Origin: an uncultured Candidatus Peribacteria bacterium | GTDB taxonomy: Bacteria; Patescibacteriota; Gracilibacteria; UBA1369; UBA12473 | Length of the DNA stretch: 64,000 nucleotides | Direction: 5' to 3' | Assembly: GCA_964473745.1 (NCBI GenBank) | Contig: CAYYQE010000008.1 | Span: forward strand, 73 to 64,072 | Part shown: positions 1-64,000 of the stretch, one piece after another | Layout: each line of letters opens with the position of its first letter | Position numbering within the stretch: the stretch's first letter is position 1 | Position numbers and translations under genes: made by a program | The notes under the pieces: model-generated | Seen by the model: only the letters and a program-made list of their open reading frames with translations | The model's database searches: none | Told to the model about the DNA's origin: nothing

Positions 1-167
1 TTTGCCGCTGCCAAAGCCACATCCTCTGTCACAGTCAAAAAAGCATTCAAATCTCCATTCACTTCCTTAACCCGATCCAAACACGCTTTTGCCAATTCCG
101 CGGCTGAAAACTTTTTTGCCTTGAGCCCTGCGTGAGCCTCTTTGATTGTTTGTGTTGCAAAAGACAT
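1..167 (-). CDS. gatA: Glu/Asp-tRNA amidotransferase subunit A, N-terminal fragment (continues off window)
   Basis: My translation of the minus strand from the ATG at 165-167 gives MSFATQTIKEAHAGLKAKKFSAAELAKACLDRVKEVNGDLNAFLTVTEDVALAAA, a typical GatA N-terminus. It starts 2 nt after the gatC stop and is open to the window edge. Confidence 0.75.
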   Translation of the reverse strand, partial: MSFATQTIKEAHAGLKAKKFSAAELAKACLDRVKEVNGDLNAFLTVTEDVALAAA

Positions 168-169
168 AT

Positions 170-457
170 TTATAAAACAGGTTTAACTTTAATTTGATCT
201 TTCTCTACCGGAAGTTCAGTACATGCCAACAAAGCCGCAGGATCATCACCTTTCTTTACTTCATCCTCTCGATAAACATTAGTAAGTCCGGTCACCTGCG
301 AAGTTGGTTCAACATCATCGGTATCCACTTCATTTAAACATTCCATATACTCAAAAACAGCCGAAAGCTGCTTGGAAAACACCTCTACCTCATCTTCGTC
401 AAGAGAAAGACGAGCTAGCTTTGCTACATGTCGAACCTGATCTTTCGTTATTTTCAT
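170..457 (-). CDS. gatC: Glu/Asp-tRNA amidotransferase subunit C
   Basis: A 95-aa ORF. The stretch MKITKDQVRHVAKLARLSLDEDEVEVFSKQLSAVFEYMECLNEVDTDDVEPTSQV is the canonical GatC pattern, and gatA follows. Confidence 0.9.
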   Translation of the reverse strand: MKITKDQVRHVAKLARLSLDEDEVEVFSKQLSAVFEYMECLNEVDTDDVEPTSQVTGLTNVYREDEVKKGDDPAALLACTELPVEKDQIKVKPVL

Positions 458-516
458 GCTTAATTACCAAAAAATGACTTTTTGAGTCTACCTTAAAAGC
501 GTGTAGAATTAAACCC

Positions 517-810
517 ATGAATACCGTTGCCAATGTAAAAAAAATCGCTCTTTTGTTTTTCATCCTCTTTACTGGGGCTCACATTCTGTCCACGCTCATG
601 TTGGCGAACGGTTATTTTAGTGATACGATGCGCATCCTTAATGGGACCTTAGATATTCCGGCAATTCTTTCTGGACTCCTGTATGCCTTTACCAGTCTTA
701 AACTCTATTTAGAAGATATGGGAAAGCACACAAAAATGCTTGATATAGCCGCTGGAATATTAGGAGGCCTAATCCTCATCGCTCTACTTTACGTTAATTT
801 TCTTCTCTAA
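517..810 (+). CDS. Small integral membrane protein, unknown function
   Basis: A 97-aa ORF with about 3 hydrophobic helices. Its stop abuts the next gene start (TAA ATG). Confidence 0.5.
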   Translation: MNTVANVKKIALLFFILFTGAHILSTLMLANGYFSDTMRILNGTLDIPAILSGLLYAFTSLKLYLEDMGKHTKMLDIAAGILGGLILIALLYVNFLL

Positions 811-1257
811 ATGAAAAAAAAAGTCATCGCCTTCGGCACCTTTGACCACCTTCATGCCGGACACGAAAATTATTTAAAAGAAGCTGCAAAACTTGGCGAA
901 CAATTAATCGTCGTGATTGCGCGTGATCGAACAGCCAATAGCATTCGCGGCAAATACCCAGATCACAAAGAAAAAATCCGTTTGGCCACTATCAAAGCGC
1001 TTCCTTATGTCACAAAAGCAGTTCTCGGCGACCTTGAAGATAAATACAAAGTTCTTAAAAAGCACAAACCAAGTGTAATTGTTCTTGGTTATGATCAATT
1101 TGTTTTTACCCAACAACTTTCCAAAGTTCTAATTGAACTCAAATTAGATTCCCAAATTGTGCGTTTAAAACCGTACAAACCAGAAATGTATAAAAGCTCC
1201 CTTATCCGCCGAACCTCCCTTAAATGTCCTTCTCCCTCTCTTTCCAGCGCAGCCTAA
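811..1257 (+). CDS. Cytidylyltransferase-fold nucleotidyltransferase (FMN adenylyltransferase / archaeal-type PPAT-like)
   Basis: FGTFDHLHAGH matches the (H/T)xGH nucleotidyltransferase motif, and the size is about 140 aa. The exact substrate is not determinable from sequence. Confidence 0.6.
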   Translation: MKKKVIAFGTFDHLHAGHENYLKEAAKLGEQLIVVIARDRTANSIRGKYPDHKEKIRLATIKALPYVTKAVLGDLEDKYKVLKKHKPSVIVLGYDQFVFTQQLSKVLIELKLDSQIVRLKPYKPEMYKSSLIRRTSLKCPSPSLSSAA

Positions 1258-2132
1258 AAATGGCTATTGATAGTCTGTGGCGCAACAAACTACTTACCGT
1301 AGCAACGATTGCGGTTATGGGACTAATTTTATTCATTTTCAATGTGATTTTTATGGTGAATGTTTTGGCTAATCAAGCCATCGACAGCCTAGAATCAAAA
1401 GTGGATATGATTTTTTATTTAGAAGATGACGCCGACTCCCTAGTCGTAAATCAACTCGTCCAAGAACTAGCCAGTCTTCCCGAAATAGAAACTGCTACCT
1501 ACATAACCAAAGAAGCCGCCCTTCAAACCTTACTCGAAAAATACGAAGAATCTGGTGAGTCTGACCCTTTTTCAACTTATGGAATTGCAAATCCTCTTCC
1601 GGCCAGCATTCATATCACAACTTTTCAGGCCGAGGACCAAGAAACAATCATGAATTATTTATTACAAACCCATTACGACACAATTTTAATGGATATTGAA
1701 AGCAATGAAGAAAACCGCCAAATTGTGCAAAATCTGATTCAAGTCACCACTTTTACGCGCAAATTACTTCTTGGGATTATTGTGACGTTTTTGCTGGGAA
1801 GCACCATGATTATTGCCAACGCTATTCACATCACTATTTTTAATCGTAAAAAAGAAATCAACATTATGCATTTAGTCGGAGCAACGCCTAATTTCATTCG
1901 TTCACCTTTTTTAATTGAAGGTGCTATTTACGGATTATGTTCGGCTCTCATCGGCGTACTACTTCTTATGGCCTTTTCAACAACGCTCGATCTCAGTAAT
2001 TTCACCTATCTCACTCTCAATATTCATTATTTATCGCTTTTCATTACACAGGCTTTTTTAAGTATGCTGCTGGGAATGATTAGCAGTAGTTTAGCTACCC
2101 GTTTTTATTTAAAACATCACGCTCGCGTATGA
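1224..2132 (+). CDS. ftsX: Cell-division ABC permease-like protein FtsX
   Basis: The N-terminus (SLKMAIDSLWRNKLLTVATIAVM) is followed by a periplasmic loop and 3 C-terminal TM helices, which is FtsX topology. The start is uncertain (1224 or the ATG at 1260). No ftsE is adjacent. Confidence 0.75.
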   Translation: MSFSLSFQRSLKMAIDSLWRNKLLTVATIAVMGLILFIFNVIFMVNVLANQAIDSLESKVDMIFYLEDDADSLVVNQLVQELASLPEIETATYITKEAALQTLLEKYEESGESDPFSTYGIANPLPASIHITTFQAEDQETIMNYLLQTHYDTILMDIESNEENRQIVQNLIQVTTFTRKLLLGIIVTFLLGSTMIIANAIHITIFNRKKEINIMHLVGATPNFIRSPFLIEGAIYGLCSALIGVLLLMAFSTTLDLSNFTYLTLNIHYLSLFITQAFLSMLLGMISSSLATRFYLKHHARV

Positions 2133-2881
2133 ATCCGCGTTCTTTTACAGTAAACGGCATCGTCCTACGGATGACTGATTTAGGAGAATCTGATCGTTTT
2201 GTGACGGTTCTTACCCCAGATCGTGGCAAGCTAACTTGTATTGGAAAAAATCTCCGCACCTTAAAAAGTCGCCGCAACACCCAACTAGAACTTTTTAGCA
2301 AAGTAAAAATCCAATTTTGGAAAAGTCGAAAAAACTACTACCTTCAAGATTGCAAATTAGAAGAAAGACACCCTGAACTCAAAAAAAACTTAGCTAGCCT
2401 TTCATCGGTCTCTTTTATTGCCGAAGCCACCGAACGATTAACCGTCGATGAAAATCACATTCCTGGACTTTATGAACTACTAAATGAAACTCTTTCTCTC
2501 ATTGAATTCTATCCCAAAAAACACGAAGTTTTGCGAGAGGCCTACATCATCAAATTACTAGGATCAATCGGGACTATTAGCAGTTTCCGAACCTGTTCGG
2601 AATGCCGTGAAAACCTCCCTAAACAAGCTGCCTTTTTAGACGAAAACCATTCCACTATTCACTGCCCCACCTGTGCCAAAAAAAAATCTACCTACTTACA
2701 AGAAATCCCTTTAGAAACGCTTAAACTAATGCATTTTATTCTGGTTCACCAAATCACTGCTGTCCTTAAGTTAAAAATGGACAAAAAACACATTCGCACC
2801 ATCGATAAATTCGGCCGCACTTTTTTACGTCACGATCTGCATTGGCCTCTTAAATCAGAAGCATTTTTAAATACTTATTAA
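2129..2881 (+). CDS. recO: DNA repair protein RecO
   Basis: The N-terminal OB-fold pattern (GIVLRMTDLGESDRFVTVLTPDRGKL) and the CxxC...CxxC zinc motif (CSECRE...CPTCAKK) both fit RecO. Confidence 0.8.
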   Translation: MNPRSFTVNGIVLRMTDLGESDRFVTVLTPDRGKLTCIGKNLRTLKSRRNTQLELFSKVKIQFWKSRKNYYLQDCKLEERHPELKKNLASLSSVSFIAEATERLTVDENHIPGLYELLNETLSLIEFYPKKHEVLREAYIIKLLGSIGTISSFRTCSECRENLPKQAAFLDENHSTIHCPTCAKKKSTYLQEIPLETLKLMHFILVHQITAVLKLKMDKKHIRTIDKFGRTFLRHDLHWPLKSEAFLNTY

Positions 2882-4855
2882 TCAATTTGTAGATTGGTGC
2901 GGTCGCACAAAAATCGTCTCTTGAGAGTTAATAATAATTCCTCCTAGTTCTTCATTAAAATAAATTAAAAACAATTCTCCAACCTCGTCCAATCCATAAG
3001 AAATTCTATCACCATCAATAGGTTGATGCGCTCCCGGTCTATGCTTCAAAAAAGCTCTTAAACGATCAACATAATAATTTTTATCCCAATAAAAATCTTC
3101 GGGGATACTTAGCTCACTATCCAACAAAGTTTCTACATTCCCCTCGTGGCCTTCCACATTATAAGAACACATCACATAGCGATCCATAAATTTTTCTACC
3201 ACAAACTCCTGGCACTCTCGATTACGACAATATACTAAACGCAATTCATCACCCACTCGTCTTAAATCAGCTTGATCAGTAGGAATCGGATGATTCGGAG
3301 TTAAACCGATATTTGATAAATGCTCCAAATAAGGCTGAAGATAATTATCAGCCATTTTAAAATAAGGGTCATTTGTTAGGAAAAAACTGTTTCCGCTTTG
3401 GCCATTTATGTGCAACAAAAAATCACGCGCATCCATCCGGCTAGAAGGAGGACGGTTCAACTGCCCATAATCTGGATAAGTCGCTGGCAAACGAACTCTA
3501 TAAAAATCCATTTCCTCCAAAGGCGGATAATCAGTTCGCCCCTCACGCCAGTTCAAAATTTCACTATAATGAGTTTGTAAACGTCTCTGATAACGACCCT
3601 CGCTATTATCTGCCCCATAAAGTTCAATAAACTCCGCCTGATTCCAACGAGTCTCGTGAGGCAAACTTTCCCGTATCGTCCCAATAACTGCTGCCGGACC
3701 ATAATCAATTCTAATTCTCCCAGAAGATTTCCCGGTTCGTGAATTAAAAAACACTACATAAGGACCCCGGTCATCTTGTCCTAATCCAACACCATCATTC
3801 AATTGAAGAGTGGTTTCATCAAGATCAAGAGTCCCCAAATAATTAACTAAACGCCGAGAATAAGGAATAGGATTTCGCAATAAATTCAATTGACCATTTA
3901 ATTCAATAACCGCGTTTTCAATCGTTTGATGGGGGCCTGCTACTTGCTCTAATCTTATAAACTTAAAACTAGTGTCTTGATTAAAAGTTTCTATATTATT
4001 CAATTGCACCTCATCCGGAGCAAAGGTCGCATCAGCACACGCCCCGGCATCACATCTTTCAATCGCTTTTTCCACTAAATAAGCTAAAAACAATCGACAA
4101 GCATTTAGAGGGTGGTAAGTTTGTCCTTCAGACATCTGTAGATTTTTACGGGCTCGCAACCCAGGCCCATCTTGACCCTCACCGTTTTGTTCCATTAACA
4201 CATGAAAACAAGATAAAGAAAACGCATTATACCTAGATTCATACTTATGCAAAGAAGCCGAACCAATTGGACTATCTGTTTCTGCCTTGGCCACTGCCAC
4301 CATCATTGCAAGAAGTCGCGCTTCTCCCACTTCACCAATAATATAATCCACATAAGGCCCATAAAATTCTGCATTTCTCATCATTTCCAAAGCCGACAAA
4401 GCATGATGCTCTACAAATTCATACTGATCAATCCGCCTGATATCTAAACACAACGGAATTGGGATTAACTCGCCAGCATTAAACCTAGCACTATTAGGAA
4501 TATTTAAAGACCTTCCTCGAGGAAAATCCAAATAATCATATTCTAATAAATAACCAAATCGATCTGGATCAGCGTTAGCTATTGTCGTCAAATTGGTATG
4601 AACCGTTGCATACGTGTCCCCAGCTTGAGCCACATAAAAATAAGCACCATCATTTTGTTCTTGAACCTCTATTGCCCCATAATTTAGTACATCTGGTTGC
4701 ACAAAATCCCCATCTGGAGAAGGAGTCAAATGAGTAAGACCAGCCGCCATCTGAGGAAGGGCTGGGTTTGGAGTCGGCATAGCGCTCGGATCCCAAGTAG
4801 GCCGTTCCTGAAAAACCAAACGTGCAGGCCTAAAAAATGAATCTCTATTTTTCAT
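2882..4855 (-). CDS. Hypothetical 657-aa protein (orphan)
   Basis: A long uninterrupted ORF with host-like composition. There is a possible LysM-like stretch (YFYVAQAGDTYATV) and no other motif I recognise. Confidence 0.55.
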   Translation of the reverse strand: MKNRDSFFRPARLVFQERPTWDPSAMPTPNPALPQMAAGLTHLTPSPDGDFVQPDVLNYGAIEVQEQNDGAYFYVAQAGDTYATVHTNLTTIANADPDRFGYLLEYDYLDFPRGRSLNIPNSARFNAGELIPIPLCLDIRRIDQYEFVEHHALSALEMMRNAEFYGPYVDYIIGEVGEARLLAMMVAVAKAETDSPIGSASLHKYESRYNAFSLSCFHVLMEQNGEGQDGPGLRARKNLQMSEGQTYHPLNACRLFLAYLVEKAIERCDAGACADATFAPDEVQLNNIETFNQDTSFKFIRLEQVAGPHQTIENAVIELNGQLNLLRNPIPYSRRLVNYLGTLDLDETTLQLNDGVGLGQDDRGPYVVFFNSRTGKSSGRIRIDYGPAAVIGTIRESLPHETRWNQAEFIELYGADNSEGRYQRRLQTHYSEILNWREGRTDYPPLEEMDFYRVRLPATYPDYGQLNRPPSSRMDARDFLLHINGQSGNSFFLTNDPYFKMADNYLQPYLEHLSNIGLTPNHPIPTDQADLRRVGDELRLVYCRNRECQEFVVEKFMDRYVMCSYNVEGHEGNVETLLDSELSIPEDFYWDKNYYVDRLRAFLKHRPGAHQPIDGDRISYGLDEVGELFLIYFNEELGGIIINSQETIFVRPHQSTN

Positions 4856-4919
4856 TATATTTTTGTTTTACACTCCTACTATTATACCATTTTAAACCCC
4901 TTTTGGCTAGATGTCCTAC

Positions 4920-7352
4920 CTACTCTTTCCTAACCGAATGAACACCTTCCAATTTTTCTAATTTCCCAATAAGTTCTGCCATTTTTTCATAACAAGACAT
5001 TGAAACAATCAAACAACGCTTAATTCGCCCTTTTTTCTTCTCAATTAAAGGAAAATCAATCACATATTTATTCATATCCGCAACAACCCCCAAAACATCG
5101 CGCAAAAGCCCCACCCGATCCTCTGCTTCAATAAGAATTTTGATTGAATACTGTTTTTTGCCGTCTTCCGACGCCCAGGTAGCTTCCAAAAGTCGTCCGT
5201 TATTAACTTTTTTAAGTTGGGCACAATTAGGCTTATGAACACGGACATTATTTCCTCGAGTCACGTATCCCACAATCAAATCTGGGAACCGTGGTTTACA
5301 GCACGCTGCCAAAGTAACTGGCAAATCACTTTCCCCGGTGATCAACACCTTTTCCCCTAATTCTTCCTCTATATCATTCGGCGCTGGTGTCAGATCATTT
5401 CTTCGCTCCGGTGATTCGGTCATCAATTCACGCTCCGAAAACAAATTCCGAATCAGTGTCCCCACATGCATCGAGCCATTTCCAATCAATTCAATAATAT
5501 TTTCACGATCTGAAAAAGGTAAATTCTTTCCTCCATAATGCTTCAAAAGTCCACAATTCGGACCTAAAAGCGGCTTACTTAAACGCCGAAGCTCTTTATT
5601 GATAAGTTCCCGCCCGGTTTTTATATTTTTCTCCCGATCTTGCGTTCTAAACCAAGCTTTGATCCTTGTTCTAGCCTGAGCTGTTTTCACAAAAGACAAC
5701 CAATAACGATTAGGATTAGGATTTTTGCGAGTAATAATCTCCACTACATCCCCACTTTGCAAAGGCTGATCCAATCGAGCAATACTCCCATTCACTTTTG
5801 CTTGATGGCAACGATCACCAACATCACTATGAATCGCATACGCAAAATCCACGGCAGTTGCGTCTTTAGGCAAATCTTTAACATCACCATGCGGAGTAAG
5901 TACAAAAATTCGATCATGAAAAACATTCACATTCATGCGATCAATTTCTATTCCCTCATCTGGGGTTTCCATTAATTCTTCCTGCAATTTTTCTAATCCA
6001 TATAACCAATCCACGTGATGTTTAAACATTTTGAGCTCTTCATTTTTTGCAGGATTCGTTAGCACTCCTTGCAAATCACTCATTTCTTTTTTAGAAAAAC
6101 CTCCTTTTTTTGCAAGAAACTGTTCTAGATTTTCACTAAAATCACTTTTTTCAAAAAGCAGTTTTTCGAACTGTGGACGCCAATCAGGATGTTGATCCAA
6201 AAGAGTATGAAAACGCTTTAAAAGACGTCGTTCATACAAAATATTCTGAAGGTCATGGCGTGAAAAACTCAAAGACTCTGGGATATTGTCCTTATACCAC
6301 CAGTGTGAAGCAATCCCATATTCAGCCTCTCGATGCATGGATCTTGTCCTAATTTGCAATTCAACGGGGTGATTTTTTAACACTGTTTTACCAATAATTG
6401 TGGTGTGCAAACTGCGATAACCATTGATTTTCGGAACCGCAATGTAGTCTTTAAATCGACCATACATAGGAGTCCAAGTACTATGAATCGCTCCTAAAAC
6501 TGTATAACAATGTCCAAAAAATTCACGTCCCTCACGTTGTTGCTCCGGAAGAACCACTCGCAGCGCAAAAAGATCGTAAATATTATCAATTGAATTAGCA
6601 TTTTTTCGCTTAAGTTTTTGATAAATACTATAAAGATGCTTAACCCGACCACTCACTTCTCCCTCAATATCTTCCTCTTTCAAAAAAGCTTTCAAAATTT
6701 CTTGCGCCTTTTCTATATATTTAGGGTCTAAACGCCCATGTTCCTCGACCTGAGCCCGCAATTCTTCATATTCTTTGGGATGCAGATATTTAAAACAAAG
6801 ATCTTCAAGTGGGCCCTTCATCGCGTAAATACCTAATCGAGAAGCAATTGGCGCATAAACATACAAAGTCTCTTCTGCAATCCGTTGCTGCTTATCCTTA
6901 GCCACATATTCCAAAGTCTGCATATTATGAAGCCGATCCGCTAGTTTAATAAAAATCACCCGCAAATCCTTTGCCATAGCCAAAAACATTTTCCGCCAAC
7001 TTTCCACCTCAGCCTGACCCTGCTGCACCCGAACTAAACTCAGTTTCCCAACTCCCTGCACCAAACCAGCTACATCTTTGCCAAACTGTTTTTCGATTTG
7101 ACCCAAAGTATAGTGGGTATCCTCCGGGACATCATGTAAAAGAGCCGCCAAAATCGTGTCCTCATCTGGCTTTAAAGGAAGCAGTAATTCAGTGGTTGCT
7201 AAAAGATGCGTGATGTAAGGATCACCCGAATATCGAACTTGCCCTTCATGCGCTTTTTTTGCCAAAAAATAAGCCTCTTCCACTCTTTTTGAATCGAGCT
7301 TCGGGAGATACTCTTTCACTGCCTTTATGATCGATTGAACATTGTCCCCCAT
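4920..7352 (-). CDS. Bifunctional (p)ppGpp synthetase/hydrolase, RelA/SpoT homolog
   Basis: An HD hydrolase domain (HLLATTELL...LHDVPEDT), a synthetase domain (YRSLHTTI, ELQIRT), a TGS domain and a C-terminal ACT-like domain are present. The ORF is open to 7394, but MGDNVQSIIKAVKEY (ATG at 7352) is the likely start. Confidence 0.9.
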   Translation of the reverse strand: MGDNVQSIIKAVKEYLPKLDSKRVEEAYFLAKKAHEGQVRYSGDPYITHLLATTELLLPLKPDEDTILAALLHDVPEDTHYTLGQIEKQFGKDVAGLVQGVGKLSLVRVQQGQAEVESWRKMFLAMAKDLRVIFIKLADRLHNMQTLEYVAKDKQQRIAEETLYVYAPIASRLGIYAMKGPLEDLCFKYLHPKEYEELRAQVEEHGRLDPKYIEKAQEILKAFLKEEDIEGEVSGRVKHLYSIYQKLKRKNANSIDNIYDLFALRVVLPEQQREGREFFGHCYTVLGAIHSTWTPMYGRFKDYIAVPKINGYRSLHTTIIGKTVLKNHPVELQIRTRSMHREAEYGIASHWWYKDNIPESLSFSRHDLQNILYERRLLKRFHTLLDQHPDWRPQFEKLLFEKSDFSENLEQFLAKKGGFSKKEMSDLQGVLTNPAKNEELKMFKHHVDWLYGLEKLQEELMETPDEGIEIDRMNVNVFHDRIFVLTPHGDVKDLPKDATAVDFAYAIHSDVGDRCHQAKVNGSIARLDQPLQSGDVVEIITRKNPNPNRYWLSFVKTAQARTRIKAWFRTQDREKNIKTGRELINKELRRLSKPLLGPNCGLLKHYGGKNLPFSDRENIIELIGNGSMHVGTLIRNLFSERELMTESPERRNDLTPAPNDIEEELGEKVLITGESDLPVTLAACCKPRFPDLIVGYVTRGNNVRVHKPNCAQLKKVNNGRLLEATWASEDGKKQYSIKILIEAEDRVGLLRDVLGVVADMNKYVIDFPLIEKKKGRIKRCLIVSMSCYEKMAELIGKLEKLEGVHSVRKE

Positions 7353-7431
7353 ACCTGTTATTGTCAAACAAATCCAGGAGATATATTTTAACATGAAAAA
7401 GCCCTAAAAACCAATAAAAGCCGTTAAACTC

Positions 7432-9288
7432 TTATTCTTCTAGTTCGAACTCAGTTAATATAAGATCCAAATCAGATCCCTCGACATCTACCACTTGAAC
7501 ATCCGCAATCAGTGCTTCCCGATTCAACTCAAAATCTTTGATGCGCTTAAACATACTAATCAAATATGATTCATAAGTAGTTTGCACATTTTCGAAAACA
7601 TAAAAGCGAGCCTTAAGATCCACTTCCACTTGTTTAAGTTCAATAAATAAAAGCAGTTGCTCCTCGGCACTCATGGCATCAAATTCCTTTAAATTAAGAA
7701 AAACTAACGCTTCAGACGAATCTTTAGAAATTTCGTTTTCATCAAACTGAGCTGACATTTCAACCTGTAATTCTTCAATTTCATCATAATGATCAACTCC
7801 TAAATTATAGTAATCCTTAAGCTCTTGAATGTGCTCATCCAAGGTTTCAGCTCGATTAGTAGAAGCGTCCAAAAGTGTGTCCACATCTACAAAATAAAGA
7901 TTATAAAGACTTTCCAAATCCGCCACAAAAGTTTGAAGCCTAGAGGAATAATCAATCATATCTTCTTCGGTACCAATCAAAACACTAGAATCAACGCCGG
8001 TATCACCTTCTAAATCCATTTCTGGATTTCCTAGCAAAAGCCCGATGTAAATCGAAGGATCCACCCAAACTTGATCACTAGAATCAGCGGTCGTAGGGGT
8101 AACCTCATCAGGAGTTGCATCCGGGATTTCATCCACCGTATCATCTGACTCTACCACCTCAATCGGATCAGAATCCTCTCCGTCAAAAATCGAAAAATCA
8201 CCATTAATCAATTTTGGTGCTAAGAAAAATCCAGCCAAAATAATCGCTCCAATTAAAACTAGCACTCCGCAACAAAACTTAAGATGACGCGTAGTAAGAT
8301 TGGCTTCATGCAGTAATTGCTCCACCCGCTCGGTGAACGAGCCACTTATCGCCATTTCTTCCAAAGAACCTTCCTCTTTCGCTTCTGAAGACTCCACTAC
8401 TTCGCCTTCAACTATTTCGGGAGCTTCTGGTTCTTCTACTTCTTTTGGTTCGGGAGCTGATTCAGAAACCGGTTCGGGAGATTTTGGAGGCTCTGGAGAT
8501 TCTGGTTCTGATTTAGGGGCTATTGGTTCAGGGATCGGAGGCTCGGGCGACGCAGCTGGTTTAGCACTAGATTCGTCGGGTCCACCAAAGGGACTTTCAT
8601 AATTCCCAAAATCATCACTAGTTTTCGAAGTAGATTCCGGAGCCAAATCAAATGGCGAGGGTTCTGCGGTCACCGGCTTGGGGGCTATTGGATCTGGGGT
8701 TACTGGGTCTGGGGTAACTGGGTCTGGCGTTGGTTGTGGTGGCTCAGGCGTTGGTTGTGGTGGCTCAGGCGTTGGTTGTGGCGGTTCAGGCTTTGGTTGT
8801 GGCGATTCAGGCTGAGGACTCAAATCAAAAGGGCTAGGCGCCGCAGGCTCGGGCTTTGGAGGTTCAGGCTTTGGAGGCTCAGGCTTTGGAGGTTCAGACT
8901 TTGGAGATTCAGGCTTTGGAGGTTCAGGAGTCGGTTGCCCACCAGTTCCCGAATTATCAAAAGAAGCTGCCAAATCAAAAGGTGATGGTTCGGACGCTCC
9001 TGATGGAACAGGTGAATCACTTACCAATGAATCATCTGGCAACGGCTCGGGAGCCGGCTTATCCAAATCCTCTGCTGCTTTATCATTTGCCAAGGCTAAA
9101 TCTGGAACTGTTAAATCCGGTTTTGCATTTTTATTAACCGTTTTTGGACGACGACGCGGTCGACGACGACGTTTTTTAGGAGGTACAACCGTACTATCCT
9201 TCGGCAGAGTCGAATCTTTTTTTGAAGAAGTATCTACACTTTGCTCATTTTTTTGAGCATCGTCCTTTTTGATATTGTTGTCTGGCAT
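7432..9288 (-). CDS. Proline-rich low-complexity single-pass membrane protein
   Basis: A 618-aa ORF with a basic N-terminus (KKRRRRPRRRPK), PEPPKPE / PEPPQPT / DPVTP repeats, one TM helix (CCGVLVLIGAIILAGFFLAP) and an acidic C-terminal domain. Confidence 0.7.
   Translation of the reverse strand: MPDNNIKKDDAQKNEQSVDTSSKKDSTLPKDSTVVPPKKRRRRPRRRPKTVNKNAKPDLTVPDLALANDKAAEDLDKPAPEPLPDDSLVSDSPVPSGASEPSPFDLAASFDNSGTGGQPTPEPPKPESPKSEPPKPEPPKPEPPKPEPAAPSPFDLSPQPESPQPKPEPPQPTPEPPQPTPEPPQPTPDPVTPDPVTPDPIAPKPVTAEPSPFDLAPESTSKTSDDFGNYESPFGGPDESSAKPAASPEPPIPEPIAPKSEPESPEPPKSPEPVSESAPEPKEVEEPEAPEIVEGEVVESSEAKEEGSLEEMAISGSFTERVEQLLHEANLTTRHLKFCCGVLVLIGAIILAGFFLAPKLINGDFSIFDGEDSDPIEVVESDDTVDEIPDATPDEVTPTTADSSDQVWVDPSIYIGLLLGNPEMDLEGDTGVDSSVLIGTEEDMIDYSSRLQTFVADLESLYNLYFVDVDTLLDASTNRAETLDEHIQELKDYYNLGVDHYDEIEELQVEMSAQFDENEISKDSSEALVFLNLKEFDAMSAEEQLLLFIELKQVEVDLKARFYVFENVQTTYESYLISMFKRIKDFELNREALIADVQVVDVEGSDLDLILTEFELEE
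8681..8926. repeat. In-frame tandem repeats inside the Pro-rich gene
   Basis: There are 3 units of 15 nt (8681..8725, ggggttactgggtct-like). There are 4 units of 21 nt (8726..8809, ggcgttggttgtggtggctca). There are 5 units of 15 nt (8852..8926, ggctttggaggttca). Confidence 0.85.
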
Positions 9289-9327
9289 AGAAAAATGCTA
9301 ATTCTATCCTTAAATTATACCAAATTT

Positions 9328-10506
9328 TCAAGATTTCTTCAACCCCTCTAACAGATTTCGAGCCAACTCTTTTTTAGTTCCATGCAAAGACCTTTGCGCG
9401 CGTTCAGTAATTAACACAAATTCTCCTTTCTCGGCATTTATAACCTGAGGAGAATTTGCTATTAAAACATCCACTCCTTTATCACGCCTTTTTTGCTCTC
9501 CCAACTCTTGTAAATCACCAGATTCCAACCCAAATCCAATCACAACCTGATCAGGTCGCTTTTTCTTTACCACTTCTTTCAAAATATCTGGATTTTCCTT
9601 TAATTCAATAATTCGCCCCTCACCCGTTTTTTTAAGTTTATTTTTAGAAACATTCTTTGGTTTAAAATCACTAATTGCTGCCGCAGAAATATAAAAATCA
9701 CACTTTTCAAACTTTTCAAGCACCGCCTTTCTCATCTGTTGCGCTGTCTCAATTTGGAAAATTTTCAAATTTTTGTGAAGAACATACGAAACATCCACTT
9801 TTCCGGAAATTAACGTAACATTCGCCCCACGCAAAAGAGCCTCGCGAACCAGAGCCAGTCCCATTTTTCCACTCGAATAATTCGTAAGACAACGAACTGG
9901 ATCTAACGATTCCTTTGTCCGCCCACTAGTAATCAAAAAATTCTTTCCTTTTAAATCTTGGGGAACCAAAAGCTGCTCCGCGCGCAACACAATCGACTCT
10001 AGCGACACCAAATGGCCAACCGCATAAATCCCACACGCTAACTCCCCTTCTATTGGTTCAATAACCGCTACCCCCGCACTCTGCAAACGATGCAAATTTT
10101 CCTGAACAATAGGGTGTAAATACATGGCCTCGTTCATAGCCGGAGCCACCAAAACCGGGGCTCGCGTTGCCAATAAAGCTGTTGTTAACAAATCATCAGC
10201 CAAACCAGTCGCATAACGCCCAATTAAACTCGCTGTAGCTGGCGCCAAAACCACGACATCCGCCTCCTTCATAACCTGTAAATGAGGCATTGGATCATTC
10301 CCAGAACGATCAAACATACGATGATGAACCGGATTACCAGAAACCGCCTGAAAAAGCTGCGGACTAATAAGTTCCGTGGCGTGTGCCGTCATAAAAACAT
10401 GAACTTGCGCACCTTGTTTCTTAAAAAATCGCGTTAACTCCAACGCTTTATAAATAGCCACGCTACTGGCCACACCAATTACAATTTTTTTACCTTTTAG
10501 AGACAT
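9328..10506 (-). CDS. coaBC: Phosphopantothenoylcysteine decarboxylase / phosphopantothenate-cysteine ligase
   Basis: A 392-aa two-domain protein with an N-terminal flavoprotein domain (KKIVIGVASSVAIYKALEL) and a C-terminal CoaB domain (ITSGRTKESLDPVRCLTNYSSGKMG). Confidence 0.9.
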   Translation of the reverse strand: MSLKGKKIVIGVASSVAIYKALELTRFFKKQGAQVHVFMTAHATELISPQLFQAVSGNPVHHRMFDRSGNDPMPHLQVMKEADVVVLAPATASLIGRYATGLADDLLTTALLATRAPVLVAPAMNEAMYLHPIVQENLHRLQSAGVAVIEPIEGELACGIYAVGHLVSLESIVLRAEQLLVPQDLKGKNFLITSGRTKESLDPVRCLTNYSSGKMGLALVREALLRGANVTLISGKVDVSYVLHKNLKIFQIETAQQMRKAVLEKFEKCDFYISAAAISDFKPKNVSKNKLKKTGEGRIIELKENPDILKEVVKKKRPDQVVIGFGLESGDLQELGEQKRRDKGVDVLIANSPQVINAEKGEFVLITERAQRSLHGTKKELARNLLEGLKKS

Positions 10507-11348
10507 TTCAATAAAATATTATCAATTAATCGCACTTTTCCAAACTTTGCGGCCACCGCCACCACGGCCTCACTCTCTACACGATTGATTTTCTTTAACG
10601 AACGAGCATCTCGAATTTCAGCGTATTCATAGCTTTGAAAAGCATCACGCAATTGTTGTTCCAAAACTTTTGGCTCACACTCTCCTTGTTCAAATAATTT
10701 ATTCGCCATGCGCAATGACTGGCTTAGACTTAAGGCTAATTCACGTTCTTTTTTATTCAAATAAACATTGCGTGAGCTCATTGCCAGTCCATCTTGTTCG
10801 CGAATTGTTGGCAACACGTGCAGCTTAATTTGAGGAAAATATTTTTGGATTAACCAATCAATCACCCGCGTTTGCTGAAAATCTTTTTGCCCAAAATAAA
10901 CATCGGTTGGGCGCACTTTTTCAAAAAGCCTCTTTACTACTGTCGCCACACCAAAAAAATGATCTGGCCTAGAAACACCACACAAAACATTCGTTAACTC
11001 GCACGGCGGCTCTATTCGCGTTACATTCTTCAAACCCTCCGGATAAATTTCCTCCACAGTTGGACACCAAATTTCATCCACCCCCTCTTTTAAAAGCAAC
11101 TCCTTATCTCGCTCCAAATCACGGGGATATTTTTCAAAATCTTCACCCTCGCTAAACTGCGTCGGATTCACAAAAATACTTACCACCACTTTATCGCAAT
11201 CCCGCCGGGCCGCTTGCACCAAACTCAAATGCCCCTCATGGAGAGCACCCATGGTTGGAATAAAGCCTAAACTATTATTTGTAACTTTCATCTTGGGATG
11301 GAAATATACCATTTTCCACCTCAAATTTAAACCTAGTAACTGCCTCAC
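10497..11348 (-). CDS. panC: Pantoate-beta-alanine ligase
   Basis: The motifs GFIPTMGALHEGHLSLV and FVNPTQF are present. The start is uncertain (11348, 11312 or 11291) and the gene overlaps the panB 3' end. Confidence 0.9.
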   Translation of the reverse strand: MRQLLGLNLRWKMVYFHPKMKVTNNSLGFIPTMGALHEGHLSLVQAARRDCDKVVVSIFVNPTQFSEGEDFEKYPRDLERDKELLLKEGVDEIWCPTVEEIYPEGLKNVTRIEPPCELTNVLCGVSRPDHFFGVATVVKRLFEKVRPTDVYFGQKDFQQTRVIDWLIQKYFPQIKLHVLPTIREQDGLAMSSRNVYLNKKERELALSLSQSLRMANKLFEQGECEPKVLEQQLRDAFQSYEYAEIRDARSLKKINRVESEAVVAVAAKFGKVRLIDNILLKCL

Positions 11349-12039
11349 CTATTACCTCCTGCAAATTTACGTACTTTTTAACAAACTTCGGCGTAAAATC
11401 ACCATAAAGTCCCAATAAATCAGACGTAACTAGTACCTGCCCATCACAATTCGGCCCAGCCCCAATCCCAATTGTCGGAATTCTTAACATGTCAGTAATT
11501 TTTTTTGCTAAATCTGTGGGGATACACTCCAAGACCACGGCAAAACATCCTGCCTCCTCCAAAGCTCGTACCTCGTCCAAAATCATCTCTTCTTCTGCTG
11601 TCGTTCGACCCTTAACTTTCATTTTTCCTGCTTCTTGCGGTTTAAGCCCAGTATGTCCCATTACCGAAAATCCAGCCTCCACTAAGGCCTGACAAATCTC
11701 TGGGCACCCCTCGATTTTAATAGCTCGCACACCGGTTTCTTCAATCATACGCTCGACATTCTTGATTGCTAACTCATTCGTTTCATAAGACCCCTTTGGC
11801 ATATCCGCCACCACAAACGCCCCAGTATTCCCACGCATCACCGCCTGGGTATGACGAATCATATCGTTCATGGTTACAAAATGAGTATTTTCATAACCCA
11901 AAACAACCATTCCCAAAGAATCCCCTACTAAAATCACATCAATTCCAACTTCACTCAAAATTTGGGCCATCGGATAATCATACGCGGTTAAGACGACAAT
12001 TTTCCGATGACCCTTTAATTCACAAACAGATTGAGGCAT
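11275..12039 (-). CDS. panB: 3-methyl-2-oxobutanoate hydroxymethyltransferase
   Basis: The motifs VLTAYDYPMAQIL...VGDSLGMVVLGYENT and KIEGC are typical PanB. Confidence 0.9.
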   Translation of the reverse strand: MPQSVCELKGHRKIVVLTAYDYPMAQILSEVGIDVILVGDSLGMVVLGYENTHFVTMNDMIRHTQAVMRGNTGAFVVADMPKGSYETNELAIKNVERMIEETGVRAIKIEGCPEICQALVEAGFSVMGHTGLKPQEAGKMKVKGRTTAEEEMILDEVRALEEAGCFAVVLECIPTDLAKKITDMLRIPTIGIGAGPNCDGQVLVTSDLLGLYGDFTPKFVKKYVNLQEVIGEAVTRFKFEVENGIFPSQDESYK

Positions 12040-12684
12040 CTATAAATTAAATAAACTCGTTGAAATATCTCCGTAACTAAAAGTTGCCGCACTTGTCCCA
12101 AGACCCAAAGCAGCAAAAAGTAAGCCGATTGGAATAGCCGCTAGACCTCCTAAAAGAACCGACAAAATCGAAACTCCAATAGTTTTCCAGAAGCCAAATC
12201 CAAAAATCTGATTCATCATTGTAAAGAAAAGAACTAAGAACCAAACCAAAGCAATCAAACTACCAACAAGAGGAACGATGTTAAGAACCATCGGAAGCAT
12301 TAAAAAACCATAAAGCCCGATAAAACCCTTTAAATCTCCTTGCTTAGTTCCTTTAAAACTCAAGGACACGCTATAAATCGCTACAACGCAAATTAACCCA
12401 ACAATAAAGCCCATCAGGCCAGACCCAATCATGTCCATGAGGCCATAATTAACGTCAATACCAAAAGAGGCGGCTAATTCATTTGCTCCACGCATGGTCA
12501 TCCATTGAGAAAACACACTAGCGATTTGAGCTAACGCTAGAAAAAGAAGCCCATAAACAAAATAGTCAGAATTTTTAACAACTCGGACCATTGCCGCGCG
12601 ATCACGCGTCAATACGCCCTTAAGGTCTGCTAAAAGCCCTACTTTTCCGGCCGATGAAGGCGCGGCGGGAGGTGTTTTTTTCAT
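12040..12684 (-). CDS. Polytopic membrane protein, unknown function (Yip1-like?)
   Basis: A 214-aa ORF with about 5 TM helices, tightly packed immediately upstream of panB on the same strand. Confidence 0.5.
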   Translation of the reverse strand: MKKTPPAAPSSAGKVGLLADLKGVLTRDRAAMVRVVKNSDYFVYGLLFLALAQIASVFSQWMTMRGANELAASFGIDVNYGLMDMIGSGLMGFIVGLICVVAIYSVSLSFKGTKQGDLKGFIGLYGFLMLPMVLNIVPLVGSLIALVWFLVLFFTMMNQIFGFGFWKTIGVSILSVLLGGLAAIPIGLLFAALGLGTSAATFSYGDISTSLFNL

Positions 12685-12720
12685 TTTTAAAAAGTTAAAA
12701 GAATAAAAAACTGAAAAAAA

Positions 12721-13278
12721 TTATTTATAAGGGACCAGATAAAGACCCCCGTAGAGGTTATCAGCATTTAAATTTTGGAACAAAGCCAAAATCACAAATA
12801 CGGTAAGTCCAGCCAAAATCACTGAAATAACTGCATTCTCGGTTGAAAGTCGTTTTACATCTTTTAGAATTCTAACTATCAAAACCAACATCCAAAGCAG
12901 GACCACCACACTCAAAACCGGAAAAAAAGTAAGGACACCAATCACATAACCATGACCAACAACTCGAAATAATGAAACAAAATCACCGTGTGCTTTGAAT
13001 AAATTATTCGCCACAATATGAATCAAATAAACAACTAAAACCACCAAAAAAATCGCCACAATAGCGTGTCCAAAAGCCTCTAATAATGTCGGCCGATAAG
13101 TAACTGGGCCATATCTAACTGGAAACAAAAGTGAGCCAAGCGCTCCAGCAAACGAAGAAATTGCAATTATTAAAACCGCTGAACCTGTTGCCAAAGGATC
13201 TTTAGACACTGATTTAATTGCGGAGTCATTAAGCTCTACAATCTTAATCGCTCGTTTTAGAATCGGGAGTAGATTCAT
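12721..13278 (-). CDS. Yip1-like polytopic membrane protein
   Basis: A 185-aa ORF with about 5 TM helices. Its start overlaps the 3' end of the PanK gene. Confidence 0.5.
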   Translation of the reverse strand: MNLLPILKRAIKIVELNDSAIKSVSKDPLATGSAVLIIAISSFAGALGSLLFPVRYGPVTYRPTLLEAFGHAIVAIFLVVLVVYLIHIVANNLFKAHGDFVSLFRVVGHGYVIGVLTFFPVLSVVVLLWMLVLIVRILKDVKRLSTENAVISVILAGLTVFVILALFQNLNADNLYGGLYLVPYK

Positions 13279-14164
13279 GAACGCATTTTACCACGGCCGC
13301 TCCGATCGCTGAAACATATTCCGCAGACTTAGGAAGAATTATCGCCCGTTCGTACAATTTCCCCACTTCGAAAATAATATTAGTAATGGGTTCTATTCGC
13401 GTTAATTTACCGGTTAGCACGATGGTTTTGAGATCCTCGGCTTTAGCTGCAAAAGTGGCGGCGGTCGCGATGGTTTGGCCCACCAAATTAGCCAATCCCG
13501 CCGCCAAGTCTGACGTAGAAAAGTCAATTTCTGGGATTCCCCGCACCACTTTTCCCAAATTTGAAGCCGTCATATCTTCAGAAACACGACCAATCCCCTG
13601 TCCGACAATATCTTTCACACTCAGATCAACCTTTGAGCGATCCCCTTTTTTAAACAATTCTACTAATTTTTCGGGAGAAGCCTCATTTAACAAAAGCTGG
13701 CATAAGCTTAAAAAAGTCCCGCCCCCAACCCCAGTTCCTCCCACATGAAAAAATTCCTGGCCTCGAGCCGCTACCATACAAGTTCCAGTCCCCATACTCA
13801 CTACTAAACAATTATCAGATAATTCACCTAATTCCTGTCGAAGCAACCATTCGCCGCCAGCTCCAATCGCTTCAATTTCATTTATATGACGAACCAAAAC
13901 ACCCTCTAATTCCTCTACATCCCGATGACTTTTCCCTCCTGTTACTCTAATTTCTTGCACCTCGCCAAGATCTAATCCAATCCCGGCCACAAACCGTTCC
14001 AAACTACTCACATCCACATCCTCCCGCTCATAAAAATCCAGGGCCTGAAATTCAGTCCCATTCCACCTCGCTACATCAATCGTAGACCCCCCAAAATCAA
14101 TAGAAACAATCTTCATGGCTCTCAGCATACCAGTATTCTTCCCCACAAAATAGCGGTTTGCCAA
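13244..14164 (-). CDS. coaW: Type II pantothenate kinase (CoaW/fumble-like)
   Basis: The ASKHA motifs line up with Staphylococcus CoaW as I recall it: SIDFGGST, VTGGKS, SMGTGTC, VGGTGVGGGTFLSL, GDRSKVDLSVKDIV, MTASNLG. The likely start is MKIVSIDF at 14116. Confidence 0.75.
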   Translation of the reverse strand: MANRYFVGKNTGMLRAMKIVSIDFGGSTIDVARWNGTEFQALDFYEREDVDVSSLERFVAGIGLDLGEVQEIRVTGGKSHRDVEELEGVLVRHINEIEAIGAGGEWLLRQELGELSDNCLVVSMGTGTCMVAARGQEFFHVGGTGVGGGTFLSLCQLLLNEASPEKLVELFKKGDRSKVDLSVKDIVGQGIGRVSEDMTASNLGKVVRGIPEIDFSTSDLAAGLANLVGQTIATAATFAAKAEDLKTIVLTGKLTRIEPITNIIFEVGKLYERAIILPKSAEYVSAIGAAVVKCVHESTPDSKTSD

Positions 14165-14254
14165 TTCATCTTACCCAAAAAATATTTCTATAAAATCTTA
14201 AATCAGGTAAACTTTTGCTCGTTAAATTTTAAAAACCCTTAACCCTATAAAGGT

Positions 14255-16330
14255 ATGTCAATCCCTCTAATGGCTTTGATCGTGAGCGCCGCTGTCTTGG
14301 TTTACGCGGTAATTATTGTGATCAATGTTCTTAACAAAAAACCTGGCACCACCACTATGCAAGAAATCGCTGGTGCTATTCAGGAAGGTGCTATGGCTTT
14401 CTTAAACCGCCAATTTAAAACTATTGCGGTATTTGCTATTCTCCTTTTCCTTATTATGGGCTTTGGCCTTCCTCAAGGAGAATATCACGATGGATATTTA
14501 ATGGCCCTCGGCTTTATTGTCGGTGCCTTTTTCTCTGCCCTAGCCGGTTATATTGGTATGGGCATGTCTGTCCGCGCCAATGTTCGCACCGCTAACGCCG
14601 CTAAATCTGGTTTAAAAGAAGCTCTGAACGTTGCTTTCCGTGGTGGATCTGTTACTGGATTCGCGGTTGTTGGGCTCTCCTTACTTGGTGTAAGTGGGTT
14701 TTACGCCCTCTTTACTCAAGTTTGGGACGTGCCGGTTGGTTATGCTCCAAATCTTTTGATTGGCTTTGCTTTTGGTGCTTCTTTGGTCTCTCTCTTTGCT
14801 CGTGTTGGTGGTGGAATTTTCACCAAAGCCGCCGATGTAGGAGCCGACCTTGTTGGTAAAATCGAAAAAGGAATTCCCGAAGACGACCCTCGTAATCCCG
14901 CTGTTATTGCCGATAACGTTGGTGACAACGTTGGTGATTGTGCTGGTATGGGAGCTGATTTATTTGAAACTTACGCCGTTACTTTGATTGCTGCCATGAT
15001 TTTGGCTGCTTCGACCTTACTCGACACCACTGGTCAAATTGCCATTGAATTCCCGCTTGTACTAGGAGCAATTGCGGCTATTGCGTCTGTTATTGGTAGT
15101 TATTTTGTTCGTCTAAGCAAAGGCGAAAACATTATGGGCGCCTTATATAAAGGAACCATTGCCACTGGTGTAATCTCGGCTATTGGATTCTTCTTCGCTA
15201 ATAAATGGCTCATGGCTGGTGATATGCGTATTTTTTACGCCACGCTCGTTGGCCTAGGTATCACCTTCTTTATTTTTGTGATTACAGAATACTACACTTC
15301 TACTAAATACAGACCTGTTCAAAGAATTGCCGAAGCTTCCAAAACTGGAGCTGGAACCAACATTATCTCTGGTCTTGCCGTTGGTTTATTCAGTACCTTC
15401 TGGCCAGTACTTTTAATTATTACCGGCATTGCTCTTTCTTTCTGGCTTGGTGAAACCTCTACCCTACAAAGTGGTATTTATGGTATTGCCTTAGCCGCGG
15501 TAGCAATGCTTTCTACTACCGGCATGGTGATTGCTATGGACTCTTACGGTCCAATCACAGACAACGCTGGTGGCATTGCCGAAATGAGCAACCTTCCTGA
15601 ATCTGTACGCAAAAACACTGACGCCTTAGACGCTGTTGGAAACACTACCAAAGCGGTCACCAAGGGTTACGCTATTAGTTCTGCTGCTTTAGCCACTCTG
15701 GTACTTTTCCAATCTTACAACGAAGAACTTTTATCTAACGCCGCGGGTGAAGAATTTATTTTCAGTCTAACTGATCACCGAGTTATAATTGGCCTTTTTA
15801 TTGGTGGAATGCTCCCTTTCTTATTTAGCGCTCTTTGTATGGAAGCGGTTGGGAAAGCAGCTCATAAAGTTGTCGAAGAGGTTCGCCGCCAATTCAGAGA
15901 AATCAAAGGAATTATGACTGGAAAAGCCAAACCTCAATACGATGTTTGTGTTGATATTGTGACCAAGGCGGCTCTTGCACAAATGGTTATTCCTGGACTA
16001 CTTGCGGTTGGAGCTCCCATTGCAGTTGGATTCATTCTTGGACCACACGCTCTTGGTGGACTATTAGCTGGTGTAATTATTTCTGGACTATTACTAGCTC
16101 TTTCCATGTCCAATGGTGGAGGTGCTTGGGACAACGCCAAAAAATACATTGAAGACGGAAATTTCGGTGGCAAAAACTCTCATGCTCACCACGCCGCTAT
16201 TGTTGGTGACACGGTTGGTGATCCTTACAAAGACACCGCTGGACCAGCGCTCAATGCTTTAATTAAGGTTATCAACACTGTTGCTCTAATTATTGCACCT
16301 TTAATTGCAGTCTGGAGTCTTTGGGGGTAA
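14255..16330 (+). CDS. hppA: Membrane-bound proton-translocating pyrophosphatase
   Basis: A 691-aa polytopic protein with the motifs [21 protein letters not shown] and [17 protein letters not shown]. The GNTTKA (Lys) variant suggests the K+-independent type. Confidence 0.95.
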
Positions 16331-16341
16331 TATAAACCACT

Positions 16342-16641
16342 ATGAAAAACCTCCCATCCAAGGAAAATAGAAATCATCAAAGTTTAGGGGCCTCGAATCA
16401 CTCTGGGCCCCTATCCTCTTTTGAAGTAACTTTTGAAATCGATCAAATCTCAAACAACCAAGCCACTCTAATCTCCGAAGAAACCGGCAAAATCACTTGG
16501 CCTACCAAAAAACTCCCAAGTGGTCACCAAATTGGCGACACTATCACTTTAAAAATCCCTCAAAAAGAAGACGGTAAGTGCTGCGAAAAATGCACTGACA
16601 TGGAACACTTAAGGCAACTATTGGAAGAGTTGGTTAGCTAA
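16342..16641 (+). CDS. Small hypothetical protein (DUF3006-like?)
   Basis: A 99-aa ORF. The segment ATLISEETGKITWPTKKLPSGHQIGDTITLKI resembles the DUF3006 pattern. This is a weak call. Confidence 0.4.
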   Translation: MKNLPSKENRNHQSLGASNHSGPLSSFEVTFEIDQISNNQATLISEETGKITWPTKKLPSGHQIGDTITLKIPQKEDGKCCEKCTDMEHLRQLLEELVS

Positions 16642-16653
16642 TTTCAATCAACA

Positions 16654-16685
16654 AAAAAGGCCCTCCACAAGTGAAAGGCCTTTTT
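16654..16685. terminator. Bidirectional intrinsic terminator between convergent genes
   Basis: AAAAAGGCC (16654..16662) pairs with GGCCTTTTT (16677..16685) across a 14-nt loop. A/T tracts lie on both sides. Confidence 0.7.
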
Positions 16686-16702
16686 CAAAATCTAACTCTA
16701 TT

Positions 16703-17392
16703 CTAGTCACTTTTTTCTTCAGAACCTTCTTCTTTCTTCTCTTCAGAACCTTCTTCGCCTTCAGCGCCTTCTTCACCCTCTTCACCTTCTTCGCCTTCAA
16801 CGCCTTCTTCTTCAGTTTCTGGTTCTTCTTCCTCCTCTCGTGGAGCCATAACAGTCACCACACTTCTTTCGGGGTCAGTAACAACTTCAATATTTTCAGG
16901 AATAATCAAATCACTAACATGAATCACGGCATTAAAATCTTCTAAGCCACTAATATCCACCTCAATTGAGTGCACCAAGTATTTAGGTAAACATTTAACC
17001 TCAAGCTCAGAAATATTAGTCATTAACATTCCGCTCAAATCCTTAACAGCTGGAGAAACTCCCACAAACTCAAGTGGGATATTTGTATGAACCTCTTGAT
17101 CCATACGCACATTAATAAAATCAACGTGCATCATTTTTCCGGTAGCTGGATCATATTGAATCTGATGAACCAAAACTGTAAGTGGCTCTTTTTGGCCTTC
17201 AACAGTTAATTCAATCACGGTGCTTTCCCCAGACTTTTGATAAGCATGTCGGAAAGATTGATAATCCATTTGAAGAGATAAGTTTTTCTTTCCCCCTCCA
17301 TAAAATTCAGCGGGAAGCAAACTATTTGAACGTAATTGTTTAGGTTTTAGGGCTGTATCTCTTTTGTCAGCCGCAACTTGTACAAAATCCAT
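16703..17392 (-). CDS. rplY: Ribosomal protein L25/Ctc with acidic C-terminal tail
   Basis: The pattern LPAEFYGGGKKNLSLQMDYQSF...LVHQIQYDPATGKMMHVDF fits L25/Ctc. The tail is EEGEEGEEGAEGEEGSEEKKEEGSEEKSD. Confidence 0.85.
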   Translation of the reverse strand: MDFVQVAADKRDTALKPKQLRSNSLLPAEFYGGGKKNLSLQMDYQSFRHAYQKSGESTVIELTVEGQKEPLTVLVHQIQYDPATGKMMHVDFINVRMDQEVHTNIPLEFVGVSPAVKDLSGMLMTNISELEVKCLPKYLVHSIEVDISGLEDFNAVIHVSDLIIPENIEVVTDPERSVVTVMAPREEEEEPETEEEGVEGEEGEEGEEGAEGEEGSEEKKEEGSEEKSD

Positions 17393-17527
17393 AATAAATA
17401 AGGTTTTAATTTTTGAAGCACACGGATACTAACTAAAAAGAAGGGCTTAATCAAGAAAAAATGTGCCTGGCCATCTCCTTAAATCTTTGATATGAATAAA
17501 TGGCCTACAATTTAAATAAAATCTCTC

Positions 17528-17830
17528 ATGAACAAAATGCAACAAATGAAGGACATGTATAAGCTCCAAAAACAGGCTAAAGCGATTAAAAAGAAACTTA
17601 AAAACATTCATATCGAAGCCGAAGAAGAAGGTGTAAAAATCACCATCAACGGCGAACAAGAACCAGTTTCTATCGAAATCTCTGAAGAAGCTCTAAAAGA
17701 CAAAGGGAAATTAGAAAAATCACTACTTAGCGCCCTTCAAAAAGGTCTCAAAAAATCGCAAGAAGTCGCGGCTGTAAACATGAAGGACGTAATGAGTGAA
17801 ATGGGCATGAACTTACCAGGAATGGGCTAA
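17528..17830 (+). CDS. ybaB: Nucleoid-associated protein YbaB/EbfC
   Basis: A 100-aa ORF. MQQMKDMYKLQKQAKAIKKKL...GVKITINGEQEPVSIEISEE is the family pattern. Confidence 0.8.
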   Translation: MNKMQQMKDMYKLQKQAKAIKKKLKNIHIEAEEEGVKITINGEQEPVSIEISEEALKDKGKLEKSLLSALQKGLKKSQEVAAVNMKDVMSEMGMNLPGMG

Positions 17831-17840
17831 TCTAATTAAT

Positions 17841-18845
17841 ATGCGACGATTAAAAAACCCTAATGGCTTAGGGATTTACATTGGAATGATTGCGGTGGCC
17901 ATAATTGGCTTAGTTATTTTTAAAAACGCTCCTAATTGGCACGCAAATTGGCTCGAAACACCAGCCAGCAACGACGCTAGCTCCGTTATTTTTGAGATTG
18001 AAGCCGGTGAAAGTGGCCGATCCGTGGCCGCCCATTTAGAGGACGAGGGCTTAATCACTAGTGAATGGGCTTTTTATTGGTATTTAAAAAATAATGACCT
18101 CGGCCAAAGCATCCCGGTTGGCCGTTTTGTTCTTTATAAAACAATGACTCCACTCGGAATAATCGAAGCTATTACCGGTGGATCCGGCCAAATAGTTTTC
18201 ACTATTCCAGAGGGCTACACCATCGCCCAAATTGACGACAAATTATTTGAAGAAGGTTTGATTGAAGATGATGAATTTGTGAATTGCGCGAAAAATTGCG
18301 AATTTAACTACCCCAACTTAGAAGGCTATCTTTTTCCAGACACTTATTTTATTGATATCAACACTTTTAGTTCCGAAAAATTTATTGAAAGACTGCTTTA
18401 TACTTTTGAAGAAAAAATCCTCACTGATGAAAACGTAGCCTTAATTGAACAAAGCGGCCGCACTTTAGATGAGATCGTAATTGCCGCCTCCATGATTGAG
18501 CGCGAAGTGTTTTTAGAAGAAGACATGGCCCTAGTTTCCGGCATTATCTGGAAAAGATACGACAGTGGCTGGGCCCTGGGCATGTGTTCCACAGTCAATT
18601 ACATCACCGGAAAACAATCTGTTTCTTACGAAGATACCCAAATTGAATCCCCTTATAACACTTATCAAAATGCTGGGTTCCCTCCTACCGCCATTTCTAA
18701 CCCCGGTTTAAGCGCTATCGAAGCCGCTATAAACCCCGAAGCCAGCAATTATTGGTTCTTTCTAAACACCACGGACACTGGCGAAACTATCTACGCCACG
18801 AGCAACGAAGAACACAATACTAATAAGGCGATTTATTTGGATTAA
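17841..18845 (+). CDS. mltG: Endolytic murein transglycosylase MltG (YceG-like)
   Basis: An N-terminal TM helix and a YceG domain (LEGYLFPDTY, IIASMIEREV, SPYNTYQNAGFPPTAISNPG) are present. Confidence 0.85.
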   Translation: MRRLKNPNGLGIYIGMIAVAIIGLVIFKNAPNWHANWLETPASNDASSVIFEIEAGESGRSVAAHLEDEGLITSEWAFYWYLKNNDLGQSIPVGRFVLYKTMTPLGIIEAITGGSGQIVFTIPEGYTIAQIDDKLFEEGLIEDDEFVNCAKNCEFNYPNLEGYLFPDTYFIDINTFSSEKFIERLLYTFEEKILTDENVALIEQSGRTLDEIVIAASMIEREVFLEEDMALVSGIIWKRYDSGWALGMCSTVNYITGKQSVSYEDTQIESPYNTYQNAGFPPTAISNPGLSAIEAAINPEASNYWFFLNTTDTGETIYATSNEEHNTNKAIYLD

Positions 18846-18855
18846 CTCTCCCTTT

Positions 18856-19404
18856 ATGAATCCTTTTTACATCGGAGTCCTTGGTGCCACGGTTCTAGTT
18901 CTTGGCGCGGCCTGGCCGGTTAAGCCCAAAACCCACCCGGCTAAAACAATAAAAGCCTGGTTATTTGCCAGTGGTGGTCTTTTAATGCTTTTTTATGCGC
19001 TTCTCGTTTATTTAGCCGGCGGACCGATCTTTTTTGTGATTTTACAAGCACTGGTCCAGGTTGCCAGCTTATTGATGCTTCTCAACACACCAGATAAAAT
19101 AGATATCCCGGTTATTGGGATTTCTGGAATCGCGCTCATTATTTGGGCGCTTACTTTTTTTGAAGATTACACCACTTTAATTTTTATTATCGGTTTACTG
19201 GGGATAGCCTTGGGTTATACCCTTGGCCCAGCTACTAAACGGGGCAACATTGCCCTCGCTCTCGGAAGCTTTCTAATCGCAGTTTTTAGTTACTTAGTCG
19301 CGGATTGGATTTTCTTCTGGCTGAATGTGTTTTTCTCGTTTTTCTCGGGGTATTATGTATTCAAACTCAGCGCAATCCTTCCAAAAACTCGCCCATCGCC
19401 CTAA
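18856..19404 (+). CDS. Polytopic membrane protein, unknown function
   Basis: A 182-aa ORF with about 6 TM helices. Its 3' end overlaps the convergent trpA. Confidence 0.5.
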   Translation: MNPFYIGVLGATVLVLGAAWPVKPKTHPAKTIKAWLFASGGLLMLFYALLVYLAGGPIFFVILQALVQVASLLMLLNTPDKIDIPVIGISGIALIIWALTFFEDYTTLIFIIGLLGIALGYTLGPATKRGNIALALGSFLIAVFSYLVADWIFFWLNVFFSFFSGYYVFKLSAILPKTRPSP

Positions 19405-20128
19405 CTCCATCATTAACAAGTGCTTTTACGGCCTGAGTGCAACAGATCGCAATGTCTACTTTTCCTTTCAAAAAATCCACATCTTCTTTTTGCTGAATGC
19501 CAAAACCCATGGCCAGGGGTAAATCAGTAGCTGCCCGACACCGCGCAATATAGGCCTCTTCCTGAGGGCCAAACTTGGTATGCGTACCTGTAACACCAGT
19601 ACGCGCCTGACAGTAAACAAATCCACTAGATTTAGTCGCAATTTTAGCCATACGCTCATCCGAAGTTTCCGGAGTAAACATAAAAATCGGATCAACTTTA
19701 TGCTCGTGACAAGCCTCCACATACTCATCAGCCTCCTCCACTGGTAAATCCGGCAAAATAAAACCTTTGATGCCAATTTTTGCCGCTCTTTCGACAAATT
19801 CACAAACCCCATACTTAAAAACAATATTAAAATAAGTCATAAACACAAAATTCACCTCTGGGTAAGCACGACAAACCTCTTCGGCAAACTCAAAACACTG
19901 CTCGGTTGTTGTGCCGTTTTCAACTGATTCCTGCTGAGCAGCCGTAAAAAAAGGACCATCCGCCTCGGGGTCAGAAAAAGGAATTTGCAGTTCAATAATA
20001 TCCACTCCCACGCGCGCCATTTCCTTAACTGACTCGCGACACAAATCAAATGAGGGATAACCCAAAACCGCGTGCGAAACCAACAAAATCTCTTTTTCTT
20101 TAAACTTCATAGTCTTGGGCTTTAGCAA
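19367..20128 (-). CDS. trpA: Tryptophan synthase alpha chain
   Basis: The motifs ELQIPFSDPEADGP and GFVYCQARTGVTG are present. The likely start is MKFKEKE at 20110. Confidence 0.9.
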   Translation of the reverse strand: MLKPKTMKFKEKEILLVSHAVLGYPSFDLCRESVKEMARVGVDIIELQIPFSDPEADGPFFTAAQQESVENGTTTEQCFEFAEEVCRAYPEVNFVFMTYFNIVFKYGVCEFVERAAKIGIKGFILPDLPVEEADEYVEACHEHKVDPIFMFTPETSDERMAKIATKSSGFVYCQARTGVTGTHTKFGPQEEAYIARCRAATDLPLAMGFGIQQKEDVDFLKGKVDIAICCTQAVKALVNDGVRAMGEFLEGLR

Positions 20129-21329
20129 TTATAAATTCTTTCCAGGATTCATCGTCGTAGGCGTCAGCAATCGTAAAAATGTCCTTATCACCACGGCCAG
20201 ATTGATTGATGATTATTGAATCGTCCTTAGATAGCTTTGGGGCTTCCTTAAACACCTGCGCAAAGGCATGCGCTGATTCAAGCGCCGGAATAATCCCCTC
20301 CTGCTGCACAGTCAGCTGATGAGCATCAATAACTTCTTGATCAGTGGCGGCTTCAAATCGAACTTTCTTCGAATCGCGAAGGTGCGACATGATTGGTGAA
20401 ACCCCAACGTAATCTAAACCAGCCGCAATGGAATGAGTTTCTTGGAGTTGACCGTCGTCATCTTGAATAAAGTAAGTTTTGTAACCCTGAGCTACGCCAA
20501 GAGAGGCGTCTTTAGCGGCCAGACGAGCCGCGTGCTTTTTGGTATCAATTCCTTCACCTCCTGCTTCAACACCAACTAATTCGACGTCATCGTCGAGGAA
20601 TCCCTGAAAAATGCCGATAGCGTTGGAGCCGCCGCCCACACAAGCATAGACTTTAGACGGCAAACGATCTTCGGCGGCCAAAATTTGCTCGCGGGCTTCG
20701 TCTCCGATGATACGTTGAAAACGGGCCACCATCTCTGGGAAAGGATGTGGACCACAGACTGTGCCCAGCACATAATGTGTATCCTCCACGTGCGTCACCC
20801 AATCTTTCATAGCTTCGTTAATAGCATCTTTTAGAATTCCAGTCCCACTAGTTACTGGCACCACTTTAGCTCCTAATTTTTCCATCCAAAAAACATTCGG
20901 ACGCTGGCGTTTTACATCTGTGGCGCCCATGTAAATCACACATTCCAAACCAAGACGAGCAGCCATGGTAGCCGTAGCTACACCGTGCTGTCCCGCTCCG
21001 GTTTCAGCAATCACCCGTTTCTTTCCAAGTCGTTTAGCCAACAAGCCCTGCCCAATCACATTATTTAACTTATGCGCCCCAGTATGATTTAAATCTTCGC
21101 GTTTGATATAGATTTTAGGACCATTAAAATGCGCGGTTAAATTTTTGGCAAACATCAACGGCGTTGGCCGACACGAAAAAGTACTAAGTTCGTGATTAAA
21201 TTCGTCCCAAAAAACGTTGTCATCCTTAATTGCTTCATATCCAGCAATTAATTCCTCAAACACGGCATTAAGAACCTCGGGAATAAACATCCCTCCAAAT
21301 TCTCCAAAATATCCTTTTTGAGCTTTCAT
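20100..21329 (-). CDS. trpB: Tryptophan synthase beta chain
   Basis: The motifs KREDLNHTGAHKLNN and ETGAGQHGVATA (PLP site), plus GGGSNAIG, are present. Confidence 0.95.
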   Translation of the reverse strand: MKAQKGYFGEFGGMFIPEVLNAVFEELIAGYEAIKDDNVFWDEFNHELSTFSCRPTPLMFAKNLTAHFNGPKIYIKREDLNHTGAHKLNNVIGQGLLAKRLGKKRVIAETGAGQHGVATATMAARLGLECVIYMGATDVKRQRPNVFWMEKLGAKVVPVTSGTGILKDAINEAMKDWVTHVEDTHYVLGTVCGPHPFPEMVARFQRIIGDEAREQILAAEDRLPSKVYACVGGGSNAIGIFQGFLDDDVELVGVEAGGEGIDTKKHAARLAAKDASLGVAQGYKTYFIQDDDGQLQETHSIAAGLDYVGVSPIMSHLRDSKKVRFEAATDQEVIDAHQLTVQQEGIIPALESAHAFAQVFKEAPKLSKDDSIIINQSGRGDKDIFTIADAYDDESWKEFIIAKAQDYEV

Positions 21330-22321
21330 ATTTTCATTTGATTAAGTTCTTTCATTAAATCTTCAAAATCCTCAGCATTTAAAGATTGTTTTCCATCCGA
21401 AAGAGCCTCGGTTGGATTGGGATGCATTTCTACCATTATGCCATCGGCCCCCACAGCTTTAGCGGCCTTAGAAAGCGGTTTCACCAAAGAATACACACCT
21501 GTTCCGTGACTTGGGTCCACAATAATTGGCAAATGCGAAAGCTGCTTTGCTAGCGGCACAATATTGAGATCCAACGTATTGCGCGTGGCCTTTTCAAAAG
21601 TCCGAATTCCGCGTTCACACAAAATCACATTTGGATTTCCTTCATTTAAAATATACTCAGCTGCGAGCAAAAATTCTTCGAACATCGCTGATGGACCGCG
21701 TTTAAGTAAAATCGGCTTTTTGGTGCGCCCCACTAGCTTCAAAAGCTCAAAATTTTGCATGTTGCGCGCCCCGAGCTGAATCACATCGGCATACTCAACA
21801 AGAAGGTCAATATGACCAGCATGCAGAAGTTCTGTCACAACCGGAAGTCCGGTTTCTTCCTTGGCTTTGCGAAGGAACTTAAGCCCTTCTTCGCCGAGCC
21901 CTTGAAAAGAATAAGGGCCAGTGCGAGGCTTGAACGCACCACCGCGGAGCATATTAGCCCCAGCAGCTTTCACTGCCCGCGCCGCTTCCATAATTTGCTC
22001 TTCGGATTCCACGGAGCAAGGCCCAGCAATCATCACAAAATTGCCACCACCAATCTTAATCCCATCAACATCCACAATTGTATCTTCTGGATTCCACTCG
22101 CGACTCACTAGCTTGTACGGCTTAGAAACATGGATCAGCTCTTTTACACCTGGAAGATGGATTAGAGCATCGCCATTCACATAGCCGGTATTCCCCAGGA
22201 TCCCAATGGCGGTGCGGTGGCCGCCGGGAAGAACTTCGGCCTTCAAATCCATACCTTGGACGGCGGCCACAATATCCCGCACATTTTCGTCGGTCGCTGA
22301 CCGATCTAAAACAATTAACAT
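21326..22321 (-). CDS. aroF: 3-deoxy-7-phosphoheptulonate (DAHP) synthase, type I-beta, with N-terminal ferredoxin-like regulatory domain
   Basis: A KDO8P/DAHPS I-beta core (IAGPCSVESEEQ, LRGGAFKPRTGPYSFQGLG, VDPSHG) is preceded by a roughly 70-aa domain, as in the Thermotoga-type enzyme. Confidence 0.85.
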   Translation of the reverse strand: MLIVLDRSATDENVRDIVAAVQGMDLKAEVLPGGHRTAIGILGNTGYVNGDALIHLPGVKELIHVSKPYKLVSREWNPEDTIVDVDGIKIGGGNFVMIAGPCSVESEEQIMEAARAVKAAGANMLRGGAFKPRTGPYSFQGLGEEGLKFLRKAKEETGLPVVTELLHAGHIDLLVEYADVIQLGARNMQNFELLKLVGRTKKPILLKRGPSAMFEEFLLAAEYILNEGNPNVILCERGIRTFEKATRNTLDLNIVPLAKQLSHLPIIVDPSHGTGVYSLVKPLSKAAKAVGADGIMVEMHPNPTEALSDGKQSLNAEDFEDLMKELNQMKI

Positions 22322-23616
22322 TTTTTAAGGTGGTTAATAAATTTTTCAATTAAATCCGCATCTTTGCGGCCATTTTTTTCTACTCCTCGCGCCACATCAA
22401 CGCAGTACGGGGTCAATCCAGCCACAACTTCAGCCACATTTTCAGGAGTCAAACCTCCCGCCAAAAAATACGGAACATTCGGCTCTTTCTTCATCTCAAT
22501 CACACTCTCCTGTCCCTTTGCCACATCAAACAGCGGAGTCACCCCTTCAAAGGGCTCCTCCCCTACCAAAAATGACTTAATCACCGGCTTTTCAACCTGT
22601 TCACAATATTCTGCCGACTCATTCCCATGTAACTGAACAAAATCAAAATTTGCCCCTATTTCATTCACGCGCTCCAATGATTCATCACAAAAAAGCGCCA
22701 CAGTTTTCGCCCTTTCCACACTAATCCCCTGCGCCTTTTCAAGCTCAATATAGCGCGGACTCCCCTTCACAAAATTAAATCCCAAAAATTCCACTCCTAT
22801 CTCCTCACACGCCGTAGCTGTCTCCTGATCCTGAATCCCGCAAACTTTTAAAAGCGGACAATCTTTCTTAAATTCATAAACCTTAGTCGCCATATCATCG
22901 GCCCGCAAAAGCGCTGTCCCAACCAACATTGCGTCAACACGACCACGCAATTTCATTGAATCATACCGATCCTTAATCCCACTCTCTGAAACCAAAATCA
23001 CATCATCCGGAACCAACGCGCGCAACCTTAAAGTCGTCCCCACATCAACCTTAAAAGTCTTTAAATCACGATTATTTACCCCAATAATTTTCGCACCAGA
23101 ATTAAGCGCCTTTTCAACCTCTTCCTTATTATGCGTTTCCACCAAAGCTTCCATCCCTAAATTTTGCGCCTGCTCCCGAAATTCTCGCAATTGCTCCTCG
23201 GAAAGAATGGCCGCAATAAGCAATACGGCATCTGCCCCCATAGCAGCTGACTCCACAATTTGGCGTTCATCAATAATAAAATCCTTCCTGATAAGCGGCA
23301 AAAAAGTCCGCTTCCGAATTCGCGCAAACAATTCCTTACTCCCCCCAAAAAACTGCTCATCTGTCACTACTGAAATCGCATCTGCCCCATTTTGCTCATA
23401 AGTACGCAAAATCTTTTCTGGCTCTATATCCGGACAAATTTGACCACTACTTGGCGAAGCCATTTTAATTTCTGCAATCAAAGACAAATTTACGCGGCCT
23501 TTTAATGTTTTTTTAAATAAAAAACCACGGCAGCGACCCGGCATAGGATCAGAAAAATCACCCATTTCCGCAAGTTCGCGTTTTTTTACTTCCACAATGT
23601 CATCTAAAATACTCAT
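22315..23616 (-). CDS. trpCF: Fused indole-3-glycerol-phosphate synthase / phosphoribosylanthranilate isomerase
   Basis: A 433-aa protein. The N-terminal half is TrpC (IAEIKMASPS, LIRKDFIIDE, GVNNRDL). The C-terminal half is TrpF (LKVCGIQD...FVQLHGNE). Confidence 0.9.
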   Translation of the reverse strand: MSILDDIVEVKKRELAEMGDFSDPMPGRCRGFLFKKTLKGRVNLSLIAEIKMASPSSGQICPDIEPEKILRTYEQNGADAISVVTDEQFFGGSKELFARIRKRTFLPLIRKDFIIDERQIVESAAMGADAVLLIAAILSEEQLREFREQAQNLGMEALVETHNKEEVEKALNSGAKIIGVNNRDLKTFKVDVGTTLRLRALVPDDVILVSESGIKDRYDSMKLRGRVDAMLVGTALLRADDMATKVYEFKKDCPLLKVCGIQDQETATACEEIGVEFLGFNFVKGSPRYIELEKAQGISVERAKTVALFCDESLERVNEIGANFDFVQLHGNESAEYCEQVEKPVIKSFLVGEEPFEGVTPLFDVAKGQESVIEMKKEPNVPYFLAGGLTPENVAEVVAGLTPYCVDVARGVEKNGRKDADLIEKFINHLKKC

Positions 23617-24596
23617 ACCCGGTTGCTTAATGAAATATACTTATGGAAAAAATCATAAGCCCGACCAGTATCAAGCGCGCTTAGAGCAAGGGCATAACCT
23701 TCCTCCATAGTCTTGGCTTTATCAGCTAAAAGAAAACCAGCCGCACTATTTAACAAAACCAAATCACGCACTGGCCCCACAATATCGCCCGTCATCACCC
23801 CCTCAAAAATTTCCGCATTTTGCTTGGCATCACCACCCGCAATTTCTTTAAACGAAACAGGTTTAATCCCAACTTCCTTCGGATCAAATTCATAAAAACT
23901 TAGATGCCCGTTTTTAAGCTCAAAAATATTAGATTTTCCTGTAATCGTAAGCTCATCAAGCCCATCACTTCCGTGCACCACCATCACACGTTCATGACCC
24001 AGTTTTTTAAGAACTTCAATCATTTTTTTACCAGATTCTAAATCTGAAACACCCAAAATCTGACGACGTACCCCAGCCGGATTAGTAAGCGGCCCGAGCA
24101 AATTAAATACCGTCCGCCGATGAAGCGCACGACGAACCGGCATCACGTGTTTCATGGCCGGATGATAAAGAGGTGCAAACATAAACCCAATTCCAAGCTT
24201 TTTTAGTGTCTCTTCAACTTGTTCTGGTCCCAATTCAATCTTAGCCCCCAGCTGCTCCAAAACATCAAAACTACCGCAACGACCACTGGCTGCCCGATTA
24301 CCATGTTTAGCCACCGACACTTTTCCAGCGGCCAGCACAAAAGCAGTCATCGTCGAAGTATTCACCCTCAACAAACCAGACCCTCCGGTCCCACAAGTAT
24401 CCACAGCTTTTTCAAATCCTTTCACTGGCGTTACAAATTCTCGCATCACTTTTGCCATCCCCGTAATTTCCGCTACCGTCTCTCCCCGATCTGCTAATTC
24501 AGTTAAAAGCGCTGCTATTTCGCTATCTTCCATTTCACCTTTCAGCATGCGTTTCATAAACTCTGCGGCCTCATTTTCTGTATAAGTTTTAGACAT
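23613..24596 (-). CDS. trpD: Anthranilate phosphoribosyltransferase
   Basis: The motifs DTCGTGGSG, KHGNRAASGRCGSFDVLE and FNLLGPLTNPA are present. Confidence 0.95.
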   Translation of the reverse strand: MSKTYTENEAAEFMKRMLKGEMEDSEIAALLTELADRGETVAEITGMAKVMREFVTPVKGFEKAVDTCGTGGSGLLRVNTSTMTAFVLAAGKVSVAKHGNRAASGRCGSFDVLEQLGAKIELGPEQVEETLKKLGIGFMFAPLYHPAMKHVMPVRRALHRRTVFNLLGPLTNPAGVRRQILGVSDLESGKKMIEVLKKLGHERVMVVHGSDGLDELTITGKSNIFELKNGHLSFYEFDPKEVGIKPVSFKEIAGGDAKQNAEIFEGVMTGDIVGPVRDLVLLNSAAGFLLADKAKTMEEGYALALSALDTGRAYDFFHKYISLSNRV

Positions 24597-25185
24597 TTAA
24601 AAAACTTTTAAGGATAGTTTTTCCGACTTCCGTCCCAATACTTTCGGGATGGAATTGAATCCCATACAAAGGATGTTCTTTGTGCTGCAAAGCCATGATT
24701 AACTGATCGTCCACTGTTTCGGCGGTCACCATTAAATCATCGGAAAAAGACTCTTTTTCTGCCATTAAAGAATGATAACGCATAGCCCCAAAAACTTCTG
24801 GCAAACCCGCTAAAATATTTAAATGTGGCAACTCACCCACCTCTAATCGCTGCACCTCCGAAATTTTTCCGTGCATAATTTCTGGTGCCTGCACTACTTT
24901 TCCCCCATGCAACAAAGCAATTCCCTGATGCCCTAAACAAACGCCTAAAATCGGCTTTTTAGATTTCAATTCCAAAATCACATCCTTACAAACCCCAAAA
25001 TCTTTTTCTTTTTCCGGATGACCAGGCCCCGGCGAAATCACAATATGACTCGGATCTAACTTCTCAATTTCTTCCAGGGTAATCTCATCATTCCGATAAA
25101 CCACGGGCTCCCCACCCAATTCCCCCAAATACTGATAAAGGTTATAGGTAAATGAATCGTAATTGTCTAAAATAAGTGTTTTCAT
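24589..25185 (-). CDS. trpG: Anthranilate synthase component II (glutamine amidotransferase)
   Basis: The motifs ILGVCLGHQ and GIQFHPES (the class I GATase triad) are present. Confidence 0.9.
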   Translation of the reverse strand: MKTLILDNYDSFTYNLYQYLGELGGEPVVYRNDEITLEEIEKLDPSHIVISPGPGHPEKEKDFGVCKDVILELKSKKPILGVCLGHQGIALLHGGKVVQAPEIMHGKISEVQRLEVGELPHLNILAGLPEVFGAMRYHSLMAEKESFSDDLMVTAETVDDQLIMALQHKEHPLYGIQFHPESIGTEVGKTILKSFLNV

Positions 25186-25199
25186 CGCAAGTTTTAAAA

Positions 25200-26537
25200 T
25201 TAAAGAACAGAAAGACAGGACCTAGCCTTGTGCAAGCATTCCTCATGCTCGCGTTCGGGGACTGAATCATAAACAATTCCGGCCCCGGCTTGAATATAAG
25301 CTTTATCATCCTTACAAACCATCGTTCGAATGGCAATTGCAAAATCCATATTTCCCGAAAAATCAAAATAACCCACTGCTCCTCCATAAATCCCCCGCTG
25401 TCTCTTTTCTAATCCCGAAATCAACTCAGCCGCCCTAATTTTTGGTGCCCCAGAAAGCGTTCCCGCCGGAAAACATGCCCTAAAAACATCAAACACATCC
25501 TTATCCTTGCGCAGCGTTCCGGTAACATCCGAAATCATATGCATAACAGAAGAAAACCGCTGGATGTATTTCTCGGCTGGCACCTCCACTGTGGACACCT
25601 GCGCCACTCTTCCTACATCATTTCGTCCCAAATCCACTAACATCATATGCTCGGCCAATTCCTTAGGATCGGCTAAAAGCTCCGTCTCCAAACGCTTATC
25701 CTCTTCCTCACTTTTCCCCCGCGGCCGTGTGCCCGCAATTGGCCTTACCAAAATCTCATTATTTTCTACCCGAACCAACGTCTCCGGAGAAGCCCCTACC
25801 ACCGCAAAACCTTCATACTGCAAAAAATACATATATGGCGATGGATTCGCATGTCGCAAACCCCGATAAAGTTCAAATGGCGTTTTATTTGTCTTCGCCG
25901 TGATCGAATGACTAACCACAATCTGAAAAACTTCCCCTTCCTCGATATATCTCTTACATTCCTTAACTTGTTCCAAAAACTCCTCACGACTCGGGATCAG
26001 TTCAAAATCCTGCGTCCCACCACCCGATTCAATAAAAGGAATCTGCAACGGCGCTTGAATCTGTGCCAAAATTTCACTTATTCCCTCATCACTTTCTCCT
26101 TCTCCCACTAAATAATGCAGCCGGGCCACATGTTTCAAATGATCAAAACAAATCACCACTCTTGGCAAAAAGAAAACTCCCTCGGGGATATCCATACCCG
26201 CCTTTTTCCCAGATTTAGAGATATCTTCAACATGATGAATAATTTCATAGGAAAAATAACCCACAAAACCAGCCTGCAACCCTTCTTGGACCGCTTCTTC
26301 CATCTCGTAAGTCGCCATTTTTTCCTTAATTATTGCGAGCGGATCCTCTTTTTCATCAAATTCTAAAACCTCAATAGGATCAAAACCAATAAACGAATAA
26401 CGCCCCATTTCGCCATCTTGCTCCGCACTTTCCAATAAAAATGAATGTGGCTTGTCCAAACAAAGCTTATAATAGAGCGATATCGGAGTTTCGGTATCCG
26501 ATAAAATTTCCCGTGTTAATGTCTTGTATCGATTCAC
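25200..26537 (-). CDS. trpE: Anthranilate synthase component I
   Basis: Chorismate-binding motifs (GTLSGAPKIRA, RGIYGGAVGYF, AGAGIVYDS) are present. Confidence 0.95.
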   Translation of the reverse strand: MNRYKTLTREILSDTETPISLYYKLCLDKPHSFLLESAEQDGEMGRYSFIGFDPIEVLEFDEKEDPLAIIKEKMATYEMEEAVQEGLQAGFVGYFSYEIIHHVEDISKSGKKAGMDIPEGVFFLPRVVICFDHLKHVARLHYLVGEGESDEGISEILAQIQAPLQIPFIESGGGTQDFELIPSREEFLEQVKECKRYIEEGEVFQIVVSHSITAKTNKTPFELYRGLRHANPSPYMYFLQYEGFAVVGASPETLVRVENNEILVRPIAGTRPRGKSEEEDKRLETELLADPKELAEHMMLVDLGRNDVGRVAQVSTVEVPAEKYIQRFSSVMHMISDVTGTLRKDKDVFDVFRACFPAGTLSGAPKIRAAELISGLEKRQRGIYGGAVGYFDFSGNMDFAIAIRTMVCKDDKAYIQAGAGIVYDSVPEREHEECLHKARSCLSVL

Positions 26538-26564
26538 CAGTACAAATTGTTAAAAAAATAAAAT

Positions 26565-26825
26565 CTAAAGAAATAAATTAAACCCACCTTTGCTCGCTTT
26601 TAGAGCCTTTGCGCCCCGGGTAACCAAATCAATACTTACCCCGAGCTCTGCTTTAACTTTACGCTGAGATTTGCCTTCAGAAAGCCGTTTTACAATCTGC
26701 CAACGCTCCGCAACTTGCTCTAATTCATTAGGCGTTAAAATATCGCGCAAAAACGATTCTGCCTCCCCGGTCGTCTTAAGTTTTGGAAACAACTCAAACA
26801 ACTCATCTAAATGTTCTTTGCTCAT
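26565..26825 (-). CDS. TrpR-related YerC/YecD-family DNA-binding protein
   Basis: An 86-aa ORF. FLRDILTPNELEQVAERWQIVKRLSEGKSQRKVKAELGVSIDLVTRG is the Trp-repressor-like HTH pattern. Its stop is 27 nt upstream of trpE on the same strand. Confidence 0.75.
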   Translation of the reverse strand: MSKEHLDELFELFPKLKTTGEAESFLRDILTPNELEQVAERWQIVKRLSEGKSQRKVKAELGVSIDLVTRGAKALKASKGGFNLFL

Positions 26826-26841
26826 AATTCATAGTTAAAAG

Positions 26842-26861
26842 TGTACTGCTATGCCAGTACA
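26842..26861 (-). promoter_or_regulatory. Palindromic operator candidate resembling the trp operator
   Basis: TGTACTG-ctatgc-CAGTACA is a perfect 7+7 inverted repeat 17 nt upstream of the yerC-like ATG. The GTACT half-sites are like the E. coli TrpR operator. Confidence 0.55.
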
Positions 26862-26888
26862 TTGTAACTATTCAAGCATTAAAGTCAA
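26861..26888 (-). promoter_or_regulatory. Sigma-70-type promoter of the yerC-trp operon
   Basis: The minus strand reads TTGACT (26888..26883), then 16 nt, then TACAAT (26866..26861). It directly abuts the palindrome. Confidence 0.55.
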
Positions 26889-26925
26889 GCCGAAATTTTG
26901 TTCTCGCCGGCTCCACCTGAAAACC

Positions 26926-28530
26926 CTACGGCGCAATCCTATAAATCTCAAATGTAAAACTATCACTTGCATTTCCGTCGGTATCCTCGGAATAAACAAC
27001 ATAAGTATTAGTCCCAACATCATAATTCAAGTGCTGATCCTCGGCGTAATAACTCCATTCTCCACTTCCCGCCACAAATTTAGTTAGTTGAAAATTATTC
27101 ACATAAACATTTACCGCACTCGCACTAACCGTTCCAAGCACCAAAACCGAAGCCGCGCTAGTGGTGTAAGTTCCGCTTAAGGCATCTCCATTCAAGCTGG
27201 TCACCGCTGGAGTTGTAAGAGGTTCATCAGAGACCTCTTCATCCTCAACCACTTCTTCGTCAGCCACGACCTCATCCTCAGTTACTTCTTCTTCCTCCTC
27301 AACATCCAAAAACCCTTCTGGAACCTCAATAATCACCTCCATTTTTTCACTTTCAAAACCGGAGCCGTTTTCTGCCACAATAGTAAACATATTACGTCCT
27401 TCTCTTAAATTACCATAATCAGCCGCAGCGCCATATCGCCAAGATAAATCCCCAGCCTCATAATGCTGCAAAACATAATCAAAACCACTGCCATCCGCAT
27501 TGTAACTAGTCACTGTTACTTGGGCGGTGTTTTCAGAAGTTGTTCCGTACAAAGCATAAGGCAAAGAATCATCCTCGGTTAAGGTATAAGGACTCCCCGC
27601 TGGGATGGTGACTGTCACTACTGGAGCAACTAAGTCCACCACTTCTTCTTCCTCCACAACTTCTTCGGTAATTTCCTCTGTGACCTCTTCAGCGACATCT
27701 TCAATTACCTCTTCAACCAATTCTTCAACAGGTTCTTCCACGGTAATCGTTGCAGTCGTTGTCGCACTCATCCGCAGAGCTTCGTCTTCGCTATCATTCC
27801 AAGTATACCAATGAGTAATTTTCCATTCATCGGAAAGGGCTGCCAAAAGAGAAACTGGCTGCCTGGCCATCATTGTTTCCATATCAGCTGCTGTAATTTC
27901 GATCTCTTGTCCAACCCCCACTTTAATTTGTTCCAATACTACTTCCCGATCTGAATCTTCCTCCAAAATTTCCACTAAAACCTCTCCTTCCAAAACACGC
28001 ACAATCTCTCTGTCAGTTAAACTCACTTCAAAAATCGTCCCATACGAAGTCACTCGTAAATTATCAGTCAAAACCACCATACGCAGGGCATCATCCGAAG
28101 AGTCCTCGACATTCAACCAAATACTACCTGTTCGCAATGATAATTGAATTTCATCTAAATCTTTGATCGTATCAATTTCCGCAACATTTACTTTTGTTTC
28201 CTCATCTAAACGAACGTTTGTTCCATTATAGAATTCCAATGTTCCTCGACTTTCTCGTTCCATAGCCAGCATATCTCCTTCTAAAACCAATTGGTCATCA
28301 TAAGCCTTGGTCCATTCAGTCTGACCCCAGGGCAAAATCTCTGCTCCTCCCTCGGTTAAATCAAAGTTAATTTTGTTCTTAAGATCAGTCTCTCGTTGAT
28401 CCATAAGAGTCCAAACAAATTGAACTATTAAAATCAAAATAATTCCGCCTAAAATAATCAAAAGAAACGGCCATAAAAATTCCATGAAACGTTTCTGACG
28501 GCGAATATGCGGACGACGTCGTCGTGACAT
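26926..28530 (-). CDS. Membrane-anchored FecR-domain-like protein with acidic linkers
   Basis: A 534-aa protein with a basic N-terminus plus TM helix (RRRRPHIRRQKRFMEFLWPFLLIILGG). A FecR-like beta region, E/V-rich acidic repeats and a C-terminal Ig-like region follow. The function is unknown. Confidence 0.55.
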   Translation of the reverse strand: MSRRRRPHIRRQKRFMEFLWPFLLIILGGIILILIVQFVWTLMDQRETDLKNKINFDLTEGGAEILPWGQTEWTKAYDDQLVLEGDMLAMERESRGTLEFYNGTNVRLDEETKVNVAEIDTIKDLDEIQLSLRTGSIWLNVEDSSDDALRMVVLTDNLRVTSYGTIFEVSLTDREIVRVLEGEVLVEILEEDSDREVVLEQIKVGVGQEIEITAADMETMMARQPVSLLAALSDEWKITHWYTWNDSEDEALRMSATTTATITVEEPVEELVEEVIEDVAEEVTEEITEEVVEEEEVVDLVAPVVTVTIPAGSPYTLTEDDSLPYALYGTTSENTAQVTVTSYNADGSGFDYVLQHYEAGDLSWRYGAAADYGNLREGRNMFTIVAENGSGFESEKMEVIIEVPEGFLDVEEEEEVTEDEVVADEEVVEDEEVSDEPLTTPAVTSLNGDALSGTYTTSAASVLVLGTVSASAVNVYVNNFQLTKFVAGSGEWSYYAEDQHLNYDVGTNTYVVYSEDTDGNASDSFTFEIYRIAP

Positions 28531-28724
28531 AATTTAATAAGGTTATAAAGTGGTACGTAAAATAGTGGATTTTTGGGTTTCTGTAAAGGAAAAAGGGGGA
28601 AGGGAGAAAAAAATGATCCGGTGCTTTTTCGTAAACGTCCCGCCGAGAGGCGAGAGGGGTTCTTTTTGGATCATGTATCCAAAAAGGTTCCCTCCAGTTA
28701 AGAAAAAGTGTCCGGATGATTTTT

Positions 28725-30149
28725 TTACAATCCCATCTCTTGCTTAAGAGCATTCACATCCCTTATTAACCGTTGATCTTTACGCATCATTTTCACAATC
28801 TTATCTACCGCGTGCATAACCGTCGTATGGTTTCGCCCAAACTCTTCTCCAATCTGTTCAAAAGAAGCCCGGAGTTCTTTTCGAATCAAATACATACAAA
28901 TTTGGCGCGGAACTAACACTTCTTTTTTACGAACCGAACCAGTTACATCACTTTTTGTTAGTTTAAAATAATCCGCCACAATATCAATTACATCATCTGC
29001 GGTTTTAGCGAGTGATTTATGCTCTCGCCCTTCATCCAAAACAGCAAATTCCCCACCCCGATTCAACTTCTTCATAATCTTAGCCACCGAACGAATTGTT
29101 GGTGTAGACTGCTCCAATTCATATTGCGCCACCGCCTGCATCAACACCCCTTCTAATTCACGAATACTGTGATGCACGTTATAAGCCATAAACTCCAACA
29201 CATCAGCCGGAAGAAGAACTTGATACTCACGACATTTAGCATGCAAAATTGCCAATCGCGTTTCATAATCCGGGAACTGCACATCCACAATCATCCCCAT
29301 TTCAAACCTGCTAATTAAACGATCTTTAATATCACGAAGCTCTTTTGGTGGACGATCCGCACTTAGAATAATTTGTTTATTTGCATCATAAAGCTCATTA
29401 AAAGTATGAAAAAATTCTTCCTGAGTACGTTCCTTATTCGCCAAAAATTGAATATCATCAATTATCAAACAATCCACATTACGATACTTAGTCTTGAATG
29501 ATTTGGCTTTTTGACTACGAATAGCCTCCACAATCTCATTCATAAACTTCTCGGAAGTCATGTAAACAACGATGGCGCGTGGATTGTGTTTTAAAATCGC
29601 ATTACCCGTGGCTTGCAATAAATGCGTTTTCCCGAGCCCCACTCCCCCATATACAAACAAGGGGTTATAAGCTTGCCCCGGCTTTTTCGCGATTGCCATA
29701 CAAGCGGCGTGGGCCAATCTGTTTTCTGGGCCAATCACGTAACTTTCTAAAGTATATTTGGGATTCAAAGTTTTGCTTCGAATTCCATCAGTATTCACTT
29801 TATATTCCTCCTTTCCAGGCATTTTGCGCACTTTTTTGATTGGTTCGGAAACTTTGTTCACATCAATACTTCGCACATCATCCGATTGTCCCAACTTCCC
29901 ATCCACCTCGTATAAAATCTCTTTAATATTAGGATCTACTGATTGCGTCGCCAAAAGTAATTCTTTCTGATATTTATTAGCCGCCCAATCACGAGAAAGA
30001 ACCATTGGGAAACCCACGGTTAGAGTTTCCTTCTCCTTATTTAAAATTGTGGTGTGCTGAAACCACGTTAAAAAATCAGAACGTTTGAGGTTGGGCTCAA
30101 GAGCTTTCAAAACCTCTATCCAAAAATCACGGTGAGTAGTATTAGACAT
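28725..30149 (-). CDS. dnaA: Chromosomal replication initiator DnaA
   Basis: A Walker A motif (GGVGLGKTHL), box VII and a C-terminal DNA-binding domain (ELRASFEQIGEEFGRNHTTVMHA) are present. Confidence 0.95.
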   Translation of the reverse strand: MSNTTHRDFWIEVLKALEPNLKRSDFLTWFQHTTILNKEKETLTVGFPMVLSRDWAANKYQKELLLATQSVDPNIKEILYEVDGKLGQSDDVRSIDVNKVSEPIKKVRKMPGKEEYKVNTDGIRSKTLNPKYTLESYVIGPENRLAHAACMAIAKKPGQAYNPLFVYGGVGLGKTHLLQATGNAILKHNPRAIVVYMTSEKFMNEIVEAIRSQKAKSFKTKYRNVDCLIIDDIQFLANKERTQEEFFHTFNELYDANKQIILSADRPPKELRDIKDRLISRFEMGMIVDVQFPDYETRLAILHAKCREYQVLLPADVLEFMAYNVHHSIRELEGVLMQAVAQYELEQSTPTIRSVAKIMKKLNRGGEFAVLDEGREHKSLAKTADDVIDIVADYFKLTKSDVTGSVRKKEVLVPRQICMYLIRKELRASFEQIGEEFGRNHTTVMHAVDKIVKMMRKDQRLIRDVNALKQEMGL

Positions 30150-30213
30150 AAAGGAGGTCCAAAAATTGGGCTTCTATCATAATCACAGCCCGCCTCATAA
30201 ACAAGAGGATTTC

Positions 30214-31791
30214 TCAAAAGAGTCGTGCAACATCCTGAAAAGTAACCATAAAAATTAAAATTATCAGGAATATAAACCCTAAAGAATGAATCATTCCTTC
30301 GACTTTGGCATCCACTGGTTTGCCGCGAACTGCCTCTACAATAATAAAAGCCATTCGCCCACCATCCAAGGCTGGAAAAGGAAAAATATTAATCACCCCT
30401 AAACTAAGAGAAAGCAAAGCCACAAAACGAATTATGGCCGTAAAACCTTCTTGAACATAAAGTCCGGTCATCTGAGCAATCCCCACTGGCCCAGCTACGC
30501 CCTCAGGCACAGAAGCCGTGATAAACACATCACCAAATAATTTTCCAACCATTACCGCCGTATAAACAGAAATCCGTTCCATCTCCGAAAAAGCCTCTAC
30601 AGGCGCTGCTAGCCACGAATGTTGCACATCTTGAATCTCGATCACCGAAGAAATTAAAAGTCCGTCATAATAAGAAAAAACATCATTCTCGGGACTGTAA
30701 TTAAGACCAAGTAGCACCCCAATCATTCCGCTGTCATTACGCGACATTTCATAATAATAAATCACATCATCCCGTAACACTTTGTATTTTACGATTTCGG
30801 ATTCACTATTCATGGGAATTGCCACGGCTTGTTCGGGAGTTAAAACTTCCTGATCATTTACCTCTAACACCACGTCCCCAGCCTGCAAACCAGCTTCCTC
30901 GGCTGGAGTCCCAGAAAAAACTTGTGAAATTAGGGCCCGATTACTAACCGGCAAATCAACCTCTACCAACATGGTCTGCTCATCCCGATATATCTCGAAA
31001 ACCTGTTCCGAAACCTCAGTTTCACTAAGAGCTGTTTGCAATTCCGAAGCATAAAAAACCTGTTCTCCATTCAAAGTTAAAATCACATCTCCTTCCTGCA
31101 AATCACTTTCGGAAATTGCTCCCACAATAACGCGTGGCATTTCAAAAACATTAAAATTCAAACCCACTATCGTACCATCAACGGAAGGATCAAACTCCTG
31201 TCCATTCAAAGTAAAAGGCTCGCCCGATTCAACAATGCTATAAACATGTGCTAGATCTTTAATTGGCCCGCTGTTTATTGTTTCGATTTGATCACCAGCT
31301 TGAAAACCAAGATTTTCTGCCCAAGACCATTCTTCGACAGAATCCACATAAAGCCCAGAGGCCAGCTCAATTCGCCCTTCCCGGATAAAACTCATAAAAT
31401 CATCGCCATCTACCATAAGTGGCTGCATGCCCACAACAAAACCGACCGTAAGAAGCACCCAGGCCAATAAAAAATTCATCAGCACCCCGGCGCACACCAC
31501 CTTAGTTCGTTGCCATTTAGTTTTGCGCATAAAAGAACGCGGACTTTTTGCTGCTTTTTTGTCACGAGGATCCTCTCCCAGCATCCGCACAAATCCCCCA
31601 AATGGTATCCAATTAATAGAGTAAATAGTTTCACCAATCTTTTTTCCGAAGAGGCGCGGCGGCAATCCAAAGCCAAATTCCTCAACCCTGATGCCGTTCC
31701 GCCGCGCCACAAAAAAGTGGCCAAATTCATGCACCAAAATCAAAAGCGAAAAAATCAGGAGGAACACAATAATAGTCAGGAGTAATTGCAT
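30214..31791 (-). CDS. rseP: Site-2 (RseP-type, M50) zinc metalloprotease with PDZ domains
   Basis: The HEFGHF motif lies in TM1. PDZ repeats are internal, and a C-terminal LDGG-like motif (ALDGGRM) is present. Confidence 0.9.
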   Translation of the reverse strand: MQLLLTIIVFLLIFSLLILVHEFGHFFVARRNGIRVEEFGFGLPPRLFGKKIGETIYSINWIPFGGFVRMLGEDPRDKKAAKSPRSFMRKTKWQRTKVVCAGVLMNFLLAWVLLTVGFVVGMQPLMVDGDDFMSFIREGRIELASGLYVDSVEEWSWAENLGFQAGDQIETINSGPIKDLAHVYSIVESGEPFTLNGQEFDPSVDGTIVGLNFNVFEMPRVIVGAISESDLQEGDVILTLNGEQVFYASELQTALSETEVSEQVFEIYRDEQTMLVEVDLPVSNRALISQVFSGTPAEEAGLQAGDVVLEVNDQEVLTPEQAVAIPMNSESEIVKYKVLRDDVIYYYEMSRNDSGMIGVLLGLNYSPENDVFSYYDGLLISSVIEIQDVQHSWLAAPVEAFSEMERISVYTAVMVGKLFGDVFITASVPEGVAGPVGIAQMTGLYVQEGFTAIIRFVALLSLSLGVINIFPFPALDGGRMAFIIVEAVRGKPVDAKVEGMIHSLGFIFLIILIFMVTFQDVARLF

Positions 31792-31815
31792 GTAATTAGG
31801 TTATTTTGTCTCGTG

Positions 31816-32376
31816 CTAAACAGTCATCACTGCTTCTTCTTTGGCCTTCGCCGCCTCAGCAACTTGTTTATTATAGTCATCAACTTTTTCTTGCAAACGT
31901 TTTTCCGCTGAAATGGCATCATCTTCGGTAATTTGTTTGTCTTGCGCCATTTGCTTGAACTTAGAATGAGCAGTCTGCCGAGCATTCCGAATTGAAATTC
32001 GAGCCTCTTCGGCTAAATGATGCACAATTTTCACAATTTCTTTTCTTCTTTCTTCTGTTAATGGCGGAATATTAATCAAAACTGCAGTGCCATTATTAAC
32101 GGGATTCAACCCCAATCCTGCCGCTTGAATTGCTTTTTCTATTGTACCCAAAATCGATTTATCCCAAGGCTGAATTTGCAAAGTTTTTGGATCGGGAACA
32201 CTAATATTCGCTACGTTTTTAAGAGGTTGCTGTGCCCCGTAAGATTCCACTTGAAGATGTTCCACTAAACTTGGATTTGCTCGGCCCACTTGAAGACGAG
32301 AAAACTCTTGATTCATATGACTAAACGCTTTTTCAAACTCCGAAGCAGCCGCTTGAATAAATGGATCCGTACTCAT
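31816..32376 (-). CDS. frr: Ribosome recycling factor
   Basis: A 186-aa protein with GRANPSLVEHLQVESYG and ISVPDPKTLQIQPWD. Confidence 0.95.
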   Translation of the reverse strand: MSTDPFIQAAASEFEKAFSHMNQEFSRLQVGRANPSLVEHLQVESYGAQQPLKNVANISVPDPKTLQIQPWDKSILGTIEKAIQAAGLGLNPVNNGTAVLINIPPLTEERRKEIVKIVHHLAEEARISIRNARQTAHSKFKQMAQDKQITEDDAISAEKRLQEKVDDYNKQVAEAAKAKEEAVMTV

Positions 32377-32393
32377 TTTAAAAAAGTTAAAGA

Positions 32394-33107
32394 TTAATTA
32401 TGGACTTTCGTCCCAACATTTTTCCCAGCCGCCGCAGCCGCCAGGTTCCCTTTTTTCATTAAATCAAACACCATTACCGGCAAACCACCTTCCCGACACA
32501 AAGTCGAAGCCGTGATATCCATAAAAGCCAATTTTTTCTTAATCACCTCGTCAAAAGTAATGGTTTTAAACCTCTTGGCGCCCTTATGCTTTTCAGGATC
32601 TTTATCGTAAACTCCATCTACTTTGGTGGCTTTGAGCAAAACATCACAGCCTAATTCTAAACCACGGAGCGCCGCGGCCGTATCGGTTGTAAAAAACGGA
32701 CGCCCTGTCCCGCCGGCGCAAATAACTACTCGCCCATGGTTCAAGTGATCTAAGGCTTTTCTTCGAACATATGGCTCGGCAATTTCAGCTACCGGCAAAG
32801 CTGACATTACTCGACATTCCACTCCTAATCTTTCCAGCACCGCCTGCATTACCACCCCATTCATCACAGTGGCCATCATCCCCATAAAATCAGACTCCAC
32901 GCGCGGCACACCTTTCCCTTTATTATCCCGATAACGCCAAATATTACCGCCTCCAATTACCATCACTATCGACATTTTTTTGGAAAGCGCTTTAACTTCT
33001 TTTGCCAATTTTTCTAATTTCACAAAATCAACCGAATCATCGCCTTTCCCACGTAAAACTTCTCCTGAAAACTTAAGCATTATCCGTTTAGTCTTTTTTT
33101 TCGCCAT
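32394..33107 (-). CDS. pyrH: UMP kinase
   Basis: The motifs LKFSGEVL, VIGGGNIWR and GVYDKDP are present. Confidence 0.95.
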   Translation of the reverse strand: MAKKKTKRIMLKFSGEVLRGKGDDSVDFVKLEKLAKEVKALSKKMSIVMVIGGGNIWRYRDNKGKGVPRVESDFMGMMATVMNGVVMQAVLERLGVECRVMSALPVAEIAEPYVRRKALDHLNHGRVVICAGGTGRPFFTTDTAAALRGLELGCDVLLKATKVDGVYDKDPEKHKGAKRFKTITFDEVIKKKLAFMDITASTLCREGGLPVMVFDLMKKGNLAAAAAGKNVGTKVHN

Positions 33108-33110
33108 AAT

Positions 33111-33485
33111 TTAATGAAGAATAATATAAGTTAAAATAATTCCCAAAACCAAACCTCCCAAAAACATAATTGGCATCCTTTTTTCCTTTCCTCGATCATG
33201 AGAATTTGCCAAATCAGTCAATAAATTCCCCGAAACAATCACCTCTTCCTCGGCATTTTTTTCTACAATATCAACAAAACTATGATTCGCCACCAACTGC
33301 ACAAATTTAGCAAAATTCACTGTCACCCGGTTCGTAGTAGGCATTGAGTTTGGCATATCTAAATCTGCATCCCCTAAAGACGTTTTCGAAAAATCAACAT
33401 CCATTTCTTTATCATCGTCCTCCATCGGACGAATTAAAATTGAATCATCGTCTTTTTCTTCTTGCGGCAAGATAATATCGTCCAT
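33111..33485 (-). CDS. Hypothetical tail-anchored membrane protein
   Basis: A 124-aa ORF with an acidic N-terminus and a C-terminal TM helix (MPIMFLGGLVLGIILTYIIL). Confidence 0.45.
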   Translation of the reverse strand: MDDIILPQEEKDDDSILIRPMEDDDKEMDVDFSKTSLGDADLDMPNSMPTTNRVTVNFAKFVQLVANHSFVDIVEKNAEEEVIVSGNLLTDLANSHDRGKEKRMPIMFLGGLVLGIILTYIILH

Positions 33486-33572
33486 ATAGAGGAGGTGTAA
33501 CTTTGTCTAAAATAGGATAGCAAAAGCCTCTTCCGTTGACCAGGAAAAATCATTCAAAAATTAAAAGACCCT

Positions 33573-34463
33573 CTAAAACTGCACATTTTGGCGTTTCAAT
33601 TTTGAGCGGCCCAATTCTGATTCCTTTAGGTGATAATCCGCCAACACAATCCCCAGCTGCTCCGCCGTCGTTCGAGCCATTTTACGAGGACCCGGCATCC
33701 ATTCCTCTACTCCATCCATCACAATCGCCCCCCAAAATTCTCCATAAAGATCACGAATCGCAGCAATCATTCGACCATCATTTACCAAATGCCGACGATC
33801 TTTCCCAAGCAACTCTTCTATCCCCAATAATTCCTGCGTCGAAAGCTGATAATCACCCCAAGTCACTTTTACTTCTAAATGCCCAGTAACCTGATTTTTA
33901 AGGGCAATTGCCCCTTTTGGTGCCTGCGTAGCCAAAGCTAATTTACTACTTATTCGCGTTAACATTTTATCAATATCGCCTTTGAAATCATGCATCATTT
34001 TTGAAACATCATACATGGCCACTAATTCTTGATTAGCCCACTGCAAACGTTGGTTTACCACCTTAAAAAGAGCTAATAAAAGAGCACTCGCTTCATCAGG
34101 TTTTTCCACCAAAAACTTCTCAAAATCTGCTTTTTTAAGCACCAAAACTTCAACATCATCAATCGCCACAGCCGAAGCATTCCGCGGTTTTGCTGAAAGC
34201 AACGAACCTTCACCAAAAATCGCTCCCGGATCCAAAATAGCCAATACTTTTTTCTGATCATCACGAATTCTTTTGGCAATTTCAATATGCCCACTCAATA
34301 AAAGATACAGCTCTGAACTTGTTTCTGCTTCTTCAAAAATCAATTCCTTTTTTTCAAAATGCTTCTTTTCCCAAATTCCTTTTCCAGAAATAATTCTTTC
34401 TTGCTCTTCTGGAGCAAGGGCGGAAAAAAAATCTTCAATCTGTGAATGAAAACTCTTAGCCAT
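33573..34463 (-). CDS. Cyclic-nucleotide-binding domain protein with C-terminal GAF-like region
   Basis: A cNMP-binding beta-barrel pattern is present (ELYLLLSGHIEIAKRI...LDPGAIFGEGSLL...RNASAVA). The likely start is MAKSFHS at 34463, overlapping the pilT stop by 8 nt. Confidence 0.7.
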   Translation of the reverse strand: MAKSFHSQIEDFFSALAPEEQERIISGKGIWEKKHFEKKELIFEEAETSSELYLLLSGHIEIAKRIRDDQKKVLAILDPGAIFGEGSLLSAKPRNASAVAIDDVEVLVLKKADFEKFLVEKPDEASALLLALFKVVNQRLQWANQELVAMYDVSKMMHDFKGDIDKMLTRISSKLALATQAPKGAIALKNQVTGHLEVKVTWGDYQLSTQELLGIEELLGKDRRHLVNDGRMIAAIRDLYGEFWGAIVMDGVEEWMPGPRKMARTTAEQLGIVLADYHLKESELGRSKLKRQNVQF

Positions 34464-35520
34464 TAGAAATTTTTTGTTTAAAGGCTTCGATATCATGGGC
34501 TTTGGCCATCGCTGCCTCGGGAGTTACTGTACCATTTGCCACTAAATCAGCCAAGGAATCATCCAAAGTTTGCATCCCCTCACTTTTACCAATTTGAAGC
34601 ATAGAATAAATCTGGTGCGTTTGTCCTTCTTTCACACAATTACGCATCGCATCGTTCATTACCAATATTTCAAAAGCAGCGGCCCGACCTTTTCCATCAG
34701 CACGCGGCACCAAAGTCTGCGAAATCACTCCAAGTAATCCTACTGAAAGCTGAGCTCTAATCTGTTCTTGTTGATAAGCCGGAAAAACATCAATCATTCG
34801 ATCTACAGTTTGAGCCGCATCCGTAGTATGCAAAGTTGAAAGCACTAAATGCCCGGTTTCTGCCAAAGTAATGGCCGCAGCAATTGTCTCTAAATCACGC
34901 ATTTCTCCTACCAAAACCACGTCTGGATCCTGCCGCAAAGCCGACCGAATGGCCGTACTAAACGAGTCAGTATGCGAATTAACTTCACGTTGCGTAATTA
35001 AAGCGTTTTTTGAGGTATGAATAAACTCAATCGGATCTTCCACTGTAATAATATGACATTTGCGATTCGTATTCGCGTAATCAATCATCGACGCCAAAGT
35101 TGTGGACTTTCCACTCCCGGTTGGACCAGTAACCAAAATTAATCCCCGCGGCTTCATGGCAAATTCCCCAAAAATCGGGGGCAACCCCATTGACTCCAAC
35201 GAAGGCGGGCTACTGGGAATCGACCGGAAAGCAAGGGCAGTCCCCTCCTTCTCCTGATACAAATTAACTCTAAATCGACCCACATTCGGCGATCCATAAG
35301 AAAAATCTACTTCCTTGTGTTCCTGAAAAATAAGAAACTTCTTCTCTCCCGCTACTTTTTGCGCTATGGCTAGAATTTCTTCTTCTGTTAAAGCCGGCAT
35401 TTTATCTGTTGAAAAAAGCTCACCATTTGACTGACGAATAACCGGTGGACTCCCCACTTTTAGATGGAGATCCGGAGCATGACTCTCTACCACTTGTTTT
35501 AAGATCAAATCAATATCCAT
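34456..35520 (-). CDS. pilT: Type IV pilus retraction ATPase PilT
   Basis: A Walker A motif (GPTGSGKST), the GEMRD motif and the GHLVLSTLHT His box are present. Confidence 0.9.
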   Translation of the reverse strand: MDIDLILKQVVESHAPDLHLKVGSPPVIRQSNGELFSTDKMPALTEEEILAIAQKVAGEKKFLIFQEHKEVDFSYGSPNVGRFRVNLYQEKEGTALAFRSIPSSPPSLESMGLPPIFGEFAMKPRGLILVTGPTGSGKSTTLASMIDYANTNRKCHIITVEDPIEFIHTSKNALITQREVNSHTDSFSTAIRSALRQDPDVVLVGEMRDLETIAAAITLAETGHLVLSTLHTTDAAQTVDRMIDVFPAYQQEQIRAQLSVGLLGVISQTLVPRADGKGRAAAFEILVMNDAMRNCVKEGQTHQIYSMLQIGKSEGMQTLDDSLADLVANGTVTPEAAMAKAHDIEAFKQKISNG

Positions 35521-35619
35521 AAATTTTGGAATTTAATCCTGTTATTATAGCACAAAAGAGCATTAAAAGGAATAGTTACCGGTCGCTTTTTCAACATATC
35601 CTCCAAACCTTATAAACTC

Positions 35620-35647
35620 TTGACTTTTGTAGCGTTTAACGTATAAT
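35620..35647 (+). promoter_or_regulatory. Near-consensus sigma-70 promoter in front of GC-rich island 1
   Basis: TTGACT (35620..35625), a 16-nt spacer, then TATAAT (35642..35647). It is divergent from pilT. Confidence 0.6.
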
Positions 35648-35754
35648 AATCAGCCTTGGCTTCTACCTAGAAACCATCTCCCCCCGTGGAGAATGAGTGT
35701 CTGGCTGCCGCCAAGACGCTTGTTCTTTCACATTCTCATGCCCGGAGCATACCC

Positions 35755-36381
35755 ATGTCCCGTTCCCTCCTCATCACCCTCGGCCTCGCCCTTGGCCTCG
35801 CCCTTGGCCTCGTCGGTATCGCCTGGTTCAGCGTCTACAAATCGAACCGCCTCAACGAGCGCAACGATCTGCGCGCCGAGGTCGCCGAGTACCTGGTCGA
35901 AACCGAGAAGGAAGCCGTCGACAACGCGATGAAGATCTCCCTCGGTGCCCTCAACAACTTCCAAAAGGGTGAATTCTACCACCGCAAGTCGAAAGTCGGC
36001 GCCAAGACCGTCGGCCTCTTCTCCCACGACCTCGAGCCTGCTCTGACCTTCCTGGTCGACCTCGAGCGCGCCGTCCACGCAACCACCTTCTTCTTCAACT
36101 ACTCGAGCACCGAGCAGCAGGCCCTGTTCGACTGCAACGGCGGGTTCAACGGCTTCGCCGTCCCCGCCGCCCTGCAGCACAACCTGGGCCACATTCGGAG
36201 CTTCAAGTGGCAAGTCTCGGACCTCGAGCTCACCACCGAAGCCATCACCACCGCCCAGGCCGAGTGGGCCACGCTCAAGGAGACCATGGACGTCAGCCTG
36301 CAGACCGCCTCGGCCCTGGCCCTCGATGACAACCCCTGGCGCTGCGTGTGGCCGGACGAGGTGGACGAGGAGCAGCTCTGA
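35755..36381 (+). CDS. Hypothetical signal-anchored protein encoded in GC-rich island 1
   Basis: A GGAG sits 7 nt upstream of the ATG at 35755. The 208-aa product starts MSRSLLITLGLALGLALGLVGIAWF (TM helix), and third codon positions are very G/C-rich. The ORF is open back to a GTG at 35686. I see no recognisable domain. Confidence 0.6.
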   Translation: MSRSLLITLGLALGLALGLVGIAWFSVYKSNRLNERNDLRAEVAEYLVETEKEAVDNAMKISLGALNNFQKGEFYHRKSKVGAKTVGLFSHDLEPALTFLVDLERAVHATTFFFNYSSTEQQALFDCNGGFNGFAVPAALQHNLGHIRSFKWQVSDLELTTEAITTAQAEWATLKETMDVSLQTASALALDDNPWRCVWPDEVDEEQL

Positions 36382-36455
36382 TGGATCCCCGAACCCTCAT
36401 CCTCCTCCTGGGCCTCACCGCCGCCGCCCTCTACGACTACTGGCTGATCATCTAG
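36381..36455 (+). CDS. 24-aa hydrophobic micropeptide, translationally coupled
   Basis: The TGATG stop/start overlap at 36379..36383 links it to the upstream ORF. My translation is MDPRTLILLLGLTAAALYDYWLII, with a TAG at 36453..36455, and codon bias matches the upstream ORF. Confidence 0.4.
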   Translation: MDPRTLILLLGLTAAALYDYWLII

Positions 36456-36488
36456 GCCTGCGGAACTGTGAAACGACCGAGCGTACAT

Positions 36489-36512
36489 GCCTCCCTCATC
36501 CCCGAGGGAGGC
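36489..36512 (+). terminator. GC-rich hairpin closing island 1
   Basis: GCCTCCCTC-atcccc-GAGGGAGGC forms a 9-bp perfect stem. The downstream T-tract is weak (CTTCGCTTATAAAAATTT). Confidence 0.55.
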
Positions 36513-36575
36513 CTTCGCTTATAAAAATTTCAAACCCGCCTTCCCACGCGCCCCTGAAAATGATAAAAAAGAAGC

Positions 36576-37220
36576 ATGAACCAACGACAACAAGTAATTT
36601 TAGAAATTCAACAAGCCGCGCTCCAAATAATTCAAGAGCGCTATGAGGACTTCCCATATCACAACGCTACCCACACCGGTTTTGTGATCGAAACTGCCAA
36701 TCTCTTGGCCCAAGACGCCAAACTTCCACAAGATCAACTCGAACTACTTACTTTAATGGCTGCGGCCCACGATTTAGTCCAAACCCACGATCCTCTTGCT
36801 GACGGGTATCTTGGCGAAAACGAAAATGAATCCGCTGACTGGCTCGCTGAACAAATGCTTGCCTCAGGCCAATTCGAAGACGACGAAATCGAACAAGCTC
36901 GTCGCGGCATAGAAGCCACCTTCATCCTCCATCGCGAAGACGGTATCAAACAATCCGCTGAATTTGGTGATTTTTTAAGTGAACTTCTTTGTGACGCTGA
37001 TCTTGCCAACCTCGGCAGTCCCTGGGACGTCTATTTCCCCAAAACCAAAGACTATTTCCAAGAAATCAACCCCAACTCAACCGAAGAAGAATGGAAGCAC
37101 TATTTACGTCTTCAAGTCCCAATCCTCCTCCAACACCACTACTACACCACCGTCGCCCAAGAACGATTCCCTCATTTACGTGAAAATGCCACAAAAATAG
37201 AAGACTCCTTAAAAGCCTAA
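36576..37220 (+). CDS. HD-domain phosphohydrolase-like protein
   Basis: A 214-aa ORF with H...HD spacing (YHNATHTGFV ... AAAHDLVQTHD). Confidence 0.55.
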   Translation: MNQRQQVILEIQQAALQIIQERYEDFPYHNATHTGFVIETANLLAQDAKLPQDQLELLTLMAAAHDLVQTHDPLADGYLGENENESADWLAEQMLASGQFEDDEIEQARRGIEATFILHREDGIKQSAEFGDFLSELLCDADLANLGSPWDVYFPKTKDYFQEINPNSTEEEWKHYLRLQVPILLQHHYYTTVAQERFPHLRENATKIEDSLKA

Positions 37221-38149
37221 TCCAGCTCCAAAACCTCTGGCAACCAATTACAATAATTGCCTTCTTTTTTTAATTCTTCCCTAATTTTGCGCATTTCTTT
37301 GCGCCACATCCCTTCAGAATAATTTTCATTCAAAATCATAAACTTCCCGTGATTCACTCCTACACACCCAAACATATGATGCGAATTAAAAACCCGCACA
37401 CAAAATTCCGCATCACGCGTATTCCCACACTGCCAACAAAAATTACAGTTATACAAATCATATCCCATCACACATTCATACAACAACTCGCCAGTCATAC
37501 ATTCGGTATCATAAATATCCTTACTTTTATCCACAATATGATAAGAATTTGCCGCGTCCTCGACATCATTCATGGAATAACAATTCAAACAATTCTTGGA
37601 ATTATAAATATGATCTCCGGTGCAATTTTCGGAATGAAGCTGAACCGACGCAATATGGGGAATTTTTTCACGCAGTGCTCCCACTTTTTCCAAAACTTCT
37701 TGCTGTTTTGCCGGAGTATCGGCCCGAAGCTCAGCTATTTTTTGCAAATACTCTTCTTTGGAATAAGGGGCATTAAAAATATGAAAACTTTTTTGCCTAA
37801 GCCCCACACACCCAAAACAATCATTACAACTTTTGCAATCATAACAAAACTGCAAATCGCGTGACCCCACACATTCCTCGCAAAAATCACAGTTATAACA
37901 CCGCTCACAAAACTCACATTCATAACAAAGTTCACACTTCATGCAGTGATACGTATCGCAACAATCTTTAAGCGTATTTGGATAGTAACAATAATAAGAA
38001 TCCTCACATTTATACCCAACAAAACACATGTAGGAATCCTTGGAAAAAGACAAACAATGCACGTAATCGCAGTTCTTGTTTGTTACCGAACGCAACGCAT
38101 ATGTTGGCTGGGATTCCAGTAGTTTTTTGAATTTTTCCAAAAAGCTCAT
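37217..38149 (-). CDS. Cysteine-ladder repeat protein, paralog A (uncharacterised)
   Basis: A 310-aa protein with about 32 Cys. It contains a CxxC ladder (CMKCELCYECEFCERCYNCDFCEEC) and an internal duplication whose halves end in CNDCFGCVGLRQKSFHIFNAPYSKEEY and HHMFGCVGVNHGKFMILNENYSEGMW. Confidence 0.7.
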   Translation of the reverse strand: MSFLEKFKKLLESQPTYALRSVTNKNCDYVHCLSFSKDSYMCFVGYKCEDSYYCYYPNTLKDCCDTYHCMKCELCYECEFCERCYNCDFCEECVGSRDLQFCYDCKSCNDCFGCVGLRQKSFHIFNAPYSKEEYLQKIAELRADTPAKQQEVLEKVGALREKIPHIASVQLHSENCTGDHIYNSKNCLNCYSMNDVEDAANSYHIVDKSKDIYDTECMTGELLYECVMGYDLYNCNFCWQCGNTRDAEFCVRVFNSHHMFGCVGVNHGKFMILNENYSEGMWRKEMRKIREELKKEGNYCNWLPEVLELD

Positions 38150-38164
38150 GAGCAGATTATAACA

Positions 38165-38446
38165 CTACCCCAGATGCTTCCAAAAACATTCCTGACAATA
38201 AACAATATATTTAGATTCCGGAGAATAAGTCGAAATAATATCGTTTTGGCACTTATCACATTTTCGTTTATATAATTTACGCTCATTCCGAAGAGAAAGT
38301 CGCCTTTTTTGACGACAATCCGGACAATTTTCTGGAAACGGCAGGTCTTTTTTCTTATAAAACTTCTGTTCCTGCTCAATTATCAAAAAATCCTTTGAGC
38401 AAGCCTTACATTTTGCAACCTTATTTTCAGTAGTAGTTTCTGTCAT
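38165..38446 (-). CDS. Stand-alone double zinc-ribbon protein
   Basis: A 93-aa protein with four CxxC pairs (CKAC...CPDC...CDKC...CQEC). It is homologous to both termini of the 533-aa fusion protein. Confidence 0.7.
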   Translation of the reverse strand: MTETTTENKVAKCKACSKDFLIIEQEQKFYKKKDLPFPENCPDCRQKRRLSLRNERKLYKRKCDKCQNDIISTYSPESKYIVYCQECFWKHLG

Positions 38447-38466
38447 GATTAGAAGGGTTAAATTAT

Positions 38467-39411
38467 TTAAGAAAGTTCAGGGACAGCCAATTCTGGATAG
38501 GTCGTTGGCAAATGTTTACCATATTCACCACTAGCTCTCATCTCAGCCTTAATCTCTGCTACTTTGCGGTGCCAATCCTCCTTGGAATACTGCTTATTAA
38601 AGATGCAATATTCTGCTCGATTCATCGTAAAACACCCAAACATATGATGCGAATTGTAAACATTTTCACAATACTCCAAATCATAAGAATCGAAAACCCC
38701 GTAACAATAGTTACAATTCGTAATATTCATGGCTGACATGATTTCGTAATTAAGCTCCGACTTATAATAATTATTTGAACAATCTAGAGAATCGGTAATT
38801 TCCTCACAATTATTCAAATAAGAACAATCCTGAAGTTTCTTAACATCAAAACAGTAATAACAATTCTTACAATTATAAATATAATCACCAAAAGATTTCT
38901 CGTTTTGATCGCCTCGAAGCATTAATCGCGGCATCTTCTTTTTAAGCTCCTTCACCTGCTGATCAATCTCTTCTCGCGATATTTGCTTTAATTCAGCTAA
39001 TTTAGATTCATACTCCTTCTTTGTGAATTTCTCATTAAAAATGTGATATTCCTTGCGCCGCAAACCCACACATCCAAAACAATCATTACACCCAACCATG
39101 TCAAAACAGTGCCGTAAACTTCGTGAACTTTTACAATCCTGACACCCTTCACATTCATAACATTCATGACAGTCTACACAGTCGTAACAAAGTCGACAAT
39201 AAAAGCAATAATCACAATCCGTGCAGTCCTCAGAGTTATATAAAAAGTATCCATAATAACAATCTTCGTCATATTCACTCCCCACTAACAAATAACAATT
39301 TTTAGTGTTCCCACTGTAATTTACAAATTCGCTGTTTTCGCAATTTACATAGAGTAAACCGACTCGCGGATGCTTATTTCTAAGCTCAATCATTTGATGA
39401 ATGTAGGACAT
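38467..39411 (-). CDS. Cysteine-ladder repeat protein, paralog B (uncharacterised)
   Basis: A 314-aa protein with the same architecture and signatures as paralog A (CNDCFGCVGLRRKEYHIFNEKFTKKEY; HHMFGCFTMNRAEYCIFNKQYSKEDW). Confidence 0.7.
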   Translation of the reverse strand: MSYIHQMIELRNKHPRVGLLYVNCENSEFVNYSGNTKNCYLLVGSEYDEDCYYGYFLYNSEDCTDCDYCFYCRLCYDCVDCHECYECEGCQDCKSSRSLRHCFDMVGCNDCFGCVGLRRKEYHIFNEKFTKKEYESKLAELKQISREEIDQQVKELKKKMPRLMLRGDQNEKSFGDYIYNCKNCYYCFDVKKLQDCSYLNNCEEITDSLDCSNNYYKSELNYEIMSAMNITNCNYCYGVFDSYDLEYCENVYNSHHMFGCFTMNRAEYCIFNKQYSKEDWHRKVAEIKAEMRASGEYGKHLPTTYPELAVPELS

Positions 39412-39514
39412 AATGTTGACAAATTAAATGACGATTGCATAGTAACACCTACCCACCAAATGTCAAGCGCTGACGACGCAATCCCGCCGTCGAAAAACTT
39501 TCGACAATCCCTTT

Positions 39515-41521
39515 CTAAAGCAGTATCATTTCCTTTAAATCAAAGGCATTAATCGGGTTAAATTCATCGGCATGTTCGCTGGCATATTTAACTGTGGCCT
39601 CATAAAGAGCCCAGTGACTATCTTGCATGTTTTGTGATCGGAAATCCGGTGTCTCTTCATGTACCCCAACTTCAAAAGGCGGCTCTTTTGTCACTTGCTT
39701 ACTATCATCCTCCCAATACACCGGCCAAAAAGGCGTACCTTGCAAATAAAAATTATTCTCGTGATATTTCATATTAATAAACTGCGGACCATTCTCCGCC
39801 TCCACCATCTGTTCTACGGCTCTAATAAACACATCCTCCCCTCCGGTCTGTGAACGCACCCATTCATACAATTTGACCTCAGAATGTTCGGGACGAACAT
39901 AAGATCCATAACGCTCATCTCCTAAATCTGGGTCGTTTCGACTTACAACAAACTGCCCTCCCTTATCCTTATAAACCTTGGCCAAAACCTCTCCAATTTC
40001 ACCCCCAACAGAAACCCCAGTAATTAACGGCGCATAACCAATCGCATCTTTTACAAACTGGTATCCGCCAGGTTCATCCAAAGTAAGCCCTGTTTCTAAA
40101 TCTAACCGATACTCCTCGTATTCGGTAAGAATCTTTTCCAATTCAACTTTATCCATTTCATTTAATCCTACTAAATCTTCAAACCCACTATAATAAGGAG
40201 TTGCTGGCCGCACATGATACGAAATTGCCACCATTTCCGAACTACTTAGTCGCTCCACCAACTCCGGATAATCCGCCACATAATTCTGAAAAGACGGACC
40301 TGTCACATAAATATCCACCGGCACCTGATACTGCTCGTGAATATCAATCACCTTATTAATTGCTTCCGCACTATTCTCAGGATACACCCAATCATGCACA
40401 TTTAAGGTAAAAAGGGTGTAAACATCCTTCAAATCATCATTTTGGACCGCGACCACATCCAACGCTACGGATTCTAAATAAACCTGAACTACATCCCACT
40501 GACTAGCCCATTGCAAAACTCCGTCATCTTGTAATTTTTGCGTTTCGGAAAAAAAGTAGCGAAGGGCATCTTCATTTTCCTCTTCAAAAATACTAACTGG
40601 CAAATAAACATTTAATTTCGCCACACGCGTTTTATCTCTAACAGACTCCATCTCCAAAACCTGCTCCAGGAATGCATCAACATCCTCACGCGTAAGTTCT
40701 GCCTCATCATCAAAACCGCCATCATCGGCCTGACTGGCCAAAGTCCCCATATCACCACTACTTATCACAATTATCCCATCCTCATCATGTTCAAAATCAT
40801 TTAAATCCTTGAGTTTCATTAAATAAATACGATCTTCTAAATTTTCGGGAGCTGGGTCATGAAAATGATCCAAAATATATTCGTCGGTCCAGGTTGGGTC
40901 TGGTCTATTTTCTTGCGGAATCGGAAGCAAAGCTCGCGCCACAATCCCATCTATATATTTAAATCCCGCAATTTCCGCTGCCGTTACCCAATCATTCATG
41001 CCATTTCCTCCTGAACAACCATGATTATTTTCTTCGCCGATCAGATCATCAACCAAAGCCTTATTAACCGCAAAAGCCTTTGAAAACTCCATCGGATTCA
41101 ACTCATTATCCGTATACTTCGGCCCCAAATCACAGTGAGTCCCCACCCCATGTCCACGATCCATGATTTCTTTCATCATATTGTGATCCCAAAGCGTATT
41201 CGCCCTGGCAAACGGCTGCTCAGATTCAATCGTCAAAATCGCGTCATACTCATCCGCCATATCCATTCCATATCGAAGTTCTTCCACATGCCTCCAAAAC
41301 ATATTCTCATTCTCATCATCATTATGACCAATTTCCATGTGAGTCATAGTGGTCATGTAAAGAGGATATTCTTGAACCGTTTCTTCTGGTAAATCTAGCG
41401 GCAGAACCTCATCAATAACCTGTTCAGGGACCTCTTCATCTAAATTATTCCAATAAAAAAGACCGCCAATCCCAAAAATTAAAACAAAAAAAAGCACCGA
41501 AAGGATAATATTACGTCTCAT
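39515..41521 (-). CDS. Signal-anchored extracytoplasmic protein, unknown function
   Basis: A 668-aa protein with an N-terminal TM helix (IILSVLFFVLIFGIGGLFYW). It has two roughly similar halves with His/Asp-rich motifs (HMEIGHNDD, GTHCD; NVHDWV, SYHVRP), possibly a metal-dependent carbohydrate esterase-like fold. This is a weak call. Confidence 0.5.
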   Translation of the reverse strand: MRRNIILSVLFFVLIFGIGGLFYWNNLDEEVPEQVIDEVLPLDLPEETVQEYPLYMTTMTHMEIGHNDDENENMFWRHVEELRYGMDMADEYDAILTIESEQPFARANTLWDHNMMKEIMDRGHGVGTHCDLGPKYTDNELNPMEFSKAFAVNKALVDDLIGEENNHGCSGGNGMNDWVTAAEIAGFKYIDGIVARALLPIPQENRPDPTWTDEYILDHFHDPAPENLEDRIYLMKLKDLNDFEHDEDGIIVISSGDMGTLASQADDGGFDDEAELTREDVDAFLEQVLEMESVRDKTRVAKLNVYLPVSIFEEENEDALRYFFSETQKLQDDGVLQWASQWDVVQVYLESVALDVVAVQNDDLKDVYTLFTLNVHDWVYPENSAEAINKVIDIHEQYQVPVDIYVTGPSFQNYVADYPELVERLSSSEMVAISYHVRPATPYYSGFEDLVGLNEMDKVELEKILTEYEEYRLDLETGLTLDEPGGYQFVKDAIGYAPLITGVSVGGEIGEVLAKVYKDKGGQFVVSRNDPDLGDERYGSYVRPEHSEVKLYEWVRSQTGGEDVFIRAVEQMVEAENGPQFINMKYHENNFYLQGTPFWPVYWEDDSKQVTKEPPFEVGVHEETPDFRSQNMQDSHWALYEATVKYASEHADEFNPINAFDLKEMILL

Positions 41522-41584
41522 ATTTGGAGGGTTAGTTTTCTTGATTATCTTACCACAAAAGCTGTTTTACCCTACAATGACCCC

Positions 41585-43186
41585 ATGAATACCTGCACCC
41601 AATGTCAAAATACGTTCGAAATTTCTGAAAAAAATCAGACTTTTTACGAACAAATCGCAGTCCCGCCACCAAAAAAATGCCCGGACTGTCGTTTAGTACG
41701 CCGTTTTATCGAACGCAATCCCAAAACTCTATACTATAGACTTTGCGATTTCACCAAAAACAATACTCTTTCTCAATTTCACGCTGATCAACCTTTTCCA
41801 GTTTACAGTCCAGAATCTTGGTGGAGCGAGAATTGGGACATCTTAAAATATGGTCAGGATTTTGACTTTGATCGCCCTTTTTTCGAACAATTTTTGGAAC
41901 TCAAAAACCGAACTCCACACCTCGCGCTCTTTAACACTGGTGGCACTATCCAAAACAGTGATTTCAACAACTGCACCGCTTATTTAAAAGACTGCTACTT
42001 AATTGCGGAAAGCGACTACTGTGAAGCCTGTTATTACTCAAATTTATTAAAAAATTGCCAATCCGTCGTGGACTGCTCAGTCTGCTACAAAGACGAACTT
42101 TGCTACGAATGTATCGACTGCACTAATTGTTATGCCTTACTCTATTCCCAAGACTGCCAAACCTGTAAAGATAGCTATTTTCTCCAAAACTGTACCTCCT
42201 GCTCTGATTGTATTGGCTGTATCAACCAACGCCAGCAGCAGTACCTAATTTTCAATAAAAAATACTCAAAAGAAGAATACGAAAAATTTAAAAACCAATT
42301 TGCTCTAAACACAAAAGAAGGAGTCGCTAAACTTGCACAAACCTGCACGGAATTCTTTTTAACCCAACCGAGAAAAAACCTCATCGCCGAACATAATGAA
42401 GGAAGCTCCGGAGATCATCTTTTCAACTCCAAAAACGCGCACCACTGTTTTGACAGCATTGATTTAGAAGATTGCTCCTACTGCGCCAAACTAACTCTGG
42501 GCGTCAAAACCTCTATGGATTACAATTCCTGGGGAAACAAATGCGAACTCATGTATCAGTGCACTTCCTGCGGGGATCACTGCTATAACTTAAAATTCTG
42601 CGCCAACTGCCAAAGTGACATGAATAATTGTGAATACTGCGTCGAATGTTTTGGCTGCTCCGACTGCTTTGGCTGCGCTAATCTAAAAAAAGAAAGCTTT
42701 TGCATCTTTAATAAAAAATACTCCGAAAAAGACTATCACGAGCTAAAAAATCGCATCATTGCCCATATGAAAAAAACGGGTGAATATGGCGAATTTTTTC
42801 CAATCGAAATTTGTCCGTACGGGTACAACGAAACCATGGCCATGGACGCTTTTCCCCTCACCAAAGAACAAGCTCTTGAACAAGGATTCAAATGGTATGA
42901 CCCCCCTGAACCAAAATCATCCAGCAATACGAACGCCGCCCTTTGCGATTGCGGCAAAAACTTTAAAATCATCAACCAAGAAGTAGTTTTTTACAAAAAA
43001 CTAAACATCCCCACTCCTGATAAATGCCCCCTCTGCCGTCACAAAACCCGCATAGCCAAACGTAGGCCACTTAAATTATGGGACCGTAAGTGCACCAAAT
43101 GCAACGCCGCCATTAAATCTAATTACGCCCCCGAACGTCCCGAAATAATCTACTGCGAAAAATGTTATTTAAAGGAGGTCTATTAA
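41585..43186 (+). CDS. Fusion protein: zinc-ribbon + duplicated cysteine-ladder domain + double zinc-ribbon (paralog C)
   Basis: A 533-aa protein. The N-terminus (CTQCQNTFEISEKNQTFYEQ...CPDCRLVRR) and C-terminus (CDCGKNFKIINQEVVFYKK...CPLCRHKTR...CTKC...YCEKCY) both match the 93-aa protein. The middle matches paralogs A and B. Confidence 0.75.
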   Translation: MNTCTQCQNTFEISEKNQTFYEQIAVPPPKKCPDCRLVRRFIERNPKTLYYRLCDFTKNNTLSQFHADQPFPVYSPESWWSENWDILKYGQDFDFDRPFFEQFLELKNRTPHLALFNTGGTIQNSDFNNCTAYLKDCYLIAESDYCEACYYSNLLKNCQSVVDCSVCYKDELCYECIDCTNCYALLYSQDCQTCKDSYFLQNCTSCSDCIGCINQRQQQYLIFNKKYSKEEYEKFKNQFALNTKEGVAKLAQTCTEFFLTQPRKNLIAEHNEGSSGDHLFNSKNAHHCFDSIDLEDCSYCAKLTLGVKTSMDYNSWGNKCELMYQCTSCGDHCYNLKFCANCQSDMNNCEYCVECFGCSDCFGCANLKKESFCIFNKKYSEKDYHELKNRIIAHMKKTGEYGEFFPIEICPYGYNETMAMDAFPLTKEQALEQGFKWYDPPEPKSSSNTNAALCDCGKNFKIINQEVVFYKKLNIPTPDKCPLCRHKTRIAKRRPLKLWDRKCTKCNAAIKSNYAPERPEIIYCEKCYLKEVY

Positions 43187-43569
43187 ACCCTCCCCACAAA
43201 CATTCCCAATTCCTTAAACAACGGCACCCACGTCTCATATTTTTTGGAAAGGAGAATTTTGTAGGTTTTGGGTTCATTGCTGCGCACGACCAACACATTT
43301 TTGTTCAAACCATATTTCCCCTGCGCCACATACTCGATATCTTTAAGTGGCAGGTTAAAAACAAATGGATTCGGATGCCACGGCTTACCTGTTATCATCC
43401 CCCACACCTTGCGTGGCCATTCATAAAAAATTGTTAGCCAGTGCACGGTCGTAACTTTCAAAACTAGGCGCTGATTTGTTAAGTACAGCCGATAACTCAT
43501 GTTCATATTAAATTTCATATAACGAACATAATCGTCGACCAATAATTTTTCGTTTGGATGAAGTTGCAT
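43183..43569 (-). CDS. Hypothetical 128-aa protein (bacterial PH-domain-like?)
   Basis: An ORF with host-like composition. The pattern RLYLTNQRLVLK ... LPLKDIEYV is reminiscent of bPH/GRAM-like folds. This is a weak call. Confidence 0.4.
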   Translation of the reverse strand: MQLHPNEKLLVDDYVRYMKFNMNMSYRLYLTNQRLVLKVTTVHWLTIFYEWPRKVWGMITGKPWHPNPFVFNLPLKDIEYVAQGKYGLNKNVLVVRSNEPKTYKILLSKKYETWVPLFKELGMFVGRV

Positions 43570-43588
43570 GTGAATATTTTAGCACAGC

Positions 43589-43616
43589 TTGACTCATCCT
43601 CAACTTGCCCTACACT
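43589..43616 (+). promoter_or_regulatory. Sigma-70-type promoter in front of GC-rich island 2
   Basis: TTGACT (43589..43594), a 16-nt spacer, then TACACT (43611..43616). Confidence 0.45.
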
Positions 43617-43706
43617 TAAGCCACCTAATCTCGTGATTTCGCTCCACCCCAACCTGAGAGCGGACTCCAGAAAGGTCCCGTTCTTACACAAATTGGAGGT
43701 CCTCTC

Positions 43707-44066
43707 ATGGACTGGAAGAAGTTGGCCATCTGGGCCTTCAAGTTTCTCTATGCCGGAGGTATCGGCCTGTTCGCTGGCGGTTTGACATGGATTGTCACTG
43801 CCAACGCACTCTGCGGAGGGATCGTGCTGATCATGGCGTTCTTGACCAAGAAGTACGCCCTGAATAACCTGATCTCCGAACTCTCGCTGAAGCATCTCCT
43901 GATCGCAGAAATCGGTTGCCCCATCGTGGTGGGACTGGAGATGATCCTGGTCGTGGGCGCCTACAAGCTGCTTGGCTGGGAATTCGTCCTTGTCGTATCC
44001 ACGATTCTGGCCTTCTCTGGCTTGGCTGTAGACAGAAAGATCAACCCCTCGATCGCCAGCCAGTGA
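43707..44066 (+). CDS. Hypothetical 119-aa four-helix membrane protein in GC-rich island 2
   Basis: A strong RBS (GGAGG) lies 7 nt upstream of the ATG. There are about four hydrophobic helices and G/C-biased codon third positions. Confidence 0.6.
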   Translation: MDWKKLAIWAFKFLYAGGIGLFAGGLTWIVTANALCGGIVLIMAFLTKKYALNNLISELSLKHLLIAEIGCPIVVGLEMILVVGAYKLLGWEFVLVVSTILAFSGLAVDRKINPSIASQ

Positions 44067-44090
44067 CCTCGGTGCAAGAACGGGCAAAAA

Positions 44091-44112
44091 CCCCCGCTGA
44101 AACATGCGGGGG
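44091..44112. terminator. GC-rich hairpin after the 119-aa ORF
   Basis: CCCCCGC-tgaaacat-GCGGGGG is preceded by AAAAA, so the T-tract is better on the minus strand. It may act bidirectionally. Confidence 0.5.
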
Positions 44113-44134
44113 TCTTGCCAAACAACAATTAATA

Positions 44135-44222
44135 TTTGTGCCCGGGCACAAACTCTAACCTGCAAATCTGTGCGTACGCACAGATTCACGTGCACTAAGG
44201 CGGCGTGATTGCTCACGCCGCC
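44135..44222. repeat. Array of three further perfect palindromes/hairpins
   Basis: The three are TTTGTGCCCGGGCACAAA (44135..44152), AATCTGTGCGTACGCACAGATT (44165..44186) and GGCGGCGTG-attgct-CACGCCGCC (44199..44222). CACGTGCAC lies between the last two. Confidence 0.8.
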
Positions 44223-44231
44223 AGGGCCTGT

Positions 44232-44363
44232 CTATTCATCTTCTTCTTCGCAAGCCATAACAGCTGCTGCGATTCCGACGATAACGCCCGCTGCAACACT
44301 GATCCAGTTGGCAACCAGAGCTCCCACAAGGAGCCCGACACCCACCGCTCGTACGTACTTCAT
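44232..44363 (-). CDS. 43-aa glycine-zipper-like hydrophobic peptide with acidic tail
   Basis: This ORF is not in the supplied track. My minus-strand translation is MKYVRAVGVGLLVGALVANWISVAAGVIVGIAAAVMACEEEDE. An AGGAG lies 8 nt upstream of the ATG at 44363, and the stop is at 44232..44234. Confidence 0.45.
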   Translation of the reverse strand: MKYVRAVGVGLLVGALVANWISVAAGVIVGIAAAVMACEEEDE

Positions 44364-44379
44364 CCGAAGACTCCTATTG

Positions 44380-44419
44380 GGTTAGCGACCTAACAACTTA
44401 AATTACCAGATCGCTAACC
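44380..44419 (-). promoter_or_regulatory. Inverted repeat in the leader of the 43-aa ORF
   Basis: GGTTAGCGA (44380..44388) and TCGCTAACC (44411..44419) are separated by 22 nt, just upstream of the RBS. This could be an operator or a 5'-UTR hairpin. Confidence 0.45.
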
Positions 44420-44540
44420 TAATATTAGACAGGACTTTTTTCAGACAAATTGCGCTAAATCTAGACAATTCATCAATCAAAAAAGCAACTAATTAAAGCA
44501 AGGATAAATTAATTTGTAAAGGATTTCCTAATCACGGATT

Positions 44541-44580
44541 TATAAAAGGCCCGAAACCGCAACGCGATCCCGGGCCCTTC
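44541..44580 (-). terminator. Intrinsic terminator downstream of groEL
   Basis: On the minus strand the GGCCCG/CGGGCC stem (44548..44553 with 44571..44576) is followed by TTTTATAAA. Confidence 0.5.
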
Positions 44581-44595
44581 AAATTTCTCACATTC

Positions 44596-46269
<1,674 letters not shown>

Positions 46270-46277
46270 TTAATTTT

Positions 46278-46565
46278 TTAGGAAATAACTGCCAAAACAT
46301 CACTTTCATTCAGGAAAAGAAGCTCTTTTCCGTCGTGTTTGACCTCACTTGGACCGTATTTGGAAAAAAGAACAACGTCCCCCACCTTAACAGTCATTTT
46401 ATTTCTTTCACCTTTATCGTTTGTTTTACCTGGTCCAACAGCCAGCACCTTCCCTTTTTGTGGTTTTTCTTTGGCGGAATCTGGAAGGACGATCCCAGAT
46501 GGTGTGGTGGTTTCCTCCTCGAGGCGCTCAACTACCAAGCCATCACTCAATGGTTGTAAATTCAT
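46278..46565 (-). CDS. groES: Co-chaperonin GroES
   Basis: A 95-aa protein. The pattern [44 protein letters not shown] fits GroES. Confidence 0.95.
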
Positions 46566-46592
46566 AGTTTTAAGGTTATTGATTACTATATT

Positions 46593-46642
46593 TTAGCACT
46601 AAATAGCAAAGAGTGCTAGCACAGTATAGCGTAGAGTGCTAA
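46593..46642 (-). promoter_or_regulatory. Two tandem, overlapping CIRCE (HrcA) operators
   Basis: The first is TTAGCACTA-N9-GAGTGCTAG (46593..46619) and the second is CTAGCACAG-N9-GAGTGCTAA (46616..46642). The consensus is TTAGCACTC-N9-GAGTGCTAA. They sit immediately upstream of groES. Confidence 0.85.
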
Positions 46643-46670
46643 TGGGTCAAGGTTATTTTTAACTCAAATT

Positions 46671-47420
46671 TTAAGCCTCAGCTCCTAAAACTCCTTGAAA
46701 AACAGGATCTTCCCGCAGAAATCTTCTCACTTCAGCAATTTTATCTTGCGCTCGTCTTCGGGTTGCCCCATCCCCTTGAACAAATGCTATTAGGTCTTCC
46801 TCAGACAAACCAGATTGAATCCCCTCCCATACTGAACCCCAAACTCCATCAAACCTCGTTCCGCGTCTAAAACGACCACGCGCTTCATCCAAAGCATTTC
46901 TTAAATCTCGTTGAAAGACTAATACTTCTACTCCACCATTGCCTCCTAGAGATTCAACATCCATTGCATCAAAAACTGGACCTGAATCTGCCGCTGCCTC
47001 GCTATCTGCTAACCGAGCATTCAAGAACTCTACATAATTCAGAAAAGCTGTTTCTATCATTCGTGGCGTCATTCTAAGAAGTTTCATCACTCTACGTTCA
47101 ATCCACATCAGCCCTTTCTCTCTGGCCTGATGCTCATCAAGCTCATGATCAACTATCAATATTCTAACTATTTCTTCTAAATAAAATCCCACAAACGATT
47201 CCAATTGATCACTTGGAACTTCTTGGTCAGCAGTAAATCCAAATTGCACTAATTGCTCATCAAAGGTACTAACAAACGAATCCTCCCCCTCCTCCTCTTC
47301 TCCCTCATAAACCTGATACTCTGAATCACTACCCGCCATTTCTGACGGATCATCAAATAAACTCAGTGCTTCCTCAGCGTCTGGGTCATCAATTAGAAAT
47401 GATGCATCTAGTGTAGCCAT
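46671..47420 (-). CDS. Hypothetical acidic 249-aa protein downstream of the giant sigma gene
   Basis: A clean ORF with a very acidic N-terminal third (EGEEEEGED). No motif is recognised. Confidence 0.5.
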   Translation of the reverse strand: MATLDASFLIDDPDAEEALSLFDDPSEMAGSDSEYQVYEGEEEEGEDSFVSTFDEQLVQFGFTADQEVPSDQLESFVGFYLEEIVRILIVDHELDEHQAREKGLMWIERRVMKLLRMTPRMIETAFLNYVEFLNARLADSEAAADSGPVFDAMDVESLGGNGGVEVLVFQRDLRNALDEARGRFRRGTRFDGVWGSVWEGIQSGLSEEDLIAFVQGDGATRRRAQDKIAEVRRFLREDPVFQGVLGAEA

Positions 47421-47489
47421 ATTGTTGGGGTGAAAAATTAACTTCGGAGGAAATTATACCTAGTAAACAACACTTGTCAACCTCACCTT

Positions 47490-50400
47490 CTAAACAAGTT
47501 CCTCAACCGCCAACAACAATTTATCTTTAAGTTCAGGGTGTTTTCTAAGAATTTTCAAAATTCTTACTTCTATCTGGCGAATACGTTCCCTGCTTAATCC
47601 CCATCTACCCCCAATTTCGACAAGTGTTAAAACACTCTGTTTATCATTAAATCCAAACCGATTAACAAACACATCCCAAAATCTTTCTATATCTTTTGCT
47701 CCCACCTCATCCTCAATAATAACTCTTATTTCTTCAAGCAACATGCTCCGTTGCTCTCTTTGTTCAACTTCAACAAAACCATCATCAACCTCGCCCATTA
47801 AATCACCCCGACGGTTAGCATTTGCATCTTCGTCATTCATTGGAGCATCTAACTGGACCTCTCCACTAGCAGCGATACTAGCAAGATCTATAAGATCTTT
47901 TACTTCTTCAATTGGCATATCCAACATTTCCGCAAGATCTTCTGGGGTTGCCTGTCGATGGTTAGTCCTCAAAAACATACCTCGTGCTCTGTTTAATTTC
48001 TTAATATCTTGTTGAAGATGAATTGGAATTCGAACTGCACGATGGTGATTTTCGATATATCTAATTATAAATTGTCGAATCCACTGATTAGCATAAGTTG
48101 AAAGTCTAATCCCCCGATGAGGGTCAAACTTTTGAACCGCCCTTATAAGTCCCATATTTCCTTCTTGAATAAGATCAGGGAAAGGTAAATTAGTCCAGGT
48201 ATATTTCTTAGCAATCCAAACAACAAGACGCAAATTTCTGGTTATTAATTCATTGAGAGCCTCTTGATCACCAGCTTCCTTTCTGACACCTAACTCGTGC
48301 TCTTCTTCTCTAGTTAAAATGCTCGTAGCAGGCCCTAATTGAATAACACTTTGTTCACCCAAAATTAAACCCTGTGGCTCGCGCCGAGGCTTCACCTTTG
48401 GCTTTGGCTCAGGCTCCTCAACTTCAGCTAATAAATTTGTTGCTTTTTCATATAATTGGAAAGCATATTTATCAGTCAAAAAATCAGCTATCTCGGGTAG
48501 CAAAAGTCTACGATTAGGCAAAACCTCTGCTTCGACTATTAAAGACTGTAACTCTCCTCCAAGTAATTTTTCCTTAACTACCTCTAACACCCTTTCACTA
48601 ATAATTTGACTATAAGAAATACGGGCAATGACATGCAACACTCTTAATAAAACCTGGATAAGCATATCTCGTTGCCTAGGTCTTACTGATCTTTCTTCTA
48701 AAATTGCGTTAAATTCAGCTACATAAGTCTGAATTTGCTGCAAAGAAAACAAACTATAACGAACAACCAATTGTGGATTCGCTTCAGCCTCTTTTCTTAA
48801 TTGTCCGTCACCAGTTAAAAACTCAAACTTTTTCCACATTGTCGCTTCTGTCGTACGATGAGCAACCCATCCCTCAACGTGATCCCAACGCATCCCAAAA
48901 GCATCTCGCAATTTCTGACCCGCATGCTGATTAGCTAACTTTTGTTCTATCCGCCGAGGTGCATATTGACGGCAATGCCTAGCAGGCTTATCTAAATAAT
49001 CTTCGTAATCTCGAGGTTCAGGATAAGTCTTACCACAAGTGTCCGCCTCTAATTCAATAGCACTTAAAAAGAAAGCATTCTCACGCAATTCTGCTAAATT
49101 AACGGCACTTCTAGTTAGTTTTTCAGTCCACAAAGACGAACAACCCAGATTACTTAAAAACGCTCTCTTTAACCTCTGCGCTGGAGTTAAATTAGTAGGA
49201 TCTAAAAGTTCTTCTATGTCATCTATCTCTTCCAATTTTCCATAAAGCATTCCCGAAGTAACTTCCACCTGCCCCGCCTCCAAATAAGCAATTCTTTTTA
49301 AAACTCCCCTTGCTCGGGCGCGTGACCCACAACAAGCTTCCATATCAGCATATCCTAATCGATGAAATCTTAAACTCTCCCTAACTTGCCTCTTTAAATC
49401 ACACGAAGTATACAAAAACTTTAAGACTTCTTTAAGCTGCCTATTAACACTTCCTCGCCCCAGAGTCCCAGCTGATTCTAAAACAGTAGTTATTCTTTGT
49501 TGCTGAGCAGATGTTGCTTCCTCTAAAAGCGCCACATGTGCAACTCCTCGATAAGCAGTAGACCCTAACTGTTCATTTAACCGGACCGCTAAATTTTGAC
49601 CACTCAACCAAAACTCTTCCTCTGGCGTTAATTCGCGACGTTTTTGCTGCCGCCCTAAACGAGCCGCTAATTCTTCCCGAATTTTAATCGGCAAACTAAA
49701 AGCATTCATTAAATTAAATTGCACTGATGTAACACCATAACCTAACAATCGAAATACTCGACAATAATCAGCTAAAACATCTGGCTCACGATTTTCTAAA
49801 GACTCTGGCACAATTCCTGTTTCAAAACCAAACACCTCCCCCAATTCAACTAATCTCTTTTCTTGTGTTAATTTTCTCCAAGCCCTTTCCACGCCTCGAT
49901 CTCTTTGCTTTTGAGAAGCGTTAATCCAAGCCCATTGCCCTTCAAAAGAAACACCACGCGCTTCAATTTCCTGAATAATTTCTAAAGTTCGAGCTGTTCT
50001 ATATATATAGCCTGGCGGATCCTTCAACCCACGCTCTTCTGAAAACCTAGTAAACGCTGCTTCGTCCTCCGCCCTAACCTCTTCGGCCTTAACCTCCGCA
50101 GCCGATGGGCCAGGTGTCATTTTTGTTCTAATAACTTCCAAACTACTATCTAAAAGAGCCGGTTGTATTTTCCCAAAATGCTCTAACATAAACTCCGCTT
50201 TAGCAAGAACTGTAGAAGGACGAAGCCTTCTAATAGCCCTCTGTAAAGACCCAATTGGACAACCCAACTCTGCCAATCTCTCTCTGGCGGCTTGTTCTGC
50301 TGGAGCTATTGAAGCACTAAAACGAGGCATCTCCACAGGCAATGAAGGTGTTGGCGTTAGATCAGGTTCATTTTCAGCTAACACTTCTAACTGAGTTTGA

Positions 50401-52016
50401 ATTCGCTGATGACTCTTTCCTTTTATTTTTAGTGCTCGCGCCGCCCGTCGCAGATCTTTCCAACTATTTACATGCAAAAAATGAACGTAAAGTTCCCGTG
50501 GAGCACCTTCCTTTTCAAAAATAACAATTCTTTCTTCAATTCTTTTTACACTCGTTTGATTTGCCGCAAACAGTATTTGTCGCATATAAGTTGGTATATC
50601 TTCATTTTTAGCAAAAAACGCTACCTTATTCCGTAAACGCTGGAAAGACGCACTATCAGGGCCTCCCACAAAATGTGTCTGCTTCGGAGCAATAGTAATT
50701 CCATCTCGCAAAGTATGCTGAAGAGTTTCTCTTAAATATCTAGCTGAAAAAGCTTTACCAGGAGGGAAAGGATGCCCCAAAGCATTCTGTTCCACATAGG
50801 CTACTAATTCCGGTCGAGGCATATCATCAAAGTCCTCCGGAACTGCTGCTAATCTAAATATCGGCGGTGCCTTTTCCATATGCTCAATTGTTTTGCGCCT
50901 CACAAAAACTCGCCTCAAATTTGCACGAATGTGTTTTTTTGAATGATCTGTAATCTTTTCTAGCCGCTCTCTTGTTATCCAAATATCATAAATCTGTATT
51001 CCATATTCACTAAAATATTCTGTTTCTAAAAGCAAATGCTGCCAAACAAACACATAAGTATATCTCCCAGCAGAATCTTCAACTGGAATCGGAGTTGTAG
51101 TTCGTTGAATAGCATTATATAAATCTGCCTCTATTATCTGACGAACTCCATTTAAAACCGCTTCCCAATCATCCCCCTCACAATCAACCTCCTCGCTAGT
51201 CGGCACCCGCTTCAATTCCAAAGATTTCTGCAAAGCCTGGTGGACAACTTCTTCAGAAGGGGCCACACATTCCCCCTCCCGATCAGTGTGCGTTAAAACA
51301 GTACTTTTGATAACAATTTCTACCGCTCTCCCAAGCCCACCAAAAGCTCTTACAAATCTTCCATTATGATAACGGCATTCACTTTGCTGCGGGAGTGAGG
51401 TCCCAGTTTGATAAGTCCGATTATCAGCTGGAAGATCATTTTTTTCATTATAAGCTCGCCATAATTCCTCGGCTAGAGCTTTTCGCAAGGGCTCCTCTTC
51501 TGTCTCAGCAACTATAAATCTAAATCTCATTTGATGAACAACTTCATGATAACTATGTCCAATTCCTTCTAATAAATGTCTCAATTGTGCCGCTTCACGT
51601 CGAGCCCCATACTCTGGATGTTCGGCCAAAAAATCATCCAAAGTCCCAGGATGAAACACCGTACGGCCTTCTGCTTGCCGCGCTTCCCAATGACGACACT
51701 GAAAATGATATAACGCTAACAAAAATTGCAATTGGGCTTTAATCGCTTCAGCATACCTTTCCATTGCGATCGCTTCCTGTTCCTGCACTGGCTCAGGTGA
51801 AACCAAAGCCGCTTCCTTTATTTCATGAAGAGGTCCATCCCAAGCTCCTAAAATCATCTCCAAACTATCTGGCGTAGCATCAACTGCTAATTGATCTCGC
51901 GTAGCCAACATTACTGAAGGCAACGGGCTAGAAGCATCCACTATTTCAGAAGCAGCAGCTTTCTCTATAATTGTTTGCGCCGGAAAAACCCAAGAAGCCT
52001 CAAGACGATCATTCAT
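47490..52016 (-). CDS. Giant sigma-70 family protein: roughly 1233-aa unknown N-terminal extension + RpoD-like regions 1.2-4
   Basis: The C-terminal 275 aa (nt 47490..48317) carry LTREEEHELG...NLRLVVWIAKKY (1.2/2.1), DLIQEGNMGLIRAVQKFDPHRGIRLSTYANQWIRQ (2.2-2.4), region 3, and LSRERIRQIEVRILKILR (4.2). The preceding 1233 aa have no motif I recognise. Confidence 0.85.
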   Translation of the reverse strand: MNDRLEASWVFPAQTIIEKAAASEIVDASSPLPSVMLATRDQLAVDATPDSLEMILGAWDGPLHEIKEAALVSPEPVQEQEAIAMERYAEAIKAQLQFLLALYHFQCRHWEARQAEGRTVFHPGTLDDFLAEHPEYGARREAAQLRHLLEGIGHSYHEVVHQMRFRFIVAETEEEPLRKALAEELWRAYNEKNDLPADNRTYQTGTSLPQQSECRYHNGRFVRAFGGLGRAVEIVIKSTVLTHTDREGECVAPSEEVVHQALQKSLELKRVPTSEEVDCEGDDWEAVLNGVRQIIEADLYNAIQRTTTPIPVEDSAGRYTYVFVWQHLLLETEYFSEYGIQIYDIWITRERLEKITDHSKKHIRANLRRVFVRRKTIEHMEKAPPIFRLAAVPEDFDDMPRPELVAYVEQNALGHPFPPGKAFSARYLRETLQHTLRDGITIAPKQTHFVGGPDSASFQRLRNKVAFFAKNEDIPTYMRQILFAANQTSVKRIEERIVIFEKEGAPRELYVHFLHVNSWKDLRRAARALKIKGKSHQRIQTQLEVLAENEPDLTPTPSLPVEMPRFSASIAPAEQAARERLAELGCPIGSLQRAIRRLRPSTVLAKAEFMLEHFGKIQPALLDSSLEVIRTKMTPGPSAAEVKAEEVRAEDEAAFTRFSEERGLKDPPGYIYRTARTLEIIQEIEARGVSFEGQWAWINASQKQRDRGVERAWRKLTQEKRLVELGEVFGFETGIVPESLENREPDVLADYCRVFRLLGYGVTSVQFNLMNAFSLPIKIREELAARLGRQQKRRELTPEEEFWLSGQNLAVRLNEQLGSTAYRGVAHVALLEEATSAQQQRITTVLESAGTLGRGSVNRQLKEVLKFLYTSCDLKRQVRESLRFHRLGYADMEACCGSRARARGVLKRIAYLEAGQVEVTSGMLYGKLEEIDDIEELLDPTNLTPAQRLKRAFLSNLGCSSLWTEKLTRSAVNLAELRENAFFLSAIELEADTCGKTYPEPRDYEDYLDKPARHCRQYAPRRIEQKLANQHAGQKLRDAFGMRWDHVEGWVAHRTTEATMWKKFEFLTGDGQLRKEAEANPQLVVRYSLFSLQQIQTYVAEFNAILEERSVRPRQRDMLIQVLLRVLHVIARISYSQIISERVLEVVKEKLLGGELQSLIVEAEVLPNRRLLLPEIADFLTDKYAFQLYEKATNLLAEVEEPEPKPKVKPRREPQGLILGEQSVIQLGPATSILTREEEHELGVRKEAGDQEALNELITRNLRLVVWIAKKYTWTNLPFPDLIQEGNMGLIRAVQKFDPHRGIRLSTYANQWIRQFIIRYIENHHRAVRIPIHLQQDIKKLNRARGMFLRTNHRQATPEDLAEMLDMPIEEVKDLIDLASIAASGEVQLDAPMNDEDANANRRGDLMGEVDDGFVEVEQREQRSMLLEEIRVIIEDEVGAKDIERFWDVFVNRFGFNDKQSVLTLVEIGGRWGLSRERIRQIEVRILKILRKHPELKDKLLLAVEELV

Positions 52017-52054
52017 AAGACATAAATAAGGACGGAATTATAACAAATTTGTCC

Positions 52055-53581
52055 CTACTTCGCCACATCTTCAACCCTAATTTCCCTAAACACCTCAACT
52101 TTAACTTCTCCAGGGAATTGGAGTTGATCTTCGATTTGAGCGGCAATGCGATGCGCCATTTTGGCGGCTTGTAGATCATCCACAACAGTGGGCTCGACAA
52201 ATATTCGAACCTGACGCCCAGCTTGAACAGCGTAAGATTTCTTTACACCTTCATGCTCGTTTGCCACGTTTTCTACTTCACGCAAACGTTTGATAAAGTT
52301 TTCTAAATTGTCTTTATCCGCACCAGGACGAGATCGAGAAATTAAATTTGCCGCTTGAATAATTTTCGCTTCAAGAGATTCAGATTCTATATCGCCTTCA
52401 TGCGCCTCAACACAATGAATTACTTCCTTAGACAAACCAAATTTATTCAAAATATCACGACCAATCGTGGCATGTGGACCTTGAATTTCATGATCTAAAG
52501 CCTTTCCAATATCATGCAAAAGCCCAGCCTTACGACACATATCAACATCCGCCCCTAATTCCGTGGCCAAAGAAGCCGCCAACAGAGCAACCTCCATAGA
52601 ATGCTTTAACACATTTTGACCATAGGTAGTCCGGAATTTAAGCCGTCCCAGTAATTTAATTAAACCTGGAGGCAATCCCGCCACACCAGCCGAATAAACT
52701 GCCTTTTCACCAAGATCTTTAATAAGTTGTCCGACTTCTTCTTTGGATTTTTGAACCACTTCTTCGATTCGCGCCGGATGAATTCGACCATCTTCAAGCA
52801 ATCGCTCCAGAGCAATCTTAGCAATATAACGACGAACTAAATCAAAACCAGAAATCACAATTGAACCGGGAGTATCATCAACAATCACATCAATTCCCGT
52901 AAGTTCCTCAAAAGTATTAATATTTCGCCCTTCACGACCAATAATACGACCTTTCATGTCATCACTCGGGATATTCACAATCGTGGCAGTAGATTCCATA
53001 GTAGTTTCAGCCGCGTATTTTTGAATCGCATCTACAATAATAAATCGAGCTCGCTCATTTGCTTCATCACGAAGCGTTTTTTCCGTCTTTTTAATCTGGG
53101 CAACCAAATCATCCTTGGCCTCATCTTGAACCTTTTTCAAAAGAAGTTCACGCGCCTCGTCCTTTGACAAACTAGCCACTCTTTCCAGCTGACCTTTTTG
53201 CTGTTCATAAAACTTTTCTACCTCGGCCTTAAGTTCACGTACGGCATTTACTTTCTTTTCTAATTCCACGCGAGACTTTTCTGATTCAGTCATTTTCTTA
53301 TCAAGCAGCTCTTCTTTTCCAACAATTCGCTTTTCAACTTTTTCTAGTTGAAGGCGCTTTTTTTGTTCTTCTTTCTTGGCTTCTTCCTGAATTTTGAGGC
53401 CCTCACTGCGAGCTTCAAACATAAGCTCTTTGGCCTTGGCTTGGGCATCATGAAGATCGCGTTTTCGCTGCTCTTCCAAACGATCTTGAACCTCACGTTC
53501 CTTTTTAAGTCGAACATAGCGTCCAGCTCCAATCCCAGAGCCTAAACCCAAAAGAAGTAATAAAATTGATAGTGATGTCAT
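52055..53581 (-). CDS. rny: Ribonuclease Y
   Basis: An N-terminal TM helix, a coiled coil, a KH domain (GRIIGREGRNI) and an HD domain (LLHDIGKA) are present. Confidence 0.95.
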   Translation of the reverse strand: MTSLSILLLLLGLGSGIGAGRYVRLKKEREVQDRLEEQRKRDLHDAQAKAKELMFEARSEGLKIQEEAKKEEQKKRLQLEKVEKRIVGKEELLDKKMTESEKSRVELEKKVNAVRELKAEVEKFYEQQKGQLERVASLSKDEARELLLKKVQDEAKDDLVAQIKKTEKTLRDEANERARFIIVDAIQKYAAETTMESTATIVNIPSDDMKGRIIGREGRNINTFEELTGIDVIVDDTPGSIVISGFDLVRRYIAKIALERLLEDGRIHPARIEEVVQKSKEEVGQLIKDLGEKAVYSAGVAGLPPGLIKLLGRLKFRTTYGQNVLKHSMEVALLAASLATELGADVDMCRKAGLLHDIGKALDHEIQGPHATIGRDILNKFGLSKEVIHCVEAHEGDIESESLEAKIIQAANLISRSRPGADKDNLENFIKRLREVENVANEHEGVKKSYAVQAGRQVRIFVEPTVVDDLQAAKMAHRIAAQIEDQLQFPGEVKVEVFREIRVEDVAK

Positions 53582-53868
53582 CTTGGCAGGGGTTAAATTA
53601 CCCTCTGCACGCCGCTCGCCCCCTTTTTAGGGACATATTTCAGAATCCGAATTAGAACGATTTAACAGGTTAATTTAAAACAAAATCTCTATTCAATTCT
53701 TAAAATTAGCAGACAATACAAAGGCTCTTAAAAATTACTGCTTAAAAAATACTGGTGGTGAGAGGGAAAGTCAAATTAAACAGTTCATTTTTTGTTCATT
53801 TTTTTGTTAAATTTTCGTCATCTTAATTTGCTAGGCTAAGGGTCCTTCACCCTTTAACCCCACTTTTT

Positions 53869-54852
53869 ATGAAAAAATTTAAACTCCTTAGTGCGTTTTG
53901 TTTAAGTTTGTTTTTTCTAAATCATGCTTTGGCCGCAGATTGGACCTGGTCTAGCGAACCAACTCCTGGCGCCCTCAATCTTTTCCCAGAAAACACTGAA
54001 AATCCTGAGGAAAGCTTTGCCAACGGCACTCTTTCCGAAGATATAATTCTATCGGAAGTTATGCCAAATCCCGAAGGAACTGACACTGACACCGAATGGA
54101 TCGAAATCTACAACACCAGCACTATTGATATTGATCTTGGCAACTGGTCTCTGGACGATGATGAAAATGGTAGTGACCCTTACATTTTCCCAGCTAACAC
54201 TGTTATCGAGGCTCAAGATTTTTTAGTGATCTATCGTAGTGATTCAGGCCTCGCGCTTAATAATGACACTGATGCTGTCCGCCTTTTTGATTTCGAAAAC
54301 ACCCTTCAAGACAGCGTCACTTATGAAAGCAGTGCCCCAGAAGGAGAATCCTACGCTCGAATTTTAGTAGAAAGAGAAGCTACCGCTACTTTTTTGTCGC
54401 ATTTCATTCCTATTGCCCAGGCCAAAACAATCACCAAAACCCCGGATCAACCGATTAACTGGGAATCTGCCCCTTGGGAATGGACAAAAGACATTACCAC
54501 TGGTTATTTGAACCCTGTTTATTATTTCATTCAAGGCGTTGTTGAAGAACTAATTCCTTTTGAAAACAAAATAACCTTACAAAACCAAGACCAAGCCATT
54601 CAAGTTTCTTTAGACGCCCTTAATATCAACGAAAACTTAAAAACAACACTTTTTCAACCAGGGAGCCAAATCAGTGGCTATGCTAGCAAAACAGCTAATC
54701 AAACTTATAAACTTCAAAAACTCGAAGAAACCACTACCCAAAACTCTACACCTTTACCGGAAACTAATTGGCTCAAGAACTTCGCTCTTTTAGGAATTAT
54801 TGCTTGTTTGGGAACCTATTTTTTCATGCATAAGAAAAAGGCTAAGCAATAA
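53869..54852 (+). CDS. Secreted lamin-tail-domain (LTD) protein with C-terminal membrane anchor
   Basis: A signal peptide, the LTD pattern (ILSEVMPNPEGTDTDTEWIEIYNTSTIDIDLGNWSLDD...VRLFD) and a C-terminal TM helix plus basic tail are present. Confidence 0.75.
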   Translation: MKKFKLLSAFCLSLFFLNHALAADWTWSSEPTPGALNLFPENTENPEESFANGTLSEDIILSEVMPNPEGTDTDTEWIEIYNTSTIDIDLGNWSLDDDENGSDPYIFPANTVIEAQDFLVIYRSDSGLALNNDTDAVRLFDFENTLQDSVTYESSAPEGESYARILVEREATATFLSHFIPIAQAKTITKTPDQPINWESAPWEWTKDITTGYLNPVYYFIQGVVEELIPFENKITLQNQDQAIQVSLDALNINENLKTTLFQPGSQISGYASKTANQTYKLQKLEETTTQNSTPLPETNWLKNFALLGIIACLGTYFFMHKKKAKQ

Positions 54853-54868
54853 CTTAGCCCTTCTTTTT
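54840..54868 (+). terminator. Intrinsic terminator overlapping the LTD gene stop
   Basis: The hairpin GGCTAAG-caataa-CTTAGCC is followed by CTTCTTTTTG. Confidence 0.6.
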
Positions 54869-55041
54869 GTTTATTGTGGGGCACTTTTTATGAGCAACCG
54901 CCGCCACAGCATCCTCCTCCGTCCATAATTCATGAGGTTAAAAAATAGGGCGAAAGTAAGATTACCATACAAACTTTGTCCTTTCAATAAACCCCTCCTA
55001 CTCCACTTTGTATCTAGTAGCCAAAATGGTAAGATTAGGAT

Positions 55042-56469
55042 ATGCAAAAGATTATCAAACGAGATGGAAGGGTTGTCCCCTTTGATGTCGAAAAAATAAC
55101 TGAAGCAATTTGGAAAGCCGCCAAAGCTGTTGGTGGCCAGGATCAAAGCATGGCCAAAGAAGCCAGCCAAGAAATAATTACCTCTCTAGAAAAAACTTTT
55201 GAAAAATCTCACTACCCCACCGTTGAACAAATTCAAGATTTAGTTGAAAAAATTCTTATTGAAAAAGGCCACGCCAAAACCGCTAAAGCTTACATTCTCT
55301 ACCGACACAAACGCACCGAAGAACGTCGCTTGCAAGAAAAACTCATTGGCTCCCCCACCAAAATTCCTCTTTCCCTCGAAGGCTTAGAAACTTTTGAAAA
55401 AGAATTCCACGAAACCCCAGAAGATCTTTTCAAAAAAACCGCCCACGCTCTAAGCAAGAACAAAAAAGAAGAAGATCTGTTTTATAATCTTTTGGCGAAT
55501 TTAGAGTTCCTTCCCCACCCCCACATCCTAAAAAACATTAACCCCGAAAATCCGACCTGCCTATTTCATGAATTTATTATTCCAACTGAAGAAAAAACTC
55601 TTTTTGAAAACCTTGAACAAGCCGCTCAACTTATAAAAACTGGAGCCTCGCTTAGCATTAATTTAAACGAAACCAATAAACCCGCTAGTTTACTTAAACT
55701 TTTTCAAAACGCAGCTGAATTAAATGGGCAAAACCAAAAACACCTCGCTCTTATTTCCAAAAATCATCCTGAACTACTTGATGTACTCACTTTAAAACAA
55801 GACGAAAAAAGCCATTTCAAAGTCTTACAAACAGATGAAACGCTTCTTTTCCCCGAAAGCCGACTCCCGGGGAAAATTTATGAGCCAATTGCCCTGGGTT
55901 GGATTAATTTAAAAGCTGTAAAAATCGAAAATCTGACCAAAGTGGCCGATAAAGCCGCTCTTTTTCTAACTCGAATTTTTGAAAAAAGCACTTATCCATC
56001 CGCAATTATTCAAGAAAAAAGCGAATCAAAACAAATTAGTCTAGGCCTAATGGGACTAGCCGAAGTTTTATACAATGAAGGAATTGGATATAACTCTTAT
56101 GGAGCCGGGGTTTTCCTGCAAAACATCCTAGGAAAACTTGAAAAAATCCCGGAAAACTTCACATCTAACCCCCTAATTGCCAATCTTTTTGACACGACCA
56201 ACGGGATTGAACCTTTTAGCAAACAATCCCATTTAGAAAAAATCGCCATTAAACACGGCTTTTATTCCCCTAAGCTGATGACTGCTATCGAAAAAGCTGG
56301 TTCTTTCAAACCTTTTGACAAAGAAATCCCCTCAAATATTCGAGAAATCATCTTCACCAATAAAGATATTGTAAGCAAAGAACCTTGTCCTCTAATCGAA
56401 GTACAGCGCGAACATCGCCCGCTTCAAGAAAAATCATTGCGAAAAGCTAAAAAATGGGTTACAAAGTAA
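55042..56469 (+). CDS. ATP-cone + truncated, apparently catalytically degenerate class II ribonucleotide-reductase-like protein
   Basis: An ATP-cone is present (KIIKRDGRVVPFDVEKITEAIWKA...KAYILYRHKR). RNR-like blocks are present (LGLMGLAEVL, TTNGIEPF). The position of NPCGE-x8-CNLGSINL reads FPESR-x8-IALGWINL. The length is only 475 aa. Confidence 0.6.
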   Translation: MQKIIKRDGRVVPFDVEKITEAIWKAAKAVGGQDQSMAKEASQEIITSLEKTFEKSHYPTVEQIQDLVEKILIEKGHAKTAKAYILYRHKRTEERRLQEKLIGSPTKIPLSLEGLETFEKEFHETPEDLFKKTAHALSKNKKEEDLFYNLLANLEFLPHPHILKNINPENPTCLFHEFIIPTEEKTLFENLEQAAQLIKTGASLSINLNETNKPASLLKLFQNAAELNGQNQKHLALISKNHPELLDVLTLKQDEKSHFKVLQTDETLLFPESRLPGKIYEPIALGWINLKAVKIENLTKVADKAALFLTRIFEKSTYPSAIIQEKSESKQISLGLMGLAEVLYNEGIGYNSYGAGVFLQNILGKLEKIPENFTSNPLIANLFDTTNGIEPFSKQSHLEKIAIKHGFYSPKLMTAIEKAGSFKPFDKEIPSNIREIIFTNKDIVSKEPCPLIEVQREHRPLQEKSLRKAKKWVTK

Positions 56470-56489
56470 ACCCTATTTAACCTATTTTT

Positions 56490-58841
56490 ATGGCTGGAGA
56501 AGCCCTGGCGAAAAACCGCCTTGATGAATTAGAAGGCGACAAAATAAGCAAATTACGCCCTAACCAAGAAATGGCGGAAGAAAACGATCGCAACGATTTT
56601 AACGTTGAAGCCTCGGGTATTCGCCAAGAAATGTTAGAAAAAATGAACCGCGAAAAAGGGGTTATTTCCAAAGATGAAGAATCCGAATGGAAACAAAAAG
56701 TAACCGACAATCAAGAAGATTTAAGTCGTTTACGATCTATTAAAAATGAATTTGAAGAACACTGGCGCCAATCATTTGAATTACGCCAAAAATTTGAAGG
56801 CAAGCTAAGTAGTGCGGGAAAAGAAGGCATGCTGAAACAAGGGGAAGATCAAAAACTAGCCGAAACTTTTACCGAAAGCGGCTTAAAAGCCAAAGAAAAA
56901 GCCCTTCAAGAACTAGAAAAAGAGTTAAAAAATCGCCAACAAGAACTCAAAAAATTCTTAAAATTAGAAAAAGCTGTTCAAGAAAAACGTCGCACATCAC
57001 TCGATAAAGCTGAAAACTACGACGAAAAACTACGAGTCTTAGAATCATCGGAAAGTGAAAATAAAAACTTCCAAAAATACCGCCAAATATTCAACCAACA
57101 CAAAGCTAAACTATCCAAAAAAACAACCACGGAATATTTAGAATGGTTCTTAACCCTATCTGAAAACGAACAGAATTCCGCTCTAAACAAAGTTGAAAAA
57201 GATGACATCCAGCCTCGGATTGAATTATTTGATGTTCACCAAGATCTTCCCAGAGAATACCAAGATGGAAACTTCAAAGAATGGGGTTTAACCAGGCGTG
57301 AACAATTCTTAGGATCCGTCGAAAAAAAGATCGAACGAGAATATCGCAAATTACTGCGCCAGGATGCGAGCGGTGTTTTTTGCAAAGAATCTCTTCGATT
57401 CTGTGAACGCAATTTCCAAAGCACTGAAAATAATATGGGCAAACGTTTCAAACACAAAATCACGTTTTTAAAAGCACTCCCCGGCCAAATCAAAGCCGAA
57501 AAAGAATTATGGAACCAATTTGAAAAATTCCCCTCTGAAATCCAAGATATTCTCGAAAAAGAATTCAGTGAATCTGACTTTGAAGCCAAGAAAAAAATTC
57601 TCACTGGGAAAGCTACCAAAACAGCTGACCAGTACGGGAAGTTATTAAACCAACTCAACAACAAAATGGATCCGCACATTGCCGAAGCTATTCGAGGCAA
57701 TTTTGAAAAAGCTCCTTCATTAGAAGAAAAAGCCAAAATTATTAAACAAGGAAATGACTTCCAAAAATCCAAAAATCGCTATTTTGCTAAGTGGAAAAAG
57801 AACGAGGCCGCTTTCCGATCAGATATTGGAGTTTATGAAAAATGGTATGGCGAAAGTATAAATTCATTGGAAGCCGCCAAAAAAGCAGAATCCGATTTAA
57901 ACAACATGATTGATTCCCGCCAAAAAGTTCACAAAGCCGTTGAAAAACTACCGTCCCATTTAAAAAACCGCATGAATGCTAATCAATCACTAGGCGAACG
58001 AGAAAAAGACCTCCACAAACTAGAAGAAATAGCTCGCAACTACACTTCAACAATCCCTTTTCTCCTGCAAAATGCCGAAAAAGCCGAACAAGCTGAAGAT
58101 TTAGACCAAGCGCTTAATTTTTATATGCAGGCCCTAAAATTGGACCCAGAAAGTCCAGATCTAAAAACATTAGTAGCCCATTTGCGCCAAAAGGGGGCCT
58201 CCCCTTCATTAACGCCGGCCAATGCCACGGACGAACAGCAAAACAAAAAACTACTCGCCGAAGTCGATGGAATGAGTGATATCACCCAAGACGCCGAGGA
58301 TTTAGCACGCAAACAAATTCTCTTTAATCTTTCCAAAAAACATCACGAACAAAGTGGAGCTAGTGGCAGCACAACCCAAGCTCGGGCAAAAAAATCGATT
58401 CGCAATTTAGATAAAAAAGATCAAAGCACGGCCGAAACAATTATTGAACAACATGGCGACAGCCACACCGTGGACGAAACTGGCACCATCCGCAAAAAGA
58501 AAAAAATAAAAATGCGCGGGGCCCAAGTCCGTGCCACCGAAGAGCAACTCGGCCAATTCTTTGGCGAAAAGCAACACAAGGGCGAAGTTACCAAAAGCGG
58601 CCTAGCAGAAGTAGCTTTCCAAGACGATAGCGGCCGCGAAGTTGAACTTTCTACCGCTGAAAAAGAATTAACCGCGCAAACCGAGCGCCTCGCCCAGCAA
58701 CGCGAAAAACGATTCCTTAAACTAGTACAAAACGATGCTGGCTTAAACGCCGACCAATTAAAATCTGTGCGCGAAGCTTACACCAGGTCTCACGACGAAG
58801 ATGAACGTGTTGAAGACGAAATTGAACGCCTAGCCGCCTAA
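56490..58841 (+). CDS. Hypothetical 783-aa K/E-rich coiled-coil protein with one TPR-like motif
   Basis: A long charged helical sequence. The TPR-like stretch is AEDLDQALNFYMQALKLDPESPD. Confidence 0.5.
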   Translation: MAGEALAKNRLDELEGDKISKLRPNQEMAEENDRNDFNVEASGIRQEMLEKMNREKGVISKDEESEWKQKVTDNQEDLSRLRSIKNEFEEHWRQSFELRQKFEGKLSSAGKEGMLKQGEDQKLAETFTESGLKAKEKALQELEKELKNRQQELKKFLKLEKAVQEKRRTSLDKAENYDEKLRVLESSESENKNFQKYRQIFNQHKAKLSKKTTTEYLEWFLTLSENEQNSALNKVEKDDIQPRIELFDVHQDLPREYQDGNFKEWGLTRREQFLGSVEKKIEREYRKLLRQDASGVFCKESLRFCERNFQSTENNMGKRFKHKITFLKALPGQIKAEKELWNQFEKFPSEIQDILEKEFSESDFEAKKKILTGKATKTADQYGKLLNQLNNKMDPHIAEAIRGNFEKAPSLEEKAKIIKQGNDFQKSKNRYFAKWKKNEAAFRSDIGVYEKWYGESINSLEAAKKAESDLNNMIDSRQKVHKAVEKLPSHLKNRMNANQSLGEREKDLHKLEEIARNYTSTIPFLLQNAEKAEQAEDLDQALNFYMQALKLDPESPDLKTLVAHLRQKGASPSLTPANATDEQQNKKLLAEVDGMSDITQDAEDLARKQILFNLSKKHHEQSGASGSTTQARAKKSIRNLDKKDQSTAETIIEQHGDSHTVDETGTIRKKKKIKMRGAQVRATEEQLGQFFGEKQHKGEVTKSGLAEVAFQDDSGREVELSTAEKELTAQTERLAQQREKRFLKLVQNDAGLNADQLKSVREAYTRSHDEDERVEDEIERLAA

Positions 58842-58854
58842 ATAACCTCCTAAA

Positions 58855-59370
58855 ATGATTCATTGCTACACTGGCGACGGAAAAGGAAAAACTTCAGCCG
58901 CACTCGGAGTGGCCTTTCGGGCCGCCGGCGCTGGTTGGAATACCTGCGTTATCCAATTTATAAAAGGAACCTGGGCCTCCGGAGAAGTTGAGGCGGCAAA
59001 ACAATTTTCTTTTATCGATATTATCCCGGCTGGAAAAGGTTTTTACAAAATTCTAAATGACAAGCTTACAGCCGAAGAACACCAACAGGCGGCTCAAGAA
59101 GCCATTACCACCATTACCGAACGAATGTTAAGCGGGAAATATTCATTAATTGTGCTAGATGAAGTAAATGTGGCCGTTCACCTAAAACTAGTTAAGCCAG
59201 AAAGCATCATTGAAATTCTAAAAAAAGCACCAAAAGGTATTCATTTTGCCCTTACCGGACGAAATGCTCCTCAGGAATTTATTGAAATCGCTGACCTTGT
59301 AACAGAAATGAAAGAGGTCAAACATCCCTTTCACGAAGGGCAAACCGCCAAAAAAGGATTGGATTTCTAG
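58855..59370 (+). CDS. cobO: Cob(I)alamin/cob(I)yrinic acid a,c-diamide adenosyltransferase (BtuR/CobO type)
   Basis: A 171-aa protein with YTGDGKGKTSAALGVAFRAAGAGWNTCVIQFIKG and LDEVN. Confidence 0.8.
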   Translation: MIHCYTGDGKGKTSAALGVAFRAAGAGWNTCVIQFIKGTWASGEVEAAKQFSFIDIIPAGKGFYKILNDKLTAEEHQQAAQEAITTITERMLSGKYSLIVLDEVNVAVHLKLVKPESIIEILKKAPKGIHFALTGRNAPQEFIEIADLVTEMKEVKHPFHEGQTAKKGLDF

Positions 59371-59383
59371 AACATCCGCTATA

Positions 59384-60322
59384 ATGAGCGGGAATAATTT
59401 AAAAAACCCTCTCATGAATGAAAATGTTTACGATTTAATTATTATTGGTAGCGGGATGTCTGGAATGGCGGCTGCTATTTACGCTGGTCGATTTGAAATG
59501 AAAACACTGGTTATTGGCGAACTCCCGGGAGGCACCATTACTCTTACTCATTTAGTTGAAAATTATCCTGGCTATAAACGATTAAGCGGGCTGGAACTAG
59601 CTGGTCATTTACAAGAACACGTTGCTGATATTGGCGTTGAAACCAAACAAGGCAAAATCGAAAAAATCGAACGCGCCGGAGCAGATGGCTTGTTCACTAT
59701 TACAGCTAGTAACGGCGATACTTATCAAACCAAAACTATCTTACTGGCCACCGGTACTGAACACCGCAAATTAGGCGCTCCCGGCGAAGAAGAATTCACT
59801 AATAAAGGTGTTTCTTACTGTGCCACTTGTGATGGGCCATTTTTCCGCGACAAAGTAGTGGCCATTGTCGGAGGCAGTGATTCCGCAGTCAAAGAATCAC
59901 TTTTACTCGCCAAGTATGCGGCGCAAGTCTATATCGTCTACCGCAAAGAAGAAGTTCGGGCTGAACCCATCAATAAAAAAAGAATGGAAGCCACGGAAAA
60001 CATCAAAGTGATTAACAACACCAATATTACCGAAATCCTTGGTGGCCCTACTGTTAACAAAATCAAATTCGACACTGGCAAAGAATTAGAGTGCGAAGGC
60101 GTGTTTATTGAAATTGGGCGCACACCGCGGACTGATTTGGCCGTACAAATTGGAGCTGATCTGAACAAAAAAAGCGAGGTAATTATTAACAAAGCCTCGG
60201 AAACCAACATCCCTGGTTTTTATTCTGCTGGGGACTGCACTGACACCGATTGGAAACAAGCAATAGTTGGCGTGGCCCAAGGTTGTATGGCTGCCTACTC
60301 TGCTTATCAGTATGTAGAATAG
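59384..60322 (+). CDS. trxB: Thioredoxin-disulfide reductase
   Basis: The motifs DLIIIGSGMSGMAAAIYA (FAD), CATCDG (redox-active disulfide) and GGSDSA (NADPH) are present. The likely start is MNENVYD at 59414. Confidence 0.9.
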   Translation: MSGNNLKNPLMNENVYDLIIIGSGMSGMAAAIYAGRFEMKTLVIGELPGGTITLTHLVENYPGYKRLSGLELAGHLQEHVADIGVETKQGKIEKIERAGADGLFTITASNGDTYQTKTILLATGTEHRKLGAPGEEEFTNKGVSYCATCDGPFFRDKVVAIVGGSDSAVKESLLLAKYAAQVYIVYRKEEVRAEPINKKRMEATENIKVINNTNITEILGGPTVNKIKFDTGKELECEGVFIEIGRTPRTDLAVQIGADLNKKSEVIINKASETNIPGFYSAGDCTDTDWKQAIVGVAQGCMAAYSAYQYVE

Positions 60323-60338
60323 TGGCCAATTAAAACCT

Positions 60339-60371
60339 GTACGCGTCAACCTGAAGTCGCGTGCATTTTTA
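60339..60371 (+). terminator. Probable intrinsic terminator after trxB
   Basis: The GTACGCG...CGCGTGC stem is followed by ATTTTTAAA. Confidence 0.45.
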
Positions 60372-60423
60372 AAGAATCCGGACTATTATACCCTCCTTAA
60401 AATTCACTAGGCTTTCCTTTAGA

Positions 60424-61416
60424 ATGAACCTATATCACCCTTCCAAACTACCATTTCCAACCGATCTTCTCGATGAGGTGAAGGATCTAATTGCACAAGC
60501 CCAAAACATTCTTATTATCTCGCATCGCGGCCCTGACGGAGACACTATTGGCTGTAATTTAGCCTTTAAAATAGCTCTCAAAGCTCAGGGCAAAAAAACC
60601 ACTTCCGCTTGCGTGGATCCCCCACCAGAATATGCTTTTGCTTTAAAAGGTACTTTTGAATTTGTAAATAATTTTGACTTAAATGATTTTGACCTAGTTT
60701 TGGCAGTGGATTGTGGAGCCCTAGATTTAATGACTTTTCATCAAACCAAACCTGAACTCCTTAAAAAAAAAATCCCACTCATTAATATCGATCATCATCC
60801 TTCTAACGATTATTTTGGGACACATAACCTTGTTCATGACACTGCCGCGGCCACGGCCTTTACTATTTATCATCTTTTCAAGTATTGGAATTTCCCTTTG
60901 AACAAAGATATTGCCGAATGTTTAATGATGGGCCTTTATTACGACACTGGCAGTTTTATGCATTCCAACACCAGCAGCGAGGTTTTACAAATGGCTGCTG
61001 ATCTCATGAATCATGGAGCACGCATAAACAAAATGGTAAAAAGCATGTTTCGAACAACTCCAGCCAATCAACTCAAACTTTGGGGCCGAATTATGCAACG
61101 CGCTCGCCTCACAAACCAAAACGCAGTGGTTTCAGCGGTTACCAACCAAGACTTTCACGAATGTAACGCCAAACCCAACGATGCTAGTGGAGTTATCGAC
61201 TATTTAAATTCAATCCCCGGAAGCAAGTTCTCTATTTTATTAGCGGAAAATGGCACTGGAAAAATCAAAGGATCGCTTCGCACCCAAGATGACAGCATTG
61301 ATTTATCAAAACTTGCAGGGTTATTTGGTGGTGGCGGACACAAAAAAGCAGCGGGCTTTACTCTACCAGGAAAACTAGAACCGGAAATCACTTGGAAAAT
61401 TCGTCCAGCCAAATAA
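60424..61416 (+). CDS. nrnA: DHH/DHHA1 phosphoesterase (NrnA-like oligoribonuclease / pAp phosphatase)
   Basis: The motifs SHRGPDGDTIG, NIDHH and GGGHKKAAGF are present. Confidence 0.8.
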   Translation: MNLYHPSKLPFPTDLLDEVKDLIAQAQNILIISHRGPDGDTIGCNLAFKIALKAQGKKTTSACVDPPPEYAFALKGTFEFVNNFDLNDFDLVLAVDCGALDLMTFHQTKPELLKKKIPLINIDHHPSNDYFGTHNLVHDTAAATAFTIYHLFKYWNFPLNKDIAECLMMGLYYDTGSFMHSNTSSEVLQMAADLMNHGARINKMVKSMFRTTPANQLKLWGRIMQRARLTNQNAVVSAVTNQDFHECNAKPNDASGVIDYLNSIPGSKFSILLAENGTGKIKGSLRTQDDSIDLSKLAGLFGGGGHKKAAGFTLPGKLEPEITWKIRPAK

Positions 61417-61472
61417 AGGCTAAAAACAAACAATAATTTGGCTAATTGCAAAAACTTTCGTATCTTAAAGAC

Positions 61473-62915
61473 ATGAAAATTTCTATTCAATCTCGCATTA
61501 CCAAAAACGATTTACTCGTTCTTCCCTTTTATGAAGGGAAAAGTCCCAAACCAACTGAAACCGAAGCTATTCAAAATCAACATCACCCGGATTTTGAAGG
61601 AAAGCTTTTGGAAAACGTTCTAATTTACCAAAAAGACAAAATCACCCCGCGTATTTTACTGGTTGGATTAGGCCCCCAAAACAAAGAAAACACCGAAACT
61701 TGGCGCCGCGCTGGAGGAAGCATAGCAACTCAACTCAAAAAATCCATTCATGACCTAACTATTATTCCCCCCAAAGAAAGTTTGAAATTTATCGCTGCTT
61801 TTGTGGAGGGAATTTTATTAAAACACTACCAATACGAAGAAACTTTTACTGATAAATCACGCAAAATATCAAAAATCGAAAACATCAACATCATCATTCA
61901 AGATAAAAAACTAAACACTAAACTTAAAAAATCTCTTGATGAAATAAAAGCCACGGCCCAAGCCGTTCATTTAGTCCGTGATTTAGTAAACGCTCCCAGC
62001 AACCAAATGAGCCCCACAATTTTAGCTAAAAAAGCCCAACAAATTGCCAAAAAATCCCGCTCCCTATCTTGCAAAGTTTATGGAGAAGCACGCCTTACAA
62101 AAATGAAAATGGGATGCCTAGTTGGCGTTGGGAAAGGATCTAGCGAAGAAACCAAACTCGTTGTACTTGAGCACAAATACAAGCCCAAAAACAAAAAACC
62201 CATTGTCTTAATTGGCAAAGGAATTTGTTTTGATTCCGGCGGAATTAACCTTAAAACTCGCGAACTTCCAGACATGAAATTTGATATGGCCGGAGCCGCT
62301 ACTGTCTTAGGAGTTTTTCAACTTTTAAGTAAATACCGCCTCCCATTGCACGTTATCGGAATAGCTCCCTGCGCCGAAAACATGTTAGGTGCCAAAGCTA
62401 TTAAGCCCGGAGACATTCTCACAGCCTATGACGGCACAACCATCGAGATTAAAAACACCGATGCCGAAGGGCGCCTAGTCCTCGCCGATGCCATTGCCTA
62501 CGCCGTAAAAACCTACAAACCCGAATCCATCATCGATATCGCTACCCTTACCGGCGCCGCCATCACGGCTCTTGGCCACGAAATTAGTGCTTTAGTTTCC
62601 AGTGATGAGAGTTTAAAAAAGGCGTTAATAAGCGCCGCCCATAAAGCTGATGAAAAAATATGGGAACTCCCCTTGGACTCAGACTACAAAACCAAGATCA
62701 AAGGCCAAATTGCCGACTTAGACAATTACAGCGCCAAGGTAAGTGCCGGCACCATTATGGGCGGCGCCTTCCTAGAGCATTTTGCCCAAGAAACCCCTTG
62801 GGCCCACATTGACATGGGTGGCAGTGGCTGGATCCAAGAACCACTTCCCTACTATCCAAAAGGAGCCAGCGGCCGCATGGCCCGCACACTTTGGGAATTC
62901 CTAAAAAATCTCTAA
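61473..62915 (+). CDS. pepA: Leucyl aminopeptidase (M17)
   Basis: The motifs GKGICFDSGG and NTDAEGRLVLAD are present. The track ORF starts at a TTG at 61446. I prefer the ATG at 61473 (MKISIQS). Confidence 0.9.
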   Translation: MKISIQSRITKNDLLVLPFYEGKSPKPTETEAIQNQHHPDFEGKLLENVLIYQKDKITPRILLVGLGPQNKENTETWRRAGGSIATQLKKSIHDLTIIPPKESLKFIAAFVEGILLKHYQYEETFTDKSRKISKIENINIIIQDKKLNTKLKKSLDEIKATAQAVHLVRDLVNAPSNQMSPTILAKKAQQIAKKSRSLSCKVYGEARLTKMKMGCLVGVGKGSSEETKLVVLEHKYKPKNKKPIVLIGKGICFDSGGINLKTRELPDMKFDMAGAATVLGVFQLLSKYRLPLHVIGIAPCAENMLGAKAIKPGDILTAYDGTTIEIKNTDAEGRLVLADAIAYAVKTYKPESIIDIATLTGAAITALGHEISALVSSDESLKKALISAAHKADEKIWELPLDSDYKTKIKGQIADLDNYSAKVSAGTIMGGAFLEHFAQETPWAHIDMGGSGWIQEPLPYYPKGASGRMARTLWEFLKNL

Positions 62916-62918
62916 AGC

Positions 62919-63497
62919 CTAATTTTTACTTCCCTTTCCTTGTTCGTACTCGCGCGCCTGTTTAAGCAAATCCTTTAAATCTTTTAATTCTTTTTTAGAA
63001 AATTCGGCCTGAGCTTGAGGTTGTTGATCTTTTTTAGTCAATAATCCTTCAGCCTCTTCAATTACATCAGATGGGAAAGGATTTTCTTGTCCCGCTATTT
63101 CCAAAACCGACTGCGCAATAAAAATAGGAGCTTTTGCTTCTAAGGCCAAAGCCAGTGAATCACTAGGACGAGCATCAATTTTCACTGTCTTACGTCCCAC
63201 TCTCACATAAATAACGGCAAAATAAGTTCCCGCTTCAATTCCTTCTATCGCTACTTTTATAACTTTTCCTCCTAAATCCTTAACCACGTTTTTCAAAAGG
63301 GTATGCGTTAAGGGACGTGAAACATCAATCTTTTGTAAGCCCAAAGCAATCGCCCGCGCCTCAGGTTCCCCAATCCAAATCGGTAAAACCAAATTACTCT
63401 GCGGATCATGCAGAATTACCACCGGACTTCGCATATGCGGCTCTTCCAGCAAAGCAATAATTCGAACACGAACAAAAGGATCTTTTTTGGGGGGCAT
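62919..63497 (-). CDS. Bifunctional nuclease (BFN/DUF151) family protein
   Basis: The pattern VVILHDPQSNLVLPIWIGEPEARAIALGL...RPLTHTLL...IDARPSDSLALAL fits the family. Confidence 0.75.
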   Translation of the reverse strand: MPPKKDPFVRVRIIALLEEPHMRSPVVILHDPQSNLVLPIWIGEPEARAIALGLQKIDVSRPLTHTLLKNVVKDLGGKVIKVAIEGIEAGTYFAVIYVRVGRKTVKIDARPSDSLALALEAKAPIFIAQSVLEIAGQENPFPSDVIEEAEGLLTKKDQQPQAQAEFSKKELKDLKDLLKQAREYEQGKGSKN

Positions 63498-63499
63498 AA

Positions 63500-64000
63500 T
63501 TACGGCAACAATTTAATGGAGTCTAAAAAGGCCTGGGCATCCTCTCCTTCATAAGCTGGAGCCTGACCAGTGCCAACTACAACAACTTTGTTCACCTGCG
63601 CTGGAAAATAATAAATAGCTGAAGTTAAACGACAATTCGGATCAAACTCATCACCATATGGATAAACTGTTGAATTAAACCCATAAACTTCCTTTTCCTC
63701 AGTCACTGAAACCTCTTCAATCTCACAGGCTTCACTTTCATCTAACAAAGCCTTCCATAAATGATTAATCATCCCTTCTTCTCCCGTTAGAGAATCAATC
63801 ATTTCGACTGAAAGAGTAGCAATTACATTATCTCCAGTCATCAAACTAACCACTTCTCCATCCTCCTCCAAAATAACCTCCGCGCCATGAGATTTTGATA
63901 AATAATCAAAAGTTAGCCCCAGATCATCTGAGCTATAAGTCATAAGCTTAGCCCCACAACCAACCAAAACAAACATCAACGCTAATAAAGAAACTATAAT
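63500..64000 (-). CDS. Putative lipoprotein, 5' end may lie off window
   Basis: The minus-strand frame stays open to the window edge (IIVSLLALMFVLVGCGAK), which is a signal peptide with an LVGC lipobox. The mature part is acidic with no known motif. Confidence 0.55.
   Translation of the reverse strand: MIVSLLALMFVLVGCGAKLMTYSSDDLGLTFDYLSKSHGAEVILEEDGEVVSLMTGDNVIATLSVEMIDSLTGEEGMINHLWKALLDESEACEIEEVSVTEEKEVYGFNSTVYPYGDEFDPNCRLTSAIYYFPAQVNKVVVVGTGQAPAYEGEDAQAFLDSIKLLP

What the first reader, a model, noticed from the sequence alone, without database searches (positions are those of the whole stretch)
38165..43186. Rosetta-stone fusion links the free zinc-ribbon protein to the cysteine-ladder domain
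The 93-aa protein (38165..38446) reads KCKACSKDFLIIEQEQKFYKKKDLPFPENCPDCRQKRRLSLRNERKLYKRKCDKCQNDIISTYSPESKYIVYCQECF. Nearly the same module appears twice in the 533-aa protein. At its N-terminus it reads CTQCQNTFEISEKNQTFYEQIAVPPPKKCPDCRLVRRFIERNPKTLYYRLC...YSPESWW. At its C-terminus it reads CDCGKNFKIINQEVVFYKKLNIPTPDKCPLCRHKTRIAKRRPLKLWDRKCTKCNAAIKSNYAPERPEIIYCEKCY. These two copies flank a central duplicated ladder domain. The same two modules are therefore encoded once as separate adjacent genes (ladder B, zinc ribbon, ladder A) and once as a single polypeptide. That is classical evidence for physical or functional interaction. The basic CPxCRxxRR segment could contact nucleic acid.
Basis: seen in the sequence. 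Interest (0 to 1): 0.7.

Follow-up and report, generated by a model that had tools for sequence, protein, structure and literature searches.

The report
Split-versus-fused zinc-finger ladder protein family
A small zinc-finger protein and a cysteine-rich repeat protein, encoded side by side here and joined into one chain a few kilobases away, belong to a large uncharacterised protein family of ultra-small (Peregrinibacteria/Gracilibacteria) bacteria, and almost certainly work as one unit whose job is still unknown.

Summary
The 93-aa protein (Z) matches the 533-aa protein (F) twice: 44% identity (E=1e-22) at the C-terminus and 39% (E=5e-17) at the N-terminus. Both matches stay significant with every cysteine masked. 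Ladder proteins A and B match the centre of F, which is an internal duplication.

Z is Pfam zf_Tbcl plus zf_Tbcl_2, giving two zinc sites. The ladder (L) has no Pfam or NCBIfam model and no significant structural neighbour. It is predicted to be all-beta and partly solenoid-like.

In 74 related genome loci:
- 35 of 38 assessable free Z genes sit directly after a B-type L gene, the same order as L–Z in the fusion.
- Z-L-Z fusions form tandem arrays of up to 11 genes.
- L is acidic and Z is basic across the family.

Ladder cysteines are replaced one at a time by Ser, Val or Ile. Z's zinc-site cysteines are lost as blocks. The ladder is therefore mostly a packing motif, not a chain of metal sites.

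Family genes are often adjacent to a TraD/VirD4-like ATPase and a TrmB regulator, though not in this window. Physical interaction and function remain inferred.

The parts
38467..39411 (-). Ladder B (L module, 314 aa, 29 Cys, pI 5.1, net charge -15). This is the conserved partner encoded directly upstream of Z.
   Evidence: ORF. 36% identity to F 98-406, E=3e-56. No Pfam or NCBIfam family. Orthologs upstream of Z in 29 of 33 related loci. AF2 mean pLDDT 72.7, all-beta with a 12-residue coil pattern. Charge.
38165..38446 (-). Free zinc-finger protein Z (93 aa, 8 Cys giving two 4-Cys sites, pI 9.1, net charge +8).
   Evidence: PF13451 zf_Tbcl residues 9-49, 35.5 bits against a cut-off of 24. PF23477 zf_Tbcl_2 residues 56-91, 23.7 bits against a cut-off of 27, full-length match. 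Matches F twice. 20 nt after the B stop codon.
37217..38149 (-). Ladder A (L module, 310 aa, 32 Cys, pI 5.2, net charge -14). Second, more divergent L paralog, 15 nt downstream of Z.
   Evidence: ORF. 36% identity to B and 32% to F. An L gene directly downstream of a free Z occurs at 12 of 44 free Z genes; 10 of these also have an upstream L, the L-Z-L order seen in this window. Downstream L genes are not a single orthologous group.
41585..41869 (+). F residues 1-95: N-terminal Z copy. Zinc site 1 is intact (C4, C7, C32, C35); site 2 is reduced to C54.
   Evidence: 39% identity to Z, E=5e-17. zf_Tbcl match at residues 3-39. AF2 pLDDT about 90. The same degeneration is seen in 106 N-terminal copies.
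41870..42814 (+). F residues 96-410: duplicated ladder (L) module, 35 Cys, net charge -11.
   Evidence: (Ladder HMM E=1e-162). AF2 pLDDT is 50-60 for the first half and above 90 for the second half.
42815..42940 (+). F residues 411-452: linker conserved in the fusions (...YNET.AMD.FPLTKE.A...G..W...). It is absent from the split B and Z proteins.
   Evidence: Invariant N415, W437 and nearly invariant E416, P424, G434 in 46 fusion homologs. B and A end about 12 residues after the GEYG motif.
42941..43186 (+). F residues 453-533 plus the stop codon: C-terminal Z copy with both zinc sites (first knuckle C-x-C), net charge +11.
   Evidence: 44% identity to Z, E=1e-22. Cys map and charge.
39439..39466 (-). 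Promoter-like site (TTGACA, 16 nt, TG-TACTAT) in the 103-nt gap upstream of ladder B. It is a possible start of a B-Z-A transcript and is tentative.
   Evidence: Consensus scan only. The number of such sites in the region is not above shuffled expectation.

Best explanation
B (or A) and Z are the two modules of one lineage-specific protein system, present here in a split form (operon B-Z-A) and a fused form (F = Z-L-Z). Z is the true zinc-binding part. It is a bipartite treble-clef-type finger with two 4-Cys sites and a conserved basic helix. L is an acidic, internally duplicated, all-beta and partly solenoid-like scaffold. Its 'cysteine ladder' (x-C-x-x-C-x register) mainly fills core-packing positions rather than forming a chain of metal sites. 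Possible exceptions are the well-conserved C..C..CFGC caps at the end of each half. Inferred step: free Z docks on the C-terminal end of B in trans, giving the same arrangement that is covalent in the fusions, helped by charge complementarity. Further inferred step, from gene neighbourhood in relatives: the Z·L particle works with a soluble TraD/VirD4-like hexameric ATPase, as its adaptor or client, and is controlled by a divergently transcribed TrmB-type regulator. My probabilities are about 0.7 that Z and L form one complex or functional unit, about 0.65 that ladder cysteines are mostly structural, and about 0.35 for the ATPase-coupled role.
For: Homology of the modules is shown. Z belongs to PF13451 and matches PF23477. 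The fused family is very large: 4422 hits at E<=1e-5, all from Peregrinibacteria, Gracilibacteria or Patescibacteria and all 'hypothetical'. An exhaustive search found 3855 representatives of 50%-identity clusters, with architectures L, Z-L, L-Z and Z-L-Z. L->Z adjacency is conserved in 35 of 38 assessable cases, with B-type orthology of the upstream L and colinearity with the C-terminal copy. Charge complementarity is family-wide: L has a median net charge of -10 and is negative in 99% of 189 domains; free Z has a median of +8 and is positive in all 53. The AF2 model of the fusion has pTM 0.78, and its highest confidence (pLDDT 93-98) lies at the N-Z/L junction. Ladder Cys columns are 40-73% Cys, are replaced by Ser, then Val/Ile/Leu/Thr, and never by His or Asp. 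Their presence is only weakly correlated (r<=0.52). In the positive control, Z site-1 and site-2 cysteines are lost as blocks (r=0.87-0.98). A TraD/VirD4-like ATPase occurs in 32 of 77 loci. In 24 of them it lies within 150 nt on the same strand, in several different arrangements and in both code-11 and code-25 lineages. A TrmB gene lies within about 200 nt of a family gene in about 24 loci.
Against: There is no direct evidence of a Z-L contact. No multimer prediction was available and model coordinates could not be inspected. The split system lacks the conserved linker and the N-terminal copy of the fusions, so its geometry may differ. Neither the ATPase nor TrmB lies in this 64-kb window or near the closest relatives L004-L005. 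Some Z-L-Z genes stand alone (L078). Conserved neighbourhood could partly reflect inherited synteny. AF2 confidence for the ladder is only moderate (pLDDT 50-60 for the first half in F; 72.7 overall for B). In the Cys-dense proteins of this window, metal binding by the ladder is not excluded.
Confidence: 0.6

Rival explanations
1. Nucleic-acid reading. Z is a DNA- or RNA-binding zinc finger that uses the basic helix after the CPxC knuckle. The acidic beta-solenoid L is a nucleic-acid mimic or regulator that competes for that surface. The system would act in DNA handling or gene regulation, together with the DNA-translocase-like ATPase and the TrmB regulator.
For: Z is strongly basic and carries invariant Arg/Asn in the helix (R45, R49, N54, R56, R61). 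L is acidic in 99% of cases. The best weak structural hit for B is the DNA mimic QnrB1 (E=0.03). The neighbouring ATPase is nearest to DNA-coupling proteins TrwB/TraD and CedD.
Against: No significant match to any DNA- or RNA-binding family was found. The Qnr hit has TM below 0.15 and is not significant. The only detectable relative of Z site 2 in the PDB is the LIM half-finger, a protein-protein module (E=0.003). The conserved Arg residues persist in F's N-terminal copy, whose net charge is about -1, which fits a protein contact as well.
Confidence: 0.25
2. Metal-ladder reading. The C-x-x-C run (four Cys per 12-residue coil) binds a stack of Zn or Fe ions, or small Fe-S centres. L would then be a metal store, a redox buffer or an electron conduit.
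For: L is 9-11% Cys in a protein with no signal peptide. There are 11 consecutive Cys at period 3 in B. AF2 predicts 12-residue coils in this stretch. The C..C..CFGC cap cysteines are 87-94% conserved.
Against: Across 189 domains most ladder Cys columns are only 40-73% Cys. They are replaced singly by Ser, Val, Ile or Leu, and never by His or Asp. There is no block co-loss (r<=0.52, and adjacent CxxC pairs r<=0.42). Genuine zinc sites in Z show block co-loss at r=0.87-0.98. Some family members have only 11 Cys in the domain. No ferredoxin-type CxxCxxCxxxCP motif is seen in the three translations.
Confidence: 0.15
3. No specific Z-L interaction. The family simply shuffles two mobile domains among paralogs, and adjacency reflects local duplication and fission, not a complex.
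For: All combinations exist (L, Z, Z-L, L-Z, Z-L-Z, and rare Z-Z-L-Z). Family genes cluster through tandem duplication, so adjacency could arise by descent.
Against: Adjacency is directional and specific: a B-type L lies upstream on the same strand with gaps of tens of nt in 35 of 38 cases, across species whose Z proteins are only 55-89% identical. Apart from three loci, Z of this subfamily is not seen without L nearby. The opposite charges are conserved.
Confidence: 0.15
4. Chance resemblance caused by shared CxxC spacing and cysteine-rich composition.
For: All the proteins are Cys-rich, and short CxxC matches to the ladder also appear as noise in the BLAST output.
Against: The matches stay at E=2e-14 and 1.5e-8 after masking all Cys. 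Cys-fixed shuffles reach at most 25 bits against 77 and 62 observed. The same Pfam family hits both Z and F. Z and L profiles are unrelated by hhalign.
Confidence: 0.01

Closest known systems
Pfam PF13451 (zf_Tbcl, 'probable treble clef domain') with PF23477 (zf_Tbcl_2) / TIGR04272 (CxxC-x17-CxxC domain)
   Same: Z and both ends of F match these models. They share CxxC...CPxC followed by a helix, then CxxC-x17-CxxC. Phage 'zinc-ribbon domain' proteins superpose locally on the model at 0.6-1.3 Å over about 40 residues.
   Different: These Pfam families have no assigned function. Here the two fingers form one fixed 80-aa module that is tied to the ladder domain, either in cis or as the next gene. 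The PF23477 and TIGR04272 scores fall below the curated cut-offs for Z.
LIM-domain zinc fingers (CRP1/CRP2)
   Same: Z site 2 aligns with the second half-finger of LIM domains (C-x2-C-x17-C-x2-C; 1ctl E=0.003). From established knowledge, LIM domains are protein-protein adaptors.
   Different: The match is marginal and covers only about 30 residues. Z lacks the His/Asp ligands and the tandem-finger spacing of LIM.
Beta-solenoid repeat proteins: left-handed hexapeptide beta-helix (gamma-carbonic anhydrase, LpxA/LpxD, PglD) and pentapeptide-repeat proteins (QnrB1)
   Same: The ladder has a hexapeptide register (x-C-x-x-C-x). AF2 predicts short strands every 12-13 residues. Nearly all of the top weak Foldseek hits are beta-helix proteins.
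   Different: No hit is significant (best E=0.03-0.07, TM<0.2). The repeat residues sit 3 apart and are Cys or Ser, not the [LIV]-G-x-x-[STAV]-x or A(D/N)LxX patterns. No acyltransferase or carbonic-anhydrase residues are evident. Each half ends in a distinctive CFGCxG...Y.IFN..Y..EEY cap plus a helix.
Cys-rich narrow beta-helices and CXXC-rich proteins (Tenebrio antifreeze protein with a 12-residue coil; Giardia VSPs). Recalled from memory, not tested.
   Same: A 12-residue coil period with regularly spaced Cys, high Cys content, and large paralogous families (VSPs).
   Different: Those proteins are secreted or membrane-bound and disulfide-bonded. The proteins here have no signal peptide or transmembrane segment. 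No sequence or structure match was obtained.
Rosetta-stone (domain-fusion) protein pairs
   Same: Two separately encoded proteins are homologous to adjacent parts of one polypeptide, in the same order, in the same genome.
   Different: Here the fused and split forms are paralogs within one expanded family, rather than two unrelated enzymes of a pathway. The fusion also has extra parts (the N-terminal copy and the linker).
Type IV coupling proteins (TrwB/TraD/VirD4) and their clients. This concerns the neighbour gene in relatives, not this window.
   Same: The ~750-aa neighbour carries a P-loop and weak DUF87, T4SS-DNA_transf and TrwB_AAD_bind matches. NCBI names it 'type IV secretion system DNA-binding domain-containing protein'. 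From memory, known coupling proteins recognise clients through basic or dedicated C-terminal domains.
   Different: All scores are far below the curated cut-offs. No other T4SS gene was seen beside the ATPase-L-Z unit. No translocation signal has been shown in Z or L.

Membership tests
PF13451 zf_Tbcl | Score at or above the Pfam gathering threshold (24 bits), with the CxxC ... C(P)xC pattern | tested here: met
   Z scores 35.5 bits (E=9.9e-9) over residues 9-49. F scores 21.1 bits (below the cut-off) with two stretches. Homologs P0050 and P0015 score 35 and 32 bits.
PF23477 zf_Tbcl_2 / TIGR04272 CxxC-x17-CxxC | Score at or above the curated cut-off (27 / 36 bits) and the CxxC-x17-CxxC pattern | tested here: inconclusive
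   Z scores 23.7 bits against 27 (Pfam) and 21.3 against 36 (TIGR), but the model is covered end to end (1-36 of 37) and the pattern C63-x2-C66-x17-C84-x2-C87 is present. Homologs P0015 and P0053 score 27.5 and 26.7 bits.
Left-handed beta-helix hexapeptide-repeat proteins (Hexapep) | Pfam Hexapep match, the [LIV]-[GAED]-x2-[STAV]-x repeat, and a significant structural match to an LbH fold | tested here: not met
   No Pfam hit for A, B or the ladder of F. Foldseek best E=0.07 with TM<0.2. The repeat is x-C-x-x-C-x.
Pentapeptide-repeat proteins (Qnr/MfpA) | Pfam Pentapeptide match, the A(D/N)LxX repeat, and a quadrilateral beta-helix | tested here: not met
   No Pfam hit. QnrB1 is the top Foldseek hit for B but is not significant (E=0.03, TM 0.09-0.12).
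Rosetta-stone pair (split versus fused homologs) | Each separate protein is significantly homologous to a distinct, non-overlapping part of one fused protein | tested here: met
   Z matches F 4-80 and 445-532. A and B match F 98-406. Z and L profiles are unrelated to each other.
Rosetta-stone pair (split versus fused homologs) | Independent support for linkage: conserved operonic adjacency and colinearity of the split genes | tested here: met
   L is immediately upstream of Z in 35 of 38 assessable loci. Free Z is closer to the C-terminal copy in 51 of 53 cases. The upstream L is B-type in 29 of 33 cases.
Rosetta-stone pair (split versus fused homologs) | Physical interaction of the separate products | not testable with these tools
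   No multimer prediction was available, and no coordinates or PAE were returned for the fusion model.
Multi-site metal-binding (zinc or Fe-S) ladder | Ligand cysteines conserved and lost in sets of about four, with His or Asp as alternative ligands | tested here: not met
   Ladder Cys columns are 40-73% conserved, replaced by Ser/Val/Ile/Leu, with r<=0.52. The positive control, the Z sites, gives r=0.87-0.98. Direct metal content is not testable here.
Anti-phage defence systems (PADLOC) / phage proteins (PHROGs, IMG/VR, INPHARED) | Significant match to a defence or phage family, or presence on viral contigs | tested here: not met
   PADLOC gave no hit with E below 0.03. There is only a weak match of the Cys run to phrog_15341, a family of unknown function (E=5e-10 to 3e-7). 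No tblastn hit in 50,697 phage records. No relative in IMG/VR.

The most novel reading that the evidence does not exclude
The Z/L family would be a dedicated client or effector repertoire of a type-IV-coupling-protein-like ATPase in Gracilibacteria and Peregrinibacteria. In this reading the tandem arrays of up to 11 or more Z-L-Z paralogs encode exported or host-directed proteins, and the basic zinc finger (in cis, or supplied in trans by free Z) is the recruitment module. A second possibility, alone or in addition, is that the Cys-dense ladders of proteins like those in this window are a previously undescribed metal-filled beta-solenoid.
Probability: 0.15. Interest if true: 0.8.

Novelty: new variant of a known kind. 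Interest (0 to 1): 0.5.

Why it matters
Peregrinibacteria and Gracilibacteria are uncultivated, reduced-genome, probably host-dependent bacteria, and most of their lineage-specific proteins are unannotated.

This family stands out for three reasons:
- It is very large: at least 3,855 clusters at 50% identity.
- It occupies whole tandem arrays in genomes of only about 1 Mb (genome size from general knowledge).
- It repeatedly sits beside a TraD/VirD4-like ATPase and a TrmB regulator.

The split and fused pair in this window gives a concrete experiment: does Z bind ladder B, and where? It also gives a small, expressible two-protein version of a system that is otherwise a 550-aa Cys-rich chain.

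The ladder domain has no Pfam or NCBIfam model and no structural neighbour, so defining it would annotate thousands of 'hypothetical proteins'. The block-loss versus single-loss comparison of cysteines offers a simple sequence-only way to tell metal ligands from packing cysteines.

Tried and rejected
- **Structure searches.** Foldseek of the fusion model against the PDB and BFVD, and of ladder B against the PDB, gave nothing significant. The weak hits were almost all beta-helix proteins, plus local ~40-residue zinc-ribbon matches.
- **PDB sequence searches.** F alone gave only a marginal LIM hit. The Z profile gave the LIM half-finger at E=0.003.
- **Family libraries.** NCBIfam, PADLOC and PHROGs gave no family for the ladder beyond a weak match of the Cys run to phrog_15341.
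- **Viral searches.** tblastn against phage records and a scan of IMG/VR found nothing.
- **Is the ladder cap a degenerate Z finger?** hhalign of the Z and L profiles showed no relation.
- **Literature.** Searches for PF13451, zf-trcl, treble clef with Patescibacteria, cysteine-rich with CPR or Gracilibacteria, and VirD4 with Peregrinibacteria found no description of the family.
- **Window neighbours as partners.** The 668-aa membrane protein, the HD-like 214-aa protein, and the 128-aa and 231-aa ORFs are syntenic only in the closest relatives L004-L007 (the 214-aa protein alone has a weak 33% match in L007; the others are confined to L004-L006), so I rejected them as components.
- **ATPase and TrmB in the window.** tblastn found neither in the 64 kb.
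- **RNA genes.** Rfam and tRNA scans of the window found none.
- **Covariation (DCA).** I did not attempt it between Z and L because only about 350 fusion sequences were held locally, too few for 550 columns.


Full report
**1. Observation**

- ladder A, 37217-38149(-), 310 aa
- Z, 38165-38446(-), 93 aa
- ladder B, 38467-39411(-), 314 aa
- fusion F, 41585-43186(+), 533 aa

B, Z and A are separated by only 20 and 15 nt. A 668-aa membrane-anchored protein lies between B and the divergently oriented F.

Z aligns to F twice: residues 445-532 at 44% identity (E=1e-22) and residues 4-80 at 39% identity (E=5e-17). It is not met. With every Cys masked, the matches stay at E=2e-14 and 1.5e-8. In 200 shuffles of Z that keep the Cys in place, the best score is 25 bits, against 77 and 62 observed.

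A and B match F 98-406 at E=2e-43 and 3e-56. They are 36% identical to each other. The two halves of the ladder are homologous (E=5e-13).

Two details need correcting. The N-terminal copy in F has lost three of the four cysteines of the second zinc site. The C-terminal copy begins with C-x-C rather than C-x-x-C.

**2. The modules**

Z is Pfam zf_Tbcl (PF13451, above threshold) followed by zf_Tbcl_2 (PF23477) / TIGR04272, which is covered end to end but scores just below the cut-offs. That gives two 4-Cys sites joined by a conserved basic helix. Z has pI 9.1 and net charge +8. Its second site resembles a LIM half-finger at marginal significance (E=0.003).

The ladder has no Pfam, NCBIfam or PADLOC family. 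It is acidic, with pI about 5.1-5.2 and net charge -14 or -15.

AlphaFold2 gave the following:
- With 46 homologs, the F model has pLDDT 78.8 and pTM 0.78. Its most confident stretch is the junction between the N-terminal Z copy and the ladder.
- With 49 homologs, the ladder B model has pLDDT 72.7.
- Both models are all-beta. Each half consists of long hairpins, then a run of short strands with a 12-13-residue period, then a CFGCxG...Y.IFN..Y..EEY cap and a helix.

Foldseek found no significant neighbour in the PDB or BFVD. Nearly all the top weak PDB hits are beta-helices or beta-solenoids, including gamma-carbonic anhydrase, LpxA/LpxD, QnrB1 and tailspikes. The BFVD hits are instead mostly local matches of about 40 residues to phage zinc-ribbon and zinc-finger proteins. 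Z and L profiles are unrelated to each other.

**3. Family and distribution**

- F has 4422 database hits at E<=1e-5. The 120 best listed are about 390-600 aa (nearly all 510-600 aa), and every source name given for them is 'hypothetical protein' or 'zinc-ribbon domain containing protein' from Peregrinibacteria, Peribacteria, Gracilibacteria or other Patescibacteria.
- Ladder B has 393 hits, mostly free proteins of about 310-330 aa.
- Z has 65 hits, mostly free proteins of about 88-110 aa.
- An exhaustive profile search with the ladder found 3855 representatives of 50%-identity clusters (1519 at E<=1e-30). Protein lengths and match positions imply the architectures L, Z-L, L-Z and Z-L-Z.
- The four window proteins are themselves in public databases as hypothetical proteins of marine Candidatus Peregrinibacteria, on a contig of about 64.4 kb.
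- I found no paper describing the family.

**4. Split versus fused survey**

I fetched 74 loci around Z relatives from GTDB species genomes. I then scored six-frame ORFs with my own Z and Ladder HMMs, using code 11 or code 25 as appropriate.

Results:
- Of 44 free Z genes, 35 have an L gene immediately upstream on the same strand. Six of the nine exceptions lie at contig ends.
- The upstream L is a B-type ortholog in 29 of 33 cases, with median identity of 51% to B and 35% to A. Downstream and other L genes are diverse paralogs.
- Ten free Z genes, counting the window's own, have an L gene on both sides, repeating the L-Z-L order seen here.
- Free Z scores higher on a profile of C-terminal copies than on one of N-terminal copies in 51 of 53 cases. 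The gene order L->Z therefore mirrors L-Z in the fusion.
- Z-L-Z genes dominate in code-25 Gracilibacteria. They form tandem arrays of up to 11 genes per 16 kb (L056, L069, L070, L052). Code-11 relatives have arrays of 6-8 (L040, L063, L079).
- L is negative in 99% of 189 domains (median -10). Free Z is positive in all 53 cases (median +8).

Together these results support the Rosetta-stone inference that Z and a B-type L act as one unit. They do not prove contact. The fusions also carry a conserved linker and an N-terminal copy that the split pair lacks.

**5. What the cysteines do**

Across 189 ladder domains only five columns are at least 80% Cys. These are three columns of the C..C..CFGC motif in the first-half cap plus two columns in the second half. 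The other roughly 21 ladder columns are 40-73% Cys. They are replaced by Ser first, then Val, Ile, Leu or Thr, and never by His or Asp. Their presence is only weakly correlated (maximum r=0.52, with no blocks of four).

Z serves as a positive control. Its site-1 cysteines co-vary at r=0.87-0.93 and its site-2 cysteines at r=0.95-0.98. The two sites are anticorrelated: N-terminal copies keep site 1, and many C-terminal copies keep only site 2.

I conclude that Z holds the real zinc sites and that the ladder cysteines are mostly small core-packing residues of a narrow beta-repeat. One structural site per cap is possible. For the unusually Cys-dense proteins of this window (29-35 Cys per ladder), metal binding cannot be excluded without chemistry.

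**6. Genomic partners in relatives**

Clustering all non-family ORFs of the loci gave two recurrent neighbours.

The first is a soluble P-loop ATPase of about 750 aa.
- It has weak DUF87/HerA, T4SS-DNA_transf and TrwB_AAD_bind matches, and TrwB is its best PDB relative.
- NCBI names it 'type IV secretion system DNA-binding domain-containing protein'.
- It occurs in 32 loci, and in 24 of them it lies on the same strand within 150 nt of a family gene.
- The arrangements differ: ATPase->L->Z, L->Z->ATPase, or embedded in Z-L-Z arrays. It is found in both genetic-code lineages.

The second is a TrmB-family wHTH protein of about 255 aa (PF01978, E=4e-10). It is usually divergent and within about 200 nt of an L or Z-L-Z gene, in about 24 loci, sometimes twice per array.

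Neither gene is in this window. The window's own flanking genes are syntenic only in the closest relatives. Linkage that survives several rearrangements suggests a functional connection with the coupling-protein-like ATPase and local transcriptional control. This is inference from neighbourhood only.

**7. Explanation and rivals**

My best-supported view has three parts.
- *Shown:* Z and L are distinct homologous modules that exist split and fused. Z carries the zinc sites. L is an acidic duplicated beta-repeat.
- *Inferred, about 0.7:* free Z docks on B-type L in trans, as the C-terminal copy does in cis.
- *Inferred, about 0.35:* the unit serves the TraD/VirD4-like ATPase as an adaptor or client, under TrmB control.

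The rivals are:
- a nucleic-acid-binding finger with a DNA-mimic solenoid (0.25)
- a metal-filled ladder (0.15)
- domain shuffling without a complex (0.15)
- chance similarity (refuted)

**8. Novelty and score**

The Z domains are catalogued in Pfam but have no assigned function. The ladder domain is not catalogued, and I found no literature on it. The Rosetta-stone logic is classical.

I file the finding as a new variant of known kinds (treble-clef zinc finger plus beta-solenoid-like repeat) in an uncharacterised, greatly expanded CPR-specific family. I score interest at 0.5. It is a solid, testable lead for CPR biology, but no function has been established.

Noticed in passing
L049 and L056 (both from contig JAGXIW010000003.1), L052, L069, L070, L079: Z-L-Z genes form very large same-strand tandem arrays, with 8-11 family genes per 16 kb and at least 17 within about 38 kb of one contig. 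These genomes read UGA as a sense codon: with code 11 the genes fragment, and with code 25 they are full-length.
   Followed up: partly
L008-L034, L048, L051, L054, L066, L075 (not in the window): A soluble TraD/VirD4/HerA-like P-loop ATPase of about 750 aa is operonically linked to L->Z or embedded in Z-L-Z arrays. A divergent TrmB-family regulator of about 255 aa flanks many arrays, sometimes twice per array.
   Followed up: partly
Z-module alignment across 262 copies: In the fusions the two Z copies have degenerated in complementary ways. N-terminal copies keep zinc site 1 only. Many C-terminal copies keep site 2 only. The first Cys of each lost site is still retained in about 95% of copies, which is unexplained.
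   Followed up: partly
window 35800-36500: A GC-rich island (0.58-0.66, against 0.36-0.45 nearby) coincides with a 231-aa ORF (35686-36381, +) that has a hydrophobic LGLALGLALGL segment, and with long overlapping ORFs in other frames. The protein is 50% identical to one in relative L006.
   Followed up: partly
window 47490-52016 (-): A 1508-aa protein carries its sigma-70 regions 2, 3 and 4 only in the last roughly 250 residues. It is therefore a primary-type sigma factor with an N-terminal extension of about 1250 aa and unknown function. A similar 1436-aa protein is seen near Z in a JGI contig.
   Followed up: no
window 39515-41521 (-): A 668-aa protein with an N-terminal membrane anchor and only a faint polysaccharide-deacetylase match sits between ladder B and F. 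It is conserved (about 80% identity) only in the closest relatives L004 and L005, where it also precedes the B-type ladder gene.
   Followed up: partly
window 33573-35520 (-): A cyclic-nucleotide-binding-domain protein (307 aa) overlaps the 3' end of a PilT/T2SSE-type ATPase gene by 41 nt, which suggests a coupled pair.
   Followed up: no
window 1-64000: There is no tRNA gene and no Rfam family at gathering threshold anywhere in the 64 kb.
   Followed up: yes
L012, L046, L074: Contigs carrying typical L->Z or Z-L-Z genes are labelled Saccharibacteria, Bdellovibrionales and Rikenellaceae in their MAG records. L074 needs code 25. These labels are probably binning errors rather than true occurrences outside Gracilibacteria and Peregrinibacteria.
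   Followed up: no
window 37217-38149, 38467-39411, 41960-42250 (ladder Cys runs): The Cys run of the ladder gives a weak match to phrog_15341, a phage family of unknown function (E=5e-10 to 3e-7). No phage record or IMG/VR contig encodes a detectable relative of the family.
   Followed up: yes

Follow-up and report, generated by a model that had tools for sequence, protein, structure and literature searches.

Two self-contained gene units in a GC-rich island beside groESL of a Candidatus Peribacteria bacterium, one with an mRNA predicted to hide its own ribosome-binding site

Results

A GC-rich island lies between a PH-like gene and groESL

The window analysed here is a 64,000-nucleotide stretch of DNA from an uncultured Candidatus Peribacteria bacterium and has an overall GC content of 0.42. 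Between the PH-like gene and groESL the GC content rises to 0.52–0.575 (200-nt windows, 43600-44399), with flanks at 0.36–0.44, in agreement with a preliminary description that noted an abrupt segment of about 55% GC. This segment, island 2, has no phage gene among its neighbours, and no tRNA or integrase is seen near it. For comparison we used the genome of a sister species, L018 (= L019), also Ca. Peribacteria. The features of the island are as follows.

43577-44118: unit A, comprising promoter, leader, 119-aa ORF and hairpin 1; recurs beside groEL in L018
43577..43606: 30-nt block common to two divergent promoters and left limit of the homology of unit A to L018; on the + strand it contains the -35 element of the 119-aa gene (promoter scan), and on the - strand it reads TTGAGG-N16-TAAAAT, stopping 7 nt short of the PH-like gene's ATG (leaderless-type)
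43589..43616, + strand: sigma-70-type promoter of the 119-aa gene, TTGACT-N16-TACACT (TTGACT-N16-TACAAT in L018)
43617..43706, + strand: conserved 5' leader of about 85–90 nt, with an imperfect hairpin at 43623-43676
43707..44066, + strand: 119-aa ORF, predicted orphan integral membrane protein
44087-44116: hairpin 1, with which the conserved elements of unit A end; putative terminator of the 119-aa gene
44119-44430: unit B, the 43-aa ORF flanked by hairpins; found in this species only
44134-44153, - strand: hairpin 2, a terminator-like site on the minus strand (44153-44134)
44165-44186, - strand: hairpin 3, part of the putative minus-strand 3'UTR
44199-44222, - strand: hairpin 4, likewise part of the putative minus-strand 3'UTR
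44232..44363, - strand: 43-aa ORF (MKYVRAVGVGLLVGALVANWISVAAGVIVGIAAAVMACEEEDE), candidate single-pass peptide
44364..44448, - strand: 5' region of the 43-aa unit, with the Shine–Dalgarno (SD) sequence AGGAG at 44375-44371 and an 18-bp stem-loop at 44424-44375
44448-44422, - strand: weak promoter-like TTGTCT-N15-TAATAT, in the 5' region of the 43-aa unit
44545-44579: groESL terminator hairpin, upstream of the 43-aa unit

The principal elements of the preliminary description are present where it placed them: both ORFs (43707-44066, and 44232-44363 on the minus strand), the TTGACT-N16-TACACT promoter (43589-43616, recovered by a promoter scan), a GGAGG ribosome-binding site (43695-43699, 7 nt 5' of the ATG at 43707), an AGGAG site for the 43-aa ORF (44375-44371, also 7 nt 5' of its ATG) and an array of four hairpins between the two stop codons, the spacer having a folding z-score of -7.0.

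The GC content shifts abruptly at both edges of the island and several short contigs stop within it (at 44024, 43727 and 44133), as might be expected if this were an assembly chimera or contaminant DNA joined to an AT-rich contig. However, the island is carried by contigs from JGI, ENA and Logan assemblies (7 + 19 + 2), the fetched contigs are 100% identical over 43000-44700 except for three SNPs, and the junctions are spanned identically in different samples and by three assembly pipelines. An orthologous GC-rich cassette occupies a syntenic site in another species, and the contig end at 43727 is adjacent to a real SNP at 43726. Because about 20 independent contigs cross both island edges with 100% identity across the junctions, chimerism is for practical purposes refuted. 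An exact GroES look-up found no empty site, all matches being from the same species with the same island.

The island comprises two separate units

Homology to L018 covers only 43577-44117, and its right limit falls at 44117-44118, between hairpins 1 and 2. At the position of unit B, L018 has a native-type 157-aa gene and no 43-aa gene. By this comparison, island 2 is two separate self-contained units rather than one toxin–antitoxin-style pair. The 30-nt block at the left limit occurs twice in L018 (8977-9006 and 9868-9898), as a direct repeat around a GC-rich lipoprotein cassette of about 890 bp at the same site. Unit B has the heptamer TAATATT at each of its edges, perhaps by chance.

The preliminary description likened the two genes to a single module of type I toxin–antitoxin, holin/antiholin or bacteriocin/immunity type. 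This proposal is not supported: L018 keeps the 119-aa cassette without the 43-aa gene, neither product matches a holin, bacteriocin, immunity or defence family, and the vicinity contains no lysin, no exporter and no antisense-RNA promoter. A functional protein pair, whether holin and antiholin, lysis cassette or bacteriocin with immunity protein, is very unlikely. Both products are small and membrane-embedded and share one compositionally odd segment, and the 43-aa peptide has a very weak PHROG holin match (E = 0.36, the best obtained). Against this, the homology boundary separates genes that do not co-occur in L018, and the two are convergent rather than co-transcribed. There is no significant holin match (including in Pfam) and no significant bacteriocin or immunity match, and phage, viral and plasmid collections gave no match. 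Endolysin, spanin, ABC exporter, double-glycine leader and phage genes are all missing from the vicinity, where the neighbours are the PH-like gene and groESL, and the 43-aa ORF itself has neither a double-glycine nor a Sec leader.

The 119-aa gene encodes a predicted membrane protein without named relatives

The 119-aa protein shares 65–69% identity with its L018 orthologue (P0002), and the three indels between the genes (15, 3 and 3 nt) are all in frame. The pair has a dN/dS of 0.32 at a dS of 0.66, with the dS of neighbouring genes ranging from 0.44 to 1.7. At the level of sequence, this comparison shows the 119-aa ORF to be a real protein-coding gene under purifying selection, which evolves faster than the genes around it (dN/dS of 0.05–0.10). 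A 233-aa minus-strand ORF that some pipelines call over the 119-aa gene was rejected, as every minus frame of L018 contains 7–12 stops.

The hydropathy profile has two hydrophobic blocks of 41–45 residues each, and clusters of Lys and Arg at the N terminus, central loop and C terminus fit a topology of four transmembrane (TM) helices with both termini inside (N-in/C-in). The four-helix membrane protein of the preliminary description is thereby supported as a prediction. Glu78, which lies within the GLEMILVVGAYK motif, is conserved and predicted to be intramembrane, in TM3. AlphaFold2 modelling from a three-sequence alignment gave an unusable model (pLDDT 50, pTM 0.27). The product of unit A would be a lineage-restricted inner-membrane protein of about four TM helices with a conserved membrane-embedded Glu.

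Neither the 119-aa nor the 43-aa product has a significant match in Pfam, PHROGs, NCBIfam, PADLOC or PDB sequence searches, consistent with the initial failure to recognise a family for either, and for the 119-aa protein Pfam and NCBIfam give nothing even at E ≤ 1. An exhaustive HMM search of 1.84 billion representatives returned only the protein's own cluster, and a scan of genome contigs for further relatives found only the L018 organism. Scans and BLAST searches of viral, phage and plasmid collections found nothing. Two scans of metagenome contigs had no match in a collection from which the source contig was also missing and which seems not to hold these samples.

The SMR/EmrE-type, LrgA/CidA holin-like and Fluc/CrcB proteins resemble the 119-aa protein in length (about 110–125 aa), in having four predicted TM helices and in having a conserved membrane-embedded acidic residue. 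They differ in that the 119-aa protein has no 2+2 repeat (an internal 2+2 TM duplication was sought and not found), its Glu is in TM3 rather than TM1, and no riboswitch of the kinds that accompany these families is detected near the gene by Rfam. Neither orthologue has a significant profile match to SMR or other named small four-TM families in Pfam, NCBIfam or PDB.

Unit A is foreign-type in codon usage and initiation signals

The GC content at third codon positions (GC3) of the 119-aa gene is 0.77 (0.81 in the orthologue), compared with 0.38 ± 0.09 for the host, placing the gene 4 s.d. above the host mean. Third-position C accounts for 0.44–0.47 in the gene and its orthologue versus 0.09–0.16 in host genes. 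Every GC-rich cassette ORF has a GGAG-type SD at 7–8 nt. When 34 host ORFs of 250 aa or more were scored for an SD-like 4-mer, just two had one, and inspection by eye of the regions upstream of 41 ORFs of at least 200 aa revealed few with an SD. The suggestion that the segment is compositionally foreign is supported by codon usage and SDs that are unlike those of host genes. Judged on these features, unit A is shown to be foreign-type, with non-host codon usage and an SD in a genome almost without SDs, 'foreign' here referring to composition and signals alone because no donor lineage was found. GC-rich members of the Peribacteria are known, one being Ca. Peribacter riflensis at 58.5% GC (PMC4736985).

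In its abrupt deviation in GC content and codon usage, its own promoter, SD and terminator, its narrow-lineage homologues, its fast evolution and a locus content that differs between sister species, island 2 resembles horizontally acquired ORFan islets. Foreign DNA is usually AT-rich relative to its host. Island 2 differs from the islets in being GC-richer than the host, in lacking a nearby integrase, tRNA or IS, and in that unit A is syntenic and old yet has undergone no amelioration (GC3 of about 0.8 in both species). That GC3 is equally high in both species after a dS of about 0.66 may reflect selection rather than recent transfer. Integron cassettes are ORFs that lack a promoter and have an attC site behind them, arrayed beside an intI integrase. 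Such a cassette is not indicated here: the cassettes have their own promoters, the hairpins are unrelated and unique, and the gene lists contain no integrase. We discarded the possibility that high GC3 acts to stabilize the mRNA globally: compared with synonymous-codon shuffles, the native minimum free energy (MFE) is better in the window copy only (z = -2.3), and the same holds for an AT-rich control gene.

The 119-aa mRNA appears to hide its ribosome-binding site

The 5' end of the 119-aa mRNA is more conserved than protein coding alone would account for, as judged by comparison of the nucleotides. The leader aligns to that of L018 with 82 matches, 7 mismatches and 5 gap columns, and in its core (43655-43692) all 38 aligned bases are identical; for comparison, identity is about 71% at third codon positions and 47% in the DNA 5' of the -35 element. 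Third positions are identical in 20 of 20 cases over codons 1–20 of the gene, compared with 53 of 75 in the remainder (p ~ 0.001). These alignments show constraint at the nucleotide level on the leader and the first 20 codons. The leader and island have no Rfam match at the gathering score, with noise alone at E ≤ 10. Three further elements of this mRNA are relevant to its folding.

43677..43689, + strand: 5' arm CCCGTTCTTACAC, 13 nt, 92% complementary to 44072-44084
43693..43741, + strand: initiation-region hairpin, a consensus fold with predicted sequestration of the SD and AUG
44067..44084, + strand: 3'UTR fold-back element, CCUC (anti-SD) then GGUGCAAGAACGGG, directly 3' of the stop codon

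In the predicted initiation-region fold, the SD GGAGG (43695-43699) lies within UUGGAGGUCC, whose pairing partner is GGGCCUUCAA (codons 9–12), and AUGG pairs with CCAU (codons 7–8). Relative to L018 the consensus fold has no broken pairs and three one-sided changes that preserve pairing as wobbles, and at the strain SNP 43726 C>T a G-C pair of this hairpin becomes G-U. Double-sided compensatory covariation is absent from every helix in the two species compared. The stabilities of the local hairpins are modest overall (z-scores of -1.5 to -2.7), with the leader hairpin at -1.8 and -2.6.

The two arms of the potential pairing between the 5'UTR and 3'UTR are both identical in L018, and the pairing is present in the MFE structure of the full mRNA. 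The RNAduplex energy of the 5'UTR with the 3'UTR is below that of shuffled sequences (p = 0.010 for the window copy, 0.000 for L018), and the cognate 5'UTR–3'UTR pairs are the most stable in a cross-matrix. The longest unbroken helix is just 9 bp (p = 0.06–0.12). Island 1 also shows such complementarity (p = 0.007 and 0.023), as does the lipoprotein cassette of L018 (p = 0.040); neither the 43-aa unit (p = 0.86) nor a groESL control (p = 0.97) does. A leader motif, GTTCTTNCAC, spotted by eye as common to islands 1 and 2, was discarded because it aligns no better than shuffles (p = 0.13–0.24).

The 119-aa mRNA thus appears, from its modelled folds, to hide its own ribosome-binding site. Translation would be off by default, with the SD and AUG buried in a local hairpin with codons 7–12. 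Alternatively or in addition, the 3'UTR segment CCUC and GUGCAAGAACGGG may fold back on the SD-proximal leader, as in hok or AapA1 mRNAs. Release could be triggered, for example, by processing, by an RNA or protein acting in trans, or by temperature. Gated translation in turn suggests that the membrane protein is harmful when freely made.

In ordinary bacterial mRNAs, 3'UTR–5'UTR pairing blocks the SD of icaR of Staphylococcus aureus. In the icaR mRNA, as in the 119-aa mRNA, an anti-SD motif (CCUC) in the 3'UTR is complementary to that mRNA's own ribosome-binding region; the pairing in the 119-aa mRNA is a prediction only, and gene class and organism are unrelated. Type I toxin mRNAs are characterized by SD sequestration, 5'–3' fold-back, a terminal stem-loop and a membrane product (PMC8594479, PMC5416894, PMC6733600). 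The 119-aa mRNA resembles those of the hok/sok and AapA1/IsoA1 (Helicobacter pylori) systems in its predicted hairpin between anti-SD and SD, in the complementarity of a 3' element to the SD-proximal part of the 5'UTR, in ending with a stem-loop and in encoding a membrane protein. It differs from them in encoding 119 aa with about four TM helices rather than a peptide of 20–60 aa, in its length (about 500 nt versus 150–400 nt), in having no evident antisense antitoxin RNA in either species, and in having no sequence relationship to them.

Unit B is highly structured and plausibly encodes a 43-aa peptide

The 171-nt spacer between the two genes folds at -76.2 kcal/mol, compared with -49.8 ± 3.8 for dinucleotide shuffles (z = -7.0, 0 of 200 as good). 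A run of five A residues ahead of hairpin 1 gives this hairpin a U5 tail on the minus strand in this species; L018 has the same stem (CCCCCGC/GCGGGGG) preceded by CTACGG instead of CAAAAA. Hairpin 1 is consequently a probable bidirectional terminator in this species. Hairpins 2–4 have perfect stems of 8–11 bp, occur only once in the window and are missing from L018. Of the two strands, the minus strand gives them the more U-rich tails, and hairpins 2–4 (44134..44222) would form the 3'UTR of a minus-strand transcript of the 43-aa gene. A REP- or BIME-like repeat family was considered and dismissed, each hairpin being unique in the 64 kb. As unit B would end at the bidirectional hairpin 1, the convergent transcripts would overlap by about 30–40 nt. 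Such a 3' overlap would permit antisense cross-talk without requiring it.

The structured leader claimed for the 43-aa ORF is borne out by the 18-bp stem-loop (z = -5.6), and the 367-nt minus-strand RNA of unit B is unusually structured as a whole (z = -6.3). If made, the 43-aa peptide would form a single hydrophobic helix with small-xxx-small motifs, Lys/Arg at the N terminus and an acidic tail, as judged by hydropathy. Unit B may accordingly be described as a highly structured minus-strand transcription unit of about 340 nt that probably encodes a 43-aa single-pass peptide, and we consider translation of the ORF plausible on its sequence features.

It is also possible, although we do not favour it, that the 43-aa ORF is untranslated and that unit B is a structured non-coding RNA gene, a terminator stack shielding groEL from antisense transcription from the 119-aa gene, or a region in which the opposite strand is coding. 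The segment is open in all four frames, so the length of the ORF means little. A homologue search with the peptide returned only itself (as did a search with the PH-like protein), and all contigs are identical within unit B, leaving no polymorphism to evaluate. The GC3 of the ORF is 0.50, compared with 0.77–0.91 in other cassettes; its GC1 is 0.73, and the GC excess is mostly first-position G of Gly, Ala and Val codons. A plus-strand open frame in register with the ORF (44205-44393, a 62-aa GTG ORF) has GC1/2/3 values of 0.52/0.48/0.69, similar to the 119-aa gene. A promoter scan that required a 16–18-nt spacer found no canonical minus-strand promoter for unit B, the candidate having a spacer of N15, and the strong folding of the 367-nt RNA would also suit a non-coding role.

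Several observations count against an untranslated ORF. The ATG with AGGAG at 7 nt is the initiation signature of five other cassette ORFs, SD motifs are rare in the genome, and shuffling the segment yields an ATG ORF of 40 codons or more with a 5-nt SD in only 114 of 20,000 cases (0.6%). The 5' stem-loop and hairpin 4 enclose the 43-aa ORF exactly, whereas the one on the plus strand begins with its GTG inside hairpin 4 and stops inside the 5' stem-loop. The product is a textbook single-pass peptide with Lys/Arg at its N terminus, and no Rfam family matches.

Unit B lacks several hallmarks of a type I toxin–antitoxin locus

Unit B might also be a type I toxin–antitoxin-like locus in the manner of TxpA/RatA, BsrG/SR4 or Fst/RNAII, with the 43-aa peptide as toxin and a convergent 3'-overlapping RNA as antitoxin, the latter supplied either by the 119-aa mRNA, through its 3' end or by read-through, or by a small RNA that escaped detection. 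We regard this as unlikely. Type I toxins are 20–60 aa long and their mRNAs 150–400 nt (PMC8594479); the 43-aa ORF and the probable length of its transcript lie within these ranges, and the 119-aa ORF and its mRNA of about 500 nt lie outside them. With its ends as predicted, the 43-aa unit would be a short mRNA with a 5' stem-loop and a 3' terminator. As in the known systems, the ORF is small, hydrophobic and convergent with its neighbour across a common bidirectional terminator, its 5' end is structured, and 3' stem-loops are stacked behind it. Antisense read-through is conceivable because the hairpins lack U-tracts on the plus strand.

Set against these likenesses, the convergent partner is a protein-coding mRNA that stands alone in the sister species. 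As the 119-aa gene is present in L018 without the 43-aa gene, it did not evolve as an antitoxin. No plus-strand antisense-RNA promoter was detected within 44119-44363 by the promoter scan, nor was there any opposite-strand promoter beyond those of the two genes themselves that could give a dedicated antisense antitoxin RNA of the 60–200-nt class. No Rfam antitoxin reaches threshold, the sole match being noise (ohsC, 20 bits against a gathering score of 50, E = 3). The tail of the 43-aa peptide is acidic, and the peptide has no homologue in type I families or elsewhere. Tails of type I toxin peptides are usually basic or polar. The type I-toxin-like mRNA features, SD sequestration and fold-back, are predicted in the 119-aa mRNA and are not found in the 43-aa mRNA, which lacks both SD occlusion and 5'–3' complementarity.

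Discussion

The best overall explanation, to which we give about an even chance of being right, is that island 2 holds two independent foreign-type cassettes, unit A with a gated mRNA and unit B as a later addition. Unit A would have been acquired long ago, before this species and its sister species split, and unit B would have joined later in this species alone, so that both would be independent monocistronic cassettes lying side by side in a variable spot.

A more far-reaching proposal, which we consider distinctly unlikely, is that the GC3-rich, SD-led cassettes with C-ending codons and 5'UTR–3'UTR fold-back (the 119-aa gene of island 2, island 1 and the L018 lipoprotein cassette) form a distinct, actively maintained gene class in SD-less, AT-rich Peribacteria, in which the foreign 'dialect' is a functional translational gate. 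Under the same proposal, all of these cassettes would encode small, fast-evolving secreted or membrane proteins that keep non-host codon usage in both species. If true, potentially harmful surface or membrane effectors would be made only under special conditions, perhaps in episymbiosis with a host cell, and the mRNA logic of type I toxins would extend to larger multi-pass proteins.

CPR bacteria have not been cultured, and the genes specific to their lineages are for the most part opaque. Returning to the two-cassette explanation, the locus offers a testable case of how a streamlined, AT-rich, SD-less genome keeps and controls foreign-type genes for membrane or secreted proteins across speciation. 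Fold-back control of mRNA, known from tiny type I toxins, may here serve a larger multi-pass membrane protein. Should the gating not be real, the island is a pair of orphan acquired genes, and the toxin–antitoxin label should not be propagated. Real gating would make the 119-aa family, along with its sister cassettes, candidates for conditionally expressed effectors or toxins of a host-dependent bacterium.

Composition and integrity of island 2

The window corresponds to JGI contig Ga0118720_1000493. Island 2 is a GC-rich segment, as the preliminary description held, with a GC content of 0.52–0.575 across 43600–44399 against 0.36–0.44 in both flanks (200-nt windows) and 0.42 in the window overall. 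The promoter, ribosome-binding sites, both ORFs and the hairpin array are all in place:

43589–43616, plus strand: promoter, TTGACT-N16-TACACT
43695–43699, plus strand: GGAGG, ending 7 nt upstream of the ATG of the 119-aa ORF
43707–44066, plus strand: 119-aa ORF
44232–44363, minus strand: 43-aa ORF, with AGGAG 7 nt upstream of its ATG

Four stem-loops (hairpins 1–4) lie between the two stop codons, and this spacer has a minimum free energy (MFE) of −76.2 kcal/mol, compared with −49.8 ± 3.8 kcal/mol for shuffles (z = −7.0).

An origin of island 2 by assembly chimerism is ruled out by matching copies assembled independently from different samples (JGI, ENA and Logan): 7 contigs carry the 119-aa protein, 2 its A7V variant and 19 the 43-aa peptide. 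Over 43000–44700 the fetched copies differ solely by three SNPs, at 43422, 43607 and 43726. Ends of short contigs from independent assemblies recur in or near the island, at 44024 (three contigs) and 43347 (two), with further ends at 44133, 44226 and 44486; one short contig stops at 43727, adjoining the 43726 C>T SNP that produces A7V. The recurrent ends probably reflect strain polymorphism breaking assembly graphs, or may alternatively mark a structural variant.

Island 2 is best read as two cassettes

We best read island 2 as two independent foreign-type cassettes: unit A (43577–44118; promoter, leader, 119-aa ORF and hairpin 1) and unit B (44119–44430; hairpins 2–4 and the 43-aa ORF). Among 5.8 billion clusters the sole other relative of the 119-aa protein is P0002, a 124-aa orthologue (65–69% identity) on L018, a contig of a sister Peribacteria species whose sequence is identical to that of the GTDB contig L019; an HMM search run exhaustively over 1.84 billion representatives found no further relatives. 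Synteny with L018 extends across both flanks of the island, one with groES/groEL, RNase Y and an LTD protein and the other with T2SSE and Cys-rich paralogues, and the proteins neighbouring the island are 82–96% identical. At island 2 itself, DNA homology is confined to 43577–44117, which starts at the −35 box and stops where hairpin 1 ends. In place of hairpins 2–4 and the 43-aa ORF, L018 has an AT-rich 157-aa gene (GC3 0.30), and no homologue of the 43-aa peptide was found in any search or in L018 by tblastn. Unit A is thus old and conserved, and unit B is restricted to the window's species. Because homology to L018 ends before unit B, the 119-aa and 43-aa genes are not an obligate pair, and the earlier idea of one toxin–antitoxin-like module of two genes is not supported.

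The Cys-rich paralogues (37217–39411 and 41585–43186; conserved in L018) comprise CxxC-repeat proteins (310, 314 and 533 aa) plus a treble-clef zinc-ribbon protein of 93 aa, and have weak zf_Tbcl Pfam matches and nothing stronger.

Other cassettes in the window and in L018

A second GC-rich cassette, island 1 (window 35629–36592; L018 3200–4040; GC 0.60), is syntenic in L018. It has a TTGACT-N16-TATAAT promoter, a conserved leader of ~95 nt, a GGAG Shine–Dalgarno sequence (SD) and a terminator hairpin, and carries a 208-aa ORF bearing a TM/signal anchor at its N terminus, together with a 24-aa ORF that overlaps the first via ATGA. Its GC3 is 0.91 in the window and 0.90 in L018, at 55% protein identity. 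L018 also carries a cassette of ~890 bp (8977–9898; GC 0.65–0.68, GC3 0.91) exactly between the promoter of the PH-like gene and the 119-aa cassette. Its own promoter is TTGACA-N17-TAATAT and its SD is GAGG; it also has a leader of 110 nt, a 200-aa lipoprotein-like ORF and a terminator. Two diverged copies of a 30-nt block (TTTTARC..CTTGACT..CAACTT) bracket it, and its placement between them suggests that the site is a hotspot at which a duplicative or site-specific process adds such cassettes.

A GC 0.53 stretch at 8403–9060 (minus strand), within a 618-aa ORF, consists of tandem repeats of ~21–24 nt (GGCGTTGGTTGTGGTGGCTCA... on the plus strand); it belongs to a low-complexity repeat protein and was rejected as an island of this kind. 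The sigma-70-domain ORF at 47490–52016 (minus strand) is 1508 aa in the window and is called as genes of 671 and 800 aa in same-species contigs from other samples (L009, L011 and L020), where the adjoining gene is 228 aa rather than 249 aa. Either a frameshift or structural variation between strains accounts for the difference.

The 119-aa gene and its product

The 119-aa gene is genuine and foreign in type. Indels relative to P0002 are of 15, 3 and 3 nt, and dN/dS is 0.32 (0.05–0.10 in the neighbours). The dS of 0.66 is inside the range of the neighbours (0.44–1.7), so unit A has diverged in step with the genome. Host ORFs have a GC3 of 0.38 ± 0.09, whereas that of the 119-aa gene reaches 0.77 in the window and 0.81 in L018, and third-position C is 0.44–0.47 in the orthologues against 0.09–0.16 in the host. 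Some pipelines (for example in L009–L011, contigs compared here) call a 233-aa minus-strand ORF over the gene (43515–44216); this is an artefact of the GC-rich frame, and the L018 equivalent has 7–12 stops per minus frame.

Only 2 of the 34 scored host ORFs of at least 250 aa in this window have an SD motif, and inspection by eye of the sequence upstream of the 41 ORFs with 200 aa or more gives a likewise SD-poor picture (examples are at 37217–38149, minus strand; 41585, plus; 43569, minus; and 44596–46251, minus). Several host genes have a TATAAT/TACAAT-like box whose end lies ~7 nt upstream of the ATG. This points to leaderless mRNAs and suggests that initiation without a leader or independent of an SD is widespread in this Peribacteria genome. 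A GGAG-type SD at 7–8 nt is present in the 119-aa gene and its orthologue, island 1 of both species, the L018 lipoprotein cassette and the 43-aa ORF. No donor emerged, and phage, plasmid and viral collections gave no hits. A GC-rich member of the Peribacteria, Ca. P. riflensis, has 58.5% GC (PMC4736985).

Hydrophobic blocks at residues 6–46 and 64–108, together with Lys/Arg clusters at the N terminus, central loop and C terminus, fit four predicted TM helices in an N-in/C-in arrangement, consistent with the four-helix membrane protein first proposed. The central loop is the variable part and carries indels, and the GLEMILVVGAYK motif, with its membrane-embedded Glu, is invariant between the orthologues. 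No internal repeat was found and the AlphaFold model was unusable. Database searches gave no family, structure or defence-system match, bearing out the initial impression that the product has no recognisable family.

A plausible translational gate in unit A

The leader aligns to that of L018 with 82 matches, 7 mismatches and 5 gap columns; its core (43655–43692) is identical at 38/38 aligned positions, and in the DNA preceding the −35 box identity is 47%. Third positions are identical in all of codons 1–20 (20/20, p ~ 0.001), with ~71% identity in the gene body. The predicted consensus fold comprises a leader hairpin (43623–43676) and a second hairpin in which the SD-containing UUGGAGGUCC pairs with GGGCCUUCAA (codons 9–12) and AUGG with CCAU (codons 7–8). 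It has zero broken pairs, wobble pairing is kept at three substitutions and at the 43726 strain SNP, and double compensatory changes are absent between the two species compared.

Directly 3′ of the stop codon, CCUC-GGUGCAAGAACGGG complements CCCGUUCUUACAC...GGAGG of the leader, and this fold-back is present in the MFE structure of the entire mRNA. The 5′UTR–3′UTR pairing beats shuffles (p = 0.010 in the window, 0.000 in L018) and is specific to cognate UTR pairs. Similar complementarity is found in island 1 (p = 0.007 and 0.023) and the L018 lipoprotein cassette (p = 0.040; helices of 9 and 10–11 bp); neither the 43-aa unit (p = 0.86) nor groESL (p = 0.97) shows it.

Hallmarks of type I toxin mRNAs are SD/anti-SD pairing, a 5′–3′ long-distance interaction and a terminal stem-loop (PMC8594479, PMC5416894, PMC6733600). 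As the predicted architecture of the 119-aa mRNA matches these, we infer that its translation would be off by default; the membrane protein would be costly when over-made. It is plausible that unit A carries a translational gate, and we offer the gating mechanism as a hypothesis drawn from computational comparison of two species.

Unit B and the 43-aa ORF

The minus-strand RNA from ~44424 to 44082 is highly structured (z = −6.3). It consists, in order, of an 18-bp 5′ stem-loop (z = −5.6), AGGAG-N7-ATG, the 43-codon ORF, hairpins 4, 3 and 2, and then hairpin 1. All four hairpins make better terminators on the minus strand, and in the window's species alone A5 precedes hairpin 1 on the plus strand, giving a U5 tail on the minus strand.

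We lean towards the 43-aa ORF being translated. Its initiation signature is like that of the other cassettes and rare in the genome, the signature plus an ORF of at least 40 codons occurs in just 0.6% of shuffles, the ORF fits exactly between the flanking structures, and the predicted product is a classic single-pass peptide. However, neither a homologue nor a polymorphism was found for a test of the frame, GC3 is a mere 0.50, and no canonical promoter is present, the best candidate being TTGTCT-N15-TAATAT. The in-register plus-strand frame is also open, with a cassette-like codon-position profile.

TAATATT occurs at both edges of unit B (44130–44136 and 44420–44426), the right-hand copy doubling as its −10-like box. 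The pair may represent a short target-site duplication, or AT-rich DNA may have produced the match by chance.

Comparison with known systems

The suggested likeness to type I toxin–antitoxin systems is split between the units and complete in neither. The 43-aa unit agrees in size and stem-loops but comes without an antisense RNA promoter, SD occlusion or a 5′–3′ interaction, whereas the 119-aa unit has the predicted mRNA features but is outside the size range and comes without an antitoxin RNA; type I membership is not established for either. The holin/antiholin and bacteriocin/immunity readings of the preliminary description each fail on three counts: family matches, genomic context and co-occurrence. 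Readings as integron cassettes and REP arrays also fail for island 2. The best-fitting description is an acquired ORFan islet with two oddities: its DNA is GC-richer than the host, and its codon usage is just as extreme in L018 as in the window, although synonymous sites have diverged substantially. The interest of this CPR locus lies in an orphan family and in a cassette architecture that is unusual and recurs.

Follow-up and report, generated by a model that had tools for sequence, protein, structure and literature searches.

The locus described here raises the question why a bacterial genome should keep a gene for a ribonucleotide reductase (RNR) that no longer looks like an enzyme. The gene, psi-nrdJ, is located at 55042..56469 of the window, i.e., the whole stretch of 64,000 nucleotides that was analysed, and encodes a protein of 475 aa; all window features given below are, like this gene, on the + strand. 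From the open reading frame, Pfam and NCBIfam matches, orthologues, dN/dS values and an AF2 model it was identified as a protein derived from a class II RNR (NrdJ) with an ATP-cone and no longer catalytic. The initial annotation, made from the sequence by eye, had proposed a pseudoenzyme and not a functional reductase, and the catalytic mapping, the dN/dS values and the conservation of the short form all agree with this.

The N-terminal ~90 aa had been called a good ATP-cone, and this was verified: the Pfam profile PF03477 matched residues 3-93 (55048..55320) over profile positions 2-88 of 88 with 92.2 bits (cut-off, 25.8; E 3e-26). The best PDB match of the domain was the cone of L. blandensis NrdB (5olk, E 2e-15). 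In the alignment to this structure, the residues that contact dATP or form the cone-cone interface are conserved in psi-NrdJ (D66, K82, I85/L86, R88 and R95), as is K6-R7-D8-G9, and the corresponding positions are invariant columns of the MAFFT alignment. The cone is thus intact as far as its sequence can tell. The remainder of the protein scored much lower. Ribonuc_red_lgC (PF02867) matched residues 288-363 only (29.3 bits versus 23.9), which include LGLMG and are the sole stretch that still scores as an RNR barrel in Pfam, and Ribonuc_red_lgN (PF00317) stayed sub-threshold at residues 119-158. The NrdJ equivalog cut-offs were far out of reach (TIGR02504, 49.8 versus 399.95; NF005010, 116 versus 1125). 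By homology psi-NrdJ belongs to the RNR alpha superfamily, as indicated by PF02867 above its gathering score, an HHalign probability of 100 and Foldseek.

The catalytic residues were mapped by aligning psi-NrdJ to full-length NrdJs with an ATP-cone in two independent ways, by MAFFT and by HHalign (profile-profile, probability 100). All of the blocks picked out earlier were found in the protein, namely LFHEF (174-178), GASLS (201-205), KPASLLKLFQ (213-222), FPESR (270-274), IALGWINL (283-290), LGLMG (334-338) and TTNGIEP (385-391). Both methods agreed that the Cys of SAC(F) has become E177, that NPCGE has become FPESR, that C-N-LGS reads I283-A284-LGW, and that GGGTG reads GASLS, the same pairing that the initial annotation had made for the GGGxG-like block. 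For TTNGIEP the result was divided, because HHalign paired it with the S-G-G-(I/L)-E-P block and MAFFT placed the segment differently. The replacement of the finger-loop Asn, the radical Cys and the Glu, which had also been noticed before, was borne out by the profile alignment and extends to both redox Cys residues. The finger-loop relic FPESR (55849..55863) has F270, E272 and R274 in place of Asn, the thiyl Cys and Glu, it keeps the spacing of NPCGE to the next block in both alignments, and across the orthologues the thiyl position is occupied by E or K. The first redox-active Cys was lost from the beta-A strand LFHEF (55561..55575), which is aligned to LSACF, and the second from the beta-F strand IALGWINL (formerly CNLGSINL; 55888..55911), where it is I283.

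About 350 aa are missing in total, including loop 1, loop 2 and the strands beta-E, H, I and J, i.e., the barrel has lost four of its ten strands. The N-terminal all-alpha domain (55351..55536, residues ~104-165, with FLPHPHILKN; AF2 helices at 112-165) is shortened by deletions of 9 and 11 aa against full-length NrdJ in the MAFFT alignment. In loop 1, 14 aa are deleted, loop 2 is shortened with its motif KQGGKRRGAN changed to G-QNQKHLA, ~53 aa including beta-E are gone upstream of the finger-loop relic, and the phosphate-binding APTGT strand is absent. Helix alpha-A, GASLS and helix alpha-B with KPASLLKLFQ (55591..55725) were kept (MAFFT alignment; AF2 helix 184-199, strand 203-207, helix 214-228), so that the dimer-interface helices persist without the specificity loops; the beta-G block LGLMG (56041..56055) was recognised by Pfam and aligns to T. 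maritima NrdJ 1xje. For re-reduction, NrdJ uses a Cys pair at the C-terminus or a zinc ribbon rich in Cys (PMC5704485); psi-NrdJ contains neither and ends with KKWVTK, without a Cys. The initial annotation had attributed the short length to an early stop; the end of the barrel and the Cys-rich tail are indeed gone, but most of the loss is internal and there is no simple C-terminal truncation. The orthologues do not share a single conserved Cys column, and an N-x-C-x-E motif elsewhere in the protein, which would have spoken for an intact active site, was found nowhere. psi-NrdJ is therefore catalytically dead.

A structure prediction, which had been suggested along with the annotation, gave a confident, reduced RNR-alpha fold with a pLDDT of 83 and ~6 remaining barrel strands, a confidence that is partly inherited from the full-length homologues in the alignment. 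Only the former finger loop (267-274) and the tail had low confidence (pLDDT <50). With Foldseek the model matched RNR alpha chains with E-values from 1e-13 to 3e-16 and a TM of about 0.55. The predicted-disordered tail, REHRxLQ...K(A/V)(K/E)KWVT(T/K) (56407..56466), is kept in all orthologues; in psi-NrdJ itself the last ~20 residues read REHRPLQ...KKWVTK. Its best local match was to residues 680-695 of 731 in the NrdJ of family f4, and for four of five orthologue tails only 2-10 of 300 shuffles scored equally high (21/300 for the fifth, from G003). HHalign offered an alternative, weaker placement. By this similarity, the tail probably goes back to the segment of the ancestral tail that directly preceded the Cys-rich zinc ribbon.

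The origin of the gene became clear from its position. In the order, the slot has the arrangement RNase Y / LTD / X / helical protein / BtuR / TrxB, in which X is a full-length ATP-cone NrdJ in family f4, psi-nrdJ in genus g1, and nothing in genera g3 and g4. The sister genera without psi retain the helical protein, BtuR and TrxB; tblastn did not detect psi-nrdJ remnants in them with E <0.4, and in one genome (G005) the slot has shrunk to an intergenic gap of 32 nt. psi-nrdJ is thus an in-place descendant of the ATP-cone NrdJ of the order, an enzyme on which other families of these Peregrinibacteria continue to rely. Descent was argued from synteny because a tree was unable to place psi-NrdJ and its orthologues (psi1) inside the NrdJ clade of the order: the stem is long (at least two substitutions per site; crown 0.1-0.36) and drags psi1 to the midpoint root.

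Three co-directional genes follow. The first (56490..58841) encodes a K/E-rich protein of 783 aa, which was found directly after nrdJ or psi-nrdJ at every locus examined. AF2 predicted it to be all-helical (pLDDT 81, pTM 0.40); it had no PDB fold match with E <0.5 and no Pfam match above the cut-off, with two sub-threshold TPR hits. The second (58855..59370; PF02572, E 1.9e-58, and synteny) encodes BtuR/CobO, the ATP:corrinoid adenosyltransferase that supplies NrdJ with its cofactor AdoCbl, and the third (59384..60322; Pyr_redox_2, Pyr_redox_3 and synteny) a thioredoxin-reductase-like flavoprotein of the RNR reductant system. An extended -10-like sequence, TGgTAAGAT (55027..55035), lies 6 nt before the ATG and is conserved in five genomes; it might mark a leaderless start of psi-nrdJ. 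The consensus promoter scan did not call it, and promoter-like and terminator-like sites at the locus showed no excess over shuffled sequence. The scan yielded one useful site, a hairpin resembling a terminator behind the LTD gene. A single + strand hairpin was called within 55042-60322, at 55941 inside psi-nrdJ, and is probably a chance occurrence. No RNA family or riboswitch reached its gathering score in the intergenic region upstream of psi-nrdJ.

A second group of dead ATP-cone NrdJs, psi2, was encountered in a different family of the same order, and also on a contig with a protein that carries the label Gracilibacteria at NCBI. These proteins of ~330 aa (~323-359) are truncated in another way and are under purifying selection (dN/dS 0.13), and Phe stands in place of the thiyl Cys. 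psi2 consists of the ATP-cone and the first half-barrel with alpha-A and alpha-B; the N-terminal helical domain was removed, loop 1 was kept, and the protein terminates at a finger-loop relic followed by the tail motif QEVxLPPI. Here, too, the next gene encodes a homologue of the helical protein, and in G009 psi2 occurs together with a long NrdJ. Since outside the cone BLAST revealed no similarity between psi2 and psi1, psi2 probably has an independent origin. In genome G051 both NrdJ types have intact active-site motifs and the ATP-cone copy is devoid of the Cys-rich tail, which looks like an intermediate stage. Such proteins are unnamed in the sources or listed there as 'hypothetical protein', 'ribonucleotide reductase alpha subunit' or 'ATP cone domain-containing protein', the last being the NCBI name of one psi2 member [Candidatus Gracilibacteria bacterium].

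The constant neighbour would also fit a function outside dNTP supply, in which psi-NrdJ would act as an adaptor for the ~780-aa helical protein or as one of its subunits and the cone would serve only as an energy-charge input or as a structural module. The helical-protein gene follows full-length nrdJ, psi1 or psi2 in families f1, f2, f4 and f10 and on the NCBI-labelled Gracilibacteria psi2 contig, the gap is just 4-20 nt at the psi1 and psi2 loci and in G051, and the adjacency persists even where BtuR and TrxB are not next to these genes. A chain of phmmer and jackhmmer homologies joins these helical proteins, but the jackhmmer links were obtained with a database of 12 proteins of biased composition. 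Moreover, the helical protein survives without psi in the sister genera, it has no recognisable fold or domain, and the adjacency may be nothing but inherited gene order. We regard such an adaptor role as rather unlikely.

Whether the gene is maintained at all was decided by its orthologues. Short forms in relatives, for which the initial annotation had recommended a search, were present in each of the four genomes of g1, a genus of ultra-small Peregrinibacteria, and on metagenome contigs. The six orthologues have 464-475 aa and 61-73% identity, and they have common deletion boundaries and a common stop codon. The dN/dS was 0.09-0.19 over the whole length (10 pairs), 0.10-0.19 for the body alone and 0.07-0.18 for the cone, at dS values of 0.8-2.5 that are saturated for most pairs; the least saturated pair had an omega of 0.107 at a dS of 0.77. 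The neighbouring LTD and helical-protein genes yielded matching values (0.12-0.20). psi-nrdJ is under purifying selection. The family is tiny: at 50% identity it makes up a single cluster in a set of 1.84 billion representatives, and a search of this set for wider psi1 relatives returned only its own cluster and then ordinary NrdJs. A split or frameshifted gene, the contrary case named earlier, was ruled out: the downstream ORF 20 nt away is unrelated, the position of the stop is conserved, and no other barrel fragment was found in the genome.

It might be argued that psi-nrdJ is a decaying relic, a still-open pseudogene without a function of its own, given that catalysis and about 350 aa are gone, that sister genera have removed the gene altogether, and that a redundant, intact NrdJ is present. 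However, six orthologues have kept frame, boundaries and stop over the dS range given above, with purifying dN/dS values in cone and body alike, and the protein evolves no faster than its LTD and helical-protein neighbours. In addition, these genomes of 1.3 Mb purge unused DNA cleanly, as the short gap in G005 illustrates, and the same pattern recurs in psi2. Decay is thus very improbable.

A second, intact RNR, the search for which had also been proposed, was indeed found in the genome: a long NrdJ (PF08471) on contig C10, with an intein, the motifs ACF, NPCSE and CNLAS, and a Cys-rich C-terminus. It was present in nine of nine genomes of the family, and within the order the long and the ATP-cone types of NrdJ are nearly mutually exclusive. 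No NrdD was found in this genome. That psi-NrdJ is nevertheless still a reductase, as one half of a split enzyme (compare Pseudomonas NrdJa/NrdJb) or by non-canonical chemistry, could appeal to functional RNR alpha subunits of down to ~470 aa (class O, 7urg) and to the AdoCbl adenosyltransferase and thioredoxin reductase genes still in the operon, but it is hardly conceivable in view of zero conserved Cys, of the absence of the finger-loop Asn/Cys/Glu, the redox Cys pair, the APTGT strand and beta-E, I and J, of a downstream ORF unrelated to RNR, of a sole other PF02867 match in the genome that is the complete long NrdJ, and of the equal need of this long NrdJ for BtuR and TrxB, which persist in genera without psi.

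The long NrdJ has no cone, and the only cone of the genome besides that of psi-NrdJ belongs to NrdR, which is encoded by a single gene at C1:9475-9732. A pair of NrdR boxes with 32-bp spacing is located upstream of the long nrdJ, and one more pair was detected elsewhere in the genome. Upstream of psi-nrdJ there are no NrdR boxes, and therefore nothing obvious points to its co-regulation with the RNR. psi-NrdJ is not itself an NrdR, as it carries neither the zinc ribbon (CxxC...CxxC) nor any conserved Cys.

The reading that fits these results best is that psi-NrdJ is a conserved pseudoenzyme, an in-place descendant of an ATP-cone AdoCbl-dependent NrdJ, and most likely a nucleotide sensor instead of an enzyme or a decaying gene; we assign it a probability of roughly 0.65. 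The family would have acquired the cone-less long NrdJ, which would have taken over dNTP synthesis, and the old ATP-cone gene could then have shed the thiyl and redox Cys, the finger-loop Asn and Glu, loops 1 and 2, four strands and the Cys-rich tail. Judged from its conserved residues, the cone may bind ATP and dATP, and by analogy to other ATP-cone proteins the oligomeric state would shift with the dATP/ATP ratio. psi-NrdJ would hand this nucleotide state to a partner, and the most plausible candidates are the putatively co-transcribed ~780-aa helical protein and the long NrdJ, an enzyme without a cone to which dATP feedback would thereby be restored in trans. In this sense we infer that the earlier suggestion, 'possibly a regulator', is reasonable. 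The sister genera have lost psi-nrdJ yet keep the helical protein, BtuR and TrxB, and therefore the function is dispensable.

It is tempting to speculate further that dead RNRs with an ATP-cone have arisen repeatedly and form a class of nucleotide-sensing pseudoenzymes in prokaryotes that has gone undescribed. In these CPR bacteria, a detachable 'activity site' would be provided by psi-NrdJ and, as an independent case, by psi2: a dimeric two-cone scaffold would oligomerise with dATP and, via its conserved tail and the helical partner, subject a cone-less NrdJ gained by horizontal transfer to feedback by dATP in trans. This proposal is quite unlikely in its full extent, but if true, it would provide the first clear function for a class II-derived ATP-cone. 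ATP-cones occur in about 11% of class II RNRs, where their role has been called unclear, and regulation of activity was not seen in the only enzyme investigated (PMC9669993). The catalytic half was removed while the cone was kept under strong selection at least two times, which argues that the cone acts beyond tuning its own barrel. psi-NrdJ offers a small, soluble-looking and catalysis-free protein for measuring nucleotide binding and oligomerisation, and a single order presents the series from the intact enzyme via both enzymes with a lost tail (G051) and dead but selected forms (psi1, psi2) to clean deletion. A literature search did not reveal a description of a bacterial RNR pseudoenzyme.

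Among known systems, the dimeric class II NrdJ with an ATP-cone from Peregrinibacteria and other CPR (fold reference T. maritima, 1XJE and 3O0O) is the direct ancestor of psi-NrdJ, occupying the same slot. The two share 36-39% identity over aligned columns with an HHalign probability of 100, but psi-NrdJ is ~350 aa shorter and devoid of the thiyl and redox Cys, loops 1 and 2, beta-E/H/I/J and the zinc ribbon. Pseudomonas aeruginosa NrdJa/NrdJb resembles it in that an alpha chain of class II stops short; however, NrdJa retains all active-site residues and is followed by nrdJb, whereas in psi-NrdJ the active site is gone and there is no NrdJb-like ORF. Yeast Rnr4 is a dead beta subunit of RNR. 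The large-subunit homologues of beta-herpesviruses (HCMV UL45, MCMV M45) are inactive and have been retained for non-catalytic roles (PMC5469499). In contrast to psi-NrdJ, these three are viral or eukaryotic class I proteins, are not so truncated, and have roles (host signalling, cofactor assembly) without an ATP-cone basis. Like psi-NrdJ, NrdR is non-enzymatic, and its output is set by an ATP/dATP-sensing cone (PMC9110341); psi-NrdJ differs in that it has no zinc ribbon or DNA-binding domain and in that its cone is NrdJ-derived and sits on a dead RNR scaffold. In L. blandensis NrdB a cone on a non-catalytic polypeptide regulates RNR through dATP-driven tetramerisation (PMC5794259), and by alignment the residues of the two-dATP site and of the cone-cone interface of 5OLK are conserved in psi-NrdJ; the cone of NrdB is attached to an active, radical-generating class I subunit, whereas psi-NrdJ carries its cone on the dead remains of a class II alpha chain.

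The psi-nrdJ gene (psi1) is a single ORF (window 55042-56469, + strand) encoding 475 aa, in a host genome of 1.30 Mb (35 contigs, 96% complete). The N-terminal 90 or so residues had initially been annotated as a good ATP-cone, and a full-length Pfam match verified this (residues 3-93, 92.2 bits, cut-off 25.8). The Pfam RNR barrel model matched only residues 288-363 (29.3 bits, cut-off 23.9), and the match to the N-terminal all-alpha RNR domain stayed below threshold. The NCBIfam models of NrdJ, NrdA and NrdD yielded mainly cone-driven matches far under their cut-offs (TIGR02504 NrdJ_Z: 49.8 versus 399.95). The PDB sequence nearest to the cone was the Leeuwenhoekiella blandensis NrdB ATP-cone (5olk, E 2e-15), and the sole match to the body was T. 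maritima NrdJ residues 347-421; the closest full-length homologues carry the source name Peregrinibacteria. An AF2 model (65-sequence alignment) had a pLDDT of 83 and a pTM of 0.75, a confidence that leans on the aligned full-length homologues, and it was low only at residues 267-274, where the finger loop used to lie, and 447-475. Foldseek retrieved exclusively RNR alpha chains with this model (TMq about 0.55). The features retained in the model are the cone, a helical N-domain of reduced length, the counterparts of strands beta-A to D, F and G, and two helices, alpha-A (184-199) and alpha-B (214-228), that make up the dimer interface of dimeric RNRs (PMC9669993).

The catalytic positions were mapped with a MAFFT alignment against full-length ATP-cone NrdJs and an HHalign profile-profile comparison (probability 100, 449 columns), which were in agreement. 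The beta-A motif L-S-A-C-F reads L-F-H-E177-F in psi-NrdJ, GGGTG is changed to GASLS, the specificity loop 1 (14 aa) is deleted, and loop 2 is shorter and no longer has its KQGGKRRGAN motif. Also missing are about 53 aa, among them strand beta-E and the finger loop's first half. T-N-P-C-G-E is replaced by (L)F270-P-E272-S-R274 with the same spacing to the following block, in which C-N-L-G-S-I-N-L reads I283-A-L-G-W-I-N-L. The replacement of the Asn, the radical Cys and the Glu at unchanged spacing, as claimed in the initial annotation, was thus borne out by both alignments. Essentially all class I and II enzymes have the finger-loop motif NPC(G/S)E (PMC9669993). Also lost are beta-H, the phosphate-binding APTGT strand, the strands beta-I and beta-J, and the Cys-rich zinc ribbon, by which turnover is mediated in the majority of class II RNRs (PMC5704485); no conserved cysteine position was found among the psi-NrdJ orthologues. 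An active RNR alpha can comprise 470 aa (class O, 7urg), and therefore psi-NrdJ was judged by its residues and not by its length. On the basis of these aligned residues, it has no active site.

A split gene was ruled out, because the next ORF, which begins 20 nt downstream, encodes an unrelated K/E-rich helical protein, and PF02867 matches only one other protein of the genome, a complete NrdJ, so that a second, intact RNR is present. A decaying gene is contradicted by conservation. Close homologues (460-475 aa) were found on other contigs and in all four genomes of the psi-NrdJ genus, in one of which the gene is interrupted by contig ends. The deletion boundaries and the stop are identical across the orthologues, and all of them share the tail ...REHRxLQ...K(A/V)(K/E)KWVT(T/K), verifying that the short form is conserved in relatives. 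The dN/dS was 0.09-0.19 (Nei-Gojobori, 10 pairs; dS 0.8-2.5, saturated for most pairs), and the least saturated pair (dS 0.77) yielded an omega of 0.107. The values were similarly low in all segments (cone 0.07-0.18; residues 96-270 0.12-0.20; residues 271-475 0.10-0.19) and in neighboring genes (LTD 0.12-0.20; helical protein 0.12-0.16; BtuR 0.06-0.07; TrxB 0.06-0.08). A 1.4-kb frame without constraint would not be expected to remain open at such divergence; psi-nrdJ is under selection. In a maximum-likelihood tree the psi-NrdJ stem is very long (at least 2 substitutions per site) and the crown is short (0.1-0.36), consistent with a phase of rapid change after which constraint returned. psi1 occurs in a single genus; among 1.84 billion representatives it makes up one cluster at 50% identity.

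The gene order RNase Y (- strand), LTD protein, X, helical protein of about 650-800 aa, BtuR/CobO and TrxB is found throughout the order. Family f4 has a full-length ATP-cone NrdJ (731-757 aa) with every motif intact at X, while in the psi-NrdJ genus (the genome of the window, G002 and metagenome contigs) X is psi-NrdJ. X is missing from the two sister genera (gaps of 32 nt and 281 nt), and no psi-nrdJ remnant was found in these genera by tblastn. A long NrdJ (about 1210 aa) that has a PF08471 N-domain and no ATP-cone is encoded in all nine genomes of the family (sister genera: about 1210-1221 aa, intein-free). In the genome of the window (contig C10, about 28250-32860, - strand; L001, L033) this NrdJ is the working RNR and has 1483-1537 aa, because a LAGLIDADG-type intein is inserted exactly at the active-site ACF cysteine; it contains NPCSE, CNLAS, a TSCPD (IscU-like) domain and a Cys-rich C-terminus. 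NrdD is absent from this genome. Paired NrdR-box-like sites, 32 bp apart, lie upstream of the long nrdJ; no such pair was found upstream of psi-nrdJ. Among 61 genomes of the order, long and ATP-cone NrdJ are almost mutually exclusive. The exceptions are the psi-NrdJ genus, in which the long NrdJ accompanies psi1, G009, which has a long NrdJ and another, 335-aa remnant, and G051. The latter combines a long NrdJ with an ATP-cone NrdJ (726 aa; L037, G051:C42, 6537-8717, - strand) that has all active-site motifs, lacks the Cys-rich zinc-ribbon tail, and ends with EEVIPPPVMIAQIE, the tail motif of a second truncated and catalytically dead family, psi2. It looks like an intermediate stage of inactivation.

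The psi2 family, which includes the G009 remnant, has 323-359 aa at 64-77% identity; distant members are 37-39% identical, one of them named 'ATP cone domain-containing protein [Candidatus Gracilibacteria bacterium]' at NCBI. In psi2 the cone is directly joined to strands beta-A through beta-E; unlike psi1, psi2 retains loop 1 and has lost the N-terminal helical domain. Its finger loop has the sequence N-L-P-F-G-D, with Phe in place of the thiyl Cys, and the dN/dS (G009 versus P0272) is 0.13 (cone 0.07, body 0.14). The C-terminal motif QEVxLPPI(E/Q)TLA is shared with the tails of full-length enzymes, and the G051 protein ends with it as well. psi1 and psi2 have in common the ATP-cone, the first half-barrel with alpha-A and alpha-B, and, probably in the case of psi1, a piece of the ancestral C-terminal tail. 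In three full-length enzymes, the best local match to the psi1 tail lies immediately before the zinc ribbon; against the f4 enzyme of G052, 2-21 of 300 shuffles scored equally high, depending on the orthologue tail, and HHalign placed the tail elsewhere, on PEWHIKMQ. Homology to the ancestral NrdJ tail is regarded as probable, not settled.

ATP-cones were also observed in other contexts. Proteins of about 435-463 aa (P0317, P0326, P0340-P0342, P0345 and others) combine the cone with a phosphoribulokinase/uridine-kinase domain (PF00485); several have the source name uridine kinase and one is labelled Patescibacteria by its source. This would be a further use of the ATP-cone outside RNR and NrdR. 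In 185-280-aa proteins (P0295, P0296, P0203, P0298, P0300, P0221, P0210), some of them on long contigs of up to 178 kb, the cone is the only Pfam match, with 67-75% identity to the NrdJ-type cone. They may be still shorter NrdJ remnants or gene fragments.

Throughout the order the helical-protein gene lies directly downstream of nrdJ or psi-nrdJ, and it is linked to both psi1 and psi2. In three psi2 loci a gene for a helical protein of 700-810 aa follows within 4-7 nt; BtuR and TrxB are not adjacent there. The helical protein of the window (56490-58841, + strand) and its homologues (L026-L032, L036-L040; 650-810 aa) are K/E-rich and fast-evolving. AF2 predicted an all-helical protein (pLDDT 81, pTM 0.40); no Pfam family was found at its cut-off, and a PDB fold search gave no match. 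The helical proteins of f1 (one member, E 1e-7 to 2e-8), f2 and f10 were directly linked by phmmer, while those of f4 and the Gracilibacteria-labelled psi2 neighbor joined by jackhmmer only, with a compositionally biased database of 12 sequences. Because this database is tiny and biased, order-wide homology is regarded as likely, not proven, and the helical protein as a candidate RNR-associated protein.

The gaps between psi-nrdJ and the three following genes are 20, 13 and 13 nt. A terminator-like hairpin follows the LTD gene upstream of psi-nrdJ; the + strand from psi-nrdJ to trxB has one terminator-like site, at 55941 inside psi-nrdJ, probably due to chance. The four genes are probably co-transcribed. 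Five genomes share an extended -10-like sequence, TGGTAAGAT (window 55027-55041), located 6 nt ahead of the psi-nrdJ start codon. With no Shine-Dalgarno sequence in front of the ATG, this arrangement suggests that the mRNA is leaderless. A tiny ORF in antisense orientation (window 54888-54926, - strand) was observed between the LTD gene and psi-nrdJ. It encodes a Gly/Cys peptide, reading MDGGGCCGGGCS in the window, MDGGCGGGCNC in G002, MDGGCGGGGCCS in G003, MLGGGCGGGCCS in two metagenome contigs and MMTGGKGGCGC in G006, a genome without psi-nrdJ, in each case up to the stop. It is unique in this genome and conserved at the peptide level though codons change; it may be a gene for a micropeptide or, if read on the + strand, a conserved RNA element rich in C.

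The cone of psi-NrdJ has kept K6-R7-D8-G9, D66, K82, I85/L86, R88 and R95. In L. blandensis NrdB, whose cone binds two dATP, the aligned positions are those of the intra-cone salt bridge, the interface between cones and the contact to the gamma-phosphate. By these residues, the ATP-cone is intact. ATP-cones are ATP/dATP-dependent oligomerisation switches in RNR alpha, NrdB and NrdR (PMC5794259, PMC9110341, PMC11226230). By analogy with this established biology, psi-NrdJ would form a dimer held via alpha-A and alpha-B, and its two cones would shift the assembly state with the dATP/ATP ratio. The preferred candidates for receiving the signal are the co-transcribed helical protein, the cone-less long NrdJ, or both; this NrdJ itself lacks an overall-activity site. 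Ranked second is a function together with the helical protein but without relation to dNTPs, and third an interplay with the cones of the canonical NrdR, which carries the only other ATP-cone of the genome. The sister genera live without psi-nrdJ, so the gene is dispensable.

psi-NrdJ is homologous to NrdJ, yet it lacks every functional feature of membership. It differs from NrdR, because the zinc ribbon is missing, and it is not a split NrdJa, because the active-site residues are gone and the following ORF is unrelated. The known dead RNR subunits are eukaryotic or viral and have no cone dependence; a eukaryotic example is yeast Rnr4. A viral example is HCMV UL45 (PMC5469499). No description of a bacterial RNR pseudoenzyme was found in a literature search. 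The protein psi-NrdJ is rated as a pseudoenzyme that retains its allosteric module, and its evolutionary trajectory is unusually well resolved.
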